Below, piece after piece: positions 1 through 64,000 of a stretch of 64,000 bases of DNA. Every line of letters begins with the position of its first letter. The first letter of the stretch is position 1. The notes beneath the pieces are model-generated. The model was given only the letters and a program-made list of their open reading frames with translations, searched no databases and was not told where the DNA came from. This DNA is from Eledone cirrhosa (taxonomy: Eukaryota): positions 16,926,001 through 16,990,000 of the forward strand of contig OZ024759.1 of NCBI GenBank assembly GCA_964016885.1. The letters are read 5' to 3'. The position numbers and the translations under genes were made by a program.

Positions 1-185
1 TCTAACTGCCTTCCAAGAATTACATATATTCGTAATTATAGATTAACTTCTAGTGCTGTAGCATGACCGGGCTGTTTAGATGGTGCTGTAGCATAGCCAG
101 GATACTTGGAACATGCGCACTGAGTTTCTAAATCTTGCGCTTGCGCATTCTACTACATCCAAATCAAGAAAAAAAAAATGGCCGT

Positions 186-3100
186 CAGTTTGTAGAATTT
201 TACAAGCTTTACAAAAACTCTTACTAAATGGTTTAACAATGGACAATTGCTGCTTTCTGAAAGGTAAGGTAGATTTCTATATTATGTTGAGGTATTTTTG
301 TAAATCTTTGCCTCTTAGTCTCTTTCGTATGATATACTATTTACACCTTCCTAGTTGTTCTCTTGTTTACGTATTCAAACTCACTTCCAATTAGCAATCG
401 AATGTCGTCGTTTCGATTGTTGCCTACATCTTGTGATCTTTCGGAGTTATACACAATAAGTCCAGCTGTTCACCATCTATGTTTTAAACCCCTTTTCTCC
501 CATTTGACTTTGTCGACGGGGGAATCTTATCTTCCGTCTTGTAATGTCGTAAATTTAGTTCTATACACCTAAGTTTTGTTTTCACCTTTAATAGTCCGAG
601 AACAGTGTACGTCTGTTTTTCTGGTAATCATGGTTGAAGTATTGATCAGTGTTAATAGATCGAGATCGATTAACTTTCCAAACGTGAATTCTCAATCATT
701 AGGTGAGAGAGTGACATCTTGGACAAGGGTCATCATAAACTTCAGTTGACCCATGAGGGAAATTTAGTAGACAGCATCTATTCTGGAAGCCTGTACATTT
801 AATTGAGTCAGTCTTGTATTCTGGAGAGGTTTTGTCGGGTGTTTTAAGGATTGCAGTTATTCAATCGCCACTCCCACACACATATGTTACGTAAGTCCGT
901 AATTATGATTGTACCCGGAGATGATCGATATTGATACGATTGCAATATGCCAATAAAGTTTATATATATGCTGCAATTGACTTCGATCCTGCTTATATAT
1001 ATATGAGCGGTCACCCCACCGAACTTGCCTCTAAATGGGACAGACTCATCTAATCCATGCTAGCGTGGAAGATAGACGTTACACGTTGTTGATGATATAT
1101 AGGATTTAATTATGTCCTCAGGTTCATTCACCTTCGATGGACATAGCCTTGGTGTTGATGTCCGCGCCCTTCGTTCATTGGGAATGTTTACCCTCAATCC
1201 CCTCTCTCCTTCTCCAAAGCCTTTCCTGTTGCCTCCCTCTTCCTGCGAACTTCAACCTTCTTCTCTCGTCCTGTCATTCCAATGATTGTGAGCATCCTCC
1301 ATACTGATTAAGCCGATGATTCCCTGCAGCCCACCTCGACTGGAAATAGCCATACCTACGAACCTTACTCCTGCACAACTTCTTAATATTTGGCCTTCCT
1401 GTTACGAACGCCTATAGAGATTTGAGAGTGATCCTGGGCAGGCGATAATCCTTTATCCTAGAGACATGCCCTGTCCAGCTTCATGTTTAATCTTTCACAC
1501 GATAGTACAGTCTATCAAATTCACTGGTCACCTTTGCCAGTCTTGCGGATTTGCCTCTCAATTTTGGTATCTGATGTGAAGATGCACTCCAGGCAGCTGA
1601 TATGATGGACTGTTCAGTTCAGTCTCGCCAATGGTGTTATGGAGTGTAGGCTGGTGGAATACCACCATCTTCTTTAAGTTTACTTACAGTCTAGAGAGCT
1701 AGGCCTGCCTTTTAACGTGATATACTGTTACATCTAATGTTGTGTTTGTCTTTTAAACGTCCTTTATTTACAGTATATTGTGGTAGCTCTCCCTCCATAA
1801 GAACCACAGTTAAACGTAATAAAAAAAATGTAATATAAGTTTGGGTCTGTCTTTTAAGGTCCCTGTTATACAGTATACTGTGGTAGCTGCCCCCCCCCCT
1901 CTTTGTAGAACTTTACAAGCTTTACAAAAACTCTTGCTAAATGGTTTAACAATAGCAGCTTTCTGAAAGGTAACGTAGATTTCTATATTATGTTGAGGTG
2001 TTTTTGTAAATCTTTGCCTCTTAGTCTCTTTCGTATGATATACTATTTACACCTTCCTAGTTGTTCTCTTGTTTAAGTATTCTAACTCATTCCCGATTAG
2101 CAATCGAACGTCGTCGTTTCGATTGTTGCCCACCTCTTGTGATCTTTCCGAGTTATACACAATAAGTCCAGCTGTTCACCATCTATGTTTTAAACCCTTT
2201 TCCTCCCATTTGACTTTGTCGACGGGGGAATCTTATCTTCCGTCTTGTAATGTCGTAAATTTAGTTCTATACACCTAAGTTTTGTTTTCATCTTTAATAG
2301 TCCGAGAACAGTGTACGTCTGTTTTTCTGGTAATCATGGTTGAAGTATTGATCAGTGTTAATAGATCGAGATCGATTAACTTTCCCCACGTGAATTCTCA
2401 ATCATTAGGTGAGAGAGAGTGACATCTCGGGCAAGGGTCATCATAAACTTCAGTTGATCCATGAGGGAAATTTAGTAGACAGCATCTATTCTGGAAGCCT
2501 GTATCTGTAATTGAGTCAGTCTTGTATTCTGGAGAGGTTTTGTCGGATGTTTTAACGATTGCAGTTATCCAATCGCCACTCCCACACACATATGTTACGT
2601 AAGTCCATAATTATGATTGTACCCTGAGATGATCGATATTGATACGATTGCAATATGCCAATAAAGTTTATATATATGCTGCAATTGACTTCGATCCTGC
2701 TTATATATATATGAGCGGTCACCCCACCGAACTTGCCTCTAAATGGGACAGACTCGTCTAATCCATTCTAGCGTGGAAGATAGACGTTAAACGTTGATGA
2801 TGATATATAGGCATAATTATGTCCTCGGGTTCATTCACCTTCGATGGACATAGCCTTGGTGTTGATGTCCGTGTCCTTCGTTCATTGGGAATTTTAACCC
2901 TGAATCCCCTCTCTCCTTCTCCAAAGCCTTTTCTGTTGCCTCCCTCATCCTGCGAACTTCAGCCTCCTAGTTGTGAGAGTGATCCTGGGCAGGCGATGAT
3001 CCTTTATCCTAGAGACATGCCCTGTCCAGCTTCATGTTTAATCTTCCACACGTTAGTACATCTATCAAATTCACTGGTCACCTTTGCCAGTCTGTTGCGG

Positions 3101-3450
3101 ATTTGCCTCTCAATTTTGGCATCTGATGTGAAGATGCACCCCAGGCAGCTGATATGATGGGCTGTTCAGTTCAGTCTCGCCAATGGTGATATGGGGTGTA
3201 GGCTGGTGGAATACCTCCACCTTCTTGAAGTTGACTTACAGTCTAGAGAGCTGGGCCTGCCTTTTAACGTGATATACTGTTACATCTAATGTTGTGTTTG
3301 TCTTTTAAACGTCCCTTATTTACAGCATATTGTGGTAGCTCTCCCTCCATAAGATCCACAGTTAAACGTAATAAAAAAAATGTAATATAAGTTCGGGTCT
3401 GTCTTTTAAGATCCCTGTTATACAGTATACTGTGGTAGCTGCCCCCCCCC
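186..3450 (+). repeat. Recent tandem duplication of a ~1.7-kb unit (~186-1900 and ~1902-3450)
   Basis: Near-identical sequence at an offset of ~1706; second copy has an internal deletion; each contains an RTE-like fragment. Confidence 0.93.
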
Positions 3451-5099
3451 CCCCCAGTATTATCATGGGGTGTAACTCTGTGATAGACTGGCGTTCTGTC
3501 CAGGTGAGGTACCTGTATTTTCAGCCGACCGACTCGGATAAACATCGGTCTAATGAACCAACCTCCGAATTTGAGACAGACTTTAATCTTGCAATCGACT
3601 GACGTCCTATCCAGGGGAAGTCTCTTACCATATTCCTATAACACGGCAGCTGTTATATGTAAGGTTGTAGCTGTCCCTCCTTACCGTCCACAGTTACATC
3701 TAAGGATGGGTCTGTCTTTTAACGTCACTGATATACAGTTGCATCTAACGTCCCTTTATAGTCTATTATGGTAGCTGTACCTCCATACGGCCCACAATTA
3801 CATGTAAGGATGTGTCCCTGATATACAGTCCCTCCTTACCGTCTACATCGAAGACAGCTTATAAGAGGTTGACCTGTATTTTAACATCCTTAAACCTGGA
3901 ATCCATCAAGGTACGTATTAGTCACATTTGTATCGATCTTTTTAAATATTCGTTGCTAAAATGATATATGTAAACGGCATAAATGGAAGTAATTCAGGTG
4001 TTAATATATTTTTCATTTGTAAATTGTTAATGCATTGCTGGTGATATGTGTGTGTTGTTACGGGGTGCACTTATGGTTGTCAATATCAGTCTATACTTCC
4101 TTTGGTGACTGTACAGGCAGTAGATATTTCAGTGGAAGTGTCTTTCACACCTCAGTCTCTTTCCCTCTCGAAGACTCAATGTCCTGTAAGATTTTGTGGC
4201 CAAAAGAGCGGTTAAAAGACATGTTTAACCTGTATAATCTTCTATGGATATCGCTTGACTGTAAACAAAGATTTAGAGACATGTCTAATTTGCGTCTCCA
4301 TCGTAAGGTCTTGCAGTCATCAAAGGATCCTCAATTGTAGAACAGGGTCAGCATCGAACTTCGATAAACCACCACAATTAAACTCCCTAAACACTCCGTT
4401 GGCAGACATCGAAAACCCCATCTTCACAGCACCACCAATGCGTTAATAATTGTCTTATGAAAAAAATATTTAAATCCAAAATTACTTCCCTTTGTTCCGT
4501 TTGCATATATTAATTTTTTTTTCAACAAAATCTTTCAAAAGTACCCATAAGTACCACTATCTAACTCAGTAGAATTGCGGCCTTCGCGGTGGCGTGCGAA
4601 CTGCGTCTCGGACTACCAGTCTCCCTGGCTGGCGTTCTATTCGTGGTGGCGTACGACTGCATCGGCCTGGGACTATTCTGGGCCGGCACATAGATGCAAG
4701 GCCCGTCCCTGACCACCGTGAAGAATTTTTTTTCGAAAATTTTTTAATATGCAAATTAGATAAAAAAAAAAAAAGAAGAAAATCTTTGACATATTATATA
4801 TATATATATGTCGACATATATAATGAGACTTGTCGAAGATTTAATTTAATATGCTAATTTGGAAATTATATTAGAAGAAATTTCTTTTAATAGAATTTCT
4901 AATTTGCATATCCAATATGCTAATTTGGAAATTATATTAGAGGAAATTTCTTATAATATAATTTCTAATTTGCATATTAGAAATTTTTTCTAATATGATA
5001 TTTTCGAAGTTTCTAGATTCTTAAAACCCTTGAAGGTTATTAACATTCTTGGAAGACAGTTAGATTCGAACCTTTTTAACTTATATTCTAAACTTAGAA

Positions 5100-5530
5100 T
5101 ATAACCCTTGATACTTCTTAATACATTCTTACCTAGATTCGAACCTTTGATACTTTCTTTACATACTTCAAGGTTCTTATTACATTCTAACCCTTGATAC
5201 TTCTTACTACATTCTTGACTTACTTAGATTCGAACCTTTGATACTTTCTTTACATACTTCAAGGTTCTTATTACATTCTTACCCTTGATACTTCTTACTA
5301 CATTCTTGACTTAGATTCGAACCTTTGATACTTTCTTTACATACTTCAAGGTTCTTATTACATTCTTACCCTTGATACTTCTTACTACATTTTTGACTTA
5401 CTTAGATTCGAATCTTTGATACTTTCTTTACATACTTCAAGGTTCTTATTACATTCTTACCCTTGATACTTCTTACCACATTTTTGACTTACTTAGATTC
5501 GAACCTTTGATACTTCAAGGTTCATTCTTG
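5100..5530. repeat. Tandem repeat, ~90-93 bp unit, ~4.5 copies
   Basis: TTAGATTCGAACCTTTGATACTTTCTTTACATACTTCAAGG... recurs. Confidence 0.9.
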
Positions 5531-5699
5531 GAAGACAGTTTGATTCGAACGTTCGATGCTTTCTTTACATACTTAAAGGTTCTTGATACTTGGAACCTTG
5601 ATGGTTACTCCATTCTTGGACGACTGTTGGATTCGAACCCTTAATGACACTTTTGGACGAATGTTACATTGGTAATACTGTCTATACATTATTTTTTTT

Positions 5700-7400
5700 T
5701 TTTTGTCAAAATAAACTGAACACAATTCGTATATAATATGTAAACTTTATTCATTTTTGTCAAATAAACTGAACACGATTCGTATAAGATGTTCGACATT
5801 TTTTACGGCAACACAGCATATGACCTCGAAGGCTGGACATCTGTAAAAGGAAATAAAAAGAACATTAAACTTTATAAAATTCTTCAAATTTTGTTCTTTT
5901 ATTATATATACATTTAAAAAGAGGAAACCTTTTCCTACATCAAAGTTACGTAGATTAAAACCTAGGGTGTAATATTCACCATGACCTAAGACGACAGATC
6001 TCAAAAGGTTATTAATAATAACCAGAATTTACAACAATACACGAGGATATCATGAAGGGAACTAGAAATAATATTGTTGGATGGAAACTAAGAGTGTTGA
6101 AAAAAGAAACGAAAATTGTAAATGAAGTTTCTAACGAAAGAAACTAAGAGTATCAAAGAATGTAGCAAGAAGTATCTCATCCAACTGTCTTCCAAGAACG
6201 TAAAGAAAGTATCTAAGGTTCTAATCCAAGGTTTAAGGGGACACGTGTGCGAGAAATCAAGATTCATTGGGTGAATATTTCTTCGAAAGCATGTATACAG
6301 TGTCGAGATGGCTTAATTTAGTTTCTTAGAAGAGGTAACACTATTTGTGTGTGTATTTAGTTTTAAATTTCAAAGAAAGCCACAGAAAATAAAATATGAA
6401 CACAATAACCAAAGTGTGTATCTAATGAAATGTATGTTTTCTGAAGAGTAGAAACAAAATCTATATGAAACTAGTGATTTTGAAATGTCGAGAAAAATTC
6501 TATATGAAACGTATGTTTTCTGAAAAGTCGAAAAAGGAAATCTACATGAAATTGGTGTTTTGTGAAAGGTGTATATCTAATAGAATGTATGTATATAGAA
6601 AACAATATCCAAAATGTGAGCGTTATTGACATGAAGTGTATATATTAGTCCTAGTATAGAGAAAAGAAAACATTACATACCTCTCTACATGAAAGTAATA
6701 TCCAAAATGGTTCTCTTCCAAAGAAGAGTTTAAAAAAGGGGAGATAATTCTAATAAAATTTTGAGCAAAAATCGATTGTTCGCGAGGTCAGGGACAAGTA
6801 GCCAGCCTCCGAAATAGTCCCAGCTGCATAAGCCACGAAGACCTCATAACGATTTGAACTTCAGACACATAGAATGGTCACGCCATACATAGGTAGACGA
6901 CAAAGTCGGAACCGCGCCGCGCCGCAATTCTACTAAGTAAAATTAGTATACTTATAGGTAAAATTTTATTCATTTAAAAAAAAAAAAAAATATAGAAACG
7001 GAAAGGGGTGTAACACGTCTCAAAATATATTTAGTGTGTTATCTCACTCTTATTCCGTTTCTATATTTAAATTAATTTAGAATCTACTAGTATTTTGTAC
7101 ATATATGCAGAACAATTATTATGGAGATAAATATATGTACACATATGTGTGGGTTGTCTTATATATATACATAAGACAATTATTAACGCATTAATAATTG
7201 TCTTATGTATATACATAAGACAATTATTAGTGGTGTTGTGAAGATGGGGCTGTTGTACACATATACACAACAATTGTTATGGAGATAAATATATGTGTGG
7301 GTGTATATGTATATATGCCGAGGAGAGAGAAGAAGGGGGAGCACGTCAGCTCTGATAGAGAAGATCAGAAGTGTGGAGAGAGCGGTTGATAGGTCTAGGT
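5700..7400 (-). repeat. Diverged module copy, direct paralog of 13355-14650
   Basis: Shared blocks in the same order, including GC-rich 6770-6940 vs 14040-14185 and 7316-7402 vs 14562-14647. Confidence 0.85.
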
Positions 7401-8080
7401 GACACACTGATAGTACATATGAAGCAACTGTAAATGGCAATATGTGTCACATATCGGCCACCCGACGCACCTAGTTATGAAGGTAAGTTTGAGGATAGCC
7501 TCAGAAGGATGGAAGAAGTCCTTGACAAAGTCGACCAGGGTCTCAACATTCTGCTGCTGTGAGACTTTTAACCTACCTATGGCCACCTCCTCCCTGGAAT
7601 GACATCACTCGAACAGAGACAGATGGAGTCCATACTGGCCCTAAGACACAGGAACAAGCAGTACTCCTCCCAACAAGAGGCGAGAATGTTATGGAACTGA
7701 TTTACAGATAACACAATGCTCATCCGCAATGTAAAGGTTACACTAACGATTTTCTCGGACCATAACTTAGTAGAACTAATGACATGTGATCTGAGAGAGT
7801 CACATTTTCAATATGATTACAATACAAACCATGTGCCAGAGGAACAGACAAAATCTTATTCCCAGATCTCAAAACAGTTAAATGCACAACAGAAAAAACA
7901 ATAAGGAACCCTATCTGAAAAAGGCACTACTTGAAATTGAAATGACACTCAAACTTTTCCATGAGAAGGATGGGAGCAGAGAGAGAAGCCATAGAAAATA
8001 TTAAAACAAACCTTTAAATTTGCAAAAGAAACTGCCTTGGTACACTGTAAGATTGGGCCACTCTTCCATAAAAATGGTTC

Positions 8081-11000
8081 ATTCTTTTTATTGATAACGT
8101 ATGTAAATGACTCATTTCCTTTTACAGATGTCCAGCCTTCAAGGTCATATGCTGTGTTATTTGTCGTAACAAGTGAGAATGGCGAAGTTTCTGTAAATAA
8201 AAAAAGGTTACATTTTATATACAAATCATGTTCAGTTTATTTTGACAAAAATGAATAAAGAAATCAAGTAGAGGTTTACCAGTTGCTTCAAAAGGTAGAT
8301 GGCCTCCGTAGTACTTTTACCTGTCACAAATCCAAACTATAGAGGTATGTAATGTTTTCTTTGCCCTATACACATACATGTTATTAGATACATACTTTAT
8401 GTCAACAACTCTCACACTTTGGATCTTGTGTTCATGTGGCTTTCTGGCACATCGTCACTCACTCAACATGCTTTCTTTGAAATTAAAACATAATACACAT
8501 ACAAATAGTGTTAGCCCTTCTAAGAAACTAAACTAAACCATCTCGACACTATATACATACTTTCTAACTCAAATTTCTCTCTATAAACCTCATTCTGTAG
8601 ATCTTTCTTTAGAGACATACATATAAAACTATATACTCTCAACTAAGAAAAATATATAAACCTTCTTCTCTATACCTTTCCTTTTTTCTTCTAATAAACC
8701 TCTATACACAGCTACATTTTATTATCTTCTCTATTTCTTTCACACGTGTCCTCTTCTATGTAGAGAGAAACCTTTGTGAGAATCGAACTCACGATTGTAA
8801 AGTCCGACAACTTTACATAAATACTTTGCGCATTGATGTCCAATTATTTCGGCGCATGCGTACTTTAGTGAAAATTAAATGGCCGCATGAAGAACTACAT
8901 GTTTTACAAGGTGAATTAAAAAAACGTTAAAAACTTGGATTTTACTAATTTTACGGAGGTAAAGTAAAGCTTTATTTTATGTTGATCAATTTTATTGAAA
9001 CATTTTCTGTTTATTTCCCTCCATAATGTCAGAAATAATTATTTAAACATTAATTTAGTTTAGCCACATCTTACATTCTAATGTAATACAACACCCCTCT
9101 CATACATATTTCTTGCTCATACGAAATAGTGTATTTTGTTAATTATTATTTAAGCTGGTAAATAATATATTTCTATTTCCCTTCATGATATCCTCGTAAT
9201 TTGTAATCCGTGTTAACTAGATCGATATCGCTTTAACTTTTAACCTACAATCATTTATATTCTTAGTTTCTTTCGTTAAAAACTTCATTTACATTTTCAG
9301 TTTCTTATTTTCCCACCAACAATATTATGTAGACGATAGTTTTGTTTAAGCTACTGCCACATTTCTAGGTCATATGAAATAGAATTTAGCTTATTTTCTT
9401 TATTATTTAAATAATATATTTCTAGTTCCCTTCATGATATCCTGGTGTTTTGTTTTAAATTCGTTTTGGAGGACTTGCTCCTGTCACACATGATGTTGGT
9501 TGCTATATATTCTGGTTATTAATATTAACCAGAATCTTTTGAGATCTGTTGCCTTTGGTCAGGGTGAATATTACACCCGTCACGTTTTGTACCCATTTTT
9601 TTTTTTTAGATATCATGATCGTAATCAAAGATTAACTGTTGATTAATTTAGATATCATGATCGTATTCAAAGATTAACTGTTGGTCAGTGTTAACTAGAT
9701 CGATACCACTTTAACCCTTTACATTCTTAGTTTCTTCTCACGAAACTTTATTTACTTTCTTTGTTCCCTTTCAACACTTCATTTGCATTCTTAGTTTCTT
9801 TTTTCGTCATTGAAAACAACTAAGAATGTAGATGAAGTTTCTAAAGAATGAAATTTAATCGTAATCAGATCGATATTATTAACCAGATCGATACCGCTTT
9901 AACTTTTAATCTACGTAACAAGTAACCGTTTACAATCCTCTTTATGCATTTTATGTACATTCCTAGTTTCTTTCTTTATACACTTCATCTACCTTCTTAT
10001 TTCCTTTCTTTAAGAAACTTCATATAGATTCTTAGTTTCCTCTATTTAAATGTTTTTTTTATAATAAAAGACAAAATTGGATGAATTTTATAAAGTTTAC
10101 ATTCTTTTTATTGACAACGTCTGTAAATGACTTTTATTTCTTTTACAGATGTCCAATCATCGAGGTCATATGCTGTGTTGTTTGCCGTAACAAGTAGGAA
10201 TGTCGTAGTTTTTGTTAATAAAGAAAGTTTACATCTTATATACGAATTGTGTTCAGTTTATTTTGCTAAAAATGAATAAAGAAATCAAGAGTCTACAAGA
10301 AACTGAGTAAGACGCGCTATAAAGAACGTAAGTGTATATGAAGTTTCTAAATAAAGAAACTAAGAGGTAGATAAAGTTTCTTGAAAGAAACTAAGAATGA
10401 TGAAGTTACTAAATCAAGAAACTAAGAGGTAGATAAAGTTTCTTGAAAGAAACTGAGAATGATAAATTTTCTAAATAAAGAAACTAAGAATGCTTTTGAA
10501 ATTGTCGAAAAGAAAATCTATGAAACGGTACCCTCTTTTTAAAATTTTTTTATTCAAGGGAGGTAACTCTGTAATATTTTGAAACGAATTACCTCCCTTT
10601 GAAACACCTTCGTCACCGTCGTTACCACCGTCGGCACCTTCGTAACCGTCGTCACCATTACCGCCGCCACCTGGTGGCGGAGGAAAAGATACCGACGAAG
10701 ACGGCGGTGCACCTTCGTCTTCGTCGGTATCTTTTCCTCCGCCACCAGGTGGCGGCGGTAAAGATACCGACGAAGACGGCGGTGCACCTTCGTCGTCGTC
10801 GGTATCTTTTCCTCCGCCACCAGGTGGCGGCGGTAAAGATACCGACGAAGACGGCGGTGCACCTTCGTCGTCGTCGGTATCTTTTCCTCCGCCACCAGGT
10901 GGCGGCGGTAATGGTGACGACGGTTACGAAGGTGCCGACGGTGGTAACGACGGTGACGAAGGTGTTTCAAAGGGAGGTAATTCGTTTCAAAATATTACAG

Positions 11001-13539
11001 AGTTACCTCCCTTGAATAAAAAAAATTTTAAAAAGGGTACCGTTTCATAGATTTTTTTTTCGACAATTTCAAAAGCATTCTTAGTTTCTTTATTTAGAAA
11101 ATTTATCATTCTCAGTTTCTTTCAAGAAACTTTATCTACCTCTTAGTTTCTTTATTTAGAAACTTCATCATTCTTAGTTTCTTTCAAGAAACTTTATCTA
11201 CCTCTTAGTTTCTCTATTTAGAAACTTCATATACACTTACGTTCTTTATAGCGCGTCTTACTCAGTTTCTTGTAGACTCTTGATTTCTTTATTCATTTTT
11301 GGCAAAATAAACTGAACACAATTCGTATATAAGATGTAAACTTTCTTTATTAACAAAAACTACGACATTCCTACTTGTTACGGCAAACAACACAGCATAT
11401 GACCTCGATGATTGGACATCTGTAAAAGAAATAAAAGTCATTTACAGACGTTGTCAATAAAAAGAATGTTAAACTTTATAAAATTCATCCAATTTTGTCT
11501 TTTATTATAAAAAACATTTAAATAGAGGAAACTAAGAATCTATATGAAGTTTCTTAAAGAAAGGAAATAAGAAGGTAGATGAAGTGTATAAAGAAAGAAA
11601 CTAGGAATGTACATAAAATGCATAAAGAGGATTGTAAACGGTTACTTGTTACGTAGATTAAAAGTTAAAGCGGTATCGATCTGGTTAATAATATCGATCT
11701 GATTACGATTAAATTTCTTTCTTTAGAAACTTCATCTACATTCTTAGTTGTTTTCAATGACGAAAAAAGAAACTAAGAAAGTAAATGAAGTGTTGAAAGG
11801 GAACAAAGAAAGTAAATGAAGTGTTGAAAGGGAACAAAGAAAGTAAATAAAGTTTCGTGAGAAGAAACTAAGAATGTAAAGGGTCAAAGTGATATCGATC
11901 TAGTTAACACTGACCGACAGTTAATCTTTGATTACGATCATGATATCTAAATTAATCAACAGTTAATCTTTGATTACGATCATGATATCTAAAAAAAAAA
12001 AATGGGTACAAAACTTAAGTTTTATAGCCAAAACGTGACGGGTGTAATATTCACCCTGACCAAAGACAACAGATCTCAAAAGATTCTGGTTAATATTAAT
12101 AACCAGAATATATAGCAACCAACATCATGTGTGACAGGAGCAAGTCCTCCAAAACGAATTTACAACAAAACACGAGGATATCATGAAGGGAACTAGAAAT
12201 ATATTATTTAAATAATAAAGAAAATAAGCTAAATTCTATTTTATATGACCTAGAAATGTGGCAGTAGCTTAAACAAAACTATCGTCTACATAATATTGTT
12301 GGTGGGAAAATAAGAAACTGAAAATGTAAATGAATTTTCTAACGAAAGAAACTAAGAATATAAATGAATGTAGGTTAAAAGTTAAAGCGATATCGATCTA
12401 GTTAACACGGATTACAAAATACGAGGATATCATGAAGGGAAATAGAAATATATTATTTACCAGTTTACATAATAATTAACAAAATACACTATTTCGTATG
12501 AGCAAGAAATATGTATGAGGGGGGTGTTCTATTACATTAGAATGTAAGATGTGACTAAACTAAACTAATGTTTAAATAATTATTTCTGACATTATGGAGG
12601 GAAATAAACAGAAAATGTTTCAATAAAACTGATCAACATAAAATAAAGCTTTAGTTTACCTCCGTAAAATTAGTAAAATCCAAGTTTTTAACGTTTTTTT
12701 AATTCACGTTGTAAAACATGTAGTTCTTCATGCGGCCATTTAATTTTCACTAAAGTACGCATGCGCCGAAATAATTGGACATCAATGGGCAAAGTATTTA
12801 TGTAAAGTTGTCGGACTTTACAATCGTGAGTTCGATTCTCACAAAGGTTTCTCTCTACATAGAAGAGGACACGTGTGAAAGATATAGAGAAGATAATAAA
12901 ATGTAGCTGTGTATAGAGGTTTATTAGAAGAAAAAAGGAAAGGTATAGAGAAGAAGGTTTATATATTTTTCTTAGTTGAGAGTATATAGTTTTATATGTA
13001 TGTCTCTAAAGAAAGATCTACAGAATGAGGTTTATAGAGAGAAATTTGAGTTAGAAAGTATGTCTATAGTGTCGAGATGGTTTAGTTTAGTTTCTTAGAA
13101 GGGCTAACACTATTTGTATGTGTATTATGTTTTAATTTCAAAGAAAGCATGTTGAGTGAGTGACGATGTGCCAGAAAGCCACATGAACACAAGATCCAAA
13201 GTGTGAGAGTTGTTGACATAAAGTATGCATCTAATAACATGTATGTGTATAGGGCAAAGAAAACATTACATACCTCTATAGTTTGGATTTGTGACAGGTA
13301 AAAGTACTACGGAGGCCATCTACCTTTTGAGGCAACTGGTAAACCTCTACTTGATTTCTTTATTCATTTTTGTCAAAATAAACTGAACATGATTTGTATA
13401 TAAAATGTAACCTTTTTTTATTTACAGAAACTTCGCCGTTCCCACGTGTTACGACAAATAACACAGCATATGACCTTGAAGGCTGGACATCTGTAAAAGG
13501 AAATGAATGTCATTTACATACGTTATCAATAAAAAGAAT
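8081..13539. repeat. ~5.5 kb palindrome (long inverted repeat) centred near 10785
   Basis: Arms are reverse complements (e.g. 8224<->13394, 10554<->11015) with scattered substitutions and small indels. Confidence 0.95.
10600..10965. repeat. GC-rich nested-hairpin core, 3 x 75-bp units
   Basis: Unit starts at 10686, 10761, 10836; each is AAGATACCGACGAAGACG..CGTC(T/G)TCGTCGGTATCTT plus a CCGCCACC-w-GGTGGCGG hairpin. Confidence 0.95.
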
Positions 13540-15009
13540 ATTAAACTGTATTAAATTCTTTCTATTTTGTCTTTTATTATATATAGATTTAAATAGAGGA
13601 AACAAGAAAACCTTTCCTACATCGAGGGAGGTAACTAAACTAAGAATGTAAATGAAGTTTAATGTAAATCAAGTTTCTAAAGAATGAAACTAAGAATGGA
13701 AATTAAGTGTTGAAAACGAACAAAAAAAGTAAATGAAGTTTCGTAAGAAGAATCTAAATAGTTCTATGCTACGTAGGTTAAAATGATATCGATCTAGTTA
13801 ATACTGACCAACAGTTAATCTTTGATTACGCTGATGATATCTAAAAAAAAAATTTCGTTCAAAACTAGACGGGTATAATATTAATCTTGATCAAAGATGA
13901 CAGATCCAAAAGATTCTGGTTAATATTAAGATGTGCCAGAAAGCCACATAAAAAGCCTCTTCACATAAACACAATATCCAAAATACATGTGAGGTTTATT
14001 GACATAAACTGTGTATCTAATAAAATGTATGTGTATGATTGTTCGCGAGGTCCGGGACGCAGGCCAGCAAGTAGCCAGCCTGCAAATACTTCCAGCTGCA
14101 TAAGCCACGAAGACCTCGTAACGATTCGAACTTCAGACACATAGAATGGTCACGCCATACATAGACAACGAAGTCCGAACCGCTACTTATAGGTAAAACT
14201 TTATTCATTAAAAAAAAAAAAAAAAAAAAAAAATAGAAACGGCAAGGGAGGTAACACGTCTCAAAATATATTTCGTGTGTTGTCGCACATTCCGTTTCTA
14301 TATTTAAATTGTAGAATCTACAAGTATTTTGTACATATATACAGAACAATTATTACGGAGATAAATATATGTACACATATGTGTGAGTGTGTGTATATAT
14401 ATATATATATATATGTTTCAAGGAAGATGATAAGCTACAGGAGAGGTTCACAGTAGAAGTGGGGAACAGGTTCAGTGCTCAGACGAGGGAGAGATTGGAG
14501 GGACTAAGGAGAGTGTGATGGGGAGGTACCGGTACTTTACCAATGTAAGTGAGACCCTGGTGCCGAGGAGAGAGAAGAAGAGGAAGCACGTCAGCTCTGA
14601 TAAAGAAGATCAGAAGTGTGGAGAGAGCGGTTGACAGGTCTAGGTGTAAGGAGAGCTGGATGATCATAGGGAGGAAGAGAAGGGGTTCGAGTCAGATCCA
14701 GGGAACAGGACCCGAGGATAGGAAGAGGAAATGGCTGGACCATTTTAGGGCCCTCCGCAGCTGTATAAGGAACTGGATATTGAGACACGACCCTTCACCA
14801 GAGAGGAGCTTCCGAGACCCAAAAAGAAAATCAAAGAGGGCTAGGCTCATGAGTGGCATCAGAAGTGTGATTTTGGTTAGAGCATTGTGCTTGCAATCGA
14901 AAGGTTGTGAGTTGGATTCTCGGACCGGGTGATGCTTGTGTCCTTGAACAAGACACTTTATTTCACGTTGCTCTAATTTACTCAGCTGTAGAAGGGGGAG
15001 GGGGCAGCT

Positions 15010-16050
15010 ACGACATATATATTCTATATTAAAAGACAGACCCACCCTCAGATGTAACTGTGGGCTATATGGTATGACAGCTACCACAATATACTGTATA
15101 TAAAGTATGTTAAAAGACAGACCCACCCTCAGATGTAACTGTGGGCTATATGGTATGACAGCAACCACAATATACTGTATATAAAGGATGTTAAAAGACA
15201 GACCCATCCTCAGATGTAACTGTGGGCTATATGGTATGACAGCAACCACAATATACTGTATATAAAGGATGTTAAAAGACAGACCCACCCTCAGATGTAA
15301 CTGTGGGCTATATGGTATGACAGCAACCACAATATACTGTATATAAAGGATGTTAAAAGACAGACCCATCCTCAGATGTAACTGTGGGTTATATGGTATG
15401 ACAGCTACCACAATATACTGTATATAAAGAATGTTAAAAGACAGACCCATCCTCAGATGTAACTGTGGGCTATATGGTATGACAGCTACCACAATATACT
15501 GTATATAAAGGATGTTAAAAGACAGACCCACCCTCAGATGTAACTGTGGGTTATATGGTATGACAGCTACCACAATATACTGTATATAAAGGATGTTAAA
15601 AGACAGACCCATCCTCAGATGTAACTGTGGGCTATATGGTATTGCAGCTACCACAATATACTGTATATAAAGGATGTTAAAAGACAGACCCACGCTCAGA
15701 TGTAACTGTGGGCTATATGGTATGACAGCTACCACAATATACTGTATATAAAGGATGTTAAAAGACAGACCCATCCTCAGATGTAACTGTGGGCTATATA
15801 GTATGACAGCTACCACAATATACTGTATATAAAGGATGTTAAAAGACAGACCCACCATTAGATGTAACTGTGGGCTATAAGGTATGACAGCTACCACAAT
15901 ATACTGTATATAAAGGATGTTAAAAGAGGGACACGTCCTTAGATGTAATTATGGGCCGTATGGACGGAGAGCTACCACAATATACTGTATATCAGGGAAG
16001 TTAAAAGACAGGCCCATTCTTATATTAGATGTAATTGTGAGTCGTATGGA
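15010..16050. repeat. 81-bp minisatellite, ~12 copies
   Basis: 27-aa periodicity of the spurious 401-aa ORF; degenerate inverted monomers at 1715-1890 and 3260-3890. Confidence 0.95.
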
Positions 16051-16799
16051 GAGAGAGACAGACCCAACATTATGTATATATATATATATATGATGGCCCT
16101 CCCCTCGTTATCGAGTATGGCCATTGAACGATGTAGCGTTATTAACAATTATCAATGCCTGCGCGTGAAGTTTTTTTTAAAGTGTGGAAAGACTGTGCAC
16201 TGAGCCAATCCCACTCTCTGAGCGACAGTAGCTGTAACCTGAAAAGAAGAAATGATCAACATCATCGGTAACTACTGAGCCGCAGGTTTTATATCGGAGT
16301 TATCCCAGTTTCCTGAGTTGCCTTCGCCTAGAAGAATGCCCCGACAAAGGCTAGGGGTCCTTCACTCCCAGTGGTTTAACGGCGCAATCGGGTATCCAGC
16401 CCGATTATTTCTATGTCCCCGCGCATATGTCTACAAACATATATAAGTATATATATATACATACATACGTTGATTGCTACTTCTTGTCAGAAGAGTGCCA
16501 TCTCTTTATTGAACATTGCACGGTCATGTGCATGCAGTGATTTTTCAGACTCACTTTAGTTTTGGTGGTACGTCCACAGATGTAACACTTGAACCTGATA
16601 AAACCGACTGGGCGGGTGTCTTCGTGCATTTTACCATGTCTGGTCAGACCACCAGCTGACTTACAAATGTACCATGGAGTGTGTGGCAGTAGAACTATCT
16701 CACAGTTGATCTGATTTCAGATGGTTAACAAAACCATCTCATGTTTGAAGAAATCAGCCCTCATTGCACCTCAATTCTTGCTGAAATTTGGTTTATGCT

Positions 16800-17250
16800 A
16801 TGGTCTTTTCCCTCTGGTCAGCTCCTCATAAAATAACTTTAGGTAGTCTTCCATCATCCTTCCTGACCACCCCAACCCATCTGGTTCATAATACTCCTGC
16901 TCAATACTGGTGCTACTTGCTTTCTCAAGTACCGCAGCATCAATTGTGTAAGAGGACCACTTGATGTTCAGGATGTGTCGTATACAACGCTGATGAAATC
17001 TTTCCAACTGCATGTAAGTTGCCCACGTTCGCATCCATATAGATGGGCTGTAAGAACACAGGCCTCAAACACAGAGCTGTGTTTTTCATGATACTCCAAT
17101 TTGACCAGATCTCGCTTCTCAAGTTTGCCGAAGGTAAGACTTGCTTTCACAATCCTGTGATCTATTTCAGCATCAAGGGTACCATCTCTACTAAATGTAT
17201 TTCCAAGACGCACAAAGCTGTTCACCACATCAAGTCTTTTTCCTCTCACA
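16800..17250 (-). mobile_element. Degraded RTE-like LINE RT 3' fragment
   Basis: Frameshifted pieces: DAEIDHRIVKASLTFGKL, LYGCE, LERFHQRCIRHILNIKW. Confidence 0.8.
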
Positions 17251-17264
17251 TACATATATATATA

Positions 17265-18690
17265 TATAAAAGCAGGATCAAAGTCAATTGCAATATATAT
17301 ATAAACTTTATTGGCATATTACAATCGTATCAATATCGATCATCTTAGGGTACAATCATAATTAGATATTGATATGCGAGTTTATATGAGCAAAAACACA
17401 TTCAGACCGCTTCTAACTTTAATTACGGACTTACCCAACATATATGTGTGTAGGCGTGGAGATTGAATAACTGCACTGTGGACCCTATCGTTAAAACACC
17501 CGAGAAAACCCCATGAGACACACAACCCTAGATGCTGCTCTAGAATACAAAATAAATTTACATTTTCAGAAAATATTTATCACTGTTGAAGAATTGAATC
17601 AACAATTTAAGGTCTTTGATCTCAATCTTGAAAGAAACATTTAAATACACCGAAATATTAACTAAAACTAGGAAGAGTTTTAAAGAAATACACTCGACAT
17701 ATTTTCTGCGAATAAAAAAGAAACATGCTGAATTTTATTAAAACCCTACATTTTATTGTTTATTTTCAACATGAATGGGAACACGTGGTCTGTGTATTTC
17801 ATTAGGAATACGGTAAAAATAGACCTCCCCTGGATAGGACGCCAGTCGATTGCAAGATGAAAATCTGTCTCAAACCCGGAGGCTCATTAGATCGGTGCTT
17901 ATCCGAGTCAGTTGTCGGCTGAAAATACAGGAAGCTCACCTGGACAGAACGCCAGTCTATCACAGAGTTACACCCCATGATACTACTGGAGCCACGTGAA
18001 ATGAAGTGTTCTTGAGCAAAACACTTCATTTCACGTGGCTCCAGTCAAGAACACACGATCAAGGAATCGAAATTATCACATTATGATCGTAAGTCCAAAA
18101 CTGTAAACACTATGCGAAGAAATACTGAAGTTTCACACGGTATGTGACAAGACTGACTCAATTACAGGTACAGGCTTCCAGACAGTTTCTGTCTACTAAA
18201 TTTCACTCATGGGACATAGGTCAACTGAAGGCTATGATGACACTTGCTCAAGATGTCACTCTCTCACCTAATGATGAGAATTCACGTGGGGAAAACAGCC
18301 ACACAGTGATGGGGAGAAATAGTCGACAGAAGGATTTGATAAAGACAAAGGAACTACCCTAGGAAGAACTTTTAAACTATACTAGATACATATTTGTTAT
18401 TAACAAATATGTTAAATTTTGTTATATTCGCAATGTATTGAAACAAGTGGGTGTGTATTTCATTAAAAATACGTTATCAAGAGAACTAGGTAGGTGTAAA
18501 TAGTATATCATACGAAAGCGACTAAGAAGGAAAGATTTACAAAAATACCTCAACATATGAAAATCTACGTTACTTTTTGGAAAGCTGCTATTGTTCATAG
18601 TTAAACCATTTAGCAAGAGTTTTTGTAAAGCTTGTAAAATTCTACAAACTGACAGCCATTTTTTTTGTTTTGTTTTGGATGGAGTACCCA
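17265..18690 (-). repeat. Diverged inverted copy of the 140-1000 module (with an inverted copy of 3460-3650)
   Basis: 17270-17480 matches revcomp of ~830-1000; 18140-18290 of ~680-810; 18480-18680 of ~155-360. Confidence 0.85.
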
Positions 18691-21199
18691 TTTGATGTAA
18701 GATGAATCAGTAGCTTATTTGAAATTTAATTTGACAGGAGGCGCGGGCTGAAAAAAGATAAGGAAACCCTGGTGAAGATTAAGTTTCTTCAGAAAAAAAC
18801 AAAGAATGTTTTTGAAAGTGTCGAAAAAAAAATCTATCTGATATAATGTATTTGAAAAATCTAAATCAAAATTACGTTTTCAGAAAAAAAAATCAAGGGA
18901 ATATCCAAGGGAAGATAATTCACATTTTTTTAGCAAAAAGTCTGCGAATTAATTTCAAGGTGGTCCCAGGTCCACTTAGCAATCGCACACCACCACGTAG
19001 TCACATAGACTGGGAGACCGAGATGCAGCTCGCGCATCGCCTCGAAGGCCTCAATTCTACTGATTAGAATACTCCTACTTATGGGTACTTTTCACATTTT
19101 TTTGTTAAAAAAAAAAATAAATAAAATAAATAAACGAAACGAAGGTGGGTAAGAAATTTAATAGCGCCTTATGACGCTCTTTGAATTATTTTTTCATTAA
19201 ATTATGAAATTATATTCATTTAGAACATCGTCTTGAGACCAAGGCACCAACAATTTTCTTGCGAAAATCAGTATTCCGAAAGAATTACCTCCATTCATTT
19301 CGTTTATATATTTTTTTTCAATGGACAATAAACTTACCTCCGTATAGACGACAGTCCAGCTACATTAATGACGTGCTTCTTTCGCCCTCTAAGCTTATGA
19401 CCAGGGCTTAGTTGACCGTAGGAGATTCTATGGAACAAATACATCCTAAACAAAACTAACGTTTAAATAACTGTTTCTGACATTATGGAGGGCGGGCTTT
19501 GCGTTGTGTTCTTGAGCAAGACACTTTATTTAACGTTGCTCCAAAAATGAGTTGGACAACATCAGTGCCGTGGAGGTATGCCATGTCGACGGGAACTAGA
19601 AATTTACCAACTAAAATAATAAAAACAATACGCTATTTCGTACGACCAATATGTGGGAGGTGTTGTGTTACATTAGAAGGTAAGGTGTGGCAGAAGCTAA
19701 ACAAAAGTAACATTTAAATAATTATTTCTGACATTAGAGAAATAAACAGAAAATGTTTTAATAAAACTGATCAACGTAAAGCTTTACTTTACCTCCGTAA
19801 AATTAGTAAAATCCAAGTTTTTAACGTTTTTATTTTTTTAATTCACGTTGATGTTTTTTAGTTTAAGTGGGTGAAGGTGTGCCAGAAAGCCACAGTAAAG
19901 AAAATACCTCACATAAACACAATATAAAAAATGTGAGAGTTATTGACATAATGTGTGTATCTCATAAAATGTATGTGTATAGAGAGATGGTGCTAGTATA
20001 CAGCAAAGAAAACATTATCCAAAATGAGAAAAGTTCCATGAAGAGGAAGTAACTCTAAATAAAGGGAGATAACTCTAATCAAATTTAGAATAAGTAGCAC
20101 TGCTTCTTTCACCCTCTAACCTTGCATTGTCCATGAGATGTATACGTACTCAAACTGTTTTTTCAGACTCTACCCTGGTATTGACCAGGGTTTAGCTGGC
20201 CCTAGCAGAGCCTACAAGCAAACCATGCCATAAAGGCATTATTTTCACCCTCTAACCTGGCTTTGACGAGGAGATCCTATGGTAAGTATACACACTAAAA
20301 CTGCTTCTTTCGCCCTCTAATCTGGTATCGACTATGGTTTATCTAGCCTTAGGAGAGCCTGTAAGTACTTTGGCCCCCTAACCTGGCATTCCAATACTAA
20401 TTTGAGGCAGAGTAACATCAAGCTTTCAAGGTTTAGGGAGATAGCAATGAATAGTTCACATGCATGTTCTTGCTATATGAAAGAGATGAAGGTGAGATAC
20501 ACAAAACACTACCAAAGGAGGCAAGAAAGCAAGCATGGATTGAGAATTGCCTCATTCTTGTAGTCACAAAAGGATCAACAATTTCAATGGACTCCTTAAC
20601 AATACACACATATATATGTGATCAAAGTAAGACACAGTCAGACTTGTCTCATAGTGTGGACGACCCGTCTGACCCATGCAAGCATGGAAAATAAGACGTT
20701 TGACATTTATTAGTGTCCTATATGTTAGTGAAGGATGGGTACACTGGTTCACAACAACACCCAGATGGTGGCATGCTAAACATAATGAGGAGTGGGACAC
20801 TTGGAGAAGAGATGGGCACTGTCATGATGGAGACAGTAAAACATAGAATAGCACTCCTACAGCTAGCTGCACCAGCTATGGGAAACTGATTAATGTATAT
20901 TAGGGATCCCAAGGTCTGATTTTATCACCTCATCCCACCTGCACCTTTTTATACATTTGTCACCCCTCATACGCATCACAGTCTCCTCTCTTGCACACTG
21001 CATCTGATCCCTCTTATGCCCAGTTTCTCTCTCAGTTCATTAATAATGTAATATTTAAAAATGTGGTGGGAAGCAAATGAACCTACCTTGCGTCTCTACT
21101 TGATTCCAGAACGAATGTCCAATGCTCCGACATCCATGTGACTTACGTCCAACTCAGAATTACAAGCCTCTCTTGCTCACGTCTGCAATAGGCCAAATC

Positions 21200-22110
21200 A
21201 AACTTGCATCTCAGCTTTTCTAGTGGAACCAAGAGACAAGACCTGTCATCTTGTCTATCTTTTTTTGTAATTGATCTTTGGGGTGCTTCAATTTTCATAC
21301 TTTGTTTCATGTGAGGAGGCAACTGAAGATAACAGTATTCAAGGTGTAGCCATGCAAGGGTAATAGTGTGGATAACTGTAGACTGGAAAGTTCTGAGAAT
21401 CTAGCAACACATCCTGAAAACCATGTCAACTTTGTTGTTTATGTGTAACCCAACTTAGGTTGTTACCAACAATTAATCACAGGTCTCTGGAGTTGTTGGA
21501 TGCCACAAGGGTTTCAACTGAGAGAAGAGAATATGATAACTTCACTACATCCTCTTTTCCAAAGTGAATTAATTCAAATTTAACCTCGTTCAGTAGCATA
21601 TTTTTTCTGCCCATTGGATGACAAAAATAGATCAGTTTGAAGACATGACCAGTCTCCCACTCCATTGATGACCTGGAGCTTGGAATCATCGGCAAACATC
21701 CACATGTTGCTCTGCTTGATGACATCGATAATGTCATTGACATAAATAATGAATAGAAATGTATATAAATCAAGATATGACATCAGTATTTCCCAAAGCT
21801 TTTAGAATGTCATAAAAGTGATGCAGGAGCTGTATTAGACATTCTCTCTGATTACAGAATCCATGATGGTTGGAGTTCAAGGAAGTGACTTATTCGTGAT
21901 CTCAACACCATCCCCAAAACCTTAATACGAGAGGTGAGTGAGATCAGATGGTAATTCTCAGCAAAGGACTTGTTTCCCTCTTTGAAAACTGGGTCAGAAA
22001 GGTTTCAGGGATATAGCCAGCGTCCAGTGAGTTCCTCCACAGATTAGCTAGAGGAGATGCAAGTTGGTCATGACACACAAGCAGGGAACCTATCGGGGCC
22101 TACTGCTGAG
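21200..22110 (-). mobile_element. Degraded CR1/L2-clade LINE RT fragment
   Basis: LFIIYVNDI..MFADDSKL motif, many frameshifts. Confidence 0.75.
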
Positions 22111-23539
22111 TTACAAAAGAAAAGGCCATGCTCATGCAACACACAAGAAAGTCGTTCGGATCAAGTGAAACCTGTGCATGAAGTGTTTTTTAAGTGAAGA
22201 AAGGCCTTGCATCGGGCCAATCCCACTCTCTGAAAAATGGTATCCTGTATAAAAAGGAAGAACAAGTCAATATCATTGGTTGTGATTGAGTCACAGGTTT
22301 TTCTTCATTTAGAATGATGTCCTAACAAGAACTAGGGTCTCTGACTCCTGGTGGATTAACCGCGCGCTCGGGCACCAAACCAAGTATTTCCAAGTTCCCG
22401 CGCTGATATCTTATATATAAATATATAAAGGATATATGGAGACAGAATTAATCATATATATCATTCGAGAAATACATAACTCTGAAATAAGGTCCATTGA
22501 GCTTTATTTTTATTGAGTAACACAATCATCATACATTTAATATGTATCTACATATATAAGTAAATGCATATACAAACATGATGATGGTGACATATGTATA
22601 CATGTATATATACATACGTTTATATTTTGTTCTTTTCACTTGCCTCAGTACCATTTACATCATTTGCCTACCACAAGGTCCACCTGTCTTTTCTCTCTAC
22701 CTTTCTGCTCTACTTGATTTATTTATAAATGACTTTTAACATCGACTCTACTGTAATAACCTATTATTACTGCATCGCCCCAGTCCTTGATGATTTCTTT
22801 GTGCGATATTAAATTGTAAAGATGTCTCAAATTTTCTGCAGTAACATCACTTTCATGTTTAACCCTTTAGCATTTAATCTGGCCAAAATTCTCCCCCCTC
22901 TTTCTGTTCCAACCGGCTGTAACTGCCACTCATGCTGATGTTAACATATTGCTCTCAAAATAAATAATATCAAAAATGAGCCAGTAGGGCGAGATAAGAT
23001 CTTCAGAATTTCTTAACGCTTTAGCATTTACATTACTCTATATTTTTGTGATTAAGTCTTTAGCTCACAATATTATCCCATATACTATTGAATCTATAAT
23101 ATCAAATTCTCAGATTCGATAGTATGTGGGATAATTTTGTGAGGTAAAGACTTAACCATAAAAATATAGTAGTAAACATAGAGTAATGTAAATGCTAAAG
23201 AGTTAAGAAATTCTGCAGATCTTATTTAGCCCTAGTGCCTCGTTTTTCTTCAAGGAAATGAATGGCTTTGTCGATTTCTTCCATTGAAATGTCACATGTA
23301 GCTGGTCTACCAAATGCCTTCTCTGGTCAAAGGTTGAAGAGAACAATCAGTTGCAATTGAATGAGCACTTACTAGAAATGTTATACCCATATAGATGATT
23401 GTTCCTTGCTTGTTACCGAGGTAACAAACACTGCCTTTAGTATTGCACATTTAAATAACATGCATATACTCAAAACATACTCTATCTTATACACGTAGAC
23501 AAGTTCATTCACACATAGACCCACATATATAAAAACACA

Positions 23540-24780
23540 CTCATAGATTGACACATATATAGAAAAATACACAGATTTAGAGAGACATACTCGTACTCAA
23601 CGCTCCTACACATATATACAGCTGCACATATGCTCACAGACGCAGCTTTATCACTATATACACATAGATTCACATGTACATATGCACATGTATAAAAACA
23701 CTCACACATTGACATGTATATAGAAAAATACACAGATTTAGAGACATACTCGTACTCATACATATACACATGTATACAGCTGCACATATGCTCACAGACG
23801 CAGCTTTATCACTATATACACATAGATTCACATGTACATATGCACATGTATAAAAACACTCACACATTGACACGTATATAGAAAAATACACAGATTTAGA
23901 GAGACATACTCGTACTCATACATATACACATGTATACAGCTGCACATATGCTCACAGACGCAGATTTATCACTATATACACATAAATTCACATGTACATA
24001 TGCACATGCATAAAAACACTCACACATTGACACGTATATAGAAAAATACACAGATTTAGAGAGACATACTCGTACTCATACATATACACATGTATACAGC
24101 TGCACATATGCTCACAGACGCAGATTTATCACTATATACACATAAATTCACATGTACATATGCACATGCATAAAAACACTCACACATTGACACGTATATA
24201 GAAAAATACACAGATTTAGAGAGACATACTCGTACTCATACATATACACATGTATACAGCTGCACATATGCTCACAGACGCAGATTTATCACTATATACA
24301 CATAAATTCACATGTACATATGCACATGCATAAAAACACTCACACATTGACACGTATATAGAAAAATACACAGATTTAGAGAGACATACTCGTACTCATA
24401 CATATACACATGTATACAGCTGCACATATGCTCACAGACGCAGATTTATCACTATATACACATAAATTCACATGTACATATGCACATGCATAAAAACACT
24501 CACACATTGACACGTATATAGAAAAATACACAGATTTAGAGAGACATACTCGTACTCATACATATACACATGTATACAGCTGCACATATGCTCACAGACG
24601 CAGATTTATCACTATATACACATAAATTCACATGTACATATGCACATGCATAAAAACACTCACACATTGACACGTATATAGAAAAATACACAGATTTAGA
24701 GAGACATACTCGTACTCAACACTCCTACACATGTATACAGCTGCACATATGCTCACAGAAACAGCTGCATCACTATACAC
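23540..24780. repeat. 160-bp tandem repeat, ~7.5 copies
   Basis: CAGATTTAGAGAGACATACTCG at 23891, 24051, 24211, 24371, 24531, 24691. Confidence 0.95.
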
Positions 24781-25034
24781 ACACACACACATTCCTGCAA
24801 CAAATGCACTTCAAACATTAAATGATCTACATCACTACTTCATACAAGCAGATAGACACCCACACATTCATATAATATCAACCCTCTCTCTCTGATCATT
24901 CATCATTGTCCACTCACATTTCTTGTCAGATGAAGGATCAATGTCTGAAACATTGAAGACTCTTTATTTCCCTTTCACCTAAGTGTTAACTCAATCATTT
25001 CCATAATTTCTTCTTCACATTGCAAAAGCCTTCT

Positions 25035-25814
25035 TTAACCCTTTAGCAATTAAACCAGCCAGAATTCTCTCACCCTTTTCTGTTCAAACTGGCTGTAACC
25101 GGTCGCTAATACTGATGTTAAGGTATTGTTCTCGAAATAAATAATACCAAAATCTCAGAGATTCGATATTATGTGAAATAAAGTGTTTGCTTTGAACATA
25201 CAATCGCAAATATAGAGTAATGTAAATGTTATGTGATATATTATGTGAGGTAAAGCCTTTGCTGTGAAAATACAATAGTAATATAGAGTAATGTAAATGT
25301 TATGTGATATATTATGTGAGGTAAAGCCTTTGCTGTGAAAATACAATAGCAAATATAGAGTAATGTAAATGTTATGTGATATATTATGTGAGGTAAAGCC
25401 TTTGCTATGAAAATACAATAGCAAATATAGAGTAATGTAAATGTTATGTGATATATTATGTGAGGTAAAGCCTTTGCTTTGAAAATACAATAGCAAATAT
25501 AGAGTAATGTAAATGTTATGTGATATATTATGTGAGGTAAAGCCTTTGCTGTGAAAATACAATAGCAAATATAGAGTAATGTAAATGTTATGTGATATAT
25601 TATGTGAGGTAAAGCCTTTGCTGTGAAAATACAATAGCAAATATAGAGTAATGTAAATGTTATGTGATATATTATGTGAGGTAAAGCCTTTGCTGTGAAA
25701 ATACAATAGCAAATATAGAGTAATGTAAATGTTATGTGATATATTATGTGAGGTAAAGCCTTTGCTGTGAAAATACAATAGCAAATATAGAGTAATGTAA
25801 ATGCTAAAGGGTTA
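25035..25814. mobile_element. TTAA-flanked (piggyBac-like) MITE containing a 72-bp x ~8 tandem expansion
   Basis: TTAACCCTTTAGCA...TGCTAAAGGGTTAA termini; 24-aa periodic ORFs at 25205-25805. Confidence 0.85.
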
Positions 25815-25965
25815 AGGTTGATCATAAAAAAAAAGAAAAGAAATAAAGACAACTTCAACAGAAGAAATAAAAAAAAAACTCTTCATGATGGCAGAAAAAA
25901 ATAGATTGAATGACGGATTAGCAAAAAAATAATTTTTGTTTTTAATTACAGAACCTTTGTTGGTT

Positions 25966-26180
25966 TTACCCTTTAGCATTTAAACTGGCCATATCCAGCC
26001 AGAATTCTTTCACCCCTTTCTGTTCAAACTGGCTGTAACTAGCCACTCATACTGATGTTAAGGTATTGTTCTCAAGATAAATAATATCAAAATCTCATAG
26101 ATTCGATATTATGTGAGGTAAAGCCTTTACCGTGAAAATATAATAGTATATACAGAGTAACGTAAATGCTAAAGGGTTAA
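25966..26180. mobile_element. ~215-bp TTAA MITE (other copies at ~22859-23205, 32029-32219, 41560-41787, 59520-59748, partial 54090-54188)
   Basis: CCCTTTAGCATTTA TIRs, shared internal sequence. Confidence 0.85.
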
Positions 26181-26818
26181 AAGAAATTAAAACTATTTTT
26201 TTTTTTCTGTCTGTTTCGTGTTAATGTCCACAGTGAAAACAACCGATAGAATGGAAATCGTTAAATAATTATGACTAGAAATTTCTCTTGAAGTTCTAGT
26301 TGGTGAAGTGATGACCTCAATATGACTCCTCAAATATCCATTCCTCACTTCATTAAGACAAAAAAATTCATATTTTGTTTTAATTGCAGACATTAATAGG
26401 GATAACAGCTTAATGTTTTATAATATTTGTCATGTTGTTATAGCTGTTGTAAGTTTTACTATAATTTGGTGGTGTGACCACTGTTGTTGCTATGGCTGAC
26501 TTGTCATAGTTATGGCATTATTATTATTGGTATTGGTGGTGTTGTTGTTGTTGTTATGCCTGACTGTTGTTGTTATAGCTGTTGTCATAGTTATGGCATT
26601 GTTGGTATTAGTGGTGGTGGTGGTGGTGGTGTTATTCCTGACTGTTGTTGCTATGGCTCTTAATGTTGCTATGGTTTATGTTATGGGTGGCTGTTGTCAA
26701 TATTGTCATAGTTATGGCTGTGTTATTAATTATGGGGAGAGGGGGGGGGGCGTTAATTGATATAGTACACCTGACAGGTAACTCCACCAGGTATACCCAC
26801 ATCCTAGGTGTCCCATAT

Positions 26819-26988
26819 TTATGATTCACTGACAGGAATACTTTCATGTACATATGATAATTTACCAGTAGAAAAATCAACAACTGTTTGGCCTTCTCCA
26901 CGCAGCACCCACTTTGTTGTTAGTAACCCTTCAACCCCAACAGGGCCCCGTGCATGGATACGACTTGTACTAATTCCTACTTCAGCAC
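26819..26988 (-). CDS. ALDH18A1: P5CS coding exon 14 (terminal)
   Basis: [27 protein letters not shown]...stop TAA; 170 nt. Confidence 0.97.
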
Positions 26989-27387
26989 CTGAAAGAATAA
27001 AAATAACATACAATATTTTCTAGAATATAAGACACAAACTTATTTTGAAGAACAAATTTCATGGAAAAAAATAAATGTGAATATTCAAGATTCCTATGTG
27101 GAAGGAAGTTGCAGTAAAGGAAGACAAAGGAAAACCTGGATTGAGGTGGTTAGAGCTGATCTTAAACCCTGAATGTTATAGAAAAGATGGATGTGTGCAT
27201 CTATGGGAAAGCATCGATAAGATGAGAGAGAAACTGCATATAACAGAAATAAGATGTAGTGTGCAAGAGAGAAGACTGTGTTGGTATGGTCATGATTGTT
27301 GAGTAAAGAACTGGGTATAAGAAGAATCAGATGTAGTGTACAGGAGAGAAGACTGTGTTAGTATCAATATGTGATGTGTATGGATGT

Positions 27388-28075
27388 TGACCAATGTCAC
27401 ATCAGACCAGTGTTACAGTAGACCAGTGTTACAGTAGACCAATGTCACATCAGACCAGTGTTACATCAGACCAGTGTTACAGTAGACCAGTGTCACATCA
27501 GACCAGTGTTACAGTAGACCAGTGTTACAGTAGACCAGTGTCACATCAGACCAGTGTCACATCAGACCAGTGTTACAGTAGACCAGTGTCACATCAGACC
27601 AGTGTTACATCAGACCAGTGTTACAGTAGACCAGTGTCACATCAGACCAGTGTTACAGTAGACCAATGTCACATCAGACCAGTGTTACAGTAGACCAATG
27701 TCACATCAGACCAGTGTCACATCAGACCAGTGTTACAGTAGGCCAATGTCACATCAGACCAGTGTTACAGTAGATAAATGTCACATCAGACCAGTGTTAC
27801 AGTAGACCAATGTCACATCAGACCAGTGTTACAGTAGACCAATGTCACATCAGACCAGTATTACAGTAGACCAGTGTCACATCAGACCAGTGTTACAGTA
27901 GACCAATGTCACATCAGACCAGTGTTACAGTAGATAAATGTCACATCAGACCAGTGTTACAGTACACCAATGTCACATCAGACCAATGTCGCATCAGACC
28001 AGTGTTACAGTAGACCAGTGTCACATCAGACCAGTGTTACAGTAGACCAGTGTCACATCAGACCAATGTCACACC
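27388..28075. repeat. 16-bp minisatellite with variant units, ~43 copies
   Basis: GACCAGTGTTACAGTA / GACCA(A/G)TGTCACATCA alternation. Confidence 0.95.
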
Positions 28076-28110
28076 AAAACAATAAATCATAAGGAGGTAT
28101 GGTTACTTAC

Positions 28111-28206
28111 CTAGTCCAAACCTGTAGCCATCTGAGAAACGTGTGCTGATATTGTGGAAAACACAAGCACTGTCGACTGTTTTCAGAAATCTTTCAGCAA
28201 CAGCAG
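28111..28206 (-). CDS. ALDH18A1: P5CS coding exon 13
   Basis: [29 protein letters not shown]; 96 nt. Confidence 0.96.
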
Positions 28207-28244
28207 CTGTAGGATATGGAAAGAACAGGAGATTAGAACATTTA

Positions 28245-28575
28245 CATCATTTTACGTCCACTTTTCCCTGCTTGCAAGGGTGGGACGGGAACTGATTCTG
28301 GCTTGATTTCTAAAGCTGGATGCCCTTCCTAACACCAACCTCATTTACAATGAGTGCTGGGTGCTTTTTTGCCGTGGCACCTCCACGACCACTTTGCAGT
28401 GGAATGATAGGGACCCCAGTCCCTATCATCTCATTTCTACAGCTGAGTAAACTGGAGCAATGTGAAATAAAGTGTCTTGCTCAAGGAAACAACACATCAC
28501 CCGGTCTGAGAATTGAACTCACAACCTTTCGATTGCAAGCCCAATGCTCTAACCACTAAGCAATGTGCCTCCATC
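28245..28575 (-). mobile_element. tRNA-derived CORE-type SINE
   Basis: A/B boxes, CCTTGAGCAAGACACTT core, GAT tail. Confidence 0.85.
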
Positions 28576-28760
28576 ACAATATAAAATGATAGCGCTGGGG
28601 ACACGACAAAAGACACCCAGTCCACTCTGTAATGTGGTAGGGCTGGGGCCTCGACAAAAGACACCCAGTCCACTCTGTAATGTGGTAGGGCTTGGGCCAG
28701 ACTTGACATGGACGACCTGACTAACCCAAGCAAGCATGGAAAATGGAGGTTAAATGGTGA

Positions 28761-28795
<35 letters not shown>

Positions 28796-28872
28796 TATAC
28801 TTACATCTGTGTGTATATATGTCTATCTGTGTACATGTATATACTTATATATATCTATCTGTGTGTATATAT

Positions 28873-29260
28873 ATGGCTTAGTGGTTAGAGTATTGGCCTT
28901 GCAATCGAAAGGTTGTGAGTTCAATTCTCTGACTGGGTGATGTGTTGTTTCCTTGAGCAAGACACTTTATTTCACATTGCTCCAGTTTACTCAGCTGTAG
29001 AAATGAGATGATAGGGACTGGGGTCCCTATCATCATTCCACTGCAAAGTGGTCGTGGAGGTGCCACGGCAAAAAAGCACCCAGCCCACACTGTAATGTGG
29101 ACGTGAAGGTGCTACGGATAAAAAAGCACCCAGCACTCACTGTAAATGAGGTTGGTGTTAGGAAGGGCATCCATCTGTAGAAATCAAGACAGAATCAGTT
29201 CCCGTCCCACCCTTGCAAGCAGAGAAAAGCGGACGTAAAATGATGATGATGATGATGATA
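28873..29260 (+). mobile_element. tRNA-derived CORE-type SINE
   Basis: TGGCTTAGTGG A box, GAGTTCAATTC B box, (GAT)n tail. Confidence 0.88.
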
Positions 29261-29434
29261 TATGTCTATGAATAATTGTATAAATATCATCATCATCACC
29301 GTTCTATGTCCATTTTTCCATGCTAGCATGGGTTAGACGAGTTGTCCTGTTGTTGGCAATGCTAGGTCAGGTGACCATGTCTTAGTCATACAGAACTGAT
29401 TTTGACTTGGTTTCAACAGCAGGATGCCAACCTA

Positions 29435-31095
29435 TTTACAGTGAGTACTGGGTACTTTTTAATGTGTCACCTACATGACCACTTTACAGTGTGGACTGGG
29501 TACTTTTTAATGTGACACCTACATGACCACTTTACAGTGAGTACTGGGTACTTTTTAATGTGTCACCTACATGACCACTTTACAGTGAGTACTGGGTACT
29601 TTTTAATGTGTCACCTACATGACCACTTTACAGTGTGGACTGGGTACTTTTTAATGTGTCGCCTACATGACCACTTTACAGTGTGGACTGGGTACTTTTT
29701 AATGTGTCACCTACATGACCATTTTACAGTGTGGACTGGGTACTTTTTAATGTGTCTCCTACATGACCACTTTACAGTGAGTACTGGGTACTTTTTAATG
29801 TGTCACCTACATGACCCCTTTACAGTGTGGACTGGGTACTTTTGAATGTGTCACCTACATGACCACTTTACAGTGTGGACTGGGTACTTTTTAATGTGTC
29901 ACCTACATGACCACTTTACAGTGAGTACTGGGTACTTTTTAATGTGTCACCTACATGACCCCTTTACAGTGTGGACTGGGTACTTTTTAATGTGTCACCT
30001 ACATGACCACTTTACAGTGAGTACTGGGTACTTTTTAATGTGTCGCCTACATGACCCCTTTACAGTGTGGACTGGGTACTTTTTAATGTGTCACCTACAT
30101 GACCCCTTTACAGTGTGGACTGGGTACTTTTTAATGTGTCGCCTACATGACCCCTTTACAGTGTGGACTGGGTACTTTTTAATGTGTCACCTACATGACC
30201 CCTTTACAGTGTGGACTGGGTACTTTTTAATGTGTCACCTACATGACCCCTTTACAGTGTGGACTGGGTACTTTTTAATGTGTCACCTACATGACCACTT
30301 TACAGTGTGGACTGGGTACTTTTAAATGTGTCACCTACATGACCCCTTTACAGTGTGGACTGGGTACTTTTTAATGTGTCACCTACATGACCCCTTTACA
30401 GTGTGGACTGGGTACTTTTTAATGTGTCACCTACATGACCACTTTACAGTGTGGACTGGGTACTTTTTAATGTGTCACCTACATGACCCCTTTACAGTGT
30501 GGACTGGGTACTTTTTAATGTGTCACCTACATGACCCCTTTACAGTGTGGACTGGGTACTTTTTAATGTGTCACCTACATGACCCCTTTACAGTGTGGAC
30601 TGGGTACTTTTTAATGTGTCACCTACATGACCCCTTTACAGTGTGGACTGGGTACTTTTTAATGTGTCACCTACATGACCCCTTTACAGTGTGGACTGGG
30701 TACTTTTTAATGTGTCACCTACATGACCCCTTTACAGTGTGGACTGGGTACTTTTTAATGTGTCACCTACATGACCCCTTTACAGTGTGGACTGGGTACT
30801 TTTTAATGTGTCACCTACATGACCCCTTTACAGTGTGGACTGGGTACTTTTTAATGTGTCACCTACATGACCCCTTTACAGTGTGGACTGGGTACTTTTT
30901 AATGTGTCACCTACATGACCACTTTACAGTGTGGACTGGGTACTTTTTAATGTGTCACCTACATGACCACTTTACAGTGTGGACTGGGTACTTTTTAATG
31001 TGTCACCTACATGACCCCTTTACAGTGTGGACTGGGTACTTTTAATGTGTCACCTACATGACCCCTTTACAGTGTGGACTGGGTACTTTTTTGCT
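29435..31095. repeat. 48-bp minisatellite, ~34 copies, amplified from a SINE-body segment
   Basis: 16-aa periodic ORFs; unit resembles TTTACAGTGTGGACTGGG-G-TTTTT in neighbouring SINE copies. Confidence 0.95.
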
Positions 31096-31454
31096 GTGCC
31101 ACCATCACGACCAGTTTACAGTGTGGGCTGGGGGCTTCACTGGATGTATACTTTGGTCTGTCCTCATGGGAGATGTATAGGAGGGTGGAGTGTGGCATAC
31201 TATATATATGCTTCAGCTTCGGCCTGTGCCCGTGGAAAGTTGGGTCTTCTGTATTATTGCATAATGCCAGAGATCTTTGTCCTTTGTCATCGCCTTTGAG
31301 AGGTGCAATTGGGCAAGGTGGGCTTTTATCACCTCATCCCAAGTCTTCCTATGTCTCCCTACTCCAAGGCTTCCATTGACTTTGAGCGCTCTTATGCCTA
31401 GTTTCTCTCTCAGTTCGTTTATGCTTTGCCGTCCACTTATATTATTATTACACA

Positions 31455-31645
31455 GGGCAGTGGATTGGCAGTATCGGTAGAGAGTCGGACGCCATGCTTT
31501 GCAGCATAGGAGTTACGTCCCTTTACGGTCTGAGTTCAAATCCTGCCGAGGTTAACTTTGCCTTTCATCCTTATGGGGTCGATAAAATAAAGTACCAGTA
31601 ATGCACTGGGTAATTGCTGGCCTTGTGCCAAAAGTAGAAACAAAT
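31455..31645 (+). mobile_element. MetaSINE-like SINE (minus copies at 44630-44820, 46435-46622, 49765-49948; older copies at 41990-42600, 55040-55110, 58020-58180)
   Basis: GAGTTCAAATC B box followed by GCCTTTCATCCTT..GGGGTCGATAAAATAAAGTACCAG. Confidence 0.8.
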
Positions 31646-31789
31646 ATTATTACACATCCATTGGAGCATGCAAGCTTCATTTCTTTCCAATCTACTCAAG
31701 TCTTCTGCATACAGCGCCCAGGTCTCACTACCATATATAAATGGACATATATTTTTAAAAAATCCTAAAAATATCCAAATTCAGCTTAC

Positions 31790-31976
31790 CGTTTTCAGTG
31801 AGGATGGTCTCTGTGTGAGCACTGCCATACTTGTGAATGTGAGAAATGGCATCATCAACATCGTCTACAATTTCAACAGCACATTCTAAACAGCTATACT
31901 CCATATTCATACGAACTGCTGGAGAAGGCCCAAATTTCAGTAAGCTTGTTAAACGAGGTCCAGCATGAACTTTCAC
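31790..31976 (-). CDS. ALDH18A1: P5CS coding exon 12
   Basis: VKVHAGP...EY..LEC...AISHIHKYGSAHTETILTEN; 187 nt. Confidence 0.97.
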
Positions 31977-32953
31977 CTGTCAGAAAAGTTAAGAAAATGA
32001 TCACTAATAAGATACAAAGGAGAAATGTTTAACCCTTTAACATTTACTATTGTATTTTCACAGTAAAGGCTTTACTTCAGATAATATCGAATCTATGAGA
32101 TTTTGATATTATTCACTTTGAGAACAAATGTAGGTATGAGCAGCCAGTTGTGGCTGGTTTGAACAGAAAGCGGTGAGAGTTCTGGCCGGATATGGCTGGT
32201 TTAAATGCTAAAGGGTGAAACATTAATACACCCTATTTCAATTATTTTCTGTGGAATTTTGAAAGGTTTACTAAATTTATTAATTATTTCTTTACTAAAA
32301 TACTAACTTCACATATGGTTCTTATACTAAATTACGTTGGATGATTTTAATTTAAATCCTTTGTCACTACATTTCAAATGTAATATAATTTGTGGAATAT
32401 TTTGAGAGATTTACTATCTTTATTATTTCATTATAAGATAGTAACTTAACCTATGGTTCTTATATAAAATTTTGTTGGAAGATTTTAATTTAAATAGGAA
32501 CTCTTTCAAAGGGATGATTCTGTTTCCTAGAACCAGAGCTGGTATCAAAAGGGTTAAAAAAACCCTGTACATTTACACTACACATCATAAACAACTGTCT
32601 ACACTTACAGTTTATATCATAACCATTTGTCTACACTTACAGTTTATATCATAACTATTTCTATAAACTTACATTTTATATATTAGCCATTTGACTACAA
32701 TTACACTTTACATCATAACCACTTATATACATTTACACATTATATCATAACCATTTGACTACACTTACACCATCACCACTTATATACATTTACACATTAT
32801 ATCATAACCATTTGACTACACTTACATTTTACATCATAACCACTTATATACATTTACACATTATATCATAACCATTTGACTACACTTACATTTTACATCA
32901 TAACCACTTATATACATTTACACATTATATCATAACCATTTGACTACACTTAC

Positions 32954-33075
32954 ATTTTCCAACTTAAACATTTCAAATATTTTATCAAACACGTCAGTTC
33001 TGAAGAGTTGCCGATGTATAAGGAGGGTTTCCATTGCATTACAAGCAGCTGGGTAATCACATTTGGAGTCTTTCA
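32954..33075 (-). CDS. ALDH18A1: P5CS coding exon 11 (catalytic Cys)
   Basis: [20 protein letters not shown]; 122 nt. Confidence 0.97.
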
Positions 33076-33094
33076 CTGTAAATAGAGAAAGTAT

Positions 33095-34025
33095 ATATAT
33101 ATGAATAGCAGGTTGTATGATGCCTGCATACGAACAGCAATGTTGCATGGTAGTGAGACCTGGGCATTGTGTGCAGAAGATATACGCAGACTAGAGAGGA
33201 ACGAAGCTTGCATGCTCCGCTGGATGTGTAATAGTAACATACGTGAACGGCAAAGCATAAGCGAACTAAGGAAAAAATTAGAAATAAGAGGGATCAGATG
33301 TTGTTTACTCGAGAGAAGGCTACGTTGGTATGGTCACGTGATGCGCATGAAAGACGACAGCTGTATAACAAAGTGCAGGGCAATAAAGATAGACGGTAGC
33401 TACGGAGTAGGCAGACCCAGAAAAACCTGGGACGAGCTGATAAATTCTGACCTCACACACTTACACCTCTCCAAGACAATGTCACTGGACCGAGACCTTT
33501 GGCGGTACTCAGTAATAGAGAAGACCCGCCTTACCTAAATACAAAGTAAAACCTACTACAGTCAGTAGGCATCTCTAACAAAATACACCCCCGTCCCACC
33601 ACCCCCACCCCATCCACACCGCCCCTTTCAATGTAAAGTTATGTTGGTGCCACAACATCCAGGCCGAAACAAATGAGATCGTGTAGACACAGTCCACGCT
33701 GTAATGTGGTCGTGTAGGCAACACGGTAAAAACCTCCCAGCCCCACACTGTAAATGTGGTTGGTGTTAGGAAGGGCATCCAACTGTAGAAAACCCGCCAG
33801 ACAGTCCACGCTGTAATGTGGTCGTGTAGGCAACACGGTAAAAACCTCCCAGCCCCACACTGTAAATGTGGTTGGTGTTAGGAAGGGCATCCAGCTGTAG
33901 AAAACCCGCCAGACAGTCCTATGCGAGCAAGACAATCACTCTTGCCTCAAGTGGGACTACCCCCGTCCAAACCCATGCAAGCGTAGAACACGGACGTTAA
34001 ACGTTGATGATGATGATGATGATGA
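33095..34025 (+). mobile_element. 5'-truncated RTE-like LINE 3' end with (GAT)n tail
   Basis: MLHGSETW...RRLRWYGHVMR...GRPRKTW; near-identical copy at 43010-43785, shorter copy at 52515-53055. Confidence 0.88.
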
Positions 34026-34567
34026 TATGTTATATCATCATCATCATCATTGTAAATAGAGAAGGTATTATATATGTTGTATCAACATCGTCACTATAAA
34101 TAAAGATCATCATCATCATCTTCACATATATATATGTTATATCAGCATCATCATCTTCTTCGCCCACTTATTCCTGAAAGGGTCATGGGGGCAGAGTCCT
34201 CAAACACTACCTGCAGTGGGTCCTGTCAGAAGCAACCATCTCCAACTGATCCAGCTGGATCCCCAAACATGACCAGCCAATGGATGTTATCCAACCATCT
34301 TGCTCAGGGTCTACCCCTGGCTCTCCTGCCAGTTTTTTTACCCATAAAATCTGTCCAGTGATTCTCTCCTGAGACATTCTAACCACATGCCAAGAGTATC
34401 AGAGCTGTCATCTCTCAATTCGGAGAAGTACCTGGAGTGACTCTCTAAAATCAAAATGGCGCTCCAGCACAGTCGAGGTTTAATAACTGAAACCAGTAAA
34501 AAACAATAAAATAATATATGAATATGTACAGAAAATATAAAACTTTATAGAAGAACATCTCTCTTAC

Positions 34568-34763
34568 CAATTTCAATGACTTTATTGGGGTCAGCATCTT
34601 TATCTATGTAGACATGGCATACACCTTCACTGTGTCCCAACACAGGAATACCTTTGCTCATTTCCTGAATCTTGGACACCAATTCATTGGATCCTCTTGG
34701 AATAACGAGGTCAATATATTCATCTAGTGACATCAAATCTTCAATGTCTTCACGTCGACTCAC
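34568..34763 (-). CDS. ALDH18A1: P5CS coding exon 10
   Basis: IDLVIPRGS...[16 protein letters not shown]; 196 nt. Confidence 0.97.
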
Positions 34764-34974
34764 CTGAAATTATACATTAATTCATAATTCCCTGTCCTCT
34801 AATACACACCACCACATATACTTGCAGGTCTTGAATAATCGTCCACCCCCTCCGTTAATTAATTTTTCTAACCCCCAAAACTTATTATCCTTTTAGCATA
34901 TACACTACTCTATATATACTATTGTATTTTTGCAGTAAAGGCTTTACTTTAAATAATCTCTCACATGAAACGCT

Positions 34975-36080
34975 ACTATAAGAGGTTAATGAATGTGGAG
35001 AATGAATGGGAGGAAGGGAGACTACTCTCCACTAACTCAACAGAGGGACTAGTTATCGAAATTGACAATTATGGGGTCAAAAGCCACAGGTCCATGCTGA
35101 AAGCATCTAGGGAAATAAGTGTTGAATAAGTCAATCGGATAATTCAGGACGGGGCCATACCCAATGACTAGTGCAACAGTATAATCATTAATTGCTACAA
35201 GAAAAAAGGTGATGCTCTAGAAAGGAGCAACTATAGGGTCATAAAACTGATGGATCAAGAGCACAACAAATTAGGGAATGAGTCAATGTAGATGAGATGC
35301 CAAGGAAGAGCACCACAGATGCCCTCTTTTTAGTGAGACAACTACAAGAGACGATCTTAGCTAAGAGTAAGCCTCTATATCTAGCTTTTGTTCATCTAGA
35401 GAAAGCCTTTGACAGAATACTCCAATTGATTATCTGATGGTTCTTAAGGAAATTAGGTGTAGAGGAGTGACTTGTAAGAGCAGTACAAGTCATGTACAGT
35501 GAAGCTGTCAGTAAAGTTAGAATAGGAAGTGAGTTTAGTGAGGAATTCAAGGTACATGTAGGAGTGCATGGGGGTTTAGTCCTTAGCCCACTCCTGTTTA
35601 TCATAGTCATCCAGGCAATAAGAGTAGCTTAAGATTGGTTGCCCATGGGAACTTCTGTATGCCAATGATCTGGTACTCATAGTTAAATGTGAGGAAGAAC
35701 TAGAGAATAAATGCTGGCTGTGGAAAAAGAACTTAAAATCAAATGAGTAAATTTAGCAAACCCCAAATGTTAATAAGTAGGAAAGAAGATCGAGAACCAA
35801 TCTCATCAGAGAAGTGACCTTGCTTGAAATGTAGAGAAAGAGTAGGCATAAACTCTATATGGTGTACACAATGCAAATCTTGGGTACACAAGAGTGAGCG
35901 AAGTGGAATAACAGGCAAACTAACAGGAAAGGAATACTTTGTATGCAGATGTTCAGGGTCAATTGATAGTAAGAGTGCCAATAATAAAATAAATATAAAC
36001 CTTTTCCAATCCCAGGAAAAGCCATAGAAGTCGTTGATTGTTTCTGCTATCTAGGTGATATAATTAGCAGTGGAGGACAG
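34975..36080 (+). mobile_element. Degraded RTE-like LINE RT fragment
   Basis: Broken STTDA, LEKAFDR, GVH-G--LSPLLF, ELLYAND motifs and Cys-rich segment. Confidence 0.8.
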
Positions 36081-36198
36081 TAAGCCTGATGCTCTAACCA
36101 CGATACTAATGTTTAAATAACATATTACTTATTGTAGTCATAACTACAATACACAATCACAGAACAGCATATAAAAATAAATAATGACATATACTTAC

Positions 36199-36336
36199 TA
36201 GAGAGACTGCTTCTTTCGGTACATAAGGCTCAAGGGCATCTTGGACGAGTTCTTGTAAAAGTTTGTTACTGTTAGAAGCTTCCTTCCCACCTTTTAGCAA
36301 CAAACCATTGGCACTGGCAATGGCAAGAGCTGCAAC
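36199..36336 (-). CDS. ALDH18A1: P5CS coding exon 9
   Basis: [24 protein letters not shown]...; 138 nt; AG/GT bounded. Confidence 0.96.
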
Positions 36337-36847
36337 CTAATAGAGATGAGGTATTGTCATTGAGATAAGTGGTGATGGCAGCGGTGGTGGTAGGAAGAGG
36401 CGGAGAACAACACCACCAACACCAAGCACAACAGTAACAATAACACTAAGAAGAATAACAAATGTTTTACGATGACGCTTCCCGAAATACGCCAAAACTA
36501 CACCTGATGTACCCCTTCCATACACATGCACACATGTGTGTATCATGACTCGTGCACTGTTCATTTTACTGATGTTTGTGCATTGCCCTATGTACTGTAC
36601 ATGCACTTTTTTGATGAGTTGTGGTGCACCTGGGCACTGTGCACAATATTTCATTATTGTTATTGTTATTATATCATGTCTCGTACACTGTTCATTTTCC
36701 TGACATTTGTACATTATTCTATGTACTATACATGCACCTTTGATGAGTTATAGTGCACCTGAGCACTGTACACAATAATTTCATTATTATTATTATGATG
36801 TACTACATGTACAGGAATAATCTTTATCTTGTTATGTACTATATGTA

Positions 36848-36881
<34 letters not shown>

Positions 36882-36984
36882 CAGTGTATATATATATATA
36901 TATATAGTGTATATATATATATATATATATACACACATGGTGCATGTATTGGACAGGTTCTCTCTCAGCCCATATCTAACATAT

Positions 36985-37423
36985 ATATAACAAAGGAAGT
37001 GTGGTAAGGAACCAGGTGGACCATAACGTACCAGAGTACTCAATACTTAGGGTAGTAGAGTGGGTAATAGGAAAAGAGTCAGGACCCCCTTACTAGGATG
37101 GTTAGAACTGCGGTGCATATAGTGTAGGTTCTCATTAGGTTTCCTATATGGGTAGTACAAATTATTCTCCAGGTTGAGTGTAGGGAAGTCTGTAGGGTGA
37201 TTTTGAAACCTAAATCCCAGAAGAATTTAATGAGGGGTTTACGGACCCGGTCCGTGCTACTGGGGTTGTACCCTGTGAGAGTAAGAAGCCTGTCATCTCG
37301 GTACAGACCACTGCCGAACGGCGGAAACTTTTTAATGAGTTTATGGAATATGTATAGTCCTATAAGGTCGGTCACCTTAGCTGAGTCAGTCGAGCCCATA
37401 TGGGGTCCTGACTCTTTTCCTAT
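36985..37423 (-). mobile_element. Penelope-like element fragment
   Basis: MGSTDSAKVTDLIGLYI...GLYRDD RT motif; inverted terminal segment; ~45-bp flanking direct repeat; related 3' end at 45740-45945. Confidence 0.75.
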
Positions 37424-37559
37424 ATATATATATACACACATGCTGCATGTGTTGGACAGGTTCTCTCTCAGCACAGCCTCACTCCACAGACTTCCTTCCC
37501 CATGTTTCACTTCCATGCAACATCACATTTCACACACTTGCATCATCTAATTGCCTTTT

Positions 37560-39760
37560 CGTTCATAGAGAGAAACCTTTAGTTGTAAATCTATTGTATT
37601 GAAGGTAATGAAAAGGTGTTGATTGGAATAAAGCAGATTATAGTTCTTACTGCACTGAGCTATAACACCCAAACTGGCTTAAATTTTACAACTCTGGAGA
37701 TGTGAATACTATACTTCAGAATATCCTGAATTCAATATGGACAGCATGTGCAGCATCAGTTCTATGCAAGCACAAAAAACATCCAAAAAGTACAATTTGG
37801 GAGACTGCAGCAGTCAGACTTCCTAGGAAAGAAATTTGTGATGTTGAACGGGAATACAGACTATATAGATCAGAGGTTAATAGAAAAAAGTGCAATAGAT
37901 TATCTAACCATCTCAAGTAGGCGGCAAAAAAGGCAGTGCTTGAATTTGAACAGCGCATAGCAACCAACCCTGACAGTAAAGTGTTCTGGAAATATGTATA
38001 TTCAAAGCAGAGACCTCACTCTCCAGTTGGTCCTCTTCGCAATCCCCAAACAGGCCGGATTACTGACAATCCCAAAGAATGCGCAGAATATATTGCTGAA
38101 TGCTATAAATCAAAATGTACACTCAACCTGGAGAATAATTTGTACTCATATAGGAAACCTAATGAGAACTTACACTATATCCACCTATGACATCAAATTT
38201 TATAGCAATTCTGGAATTTTCACCTGCAATGCTGTGACACTCCCACAAGAATAAATGCAACTATGCCCCGCCTGGTCTTGATGGTGTTACGTACCAGCTT
38301 CTCAAATGTGGTGGGTACTCTCTTCTGCGCCAGCTTTTAACAGTGTTACCCCAGAGCAGTGGAAAACTGCCAGTGTCATTCCTCTGTTTAAAAAGAGTGA
38401 TTGCACATCACCTGACAACTATCGTCTAGTCAGCCTTACTAGCAGCATCGCCAAACTGATGGAGTCCTGAGTCAGAGAAACACTCTGGAATTCTCACAAC
38501 TTTATCAGGCCCTTGCAATTTGGATTTATCCCTAATTCCATACCGGAATCACTGATGGCAGCTCATGGATGGATGTTATTTATCTTGACTTTGATAAAGC
38601 TTTTAATTCTGTGCCACACAAAAGACTTATGGCAAAACTCTCTGCAATGGTTGAAGTCCTTCATTCTCAGTTCAAAAGAGGTAGTCATAGTTCTAGGGCA
38701 GCATTCTTCACTTTATGAGATGACATCTAGTGAACAATAGGGATCTGTTCTTGGTCCCCTTTCGTTTGTTGTATATATTAATGACATAGATGCCAGTGCT
38801 GAAATACGCAGATGACATCCAGCTGTACCTTGAGATAAAAAGTACAGATCCTGTATGCTATAGATCTTTCCTGCAATCAGACCTGGACACAACTGGCAAC
38901 TCAAGCTGGTTGTGGACAAGTGTACCACCATACAATTTGGGAGAAAAAAACCAAGCATCCACATACTCCCTCCACAATACTAATCTTAAGAAGTCTTCTT
39001 GTGAATGTGATCTGGGCATTATTGCCAATAGTGATTTTTGTTGGACGAAGGACATCTCTAAAATTGTCAAGAAGGCTGAGAGTGTCTTACCATCACTTGG
39101 TAAGACCTTTGTCAGCTGCTCTCCAGCTATCTATTTAAAGCTGTGTATAGCTATGGTGCATCCACACTTATAATTTGCATCACCAGTCTGGAACTCCTAT
39201 CTTGCTCAGAATATTGATCTCTTGGAAACTGTTCAGAGATGTGCAACCAAATGAATACCTTCTATCAGGCATCTACTATACTCTGAATGCCTTGCTTTCA
39301 CGGGTATGGATACATTGAAGCTCCGACGTCTGGCAACTGGCTGGGTAGACACCCACAAGATTATTAACCATCTTTCCAACAACAACCCTGATCACCTTTT
39401 TGAATTCTATATGTCTAACTCCCGTGAACATGCCTACAAAATCAGAAAACAGCACATCTCCCATGACTTTCAGAAACATTTTTTCACATTCAGAGTTGCT
39501 GAAGCATGAAACAAACTACCTGCATCAGTTGTTAGCTGTCAGAACACTGCATCCTTCATAATTTTCATGCTTCCCGAAATTGGCCAACACTACACCTGAT
39601 ATTCCCCCTCCATACACATGTACGCATGTGTCTATATCGTGACTCATACACTGCTCACTTTCCTGATATTTGTATATTATCCTATGTGCTATACATGCAC
39701 CTTTGATGAGTTGTAGTTCACCTGAGCACAGTACACAATAATTTTAATTATTATTCATGA
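37560..39760 (+). mobile_element. Degraded CR1/L2-clade LINE (RT + 3' UTR); 3' ends also at 36470-36800, 50860-51255, 63715-63865
   Basis: NYR-VSLTS, YLDFDKAF, GSVLGP, KYADD, HFFT-RVAEAWNKLP; (TAT)n tail. Confidence 0.85.
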
Positions 39761-39791
39761 TTACATATATGTATGTAGGCATGTATACTGC

Positions 39792-39828
<37 letters not shown>

Positions 39829-39865
39829 TGCATATGTATGTGTATGAATGAATGCACATGCATGG

Positions 39866-39934
<69 letters not shown>

Positions 39935-41229
39935 CGAGGGGGGGGGGATCAAAAAGTTTGCAGAATTTTATCGTAGTAAGAAAAAAATAGGTTAAAACAA
40001 TATTAAACATGTCAGAACATTGTCACTGGGTTTACCTTGCTATTAGTCACTTGCAGTCAGTTATGCACGGACTATTGTACAGTACTGACACTCTTTAAAA
40101 AACCTCTTTTTGGAACAATGGAAAATAGTTATTTTGAGATAAGATCGAATATCAAGTTTCTGGTGAAACTCAAATGGAAAGGGTCACAGATTATGGAGGC
40201 TTTAGTTAAAGTGTACGGTACTACTGCTCCAAAGAAAACTGCTGTCTACAAGTGGATTCAGCGATTCAAACAAGGGAGAGACGACCTTGAAGACAACCAT
40301 CGCAGTGGAAGACTAGGGACATCAAAAAATGACCAAAACGTTGAGGCTGCTCAAACTTTAATTGAAGAAGATCGAAGAATAACAGTTAATCAGTTAGCTA
40401 AGTCCCTAGACATTTCATATGGTTCGGCAAATTCAATTCTGCACGATAATTTGGGACTAAGCAAGCTTTCAGTGCGATGGGTCCCAAAAGTGTTGCGCCC
40501 TGATCAGCTGATTCTTCGAAGTGATCTGTCTTTGGCGATATTAAACAAAATTGAAGTTGATGAAGAGCATTTCCTGACCAGAATCATCACCGGGGATGAA
40601 ATCTGGATCTACCAGTATGATCCTGAATCCAAACAGCAGTCAAAACAGTGGCTTCCACGTGGATCATCAGGGCCAATCAAGTTCAAATCTCAAAAGTCGG
40701 ATCAAAAAGTGATGGCCACCATTTTCTGGGATTCAGATGGGGTGATACTAATAGATTATCTTGAAGGTCAAAGAACTGTGACAGGAGCTTACTATGCAAA
40801 TGTTTTAAGGAAGCTGAAAGAGGCATTAGTCAAGAAACGAAAAGGGAAACTTCATGGTGGGATCTTGTTTGACCATGACAATACACCAGCGCATTCTGCG
40901 CGGGTTGCAAAAGAAGTTCTTCGAGAATTTAGATGGGAAGTGCTTCCTCACCCGCCTTATAGTCCAGATTTAGCCCCATCAGACTTTTTCCTCTTTCCAA
41001 AACTCAAAGAAATGCTAAAAGGAACCCGTTTTAGTGGTGTTGAAGAAGCTAAAAACACTGCCAACACATGGCTTCGAACAAGGCCTTAAACTTTCTTTAG
41101 AGACGGCTTACAAAGCTGGAAGCATTGCCTTGTGAAGTGTATTGACCTGGATGGCAACTATGTAGAAAAATAAATTGAAGGTAAATCATATTTTTTGAAA
41201 TATTCCGTGAACTTTTTGATCCCCCCTCG
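39935..41229 (+). mobile_element. Full-length mariner (Tc1/mariner, D,D34D; irritans/Hsmar2-like termini)
   Basis: TIRs CGAGGGG..GATCAAAAAGTT / AACTTTTTGATCCCCCCTCG flanked by TA inside (TA)n; ~1.3 kb. Confidence 0.95.
40118..41173 (+). pseudogene. Mariner transposase with one premature stop (41087-41089)
   Basis: WVPKVL, TGDEIW, HDN-x34-D, YSPDLAPSD; after the TAA the frame continues TFFRDG...[12 protein letters not shown], a typical mariner C-terminus. Confidence 0.92.
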
Positions 41230-41282
41230 TATATATATATATATATATGTGTATGTATGTGTAGATACATAGGTATATATAC

Positions 41283-41500
41283 CTGAGGCAATGCATCAGG
41301 CCGGGATTCAAAGATTACAAGCAACACTCCAACAGGTACTGTGATCTGCTTCAAGTCCAGTCCTTCGGCAATCTTAGAATGACGAATTACACGACCAACA
41401 ATATCTTCCGATGTGGCAGCAATCTGTCTAAGACCACCGGCTAAAACATTCAGTTTCTCCGGAGTCAGTTTTAACCGAGCTATCATGGGTGCCGACAATC
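41283..41500 (-). CDS. ALDH18A1: P5CS coding exon 8
   Basis: [11 protein letters not shown]...[19 protein letters not shown]; 218 nt. Confidence 0.96.
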
Positions 41501-42638
41501 CTAATATGGAGAAATCATAGCATTATTAGAAATGTTATTTTACAACTGTCTTTCTTGTATTAACCCTGTAACATTTACATTACTCTATATATACTATTAG
41601 ATTTTCACAGTAAAGGCTTTATCTTACATAATTATCTCACATAATATCGAATCTATGAGACTTTGATACTATTTATTTTGAGAACATACCTTAACATCAA
41701 TATGAGCGGCTGATTACAGCCGGTTTGAACAGAAAGAGGTGAGAGAATTCTGGCCAGATACTGCTGGTTTAAATGTTAAAGGGTTAAATATTATATCTTT
41801 TGTGAAGGTAATATCCATCCATCCTGCCATACATCCATCAGCCCAACTAGCCACCCCTTCATCCCTGGGTCTTGAACTCCTAATGGAGTTACAGGGATGT
41901 CGTCACAATATACGACCAGTTTGGAGCATTTTAAACCTGGTGAAGCTCCCTCTCCAGTTTTGAACAGAGGGAAAGAAATATAGAAGAATCAACCCTGGTA
42001 CATGACAGGTACTTTATTTCTCAATCTCAAAAGGAAGAAAGGCAAAGTTGACCTCAGTGGGATTTGAACTCAGAGAGCAGAAAGCCTGGATGAATATCGC
42101 AAATCATCATCATCATCAGTATCACCGTTTAACGTCCATTTTTCCATGCTGACATGGGTTAGACGAGTTATCCAAGTATGGCACTGGTACAATATTTATC
42201 AGGCATTAGAATGCTAGCTCTCTGCTCTGCGAGTTTAAATCCAATCAAGTCAACTTTACCTTTCATCCTTTCAAAGTTGATAAAAAAGTACCAGTCTTGT
42301 ACTGGGATCAGTTCTTCCTCTATATCCCTTTCACACTTCTTTTCTATCACTCTCTTCTTCTCTGGAAGAACTCAGCTGTTGGGATGAGCTCCACCAGGTT
42401 TAATAATTTCCAAAGACATGCCATATATCAACATGGCTCCCCTTATGACTCCATCAGTAGTTATAGGTCTATACATACAACATTTATCAACCTCAAAAGG
42501 ATGAAATACAAAGTTAACCTTGGCAGGATTTGGACACAGACTGCAGAGAATCGGGATAAATACTGCAAAGCATTCTATCTGCTGTTCTAACAACTCTGTC
42601 ATTTCACCATCATCAAACAGTAAATATTGACTACTAAC

Positions 42639-42782
42639 CACTCATTTCTGCTTCAAGAATGTCCTTTCTGTTGGCCTGAAGAATTTCATCTTTGCGATCT
42701 ATCAAGGAGTTAGCAAGTCTGTATATGATATCAGCTCTGTCTTTTGGAGAGATTGTTTGTAGAGAACGGCTGCCTTCTCGTG
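42639..42782 (-). CDS. ALDH18A1: P5CS coding exon 7 (start of gamma-glutamyl phosphate reductase domain)
   Basis: AREGSRSLQTISPKDRADIIYRLANSL...ILQANRKD; 144 nt, phase 1-1. Confidence 0.93.
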
Positions 42783-43009
42783 CTGTAAAAAATAGATAAG
42801 GTCATGTAATAAATCAAGATTGATATCTATTAGGGACTGCAAGGCCAAAGGGCTACAAGGGTTTTATCCCCATCACCCACATATTACCATGCATATTTCA
42901 GAAAAAAAGCTATTTTATTAAAATACCAGTATTGAACAATTTTCATGTAGATAAGTGTTAAAACTTTTATATGTAGCTGTGTATATATCTATGTAGGTTT
43001 TTGAAACAT

Positions 43010-43785
43010 AGATGTGTATGTGCAGAGGATATACGCAGACTAGAGAGGAACGAAGCTTGCATGCTCCGCTGGATGTGTAACAGTAATATACGTGAACGGC
43101 AAAGCATAAACGAACTAAGGAAAAAATTAGAGATAAGAGGGATCAGATGTTGTTTACTCGAGAGAAGGCTACGTTGGTATGGACACGTGATGCGCATGAA
43201 AGTCGATAGCTGTATAACAAAGTGCAGGGCAATAAAGATAGACGGTAGTCACGGAATAGGCAGACCTAGAAAAACCTGGGACGAGCTGATAAACTCCGAC
43301 ATCACACACTTACACCTCTCCAAGACAATGTCACTGGACCGAGACCTTTGGCGGTACTCAGTAACAGAGAAGACCCGCCTTACCTAAATATATAGTAAAA
43401 CCTACTCCAGCCAGTAGGCATCTCTAACAAAATACACCCCGTCCCACCACCACCACCCCCACCCGATCCACACCACCCCGTTCTATGTAAAGTTATGTTG
43501 GTGCCGCGCCATCGAGGCCGAAACAAATGAGATCGTGTAGGTGTCACGACAAAAAAACACACAGTCCACGCTGTAATGTGGCCGTGTAGGCAACACGGTA
43601 AAAACCTCCCAGACCCACACTGTAAATGTGGTTGGTGTTAGGAAGGGCATCCAACTGTAGAAAACCTGCCAGACAGTCCTATGCGAGCAAGACAATCACT
43701 CTTGCCTCAAGTGGGACTACCCCCGTCCAAACCCATGCAAGCGTGGAACACGGACGTTAAACGTTGATGATGATGATGATGATAT
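43010..43785 (+). mobile_element. 5'-truncated RTE-like LINE 3' end
   Basis: Near identical to 33165-34025. Confidence 0.88.
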
Positions 43786-44346
43786 ATATATATATGTTAC
43801 ATGTACATGTGTGTTGTGTATATGTAGTCATACGTAGGGTTTTGGAAATGTGGTAGATATGTATGTAGATGTATATAGTCGCCATCAGAGCAGGCATAGG
43901 GCGAACGGAGGCTCTGTAAGCCGAAGTGTAGGCAACTCGTCTAGGGGAGCAGCCACTCCGAATAAATTGGTGTGAGATGGAGAAGCCCCCTAAGTCCAGT
44001 AAGTCAACTTCTCTAGTGCTGGTGGCACGAATAAAAGCACCCAGTCCATGCTGTAAAGTGGAGCTGGTGATAAGAAGGGCATCCATGCAACATGAATGGA
44101 CCTGTTATTTTTCTCTAATAACATTTTTTCTGATTCCTCCCTTCAATCTTTCTAATTTCTCTTTCTTTTTTCTGATGAAGGACTAGCGTCTGAAACGTTA
44201 AGACCCTCTTCCTGTTATTTCAAGCGTTAAACTAATATATTCTCTCCATACACTGTACCGGTTGTGTTGTATTTCTGTTTACCTTTTACATACATACATA
44301 CACACACACACACATATATATATATATAAACAAAACTATTTCTAAC

Positions 44347-44509
44347 CTTGCATAGCTTGCAGTTCTACAGGTGTTCCAGTGACTTGAGCTGTCGTGAAAA
44401 ATGTTCCAACTTGTTTACCCATAATAATGTTCAACAAAGCTTTCTCTTCTGTACCATTACAGATTACTACAGACACACCATTCTGTACAGCCCATGTAGC
44501 GGCCTTCAC
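44347..44509 (-). CDS. ALDH18A1: P5CS coding exon 6
   Basis: VKAATWAVQNGVSVVICNG...VGTFF...; 163 nt, ends phase 1. Confidence 0.93.
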
Positions 44510-45091
44510 CTGGAAATATAAATAGAGAATTAATATATCACATTGGTTTCTTAATTAGGTACTGTAGACACACAGTAGCTGAATGGTTAGGCAGTTCCTT
44601 CTGCAAATAAACATTAATAATAGTATATAATTGTTTCTACTTTAGGCACAAGGCCAGCAATTACCCAGTGCATTACTGGTACTTTATTTTATCGACCCCG
44701 TAAGGATGAAAGACAAAGTTAACCTCGGCGGGATTTGAACTCAGAATGGCAAGGGCCGTAACTCTATGCGCCAAAGCATGGCATCCGACACTCTACCAAT
44801 ACTGCCAATCCACCGCCTTTATAATAGTATATAATAATTTTTATGCAGGGGGTTCTCTGAGACATTAAAACTATTTCAAGGGTTCCAGAAGGGTAAAAAG
44901 GTTGAGAAATGCTGCACTAGAGGCTTATAAGCCTGACTTGTCCAACTATTTTTCATATTCGAAAAACCCTACCCTGTATTGAAGCAGTTTACATTAAGGT
45001 AAAATTCTTTCAATATAAAAAAAATATATCATTAGAAATACAGTAAGAAAAAGGATTGAAAGAATACAAGAGTTAATTCAACTGTACTCAC

Positions 45092-45310
45092 CTTTGATTC
45101 CATGCCACCAAGGCCAACTCTAGATTTTCCTTCAAATACCACTGAAGTATTATCGGTTGTGGGAGAAAAAGTATGGACAAGACGAGAACCTTCAGTACCT
45201 GGTGGACTGGTGTATAATCCATTCACATCTGACATTAATATAAGAATATCTGAGTCCATCTCCACAGCAAGACGTGCAGCTAAACTGTCGTTGTCTTTCA
45301 GACTGATCAC
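45092..45310 (-). CDS. ALDH18A1: P5CS coding exon 5
   Basis: [15 protein letters not shown]...SDVNGLY...GLGGMESK glutamate kinase motifs; 219 nt. Confidence 0.97.
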
Positions 45311-45535
45311 CTACAAGTAGTAAAGAATCTTATGAAGAAGTCAGACACTTACAAAGACACTTTCCTTCCATGTTCTGTGAAACTTTGATAATAATTAATA
45401 TGCAATATTTAATGTGAAATACACCAGATAAAGTTTATTTGGTTATAAAAATTCGTGTTAGTCTCTTAGATTTGAAAAAGGGCTATGGACAGAGCACTTT
45501 CTTCTCAGAACTTACACAATCAGTAACACAACTTT

Positions 45536-45611
<76 letters not shown>

Positions 45612-45818
45612 TACATATATATATATATATACATATATATATGGGGGCATAAAGATCTCCAACATTCTTTTTTTACATCCCTTCAAAACGTGGGAGATCT
45701 TTATGCCCCACCTTGTATATATATATATATATATATATATAACGAAGGAAATGTGGTAAGGAACCAGGTGGACCATAACGCACCAAAGTACTCAATACTT
45801 GGGGTAGTAGAGTGGGTA

Positions 45819-45945
45819 ATAGGAACCAGTAAGACCCCGACGGCTGAGCTCAAGCCGTTTCGACGGCTAATTCTGGACTAATTCAGTCCAGAATTAGCCG
45901 TCGAAACGGCTTGAGCTCAGCCGTCGGGGTCTTACTGGTTCCTAT
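45819..45945. repeat. Perfect hairpin, 61-bp arms, 5-nt loop
   Basis: Direct reverse-complement match. Confidence 0.95.
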
Positions 45946-45946
45946 A

Positions 45947-45995
<49 letters not shown>

Positions 45996-46186
45996 AATAG
46001 GGAGACACACAGGACAAAGACAATTGAAAAAACAACAGGAAAAACGGAGTCTCATCTTCTCAGTCAACAGTTTCGGTACATTAAGGTTGATACTGTTCAT
46101 TCTAGTGCACATTGGGACATAATTCTATGTACTATACATGCACCTTTGATGAGTTGTAGTGCACCTGAGCACTGTACACAATAATT

Positions 46187-46217
<31 letters not shown>

Positions 46218-46308
46218 AAAGCAGTTAGAGACAGGACAAGTTATGCCTTTTGGCTGTGTGTGTGTGTGTGTGCGTGCGTGCGTGTGTGTGCGTGTGTGTG
46301 CGTGCGTG

Positions 46309-46381
<73 letters not shown>

Positions 46382-48429
46382 ATGTATGTATGCAACAAGG
46401 AGAAAATGACATGAGAACAATATGATATAATAATTGTTTCTACTTTTTGGCACAAGGCCAGCAATTACCCCAGTACATTACTGGTACTTTATTTTATCGA
46501 CCCCGTAAGGATGAAAGGCAAAGTCAACCTCAACAGGATTTGAACTCAGACCGTAAAGGGACGTAACTATGCTGGAAAGCATGGCGTCCGACGCTCTACC
46601 GATACTGCCAATTCACCGCCCTATATGATATAATAATGATTGGTTTAATGCTTAATATAGATGGAAAAGTTTATTAAAGTTTCAGGTGCGTATCCTTCAT
46701 TGGAATATAGAACGAGTGAGAAGAGAGGATGTTTGGGGGAGAGAATAAAAAGGAAGGGAGACGAGAGTAAGAAAGGAAAGAAAATGAGGAAAAGGTAAAT
46801 AGGGGGGAAAGCACATATTGTTAGCCGGCCATCTTGAGAAGTGATAATTTCAGAGAGGCAAGATTGTTGAAGAGTCATTGAAGGTGAGATAAGCATCAAT
46901 AAGGTTGAAAAATATGTGTGTTTGTATGAAGCTGGGGAGCATATGAAGGTCATGATGTGCATCAGACCATGGCCTTTTGGAGAGTTATTGCTTATGTATT
47001 GTTGTGTATATGTATGTATGTATGTATGTATGTAAATATGTACACACACAATTTAGTTGTTTCTAAATGATCTTGTTATTTGTGAAGTTATGGGTGACAT
47101 TTTAAATTAAATTCAACATCTTGGGAGTAACATTTAAAGAATTTAAAAAATATTATACACTACAGAAAACATAGTGTTAAGAGCATTAAATAATACTAAG
47201 TTTGATCACAGTTAGGTGTTAATGTGGTAGGTTATTACTAAATATTTAACTACAATTAGTAAAACAACATACAAAAGAAGAATATCTAAGACCGTTTCCT
47301 TAACAATATCTTAACCGTTTCCTTACCATAGTTCTAATGAAAGAGACTGTCTATGGTTTTCAAATCATTTAGAAAATAAAGAAGAATTTGGTGAGATTTA
47401 GTAACAGTATCGTAACTGTTTTCTTACCATATTTCTAATCATTTGGAAAGAATTTGGTGGGATTCCTTTACTACATTTCTAATGAAAGACACTGTCTATG
47501 GTTTTCAAATCATTTAGAAAGAATTTAGTGGGATCTGGTGGTAAAATCTTAACCATTCCTTTACTATATTTCTCATGAAAGACACTGCCTATGGTTTTCA
47601 AATCATTTAGAAAGAATTTAGTGGGATCTGGTGGTAAAATCTTAACCCATTCCTTTACTATATTTCTAATGAAAGACACTGTCTATGGTTTTCAAATCAT
47701 TTAGAAAGAATTTAGTGGTAAAATATTAACATTTTCCTTACCATATTTCTAATGAAAGACATTGTCTATGGTTTTCAGATCATCAAGAATATGGTGGGGT
47801 TTATTAATAATATCTTAATGCTTTCCTTACCATATTTCTAATGAAAGACACTACCTATAGCTTTCAAATCATTTAGAAAATAATCAAGAATTTGGTGGGA
47901 TTTAGAAATATAATTTTCTCATTACAAAGCTGATGTTTGGAACATAAAGCTCCTTACATAAAATTATGATAGATTTAAAAAAAAAAATATGAACATTATA
48001 AAATAAACAGCTTTGTATAATAGAATTAGAGGTGGTTTTGGGTGACTTAGTAATAAAAGGGTTAAATATGTTTTCTACAATAATCAGAAAGAAGAAGAAG
48101 CAACAAGAAACAGAAAGATGGGTGCATGTATATGAAATTCTGCAGACACACGCACATATATCCAAAGTGTAGAGCACGCAGTCCATGGGAAAAGATTTAA
48201 TATATTATTAAATTCAATACTACAAAGAAGACATAACATGAAGAAATAAAAGGCCATGTGTTTCATTTAGCAAACCCAACTTATTAGATATCAAATTGCC
48301 TGCAACTGCTTTTGACTCTATGATATAAATCTTTATTTTAAAATGTTTCTAATTTATCTCAAAGCCTTCTATCATAATCTTATGTATGAATCTTTATTAA
48401 GTTATGTTCCAGACACCAACTTAATAATG

Positions 48430-49265
48430 GTTTCATTATCATATTTCTAAAGAAAGACACTGCCGATGTCATTAACCCTTTCATTACAATATTTCCAATG
48501 AAAGACACTGTCTATGTCTTTAACCCTTTCATTACCATATTTATAATGAAAGACACTGCCTATGTCTTTAACCCTTTCATTACCATATTTCTAAAAAAAG
48601 ACACTGTCTATGTCATTAACCCTTTCATTACCATATTTCTAATGAAAGACACTGCCGATATCATTAACCCTTTCATTACCATATTTCTAAAGAAAGACAC
48701 TGCCGATATCATTAACCCTTTCATTACCATATTTATAATGAAAGACACTGTCTATGTCATTAACCCTTTCATTACCATATTTCTAAAGAAAGACACTGTC
48801 TATGTCATTAACCCTTTCATTACCATATTTCTAATGAAAGACACTGCCAATATCATTAACCCTTTCATTACCATATTTCTAAAGAAAGACACTGCCGATA
48901 TCATTAACCCTTTCATTACCATATTTCTAATGAAAAACACTGTCTATGTCTTTAACCCTTTCATTACCATATTTCTAAAGAAAAACACTGCCGATATCAT
49001 TAACCCTTTCATTTCCATATTTCTAATGAAAGACACTGCCTATAACTTTCAAATAATTTGAAAATAATCAAGAATTGGGAGGGATTTAGTAATATAATTA
49101 ACTATTTCATTATTAAGCTGGTGTTTGGAGCATAACTTACAGGTTCTCGAATTAAATTATCATGGCAGATTTGTATTTTTAAATAAATACAAACCCTTTA
49201 AAATAAACAGCTGTGTATCATAGAACTACTGGCAGTTTTAGGTGGTTTGGTTTCAAAAGGGTTAA
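48430..49265. repeat. 48-bp x ~12 minisatellite built from the left end of a TTAACCCTT MITE; related ~83-bp repeats at 47300-48065
   Basis: Each unit contains TTAACCCTTTCATTACC; element closes with AAAAGGGTTAA at ~49255-49265. Confidence 0.85.
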
Positions 49266-51259
49266 AGAAAACCAAAGACCATTGTAGAAGAGATAGATGA
49301 AATGGGATAGAAAGATACAACTCAAATTTTGGCCAAAATGTGTAAATGAGGAATTAACATTTACCATAAATACTTGAATATAAGACGAGGAATAGGAGAC
49401 TGAAAAATTGATGGTAGACGTTGGGGTTGGCTATATCGACAGTCGATCAACAAGATACTAGACCTCATTTGCTTAACGAGTTGGGTGGAGCTTGTCAATT
49501 TGGACAGAAGAAACAATGTTTCCATTGGTCTTGCAAATCCAGGCAGAAGGAGCAACGTGAAATAAAGTGTCTTGCTCAAGGTCATAAAGCATCGCCTGAC
49601 CTGGGAATCAAACTCACAACCTCACAATTACGAATCCAATTCTCTAACTATTCAGCCACGCATCTTCACTTCATTATATTGGGTATATTTTGACGATTTT
49701 CACCAACTTCAAATTCTACATAAATAAGGTTTGGATTTTTGCCCATTTCTCAGACATAAAATAATTGTTTCTACTTTAGGCACAAGGCCAGCAATTACCC
49801 AGTGCATTACTGGTACTTTATTTTATCGACCCCGTAAGGATGAAAGGCAAAGTCAACCTCGGCGGGATTTGAACTCAGATCGTAAAGGGACGTAACTATG
49901 CTGGAAAGCATGGCGACCCTCTACCGACACTGCCAATCCACCGCCCTCAGACATAAAATAATGGGGTCGACTTATATTCGAATATAATCAGTAATTATGA
50001 AGGAGGCAACATTGGGTTTTTATTAATCCCATCACTATTTTACATCTATTTTCCATGCATGGGTTAGACAGGTTGACAAGTCAGATGACCGTGTCATGCT
50101 CATACATTCCATTCTGGCATAGTTTCTATGGCTGGATGTTCTTCCTAATGCCAACCATTTCACATTTCCAGGGTTTATTGTATTTAAATCGCAGTCACAA
50201 CCTATAGCTAATGACGGTATTGACATAAATTTACAGAATTTGCAAAAACATAGCAGCTAATTCTCCTAACCCTAAGAAAAATGGGGCAGTCAGCGCTAGA
50301 ATGCCTTTGTCATAGAACTGTTGAATCAGGACTGACCTGGAGTTAAAGATCAACAACAACACTAAGCAACCCTCAACATGGCTAGAAATAACAGCTAAAT
50401 CTTCCTTAAATTGCACTACTACTTTAAAGAATGAAAGGATACAGATAATATAGTTATAGATAACCCTTAAAAAAATGGGATGGCCATATCTGGAATGTCT
50501 TTGATCATATATGTGCTCAACCAGGGATGACCAACGTAAATAAAACTACTCAACATTAACTTTTGATGTCTTGTACTTCATGAAGCCACATTAGAAAGGC
50601 ATTCTTGGAAAATACAAAACAGCAATATGACAACATCACATTAAAAATTATCTTTAGTTAACAAATGATCTGTCCATTAGAAAAGATACTATAAACATTT
50701 AGTAAAAAACAGTACCATGGCTGTATCACATTAATTTTCATAATAGGACTAGGAACCCTATTATTAAAATTTAGATGGGGCCAGCTAAACCTACATTAGT
50801 GTGAATTGTAACAACTTATGTATTGGTGTGTGATAGAACTGGGGCTCCCATCATTAATATCCCATCTCGCCAACAACAACCCTGAGTACCTTTTTGATCT
50901 CCATGTGTCTAACACACGTGGACATGCCTACAATGTCAGAAAACAGCACAGCTCCCATGACTTTCGGAAACATTTTTTCACACTTAGAGTTGCTGAAGCA
51001 TGGAACAAACTGCCTGCGTCAGTTGTTAGCTGCCGAGACACTGCATCCTTTAAAACCCTCATGCTTCCCGAAATTCGCCAAAACTACACCTGATATCCCC
51101 CTTCCATACACATGCACACATGTATATTGTGACTCATGCACTGTTCATTTTCCTGACGTTTGTACATTACCCTATGTACTATACATACACTTTTTGATGA
51201 GTTGTAGTGCACCTGAGCACTGTACACAATATTTCATTATTATTATTATTATTTTTAAT

Positions 51260-52040
51260 AGACCTGAGAAACATCGTATGAGGTAGAACCTTGGATGAGG
51301 CCAGCTAAACCTACACAGGAGGTGTGAACTGTAACAACTTATATATTGGTGTGTGATAGAACTGGGGGTCCTGTCATTAAAATACCTGAGAAACATTCTA
51401 TGAGGCCAGCTAAATCTACATAGATATGAGCTGTAACAACTTATATATTGGTGTGTGATAGAACTGGGGGTCCTGTCATTAAAACACCTGAGAAACATTC
51501 TATGAGGCCAGCTAAATCTACATAGATATGAGCTGTAACAACTTATATATTGGTGTGTGATAGAACTGGGGGTCCTGTCATTAAAACACCTGAGAAACAT
51601 TCTATGAGGCCAGCTAAATCTACATAGATATGAGCTGTAACAACTTATATATTGGTGTGTGATAGAACTGGGGGTCCTGTCATTAAAACACCTGAGAAAC
51701 ATTCTATGAGGCCAGCTAAATCTACATAGATATGAGCTGTAACAACTTATATATTGGTGTGTGATAGAACTGGGGGTCCTGTCATTAAAACACCTGAGAA
51801 ACATTCTATGAGGCCAGCTAAATCTACATAGATATGAGCTGTAACAACTTATATATTGGTGTGTGATAGAACTGGGGGTCCTGTCATTAAAACACCTGAG
51901 AAACATTCTATGAGGCCAGCTAAATCTACATAGATATGAGCTGTAACAACATATATATTGGAATATAATACGACTGGGACCGCTATCATTAAGAAACATC
52001 TTAATAGATGTCCAGCTAAATATACATAGGTGTGAGCTAT
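51260..52040. repeat. 102-bp minisatellite, ~7 copies
   Basis: 34-aa periodic ORF; a further monomer at 50755-50855. Confidence 0.95.
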
Positions 52041-54738
52041 AAATTTCAGATTTTTATTTTTATTTTTATTTTTCACATACAGAAAGCAATGGGAGGAAGA
52101 GGAGACCAGAGTAGTAGTAGTAACAACAGCATACAAGATACATTCTTATAAACATTTTCTATAGTAATAATAATTGTTTCTACTTTTGGCACAAGGCCAT
52201 CAATTACCCAGTACATTACTGGTACTTTATAATAATAAAAACATATATTTTTTAAACATCTCATTACCAATAGCTACTACTAATGTTTGTTTAGCTAGGA
52301 CAAATGTAATGGGTACATATTTAAAAAAGGGGCTATCTGAAACCATCACCAGAACACTTTGTGTTTCTAGAATGGCAAATAGAAAAGAAAGTAGGCAAGC
52401 TTATATATTTCAAGACAATTTTTCAATTTTCCTGTGTTTTATTTTCAATTTTCTTTTTTATTTATCTTTATTTCTGGATGTATATATATATTTTTTCAAT
52501 ATATATATATATTGGAAGTTACAGAGTAGGTAGACCCAGAAAAACCTGGGACGATTTGATAAATTCCGACCTTACACCTCTCCAAGACAATGTCACGGGA
52601 CCGAGATCTTTGGTGCTACGCAGTAATACAGAAGACCCACCTTGCCTATGTACAAAGTGAAACCTAGTCAGTAGGTACCTCTTAACCAAATATATACCCC
52701 ATCCCACTACCCCTACTCCCTCCCACTCCCACCAACACCACCCCTTTCTCCGTAAAGTTATGTTGGTACCACAACATCCAGTCCAAAATAAATGAGGCCG
52801 TGTAGGTCTCACGACAAAAAAACACACAGTCCAGGCTGTAATGTGGCCGTGTAGGTAACATGGTAAAAACCTCCCAGTCCACACTGTAAATGTGGTTGGT
52901 GTTAGGAAGGGCATCCAGCCGTAGAAAAACCGCCAGTCAGTCCTATACGAGCGAGATATGGTCACCCGACCAATCTTGCCTCAAGTAGGACAATTCCCAT
53001 CTAAACCCATGCTAGCTTGGAAGATGGACGTTAAACGATGATGATGATGATGATACCAACCTACCACCCTCAATAATAGAAGCATGTTTAAATTAAATTC
53101 TATCAAATTCTCATTTCAAGCTCTTTGACTTCAAAAATCCTTATAACATCCACCAGAGCTAGAATTGTTGCATCAGCAGTAACTAAAATATTAAATATCT
53201 ATAGACTGATGTACAGAGAATTGGTTAGTCAGACATAAATATTTTCACAATGCTACTACATAGCAAAGATATTTCGAGATGTATCTATTGATTCCAGGGA
53301 TATTATTAATCAACTTTATCATTATTGTGAAGACGTGTAGCCTAGTGGTAAGTGATTGGACTTACAATCATAATGTCGTGGGTTCGATTCCTGGACTGGG
53401 TCGTTTGTTGTGTTCTTGAGCAAAACACTTCATTTCACATTGCTCCAGTATACTAAGCTGAAATGAGTACCAAGAATAGCTGAGATTAACTCTACAATGG
53501 ACTGGCATCCTGTCCAGGGGAAAGTCTTGTACTTTCAGCTGTTTAATGCTGTGGAAACCGGGATAAGCACCAACCTGTAGAGCTTCCAGGCTCAAGACAG
53601 ACTTTAGACATTATTGACATTATTTTTCATTCACTTTTTCAGGCTTGCATGGGTTGGGTGGGTCTTTTCCAACATACCCTCCCTCTACTTGCATTCCTTT
53701 ATTATCTCTGTGATCTTCAGCATTTTGACATCAGTTCTCAACACCTCTGCCCAGGTCTTCCTTGGACTTCCTTTGCTGTGGTTTCCTTCTACTGAAATTT
53801 CTTGGCACTTCTTCACTTGGTAATCATCATCCATACAAATGACATGTCCATACCAACAGTCTTCTCTTTTGCGCACTAACTCTGATTCCTCACATAACCT
53901 GTTTTTCTCTCAATTCATTGAGGTTTTGCTATTCATGCACACTAACATTGTATATCAATCAATCATGCTCACATCCATGTGATCCTCTTAGGTTCAGTAA
54001 TGCACCTTTTAGACAGCAAGCCTTGGTAGTAGTAGTACCAGTAGTACCTTGGTAGTAGTAGTACCAGTTCTGGCTATCCACACCTTAATTAACAGGCATA
54101 AAAATCTCATAGATTTGATATGCGAGATAAATCCTTTACCACGAAAATACAATAGTATATGTAGAGTAATGTAAATGCTAAAGGGTTAAACTTCTGAGTG
54201 TGGTGTGATTTAGATTAAATTTTTAATATATATATTTTGCTTTTGTTGAAAGCACATTTCTAAAAAAATTTAACCCTTTCTTTTTCATATTTGCCATTTC
54301 TTTTTCATATTTGCCATTTCTATAAACACAATTTCTCACCTGCTCAGTAGCATCCATATATACCTAAAAAATTGGATGCATTGATTAGTAGGTAAAACAT
54401 AGAAACATAAAAAAAGTAAAAATAAACAACATGAGAAAATATGCCAAGTTAAAGCTAAAAGAATTTGTGAATTCCCACACACACACAGACAGACACAATG
54501 AGGTTAATTCATGTGAGGGCTGAAATGAAATGACAAAAATTTGCTTTGAAAAATATTTTAGTTTTTTCCCCATTTTGTTTCAATTGAAAAGAACAATGCT
54601 GAATACAGATATGTCATTCATGGACACTTAGCTCTTGCTGGAAGTGTAGGGGCACCATCTTGACATATGGCGTGTCTTGGGCAGTTAAACCTGGCAAAGC
54701 TTATCCCTATCCAGGTCTGAACACAGTCAATTTCTTCC

Positions 54739-54744
<6 letters not shown>

Positions 54745-54814
<70 letters not shown>

Positions 54815-55020
54815 TGAGAGAGAAAGTGAGAGAGAAAGTGAGAGAGAGAGTGAGAGAGAGAAGTGAGAAATGAGAAATGAGAAATGAGAAATGAGAAAGA
54901 GAAATGAGAAAGAGAAATGAGAAAGAGAAATGAGAAAGAGAAATGAGAAAGAGAAATGAGAAAGAGAAATGAGAAAGAGAAATGAGAAAGAGAAATGAGG
55001 AAGAGAAATGAGGAAGAGAT
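54745..55020. repeat. (GA)n grading into GAGAAAT/GAGAAA compound microsatellite
   Basis: Direct inspection. Confidence 0.95.
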
Positions 55021-55140
55021 ATAGAGGAAGAATTGACCACTCAGTACTGGACTGGTACTTTTATATCGACCTCAAAAAGATGAAAGGCAAAGTTGACCTC
55101 ACCAGAATTTGAAAAGAACATCTACGTGTGTACATATGTA

Positions 55141-55176
<36 letters not shown>

Positions 55177-55254
55177 GATAGATTATATATATATATATTA
55201 TATATCATTAGCTTCATCATTTTACGTCCATTGTTCCACATGTGCATAAAGAAC

Positions 55255-55760
55255 TGTCGGCAGCACGATGCTCTTGTACAGGCGGAGCTTGGTCTTGGTG
55301 CTAATGTACAAGAGCATCGTGCTGCCAACAGTGCTTTATGCGAGCGAGACCTGGAAGAGTACAGCAAATATAGAGACACAGTTGAATGCTTTCCACCAGC
55401 GGTGCCTGCGAAAGATCCTTCATGTGTCCTGGCGCGACCGAGTGCGAAACGAGGAGATCCTGCGGAGCACCGAGTCGTGGACGCTACAGAGAGGGGTCAC
55501 GGAGTGCCGGTGCCGTCTGGGCTGGCCATATTCTGCGTCTGCCAAATGAACGGCATTCGAAAACAGCGATGAACTGGACTCCGCCTGGCAGTAAATGGAG
55601 GCGGGGTTGCCCAAGAATCACCTGGCAACGAATGTTCCGGAAGGACCTAATGGCAGCCAACATCACCTGGCATGGTCTCGTAAAAGTTGCTGCTGATCGT
55701 GACCATTGGTGAGTACTTATTGCTGGATGCGCCGAACAGCGCGGAAGAATCTAAGACTAA
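55255..55760 (+). mobile_element. GC-rich RTE-like LINE 3' fragment
   Basis: LYASETW, AFHQRCLRKIL, WAGHILR, RRGCPRITW; TAAGAC tail. Confidence 0.85.
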
Positions 55761-56013
55761 GTTCCACACGTGCATGGGTTGGACAGGTCTTTCTCAGTGC
55801 AGTATCTCACCACTTGTCGCATTCCTTTGGCATCTCTTCAGTGAGCTTTAGCAAGCTGAGATAAGCTCTCACTTCTTCCATCCAGATCTTCCTTGGTTTT
55901 CATCTACCATGGCCTCCCTCCACTGGGATTACTTGGCACTTGTTCACCTAGTGATTATCATCCATGCACACACACTCACATATATGTATGTATGTGTGTG
56001 TATAAATATATAG

Positions 56014-56197
56014 AGAGAAAATTGAGGTTGGTAATGGCACATGGAATATATAAGAGACAGAATACTTTTTTGTGAAAAAACATATAATTTTATAAGGTAA
56101 GGAAATTTCCTTACCTTATAAAATTATATGTTTTTTCACAAAAAAGTATTCTGTCTCTTATATATTCCATGTGCCATTACCAACCTCAATTTTCTCT
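56014..56197. repeat. Perfect 184-bp palindrome with no spacer
   Basis: Axis GGAAA|TTTCC at 56105/56106; 92-bp arms. Confidence 0.95.
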
Positions 56198-56228
56198 ATA
56201 ACCTTCGTTTTGTGTAGAAAATTACACT

Positions 56229-56264
<36 letters not shown>

Positions 56265-56592
56265 CCTAAGTTTATATGGTTCGTTGATTATTCAACAAAT
56301 ACAATTTTACAATAGATTAGAAGCACTCGACAGAAAACTTTTCTTTAAGTTTATCATATTATTTGTGGTATAAAAACGTTGAGGGTTGGTGAAATAAATC
56401 ACTGCCACTATTGGAATTGATTAATCAAAACTGTAGCAGTATGTTGCATAGCCAATCTCTTATATATTTTATCTGATGAAAACGTACTTAAACACCATTG
56501 TACCTTTGAAATATGTTTCATAAAATATAGATTTTGATTATGAGAATATTTTTCATTTATTAATATTTTGAATAATATTATATATATATATA

Positions 56593-56925
56593 TGGAGGCA
56601 CATGGCTCAGTGGTTAGAGCATTGGCCTTGCAATCGAAAGGTTGTGAGTTCAATTCTCAGACCGGGTGATGTGTTGTTTCCTTGAGCAAGACACTTTATT
56701 TCACATTGCTCCAGTTTACTCAGCTGTAGAAATGAGATGATAGGGACTGGGGTCCATATCATTCTACTGTTAAGTGGTCGTGGAGGTGCCACGGCAAAAA
56801 AGCACCCAGCACTCACTGTAAATGAGGTTGGTGTTAGGAAGGGCATCCAGCTGTAGAAATCAAGCCAGAATCAGTTCCCGTCCCACCCATGCAAGCAGGG
56901 AAAAGCGGACGTAAAATGATGATAT
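56593..56925 (+). mobile_element. tRNA-derived CORE-type SINE (minus copy at 62315-62655)
   Basis: TGGCTCAGTGG / GAGTTCAATTC boxes; same family as 28245 and 28873. Confidence 0.88.
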
Positions 56926-57734
56926 ATATATATATATATATATGAGGGGGGCTTCTAAAAGTCTGTGAAAAAAGTACAGAGCTAAAAGTCATATGCAGGG
57001 ATTTTGATGTCAATGCACCCAGATGTTCTCAAATTGACGTGTCATAACATGAACCCTTAAATCCATGTTGCAATGTGGTGCTGCCAGTCGGAGGTCAGCA
57101 GCCACTCGAGCAACATGGCCTCCATCAAAACATCAAATTCATGGTTTATCTCTTAGTTCATTTATTCATTAACAGTAATATAAAAAATAATGACTATATT
57201 TTTTTAAACAAGGGTTTCAAATTTCATATAGCTTAGGGCCTCAGCAGGTAAAATCTGGCTCTTTATTAACTCTTAACAACCTGTTCAAATATGTAGAACT
57301 AAGTCTAAATCTTAAGGCAGTCCCGAGCCTGGAGGATCATCAGACCAGTGCTGACCAGTGCTTATCCTGGTTTCCATGGCATGAAGCAATTGAGAGTACA
57401 AGACTTACTCCTGGACAGGATGCTAGTCCACCACAGGCTTAAAGTCAGTCTTGAGTCCAGAGGTTCATCAGACCAGTGCTGACCAGTGCTTATCCTGGTT
57501 TCCATGGCATGAAGCAATTGAGAATACAAGACTTACTCCTGGACAGGATGCTAGTCCACCACAGGCTTAAAGTCAGTCTCGAGCGAGCCCAGAGGTTAAT
57601 CAGGTCGGTCTTATCCCAGTTTCCATGGCGTGAAGTAACAGAGTACAATACTCCCTTCACTTTGCTACAAACAGTAAAACAGAATAACAAAACTAAACGA
57701 TGAAGAATTCACCAGTAATTGAGAATATACTCAC

Positions 57735-57887
57735 CCCAGAGAGGTCCTTATCTTGCTCTGGTGGTGGGGCAACAGCATCATTTGCATTTAATATTGGGAT
57801 GATGTTTAGTCGAATCAACTCTGATAAGGTACTATGCAAATTCTTACGGCTTTCCTCATTGCTGAAGTCAGGTTTGGTCACTAACAC
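57735..57887 (-). CDS. ALDH18A1: P5CS coding exon 4
   Basis: VLVTKPDF...IIPILNANDAVAPPPEQDKDLSG; AG/GT bounded; 153 nt. Confidence 0.95.
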
Positions 57888-58864
57888 CTAAATATTTTAA
57901 AAACAAAAATATGGCTAAAATAGGATTTATTTTTGAAGAACACAATTTACAAATGTGATAGAAATAAAAAGAATAAAAGGAAAAGAAAGAAAAAAATGTT
58001 AAATATGAGAAAAGAAATGAGGAGGTGGTGAGTTGGCAGTCATTAGAATATCAGATAGAATGCTTTAAGGTATTCGTTTTGACTCTCTGCTCTCTGAGTT
58101 CAAATCCTGCCGAAGTCAACTTTGCCTTTCATCCTTTTGAGATTGATAAAAAAAAATACCAGTTAAGTACTGGGGTCAATTCTTCCTTTATATCTCTTTA
58201 TCACTTCCATTCTCTCACTTTCTATCCTTCTCTGGAATAAATCTGCTGTATTCAGACCTGGAGGGCAGATGGACTCCACCAGGTTTTAAAAAATCCCTAG
58301 AAATGCTGTATGTCAATACAGCATCCCTATGACTCCCTTGGGAGTTATGAGACCATGAATGCATGCATTTGTAACATAACTTAGCAAAAGGTTTTTGTAT
58401 ATGATTACACTTGAAGATTATAATTTAAGATAGAGTGGTTTAGTTTTATAGAATCAGAGGTAGTTTGCTGTAGTTTCATATCAAAAAGGTTTGAAAATAA
58501 GTTTCTTTTTTTTCTCTCACTTTTCTTTTGACTGAACTTTGTTAGATATTTCGCATATATTCTTCTGGACTTTGATAAACACATTATCATCATCCTCATT
58601 ATTATTATTATCATTATTATTACCATCTTATCACAGCCATTGTGAACTTTACCCTGAAAGTCTATGTTACTGTTAATAAGGTTCTGGCTTTCACTAAGAT
58701 AATAAGAGAAGAATTTCTTTTTAATTTTATTTTTAAAAACATCTGTCAGCTATTTAGTACTCCTTGCAGTAAAGAGGTTAACACACATAAATATGGAAAC
58801 ATAGACATAAAATTATGATGATGGTGGTAGGTTATATGCTGAATTAGTTTTAACTAGCACCCTA

Positions 58865-59420
58865 CTGTTATGAGGTGGTGCTGGTGCCATGATAAAATGC
58901 ACCCAGTCCAATCTGTAAAGTGGTAGCACTGGTGCCATGATGAAATGCATCCAGCTCACCCTGTAATGTGATGGTGCCATGACAAAAAGCCCCCAGCTCA
59001 CCCTGTAATGTGGTAGTGTTGGTGCCATGATAAAATGCATCCAGCTCAAGCTGTAATGTGGTAGTACTGATGCTATGATAAAATGCACCCACTCCACCCT
59101 GTAAAGTAATGGTGCTGATGCCATGATAAAAAGCAGCCGGTTCACCTTATAAGGTGGTAGTGCAGGTGCCATGACAAAAAGCACCCCATCCAGTCTCTAG
59201 GGTCACAGTGCTGGTGCCAAAGCAAAAGGCACCCAGTCCACCCTGTAAGGTGGTAGTGCTGGTGACAATAAAAAGACATCCAGTCCACCCTGTAAGGTGG
59301 TAGTGCTGGTGACAATAAAAAGACATCCAGTCCACCCTGTAAGGTGGTTGCACTGGAATCATGATAAAATGCTTGTGATATACATTGTAAAGTAGTTGGC
59401 ATTAGGAAGAGCATCCAGCT
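58865..59420 (+). repeat. Degenerate ~48-bp tandem array inside an old SINE body
   Basis: GGTGCCATGAYAAAA-GCACCCAGTCCACCCTGTAA-GTGGT recurs ~11 times. Confidence 0.8.
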
Positions 59421-59934
59421 GTTGAAACCAAGCTATAAACAGAATACAAGCAGGATATAGTCAACTGACCAGTAGAGCCTGAGTACATGACAGCCTGTCT
59501 AACACATGGAAAACAAACATTAACCCTTTAGCATTTACATTACTCTATATTTACTATTATATTTTCACGATAAAGGCTTTATCTCATATAATTATCTCAC
59601 ATAATATCAAATCTACGAGATTTTGATAATATTTATTTTGAGACGAATACCTTAACATCAGTATCAGTAGTAAGTTACAGCCAGTTTGAACAGATAGAGG
59701 TGAGAGAATTCTAGCCAGATATGGCCAGTTTAAGTGTTAAAGTATTAAGGTTTTCCTCAGTAAGCTGACATTTAGAACATTACTTAACAAAATTTGTAAA
59801 AGAAAATTATGATAAATGATTCACAAATCATTAACAGTGACTTTCCTTTAAAAAAAAATGGTAATGAAGGAATTAATAACACTGTCGTGTTAATGATGTT
59901 AATGAATAAAATATATATTGGAATGATGACTTAC

Positions 59935-60039
59935 CTGAGCAGTCCTTACTCCATACTGGATAAACATCTGCTCATAAAGAGACATTAAACCACTTTGACC
60001 AGTTGCAGCACAGGCTCGTGGTTCAATTAGGGATTTGCT
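59935..60039 (-). CDS. ALDH18A1: P5CS coding exon 3
   Basis: [35 protein letters not shown]; AG/GT bounded; 105 nt. Confidence 0.95.
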
Positions 60040-60708
60040 CTGAAATTATTAAAAGTTAAATGTGTCATGTGATGAAGAAACAGCTGACATTTAAAGCAAG
60101 GCCCTTCAAAAGATAAAAGGTTTATAGCTTTAAACTACTTATATTTATTCATATGTACTGTGTGTATCCCATTTAGAATCCATCTTACTGTATTCCTGTG
60201 AATCAATGTCAGTGACAATATTAATCACCAAAGCTTTAGATGGTTGCCACACCTGAATCCTAAGAAAGATAAAAACATCAAACCTCTTAGCCATACCATC
60301 CCTGTCAGGTGTCTTCAACTTGCAGGTCATATCATGAAAGGCAACAAATCTGCTACAAAACTTTTTACTATAGGAGCCGATTAATGTGAAACACAAACTC
60401 GGAAGACCTCTCAAGACATTAAAGAGAGTCATTGAGGAAGATACAGAATTATCTAGTGAAGAACTGAGACAGTTAGTGTGGGATCATGTGAGATGGAAAG
60501 GTTTTATCATGTCAACACAAAGAGGTAGATGACTTTAGTAGTAGTTAATAGTAAGTGTTAATTATTTGAAATAGAGTTTATTTTCTTAGAAAATTGGTAA
60601 TGAAGGGGCTAATTAATTGAAATAGAATATATTTCATGAGGCTTATGAGCATGAAAGTGTTAAAATTCTTTGGTAATATGAAATGTTGTGTTAAAACAAC
60701 AAACTTAC

Positions 60709-60852
60709 CTTTGATTCATAATTGGCAAGAGTCATGGTCTGTCGCATACTCATTGACATAAGAATTTCTTGCTGTAACTTTTGCTTACCATATGCTACAG
60801 CACCACTTGTTACCATTAATACTTCTTTACCTTGGTTCTGTAACTCTGACAC
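60709..60852 (-). CDS. ALDH18A1: P5CS coding exon 2
   Basis: [26 protein letters not shown]...; ttttacag-type acceptor and gtaagt donor; 144 nt; not in ORF track, translated manually. Confidence 0.95.
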
Positions 60853-61479
60853 CTGTAAAGGTTAATGTGCATTCAAAAACTTGAATTAGAGATGCTAGGA
60901 TCATAAATACACAACATACTCACACCCCTCATACACCAGTGGCATTAGATACTTTAAAATTAAATATACTCCATATGTGCACCCAATATACCCTACAGTC
61001 ATTGTAGATAATTTGAACACACCATACACACACCCAGCATTAGAGATATTTAAAAATTAAATATACACCATACGCACACCCAACGTACCCTAAAGTTGTT
61101 ATAAATGCTTTGAACATAAATACACAACATGCACACCTAAATATGCAACACACCCCCAGATACTTCGAACATTACGCAGCATACATACTCTAGAGTCACA
61201 ATAGATTTTTGAACATAAATATGCTATATGCACATACACACACACACATTATTCCCCAGAGGCAGTATACATGCTTTGAACATAAATACACAACATACAC
61301 AAGCACCCAGCATATGCCAGAGCTATCCAGAGGTATCCAGCAGCAGAAATCTAAACCAGAAATGGAGCATACAAGAAAGATCTGGTTACCTAACTCGTCT
61401 AGCCTCAGTACATAACCCATCTAAGCCATGAAGGATGGGGTATCAACATTTAATGATGCAATGATCTTATTCTACTCAC

Positions 61480-61788
61480 CTGTTCAACAATAGAGGCAAG
61501 ACGGCCAAGAGCAATGCCACATTCATCATCTCGAGTTATCACTGCACTGCCCAGTTTCACTACAACACGTTTGGCATGGAGAAGGTCCTGGCGATAGAGA
61601 AAGCTGCCTGCACATGGTACATGTGACAGTGATAAGTTCCGTTTAGTTAGCTGTTGTATGTAACTCTTATGAACTGGAGACACATAATGCTGGGTAGATT
61701 TTTCAAGACAAAGATGTCTACCGGTTGCCAGTCGACGGCAAAAAGCCTGTTGCAGGCAGACTACCGAAGATAGTTTCCTTGTATACAT
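61480..61788 (-). CDS. ALDH18A1: P5CS coding exon 1 (putative mitochondrial presequence + start of glutamate 5-kinase domain)
   Basis: ATG at 61788 (MYTRKLSS...), [33 protein letters not shown] donor; 309 nt; AG acceptor 8 nt upstream of the ATG implies an upstream non-coding exon. Confidence 0.9.
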
Positions 61789-61934
61789 GTTTAAATCTGA
61801 AACAACATTAAAATATGGATAATGAAGCAGCAAAGAAAGAGAGAACTATTATGGTCTGGAAAATGAACTGAACAAAATATTTTCATTTCCTTCAAATGAA
61901 AACTATTCTCAATAATACCCCTATACCAGTAATA

Positions 61935-62171
61935 TCTATATCTCTATATATATATATATAAACAAAACTGTATGTCTGTATGCAGGTGGTGCATTTCCAT
62001 CAAGTTTTGTTCAAATTTGATATATAGGTTATTTAGCTCCCGGAGCATGTCATCATATAGTTTAAATCTTTCTCTCCCCTAAAATAACAGAGTTCTGGGG
62101 CTATTTAAAGGCATCCCATGTTGAGGAAAGAGGGGTGTTTTATTTACAGCAATGATGGGCACTTTTGCTAG
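61935..62171 (+). mobile_element. Possible non-autonomous Helitron
   Basis: TCTATAT..(TA)n..TGTATGTCTGTATG start and ...GGGCACTTTTGCTAG-T end. Confidence 0.4.
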
Positions 62172-62679
62172 TGTTAAATAGAAGTCAAATTTAATCAATG
62201 GTGACTTCCAGTGAGTACCACTTACAATAGATCTCGTATGAAGAGAAATTAAAATATCTATTCATCCAATTCATTGGATTCAATTTACATGCCCTGTTCA
62301 CACAGACACACATCATCATCATCATCATCATTTTACGTCCGCTTTTCCCTGCTTGCAGGGGTGGGACGGGAACTGATTCTGGCTTGATTTCTACAGCTGG
62401 ATGCCCTTCCTAACACCAACCTCATTTACAGTGAGTGCTGGGTGCTTTTTTGCCGTGGCACCTCCACGACCACTTTGCAGTGGAATGATATGGACCCCAG
62501 TCCCTATCATCTCATTTCTACAGCTGAGTAAACTGGAGCAATGTGAAATAAAGTGTCTTGCTCAAGGAAACAACACATCACCTGGTCTGGGAATTGAACT
62601 CACAACCTTTCGATTGCAAGGCCAATGCTCTAACCACTAAGCCATGTGCCTCCATATATATATATATACACATATATAT

Positions 62680-63450
62680 ATAAAGAGTAGGCATAAACTC
62701 TATACAATGTACACAATGTAACTCTTGGATACTCAAGATTAGTAATGCGATAACAAGTAGACTAAGAGGAAGGGAAGACGTATGTAGAAGATGCACAGGG
62801 GTAATTGATGGAGAGCGTCAATAATATAAAGCTTTGCCAATCACACGAAGGATCCATAGAAGTGGTTGATAGCGCCTGCTCTCTAGGTGACCTAGTTAAC
62901 AGGGGTGGAGGGTGCTCTGCGAGTATAATAGCTAGAATAAGGATAGGATGGAAGAAGTTTAGAGAGCTACTCCCACTGTTGACAACAAAAAATTTCAAAC
63001 CCTATGTACAAAAGGATGTCTGTATGATGCCTGTGTGTGAAGTGCGATGCTACATGGTAGTGAAACATGGGCAGTGACTGCAGAAGGCATGCATAGGATG
63101 GAGAGAAATGAAGCAACCATGCGTCGCTGGATGTACAATGTAAATGTGAGAGAAAGGCAGAGTTTGGATGAACTGAGGGAGAAGCTGGGTTAAAGAGGAA
63201 TCTGAGGTAGTGTGCAGAAGAAAAATACTGCATTAGTATGGACATGTAATGATCATTGGCTGAAAAAGTGCACGGAAATCCTAGTGAATGGAAGTTGCTG
63301 TAGAGGTAGACCAAGGAAGACCTGGGCGGAGGTGGTGAGATCTGATCTTAAATCGCTGAGACTCACAGAGGAGATGACTAAGAAACGTGGCGAATAGAGA
63401 GATGCTGTGCTGAAAAATACCCGTCCAACCCATGCAAGCATGGAAAAAAA
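62680..63450 (+). mobile_element. Degraded RTE-like LINE 3' fragment
   Basis: ARIRIGWKKFRELLPLL, GRPRKTW. Confidence 0.8.
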
Positions 63451-64000
63451 TGGACGAGATGATGATAATACATATTATATTACTTCGTTTAGATCTGATA
63501 ATTTTCGATAATAATGAGTAAAAACGATAATCTTAAAATATTATCAAAATGTAAGTTAAGCTCATGCTTGCGTGGGAAAAGGACGTTAAACGATGATGAT
63601 CATCTCTGCAAAATATTGCAGATTATTGAGAAAATTATGAAGAAACCAAAACAGGTTTCGGCACTAAACTAGCCACACGCAGACGATCTGACAATTTTTA
63701 CACCGTATATATAATAATAATGAAACTATTGTGTACAGTGCTCAGGTGCACTACAACTCATCAAAAGTGTATGTATAGTACATAGGGTAATGTACAAACG
63801 TCAGGAAAATGAACAGTGCATGGGTCATGATGTGCTTGTGTATGGAAGGGGGACATCAGGTGTAAAGAATCCAGTGAATTGAACAAGATATTTTCGTTTT
63901 CTTCATTCGAGATCTATTGTCAATCTTATATATACCCTTCCAGCTTCTTTATTTACAAAGTTGGCCGTTGAGCCTAATTAGATAGAATACTCAATCATTA

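What the first reader, a model, noticed from the sequence alone, without database searches (positions are those of the whole stretch)
10545..11025. Hairpins-within-hairpins GC-rich axis with 75-bp periodicity
Seen: in very AT-rich surroundings, a CpG-rich core of three 75-bp units. Each has an 18-bp stem around GGTGCACC and is joined to the next by a CCGCCACC-w-GGTGGCGG hairpin; the core is flanked by further AGGGAGGTAA..TTACCTCCCT hairpins. It can fold in several alternative cruciform registers and has strong triplet periodicity (GGT/GAC/GAA). Inference: it resembles the product of iterative snap-back (rolling-hairpin-like) synthesis, as at parvoviral or other hairpin-telomere junctions, and may be the origin or resolution site that generated the palindrome.
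Basis: partly seen in the sequence, partly recalled or inferred. Interest (0 to 1): 0.75.

Follow-up and report, generated by a model that had tools for sequence, protein, structure and literature searches.

The report
Fold-back axis of octopus mirror transposon
In a likely octopus genome, this GC-rich stack of hairpins is the centre of a 5.4-kb mirror-image duplication of a non-coding repeat; it likely formed when DNA folded back on itself and a 75-base piece then slipped into three same-direction copies, and the whole unit likely spread afterwards as a foldback-type jumping element, with no sign of a viral hairpin end.

Summary
The core (60% GC, three 75-bp units, four small hairpins, flanking 11-bp hairpins) is the axis of a 5.4-kb palindrome (8081-13539; arms 1.5% diverged) in an octopod genome, about 13 kb past the P5CS stop codon. 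The rolling-hairpin reading is only half right. Two nested fold-backs explain the hairpin-in-hairpin build. But the three units lie head to tail in one orientation, and their junctions are not self-complementary, so the 75-bp period points to slippage, not repeated snap-back. No Rep/NS1 gene, MVM-type NS1 site, ribozyme or viral match was found. Each arm is one copy of a non-coding, subrepeat-rich element with diverged relatives nearby; short-read contig depth suggests hundreds of relatives. In one sample the core never ran into other sequence and seemed to sit at several near-identical loci of about three units. Best reading: a head-to-head dimer working like a non-autonomous foldback transposon. 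Membership is unproven: no target-site duplication, and the left end is lost. The scan has no look-alike sequence elsewhere (three look-ups), though it noted other foldbacks and palindromes in this genome.

The parts
8081..10544 (+). Left arm of the palindrome: AT-rich, non-coding, with 31/34/62-bp A-rich subrepeats. Its outer 0.9 kb or so is missing relative to the right side; it abuts a LINE-like fragment (label recalled)
   Evidence: (39 substitutions and 6 indels in 2574 aligned bases)
10556..10599 (.). Left AAGGGAGGTAA..TTACCTCCCTT hairpin (11 bp, 22-nt loop); the motif recurs in family relatives
   Evidence: z -4.2; 13 matches at <=1 mismatch vs 1.21 expected; 9 of 13 in family copies
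10600..10663 (-). Outer GC segment: degenerate 9-bp minisatellite (five units within one mismatch of GGTGACGAM) that gives the triplet period
   Evidence: sequence, triplet print-out, TRF 21-bp rows
10664..10738 (+). Unit 1: small hairpin plus self-complementary unit around GGTGCACC; centre of a perfect 46-bp inverted repeat with a 12-nt asymmetric loop; likely the original fold-back axis
10739..10888 (+). Units 2 and 3: identical head-to-tail copies in the same orientation as unit 1, sharing one base change and an asymmetric junction; likely slippage products
10889..10969 (+). Fourth small hairpin and mirror of the outer GC segment
   Evidence: mirror alignment
10970..11013 (.). Right AAGGGAGGTAA..TTACCTCCCTT hairpin
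11025..13539 (+). Right arm, mirror of the left arm; holds an internal direct duplication (11279-11620 vs 13350-13709, 86% at aligned bases)
13540..14414 (+). Unmirrored continuation of the right arm with the family's terminal module (GC-rich segment 14037-14185, A-tract, AAGGGAGGTAA), ending at a (TA)n run
4416..7249 (.). Older monomeric relative (c1), colinear with one arm, with terminal modules at both ends in inverted orientation (75% alike); holds two small 'tandem self-palindrome' repeats (4848-4985, 7154-7232)
18740..20090 (+). Third, rearranged relative (c3): inner-arm module followed directly by the ordinary terminal GC segment, then arm pieces (89% alike)
26825..61788 (-). Host P5CS (ALDH18A1) gene, 14 exon-like segments; identifies an octopod host and places the palindrome about 13 kb beyond the stop codon

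Best explanation
The core is the axis of a 5.4-kb palindrome whose arms are two copies of a non-coding repeat element joined head to head; it likely arose by fold-back copying at a short inverted repeat, was likely expanded to three 75-bp units by slippage, and the symmetric dimer likely spread as a non-autonomous foldback-type DNA transposon. Steps: (1) shown: each arm is colinear with a monomeric relative of about 3 kb that has A-rich subrepeats and inverted terminal modules. (2) Inferred: near its left end this lineage carried a 9-bp GC minisatellite with an old, now decayed fold-back centred on CCGCCACC-w-GGTGGCGG. (3) Inferred: a break near there let the strand fold back around GGTGCACC, leaving the 12-nt unpaired loop, and copying produced the mirrored arm. 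(4) Shown: the palindrome thereby holds the small hairpin as a direct repeat 75 bp apart. Inferred: a nascent strand that had run a few bases into the arm re-annealed at the upstream repeat, and the new unit was duplicated once more. (5) Inferred from contig depth: the finished core exists at several near-identical loci. With two identical outward-facing ends, the dimer would suit the transposase that moves the family. The core itself is then a passive middle domain that can extrude cruciforms, not a replication origin.
For: Arms differ by 39 substitutions and 6 indels in 2574 bases, so the palindrome is real and young. c1 is colinear with the right arm and has inverted terminal modules. Inner vs outer halves at the small hairpin: 27/39 and 29/39 in register; beyond the shared 9 nt, 19/30 (p 0.025) and 21/30 (p 0.0009) against codon shuffles. 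3 of 3 units in one orientation, 2 of 2 internal junctions asymmetric. In run X1, 45 contigs were laid on the core region with no loose end between 10600 and 10965. Single contigs next to the axis have depth 132 (exact), 66 and 105 (one difference each), against 7-9.5 for diverged relatives, and their 31-mers occur twice in this locus. Depth classes 1056:488:398 lie between three units (4:2:2) and four (5:3:2). Subrepeat depth reaches about 2800. None of 53 frames tested reaches a Pfam cut-off. Long TIRs with internal tandem repeats, a non-coding middle and many rearranged copies describe foldbacks (PMC4079207 passages); fold-back priming at short inverted repeats is described in PMC7999016 (passages).
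Against: No target-site duplication was found, and the left outer end is missing, so transposition of the dimer is not shown. No matching transposase was found. c1 and the right arm are followed by the same 86-bp flank piece (95% alike) and their terminal modules are 93% alike, which points to local duplication at this locus. Copy number rests on contig depth without a single-copy baseline, and only 8 of 46 pieces were shown. The origin of the GC core is unknown: it is unrelated to the 4 terminal GC segments (8 tests, p 0.08-0.99). One 97-nt contig (depth 16, five differences, only one listed) could hold an inverted unit; its letters were not shown.
Confidence: 0.5

Rival explanations
1. Same fold-back and slippage history, but no transposition of the dimer: a local repair accident inside a decaying repeat cluster, with any extra copies made by segmental or tandem duplication.
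For: Three relatives cluster within 3.9-20.1 kb and none appears in the other 44 kb. c1 and the right arm share a downstream flank piece. The left end is cut off with no TSD.
Against: Contig depth suggests several near-identical cores with point variants and hundreds of family relatives. A long palindrome of a repeat with inverted termini is the usual foldback build (PMC4079207, PMC3573991 passages).
Confidence: 0.28
2. A two-armed retro-insertion: a non-coding RNA copied onto both ends of a break by a Penelope-like enzyme, with the two cDNAs joined at the hairpin core.
For: The right end stops at a (TA)n run. Scan notes report many two-armed, Penelope-type palindromic insertions in (TA)n in this genome (unchecked). 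The arms hold splice-like signals (motif reading recalled).
Against: No hammerhead or other ribozyme at Rfam's gathering score in the window, or at E<=1 in 3800-20400, and no simple hammerhead core pattern in the palindrome. The left end is not in (TA)n. The monomer has inverted terminal modules, not tandem monomers.
Confidence: 0.1
3. One reading: the core is the left-to-left dimer bridge of a linear, hairpin-ended replicon (parvovirus-like rolling-hairpin element or its non-coding satellite) integrated in the chromosome.
For: The dimer is joined at one end of a linear monomer through an asymmetric loop. The core was seen only between arms, at raised depth. CpG is not depleted. The same structural position in c1 also holds tandem self-palindromes.
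Against: Units are head to tail with asymmetric junctions. No Pfam match in 53 frames. 0 MVM nick sites and 0 (ACCA)2 in 8081-14414. No match in viral contigs, metagenomes (44, 63), prokaryote genomes (64) or phages (74). Non-family DNA at 1-1000 and 2001-3000 also has CpG o/e near 0.9.
Confidence: 0.08
4. Assembly or library artefact (fold-back chimeric reads).
For: No listed contig spans the stretch. Other samples X4-X7 show no depth on the GC core, though X5-X7 are reduced-representation runs.
Against: The arms differ by 39 substitutions and 6 indels, among them 20- and 31-bp events. Short-read contigs cover the core and its unit junctions at high depth in X1 and X2.
Confidence: 0.04

Closest known systems
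Foldback-type non-autonomous DNA transposons: Tetris (PMC4079207, abstract and passages), FB4 (PMC8277862, passages), MuTAnT (PMC4486113, passages)
   Same: Kilobase inverted arms with internal tandem repeats, non-coding middle, no ORF, many rearranged and truncated copies; one end at (TA)n as in MuTAnT.
   Different: Arms are longer (2.6 kb or more against up to 1.7 kb in Tetris), and each arm is itself a whole monomeric element. The middle is a nested, slippage-expanded hairpin. No TSD or transposase was identified.
Galileo copies with two extended or recombinant TIRs (PMC3573991, passages)
   Same: Internal sequence recruited into longer inverted arms by repair-type copying; many structural classes in one genome.
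   Different: There the proposed route is repair of one TIR from the other. Here the 12-nt loop and nested hairpins point to intrastrand fold-back, and no P-type transposase is known.
Fold-back priming at short inverted repeats (review PMC7999016, passages)
   Same: A short inverted repeat with an unpaired loop at the centre of a large inverted duplication.
   Different: Described for somatic amplification in yeast and cancer cells. Here it is apparently germline, of finite length, and followed by tandem expansion of the axis.
Parvovirus dimer bridge, MVM/LuIII (PMC1185569, passages)
   Same: Left-to-left joining of a linear unit through an asymmetric GC-rich hairpin.
   Different: No NS1 gene, no (ACCA)2 or CTWWTCA site, no flip/flop alternation among the three units, non-coding arms.
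Head-to-head transposon dimers in Drosophila (PMC5932611, passages)
   Same: Two copies of one element in inverted tandem.
   Different: Those arise by double insertion and keep termini and a TSD at the junction. Here the left terminal module is replaced by a fold-back core, and the arms are much closer to each other (98.5%) than to any other nearby copy (75-93%).

Membership tests
Foldback-type DNA transposon (features from PMC4079207) | Long terminal inverted repeats | tested here: met
   2.6-kb arms, 98.5% alike; the left arm lacks the outer 0.9 kb
Foldback-type DNA transposon (features from PMC4079207) | Tandem subrepeats inside the arms | tested here: met
   31/62-, 34- and 21-bp arrays in both arms
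Foldback-type DNA transposon (features from PMC4079207) | Non-coding middle domain, no conserved ORF | tested here: met
   No curated Pfam match in 53 frames of 50 aa or more (5 mirror frames of 58 dropped); no protein relative of the core frames
Foldback-type DNA transposon (features from PMC4079207) | Target-site duplication of 8-10 bp | tested here: inconclusive
   Left end missing, right end in (TA)n; by eye no direct repeat flanks the palindrome or c1, whose right end is rearranged
Foldback-type DNA transposon (features from PMC4079207) | Dispersed copies at unrelated sites | tested here: inconclusive
   Contig depth suggests several cores and hundreds of relatives, but their flanks were not seen; no genome is held
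Foldback-type DNA transposon (features from PMC4079207) | Autonomous partner with matching termini | not testable with these tools
   No host assembly held; the mariner transposase at 40007-41086 showed no hit to the family
Parvovirus-type rolling-hairpin replicon (PMC1185569) | NS1/Rep initiator gene | tested here: not met
   no such frame in 3900-14900; longer frames elsewhere in the window were read by eye and only 4 were scanned
Parvovirus-type rolling-hairpin replicon (PMC1185569) | NS1 binding repeats (ACCA)n and nick site CTWWTCA near the bridge | tested here: not met
   0 and 0 in 8081-14414; tests MVM-type sites only
Parvovirus-type rolling-hairpin replicon (PMC1185569) | Flip/flop inversion of the hairpin between rounds of copying | tested here: not met
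   3 of 3 units in one orientation at this locus; other copies unresolved (record 2)
Parvovirus-type rolling-hairpin replicon (PMC1185569) | Covalently closed or free hairpin ends | not testable with these tools
   Only contigs and reduced-representation reads were available
Penelope-mobilised retrozyme-type palindromic insertion (features from scan notes and recall) | Hammerhead ribozyme in the unit | tested here: not met
Penelope-mobilised retrozyme-type palindromic insertion (features from scan notes and recall) | Both outer ends in (TA)n | tested here: not met
   Only the right end; the left end may have been deleted later
Fold-back priming product (PMC7999016) | Short inverted repeat with unpaired loop at the axis of an inverted duplication | tested here: met
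   12-nt asymmetric loop inside a perfect 46-bp inverted repeat, mirrored arms

The most novel reading that the evidence does not exclude
The family is the non-coding remnant or satellite of an unknown linear, hairpin-ended DNA replicon of octopods. Monomers such as c1 are integrated genomes, this locus is a left-to-left dimer bridge, and the GC core is its priming or resolution hairpin, served in trans by an HUH or resolvase enzyme; later slippage added units. The raised depth would then partly reflect extrachromosomal copies.
Probability: 0.08. Interest if true: 0.8.

Novelty: new variant of a known kind. Interest (0 to 1): 0.3.

Why it matters
If the best reading holds, the locus is a readable record of how a foldback transposon can be born: a monomeric element folds back at one end and gains two identical outer ends, and its axis then grows by slippage. 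The order of events can be read from the sequence, and the model is directly testable in an octopus assembly. The family was not found in the papers searched. It is still a known kind of structure made by known processes. If transcribed, the arms would give 2.6 kb of double-stranded RNA in an animal known (recalled) for heavy RNA editing; expression was not tested.

Tried and rejected
Whole-genome search: no genome is held.

Coding origin of the core: frames read as Pro/Gly/Asp repeats, but no relative among longer proteins (170 candidates, none at E<=1), near-length proteins (48 candidates, none at E<=0.01), the ESM Atlas, Pfam or viral contigs (83 pattern matches, none confirmed). A degenerate 9-bp minisatellite explains the triplet period.

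Viral, phage, prokaryote or metagenome source: 0 matches. Seven of these were exact-pattern scans and cannot see diverged relatives.

Structured RNA: Rfam gathering gave 2 borderline tRNA-like hits outside the region. At E<=1 all 36 hits were below gathering score, 34 of them generic miRNA-hairpin models.

Core derived from the family's terminal GC segments: no similarity in 8 tests.

CpG richness as a sign of foreign DNA: rejected, since non-family DNA at 1-1000 and 2001-3000 is also near 0.9 and depletion is strongest over the P5CS gene.

Polinton-like AGTAG termini (recalled feature) at 4568/6934: rejected because similarity between copies runs on beyond them.

A decayed coding gene in the arms: tblastx shows no frame that stands out.

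I first read the loose end at 10574 as a second fold-back axis; on inspection it is only a relative's version of the flanking hairpin. Records 3 and 4 (four differences each) match what an exact piece laid at its mirror position would give, so I did not count them as inverted units.

Expression: no RNA holder listed. X4-X7 show no depth on the GC core; not used as evidence, because X5-X7 are reduced-representation runs and X4 is small and of unknown kind.

Literature: searches returned 0 papers; one search returned 4 whose listings looked unrelated.
Full report
OBSERVATION. The core 10600-10970 is 59.8% GC with CpG o/e 1.54, between arms of about 30% GC. TRF finds period 75, 3.3 copies, 97% matches at 10664-10911. 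There are three GGTGCACC centres, four CCGCCACC-w-GGTGGCGG hairpins and two 11-bp AAGGGAGGTAA hairpins. The 18-bp stem is perfect only in unit 1, where it grows to a perfect 46-bp inverted repeat around a 12-nt loop; units 2 and 3 share one mismatch. Folding is far beyond shuffles (-302.5 against -79.4 kcal/mol, 0 of 100). Of four hand-built registers the single long hairpin is best (-228) and two alternatives score -183 and -175. The triplet period comes from a degenerate 9-bp minisatellite.

SETTING. The core is the axis of a palindrome from 8081 to 13539. The arms differ by 39 substitutions and 6 indels in 2574 aligned bases, among them 20- and 31-bp events, which argues against a chimeric-read artefact. 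The host is an octopod: the best hit of the exon at 61462-61788 is Octopus bimaculoides P5CS, which maps as 14 segments from 61788 to 26825 on the minus strand. The palindrome lies about 13 kb beyond the stop codon. None of 53 frames of 50 aa or more from 3900-14900 reaches a Pfam cut-off (5 mirror frames of 58 were dropped).

THE ARMS ARE COPIES OF A REPEAT ELEMENT. The right arm runs on, unmirrored, to a terminal module (GC-rich segment, A-tract, AAGGGAGGTAA) that ends at (TA)n near 14414. The left arm lacks this part and abuts a LINE-like fragment (label recalled from motifs; Pfam gave no hit). Two relatives lie nearby. c1 (4416-7249) is colinear with one arm and has terminal modules at both ends in inverted orientation, 75% alike; its right module is 93% like that of the right arm. 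The match of c1's inner repeats to 10970-11290 is weak (p 0.015). c3 (18740-20090) has the inner-arm module followed directly by the ordinary terminal GC segment. So the palindrome is a head-to-head dimer in which the left terminal module is replaced by the core. The four terminal GC segments resemble each other (6 of 6 pairs p<=0.027) but not the core (8 tests, p 0.08-0.99). AAGGGAGGTAA occurs 13 times at up to one mismatch against 1.21 expected, 9 of 13 in family copies. As a recurring subterminal motif it may be a protein-binding site (inference).

HOW THE CORE WAS BUILT. The halves on either side of the small hairpin are a decayed inverted repeat: 27/39 and 29/39 alike in register, and beyond the shared 9 nt 19/30 (p 0.025) and 21/30 (p 0.0009) against codon shuffles. 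That is an older fold-back. A younger one around GGTGCACC mirrors everything outward, as fold-back priming at a short inverted repeat predicts (PMC7999016, passages). The 75-bp period has another cause. Back-and-forth copying between hairpins would invert the middle unit and leave self-complementary junctions (inference). Instead 3 of 3 units read GGC|TTC, where an inverted one would read GAA|GCC, and 2 of 2 internal junctions are TTCCT..CGGTA, not TTCCT..AGGAA. The junction carries five bases of the arm, as expected if a nascent strand ran past the last small hairpin and re-annealed at the first, 75 bp back. Units 2 and 3 share a change that unit 1 lacks, so they are likely a second duplication. 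The same kind of structure, a self-palindromic unit repeated head to tail, occurs twice more in c1 (4848-4985, 7154-7232).

READ EVIDENCE. Seven runs were listed; four hold part of the stretch (shares 0.49, 0.42, 0.42, 0.06). X1-X3 are one sample and may be the assembly's own source, so they are not independent support. In X1, 45 contigs lie on the core region; the four loose ends are at 10574, 10983, 11025 and 11034, none inside the GC core. So in this sample the core was not seen beside other sequence; branches overlapping by only 30 letters may have been missed. Single contigs next to the axis have depth 132 (exact), 66 and 105 (one difference each). An exact arm contig has 69 in X1 and 68 in X2, diverged relatives 7-9.5 in X1, and the most conserved subrepeat sums to about 2800. 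The 31-mers of the axis-near pieces occur twice in this locus, those of the arm contig 1.7 times on average. If 69 is this locus alone, the core stands at 2-3 loci. If 8 is single-copy depth, it stands at up to about 12 copies. There was no single-copy baseline, the tool warns that summed depth is no copy number, and only 8 of 46 pieces were shown. Summed depth over the three junction classes is 1056:488:398, between three units (4:2:2) and four (5:3:2); this is rough, but it suggests one founder junction copied with its arms. X4 and X5 have no depth on the GC core. X6 and X7 gave 3 reads, all on the flanking hairpin only. One 97-nt contig (depth 16) has five differences, one listed, and could hold an inverted unit; this is unresolved.

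RIVALS. Local duplication without transposition is the main rival (0.28). The family is clustered in the first 20 kb of the window, c1 and the right arm share an 86-bp downstream piece (95%), and no TSD was found. A Penelope-type two-armed insertion (0.10) is suggested by the (TA)n end and by unchecked scan notes on this genome, but no ribozyme was found. The rolling-hairpin replicon (0.08) lacks an initiator gene, MVM-type NS1 sites (PMC1185569, passages), flip/flop alternation and any viral match. Artefact: 0.04.

COMPARISON WITH KNOWN SYSTEMS. It works like a foldback element as described for Tetris (PMC4079207, abstract and passages): long arms with tandem subrepeats, non-coding middle, rearranged copies. 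Similar features appear for FB4 (PMC8277862, passages), Galileo with extended TIRs (PMC3573991, passages) and MuTAnT in (TA)n (PMC4486113, passages). Head-to-head dimers by double insertion are known (PMC5932611, passages) but keep their termini at the junction. Membership is not shown, because TSD, dispersal and transposase remain open. No supplements were read. Searches for an octopus or cephalopod foldback or palindromic element found nothing relevant, in a library that lacks most subscription papers; Repbase was not available. The scan holds no look-alike sequence and no note near this place.

VERDICT. A real, young, probably multi-copy palindrome whose axis records two fold-backs and two slippage steps. 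It is most likely the middle of a foldback-type dimer of an apparently undescribed octopod repeat family, not a viral hairpin end. Interest 0.3; new variant of a known kind.

Noticed in passing
window 4848-4985 and 7154-7232: Two more head-to-tail repeats of self-palindromic units (66-bp and about 35-bp period) inside relative c1; the first sits where the core sits in the palindrome.
   Followed up: partly
window 8120-8178, 10141-10199 and mirrors 13498, 11427; 5848 (minus): A conserved 45-bp block between a strong acceptor-like signal and a donor-like signal, in 5 copies, reading toward the axis; 4 of 6 differences between two copies fall at third positions of one frame. No protein match found.
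   Followed up: partly
window 8840-8915 and mirror 12700-12780: CpG-rich patch with NRF1-like and YY1-like motifs (recalled) followed by a donor-like site: a possible promoter in each arm, pointing at the axis.
   Followed up: no
window 5104-5515: 91-bp tandem repeat in c1 whose minus strand carries a tRNA B-box-like motif (recalled) in each unit.
   Followed up: no
window 7316-7401 and 14561-14646: The same 86-bp piece (95% alike; RTE-like LINE by recall) follows both c1 and the right arm, hinting at a local direct duplication about 7.2 kb apart.
   Followed up: partly
window 3938-4541: Two family end-pieces face each other around about 350 bp of unrelated sequence with open frames of 61-105 aa; no Pfam match at cut-off.
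   Followed up: partly
window 40007-41089 (+): 360-aa mariner-type transposase frame in a P5CS intron (Transposase_1 E 8.8e-22, HTH_48).
   Followed up: partly
window 37079-37522 (-): Frame resembling a Penelope-type reverse transcriptase fragment (recalled); no Pfam match.
   Followed up: no
window 26825-61788 (-): P5CS gene body with large intronic minisatellites (32-, 48-, 102-bp periods) and low CpG o/e, consistent with gene-body methylation (inference).
   Followed up: partly
window 56579-56923 / 62324-62668 and 28245-29270: Inverted pairs (95-98%) of a SINE-like repeat with a tRNA-like head, in P5CS introns and just upstream of its first coding exon.
   Followed up: no

What the first reader, a model, noticed from the sequence alone, without database searches (positions are those of the whole stretch)
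8081..13539. 5.5-kb palindrome placing two gene-like units convergently around a hairpin core
Seen: ~2.5-2.7 kb arms that are near-exact reverse complements with essentially no unique spacer. They differ by scattered substitutions, a ~30-bp duplication (11790-11850) and a ~19-bp insertion (~12012-12030). Known: spacerless kb-scale palindromes are unstable, and when transcribed they can yield hairpin-RNA/endo-siRNA and A-to-I editing substrates. Inference: this is either a long-dsRNA locus (each arm carries promoter-like, splice-like and poly(A)-like signals pointing to the centre), a Foldback-type transposon, or the integrated junction of a hairpin-ended replicon.
Basis: partly seen in the sequence, partly recalled or inferred. 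Interest (0 to 1): 0.8.

Follow-up and report, generated by a model that had tools for sequence, protein, structure and literature searches.

The report
Octopus palindrome with self-made central minisatellite
In an octopus genome, 2.6 kb of non-coding repeat DNA sits next to its own mirror copy around a GC-rich hairpin; it is likely an ordinary local fold-back duplication that has since decayed and grown extra hairpin copies at its centre, not a pair of genes.

Summary
The palindrome is in the assembly at 8081-13539. Its arms differ at 39 of 2576 aligned positions and by a few indels. The host is an octopod; the site lies 13 kb past the stop codon of ALDH18A1. The true axis is GGTG|CACC at 10709/10710, not the midpoint. 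Skipping two extra 75-bp units, 163 of 165 inner positions pair. Changes fall equally on both arms (14:14), which argues against a read artefact. The arms are not gene-like: splice, TATA and poly(A) motifs are at shuffle level, and no Pfam family fits. They are mosaics of older local repeat modules (70-89% alike), with many relatives in a second animal. There is no target-site duplication and no element end: the right arm runs on into older homologous sequence, and the left arm is cut off inside another repeat. Best reading (0.6): a local inverted duplication seeded by a short imperfect inverted repeat, followed by slippage that built the central 75-bp array. A decayed Foldback-type element is the main rival (0.2). 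No read spanning both arms and no RNA data were available.

The parts
8081..10657 (.). Left arm; mirror of 10912-13539; inferred to be the derived copy; cut off at 8080/8081
10912..13539 (.). Right arm; runs on into older homologous sequence, so 13539 is not an element end
   Evidence: 11279-11705 matches 13350-13800 at 75%
10658..10761 (.). Original central hairpin: 46-bp perfect stem (10658-10703 / 10716-10761) around the 12-nt spacer GCGGTGCACCTT; axis 10709/10710; each stem half holds a small hairpin of its own
10664..10911 (+). 75-bp tandem array, 3.3 copies; two units in excess of the mirror; units 2 and 3 share one T>G change; all three spacers in the same orientation
10604..10657 (.). 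GC-rich degenerate CACC-word array leading into the axis (mirror 10912-10965); core GC 0.61, CpG observed/expected 1.53
10550..10603 (.). Small imperfect stem-loop inside the arm (mirror 10966-11019)
   Evidence: seen in the sequence; module G
10319..10489 (.). AT-rich 31/62-bp sub-repeat array (mirror 11076-11230); summed depth in the second animal is much higher here
10070..10289 (.). Module S, an older duplicate (86%) of the arm's outer end 8081-8268; holds the exon-like block
7316..8080 (+). Left flank: fragment of a high-copy interspersed repeat that ends at the palindrome; LINE-endonuclease-like by eye only (motifs recalled, not confirmed by searches)
   Evidence: depth 450-39,000; no hit
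13540..14646 (+). Right flank: older copy of arm modules S, T and W, then module X; 13946-14646 is a direct repeat (71%) of 6670-7401
5670..7100 (+). Older rearranged copy of the arm modules (copy A), same orientation as the right arm, 68-89% alike
18760..20089 (+). Third older, fragmented copy of the arm modules (78-86% alike in the matched pieces)
26825..61788 (-). Context only: ALDH18A1 (P5C synthase), coding exons covering residues 1-794; the palindrome lies 13.3 kb beyond its stop codon

Best explanation
This 5.5-kb non-coding quasi-palindrome is built from copies of a low-to-middle-copy repeat family and likely arose on the spot by fold-back or template-switch copying at a short imperfect inverted repeat, and slippage likely added two 75-bp hairpin units at the centre afterwards. 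Steps. (1) Shown: the GC-rich CACC-word array turns round at GGTG|CACC, and a 2x2 mismatch is the only asymmetry of the original centre. (2) Inferred: a strand end folded back or switched template there and copied 2.6 kb or more, and the new left arm was joined or later trimmed at 8080/8081. (3) Shown as geometry, inferred as event: mirroring turned a small hairpin inside the arm into a near-direct repeat 75 bp away, and misalignment between the two copies gave the extra units in two steps. (4) Shown: both arms have since changed equally and evenly. (5) Inferred: the GC-rich, mismatched centre lowers cruciform extrusion enough for it to persist. It likely has no selected function.
For: Centre: 163 of 165 positions pair once two units are skipped, against 114 of 127 about the midpoint. 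The slippage seeds 10664-10690 and 10739-10765 differ at 3 of 27 letters. Units 2 and 3 share one change. Ends: no duplication above 2 nt at symmetric ends; the right arm continues in homology and the left does not. Decay: of 39 substitutions, 14 are derived on each arm, 4 are unclear and 7 have no paralogue to compare; 6, 9, 10, 7 and 7 fall in five bins along the arm; transitions/transversions 19/20. Second animal (S1): the core is present (summed depth 513 and 486 in two runs), and one contig in each run joins left-flank position 7138 to arm position 8573, the same turn-round arrangement in deleted form, which the window holds nowhere. Mechanism in print: inverted repeats of 5-9 bp with 3-12-bp spacers seed large palindromes in yeast mutants (PMC7999016); ODIRA junctions lie at 2-14-bp repeats (PMC10766183); broken central symmetry stabilised a mouse palindrome 25-fold (PMC8701086).
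Against: No read or contig spanning both arms was seen; only the left flank, left arm and first hairpin were laid, and no strand-change joint is among the 15 of 98 joints shown. At the 4 arm-distinguishing sites among the 40 of 375 rows shown (8910, 8989, 9279, 9552), 84-100% of S1 depth carries the right-arm letter, so S1 does not confirm the window's left-arm alleles. S1 also holds near-identical arm pieces in other arrangements (joints 8813>9600, 8813>9660), so the family was recently duplicated or mobile. If single-copy depth in S1 is about 8 rather than about 50, the core itself has some ten copies. The second junction of an ODIRA-type event was not identified. One polarity call (9666) is contradicted by an S1 contig.
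Confidence: 0.6

Rival explanations
1. It is a decayed non-autonomous Foldback-type DNA transposon whose normal form is palindromic, whose left end was lost by deletion, and whose older copies lie beside it through local hopping.
For: The arms are modular, with AT-rich 31-34-bp sub-repeats. Three older rearranged copies lie within 4-20 kb, and module X stands inverted at 4482-4743 / 6755-7013 around copy A. 1968 and 1898 contig pieces at 85-100% were laid from S1 over the whole stretch, high-copy flank included. Tetris shows the same 'modular, rearranged forms' pattern (PMC4079207).
Against: No target-site duplication and no defined end. No middle domain and no transposase among 82 ORFs. No arm module has a hit between 20.1 and 64 kb. 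The core has low depth relative to most arm modules, so most relatives seem to lack it.
Confidence: 0.2
2. It is an assembly artefact: a fold-back read, or two haplotypes joined head-to-head through the hairpin core.
For: Fold-back artefacts occur in long reads (PMC12870357, abstract). Arm divergence (1.5%) is close to the window-to-S1 distance implied by 51-55% of 31-mers shared. Left-arm alleles are nearly absent in S1 at 4 shown sites.
Against: Differences are 39 substitutions and only four 1-2-nt indels, split 14:14 between the arms. Beyond the arms the flanks show no colinear allele-level inverted match; the best inverted pieces are 105 nt at 93-94%. The least repeated arm bins fit two arms at a depth of about 50 (ratio 48-51) better than one arm (156-206), if the 44-52 seen for neighbouring junctions is single-locus depth. 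The 7138>8573 joint is present in two S1 runs.
Confidence: 0.08
3. It is a selected long double-stranded RNA locus (hairpin RNA, or an A-to-I editing substrate) transcribed across the axis.
For: A read-through transcript would pair almost perfectly over 2.6 kb (geometry). The core is CpG-rich (observed/expected 1.53) and the arm 0.90, against 0.37 in the ALDH18A1 body, which fits unmethylated DNA.
Against: Gene signals are at shuffle level. There is no strand bias for G-U-compatible changes (9 vs 10) and no arm homogenisation near the axis. All 35 Rfam hits are below the gathering score. No dedicated endo-siRNA pathway was found in molluscs, O. bimaculoides among the species sampled (PMC12479628, passages).
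Confidence: 0.07
4. It is the integrated dimer junction of a hairpin-ended replicon (parvovirus-like or linear-plasmid-like).
For: A GC-rich nested hairpin at the axis of a long palindrome resembles such junctions (recalled knowledge, not tested against sequences).
Against: All three spacer copies have one orientation, with no flop form. No Rep, NS1 or polymerase family was found in 82 ORFs. The 29-nt core pattern has 0 hits in viral and metagenome contigs. The arms are made of host repeat modules with older neighbours.
Confidence: 0.04

Closest known systems
Large palindromes and inverted duplications seeded by short inverted repeats (fold-back priming; ODIRA template switching in yeast)
   Same: Long near-identical arms meet at a short imperfect inverted repeat; 12-nt spacer, within the 3-12 bp range quoted in PMC7999016.
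   Different: Only 2.6-kb arms, no amplified gene, no second inverted junction found; old enough for 1.5% arm divergence; the centre was altered by tandem gain.
Mouse 15.4-kb transgene palindrome (Jasin and Lewis laboratories, as reviewed in PMC8701086)
   Same: A spacerless palindrome rearranges at its centre and loses symmetry.
   Different: There 93% of 118 events were central deletions; here the centre gained two 75-bp units. A paper on repeat expansion at that palindrome (Zhou, Akgun, Jasin 2001) was seen only as a title in the reference list.
Foldback elements (Tetris of Drosophila virilis; FB and Galileo, recalled)
   Same: Long non-coding inverted arms built of modules and internal tandem sub-repeats; many rearranged copies.
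   Different: No target-site duplication, no defined termini, no middle domain, no transposase; the arm ends are breakpoints inside modules.
Drosophila hairpin-RNA (endo-siRNA) loci
   Same: Inverted-repeat geometry able to give a long RNA duplex.
   Different: No gene signals above chance, no wobble bias, no transcript evidence; molluscs are reported to lack the pathway (PMC12479628).

Membership tests
Short-inverted-repeat-seeded inverted duplication | Arms meet at a short imperfect inverted repeat or a small spacer | tested here: met
   46-bp perfect stem around a 12-nt spacer with an 8-bp inner palindrome; 163 of 165 positions pair
Short-inverted-repeat-seeded inverted duplication | One arm keeps its ancestral flank; the other ends at a new junction without target-site duplication | tested here: met
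Short-inverted-repeat-seeded inverted duplication | An unduplicated ancestral allele exists in other animals or sister species | tested here: inconclusive
   S1 contigs are short and lack the shown left-arm alleles, but also hold a flank-to-arm joint; no genome held
ODIRA inverted triplication | Two inverted junctions flanking an origin-bearing segment | tested here: not met
   Only one young inverted junction in the window; origins not testable
Foldback transposon | Long modular inverted arms with internal tandem sub-repeats | tested here: met
Foldback transposon | 8-10-bp target-site duplication at defined termini | tested here: not met
   At most 2 nt at symmetric ends within 12 nt of 8081/13539; an end lost by deletion is not excluded
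Foldback transposon | Dispersed copies with the same ends, and a transposase partner | not testable with these tools
   No genome held; relatives seen only as short contigs; no transposase in 82 ORFs
Hairpin-RNA / endo-siRNA locus | Transcript across the axis with phased ~21-nt RNAs | not testable with these tools
   No RNA run was offered
Hairpin-RNA / endo-siRNA locus | Gene signals or wobble-biased divergence on one strand | tested here: not met
Hairpin-ended replicon junction | Replication gene in the arms; flip and flop forms of the terminal hairpin | tested here: not met

The most novel reading that the evidence does not exclude
The palindrome is the youngest intact-centred member of an undescribed octopod family of non-autonomous fold-back elements that carry a nested GC-rich hairpin core, copy themselves by hairpin-primed strand switching and seed new minisatellites from their own axis; any read-through transcript would be a 2.6-kb editing substrate.
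Probability: 0.12. Interest if true: 0.6.

Novelty: new member of a known kind. Interest (0 to 1): 0.24.

Why it matters
Modest. It is a natural example of a spacerless kilobase palindrome that has lasted long enough to diverge by 1.5%. Its centre records how mirroring turns a small hairpin into a direct repeat that then expands into a minisatellite, breaking symmetry by gain instead of by the usual deletion. It offers a simple PCR-free population test of palindrome stability in a mollusc. It does not point to a new gene, RNA class or virus.

Tried and rejected
No whole genome is held, so there is no genome-wide copy count. Run search on 7400-10760: 7 runs listed, 3 hold 51-55% of words (one sample), 1 holds 5%, 3 are RAD-seq runs added by species label; no RNA holder listed. 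X4 (kind unknown, small share) and X5 (RAD-seq) have zero depth on the core; this is not used as evidence of absence. Logan depth is not a copy number. Two readings remain: single-locus depth about 50, from junction contigs at 44-52 that match window neighbours, or about 8, from long diverged pieces at 4-17. Rfam on 3000-21500: 35 hits, all below the gathering score, mostly generic miRNA hairpins. ARAGORN: 0 genes. Pfam on 82 ORFs (78 of 62 aa or more in 1-26800 after dropping the mirror arm and two tandem arrays, plus 4 shorter ones): 3 had hits; two are low-complexity or tandem artefacts and one is a single C2H2 finger. Attempts to confirm the left-flank repeat as a LINE failed: no homologue, no Pfam on six read-through frames, and two spurious repeat-protein hits. 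The core pattern is absent from viral and metagenome contigs. The first collapse test had a coordinate slip; its mismatch list is void and was redone. Alignment of the X modules gave no clean terminus. Our earlier findings held nothing for this genome or sequence; one search returned only prokaryotic and phage cases that did not bear on this. Literature searches on octopus palindromes (7 papers), foldback elements in molluscs (5 papers) and cephalopod Helentrons (1 paper) listed nothing on this locus or family by title or abstract start; the library is open-access only.
Full report
Observation. Self-BLAST of the window finds one long self-inverted hit, 8081-13539, 96.0% over 5516 columns. The arms differ at 39 of 2576 aligned columns and by indels of 2, 20, 31, 2, 1 and 1 nt. 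The centre is a 75-bp tandem array of 3.3 copies (10664-10911), and the 391-nt core folds 32 standard deviations better than 100 shuffles.

Context. An exon at 41.3-41.5 kb is 93% identical to Octopus bimaculoides P5C synthase. tblastn places the coding exons of ALDH18A1 on the minus strand from 61788 to 26825. The host is therefore an octopod, and the palindrome lies 13.3 kb beyond that stop codon. No whole genome is held.

The centre. The only perfect stem of 12 bp or more in 10560-11010 is 46 bp, 10658-10703 / 10716-10761, around the spacer GCGGTGCACCTT. When two 75-bp units are skipped, 163 of 165 positions from 10545 to 10709 pair, and the two exceptions are the 2x2 mismatch beside GGTG|CACC. 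About the geometric midpoint 13 of 127 positions do not pair. The original palindrome therefore had its axis at 10709/10710. The axis is where a degenerate GC-rich CACC-word array turns round; an older turn lies at 10668-10676. Mirroring made that small hairpin a near-direct repeat 75 bp away (3 differences in 27 letters), and the extra units start and end inside it. Units 2 and 3 share a T>G change that unit 1 lacks, which implies gain, mutation, gain (inference). All three spacers face the same way, as slippage predicts and hairpin transfer does not (flip/flop expectation recalled).

The ends. Within 12 nt of the arm ends, symmetric flanks share at most 2 nt. The outer ends fall inside module S. 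The right arm continues past 13539 as the inner S copy does, while the left arm switches abruptly to other sequence. That left flank is a high-copy repeat (summed depth 450-39,000 in S1). Its translation looks by eye like a LINE endonuclease cut off before the reverse transcriptase, but the motifs are recalled and three searches did not confirm it. The simplest reading is that the right arm is the original and 8080/8081 is a rearrangement junction.

What the arms are. They are strings of AT-rich modules with 31-34-bp sub-repeats. Older copies at about 68-89% lie at 5670-7100, 13350-14330 and 18760-20089, and no module has a hit beyond 20.1 kb. The first 20 kb hold many further direct and inverted duplicates. 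TATA, poly(A), donor and acceptor motifs on the inward strand do not exceed 500 shuffles (P = 0.60, 0.09, 0.11, 0.35). Of 82 ORFs scanned against Pfam, no arm ORF had a family; one core frame gave three sub-threshold low-complexity hits. The exon-like block in S is well kept in five copies, but copy A has lost its donor and has a stop. All 35 Rfam hits are below threshold.

Decay. Using the older copies as outgroup, 14 substitutions are derived on the right arm, 14 on the left, 4 are unclear and 7 have no outgroup. They are spread evenly (6, 9, 10, 7, 7 per bin), with 19 transitions and 20 transversions. G-U-compatible changes number 9 for a plus-strand transcript and 10 for a minus-strand one. 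Two of the 39 are CpG transitions. This is the pattern of neutral divergence after one event, with no sign of selection for an RNA duplex or of conversion near the axis.

Other animals. Three runs of one sample (S1) hold 51-55% of the 31-mers of 7400-10760, and no RNA holder was listed. I laid four of the seven listed runs on 6700-10760, one arm only. X1 and X2 gave 1968 and 1898 pieces, most at 90-95%, the high-copy flank included. S1 differs from the window in the flank pieces too, so it is probably another animal. For the reading: the core has depth 513 and 486. Junctions that match copy A and the right flank have depth 44-52. A simulation from the window's own unitigs gives a floor of 48-51 per copy in two arm bins if both arms are present, against 156-206 if only one is, and 77 for the core. 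One contig per run joins 7138 to 8573 at depth 25 (29 letters on the short side), an arrangement the window lacks. Against it: no piece spans the stretch, and none of the 15 of 98 joints shown changes strand. At the four arm-distinguishing sites among the 40 of 375 rows shown, 84-100% of depth has the right-arm letter. One contig contradicts my polarity call at 9666. S1 holds further rearranged near-identical pieces. Long diverged pieces have depth of only 4-17, so single-copy depth could be about 8 and the whole neighbourhood multi-copy. The tool warns that summed depth is no copy number.

Mechanism and rivals. Fold-back priming at inverted repeats of 5-9 bp with 3-12-bp spacers yields large palindromes in yeast mutants (PMC7999016, passages). 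ODIRA junctions lie at 2-14-bp interrupted repeats and suffer secondary deletions (PMC10766183, passages). A 15.4-kb mouse palindrome was stabilised 25-fold by loss of central symmetry, mostly by deletion (PMC8701086, passages and its section on palindromes). The octopus centre fits the first two and differs from the third in gaining sequence. That a GC-rich (0.61), mismatched centre resists extrusion is my inference from general knowledge. Foldback elements such as Tetris have modular arms and 8-10-bp target duplications (PMC4079207, passages); the first feature is met, the second is not, and a lost left end cannot be excluded (0.2). An artefact is unlikely but not excluded without spanning reads (0.08; PMC12870357, abstract only). 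An endo-siRNA role is weakened by a survey that found no such pathway in molluscs (PMC12479628, passages); incidental A-to-I editing of any read-through transcript remains possible and untested (0.07 for a selected role). A hairpin-ended replicon has no support (0.04). No supplementary files were read.

Verdict. A real feature of the assembly and probably of the genome, and a new member of a known kind. Searches listed no description of this locus or family. Interest 0.24.

Noticed in passing
window 56579-56923 and 62324-62668: A 345-nt repeat pair, 98% complementary, 5.4 kb apart, brackets the first four coding exons of ALDH18A1; if both copies lie in the pre-mRNA it is a better candidate A-to-I substrate than the palindrome.
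   Followed up: no
window 1-20100: Dense mosaic of local direct and inverted duplications (for example 189-1261 / 1902-2968 at 95%; 151-375 / 18468-18686 inverted at 88%); arm modules were not found beyond 20.1 kb. It looks like a rearrangement hot spot.
   Followed up: partly
window 4844-4979: Two tandem 66-bp AT-rich quasi-palindromic units sit at the inner end of copy A, the same design as the 75-bp core but unrelated in sequence; module X stands inverted on either side (4482-4743 / 6755-7013). Possibly an older decayed palindrome.
   Followed up: partly
window 15029-16016: 81-bp tandem array (12.2 copies) whose unit has dispersed inverted relatives at 1679-1899 and 3276-3845: a minisatellite grown from a local repeat module.
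   Followed up: no
window 7154-7223: 70-nt near-perfect AT-rich hairpin at the end of module X; only sub-threshold miRNA-like Rfam scores.
   Followed up: no
window 16480-16716, minus strand: Single C2H2 zinc-finger match (E 2.9e-05, just under the Pfam cut-off), next to what looks like a LINE remnant.
   Followed up: no
window 40007-41089, plus strand: 360-aa ORF that reads like a mariner transposase (by eye, recalled motifs) in an ALDH18A1 intron.
   Followed up: no
window 12010-12034: The 20-nt difference between the arms lies between two CAAAAC copies and holds a 14-nt palindrome; an S1 contig carries the long form, so it is probably a deletion in the left arm.
   Followed up: partly
window 26825-61788 versus 1-14900: CpG observed/expected is 0.37 in the ALDH18A1 body and 0.71-0.90 in the duplicated region outside the core, consistent with gene-body methylation and an unmethylated repeat cluster.
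   Followed up: partly
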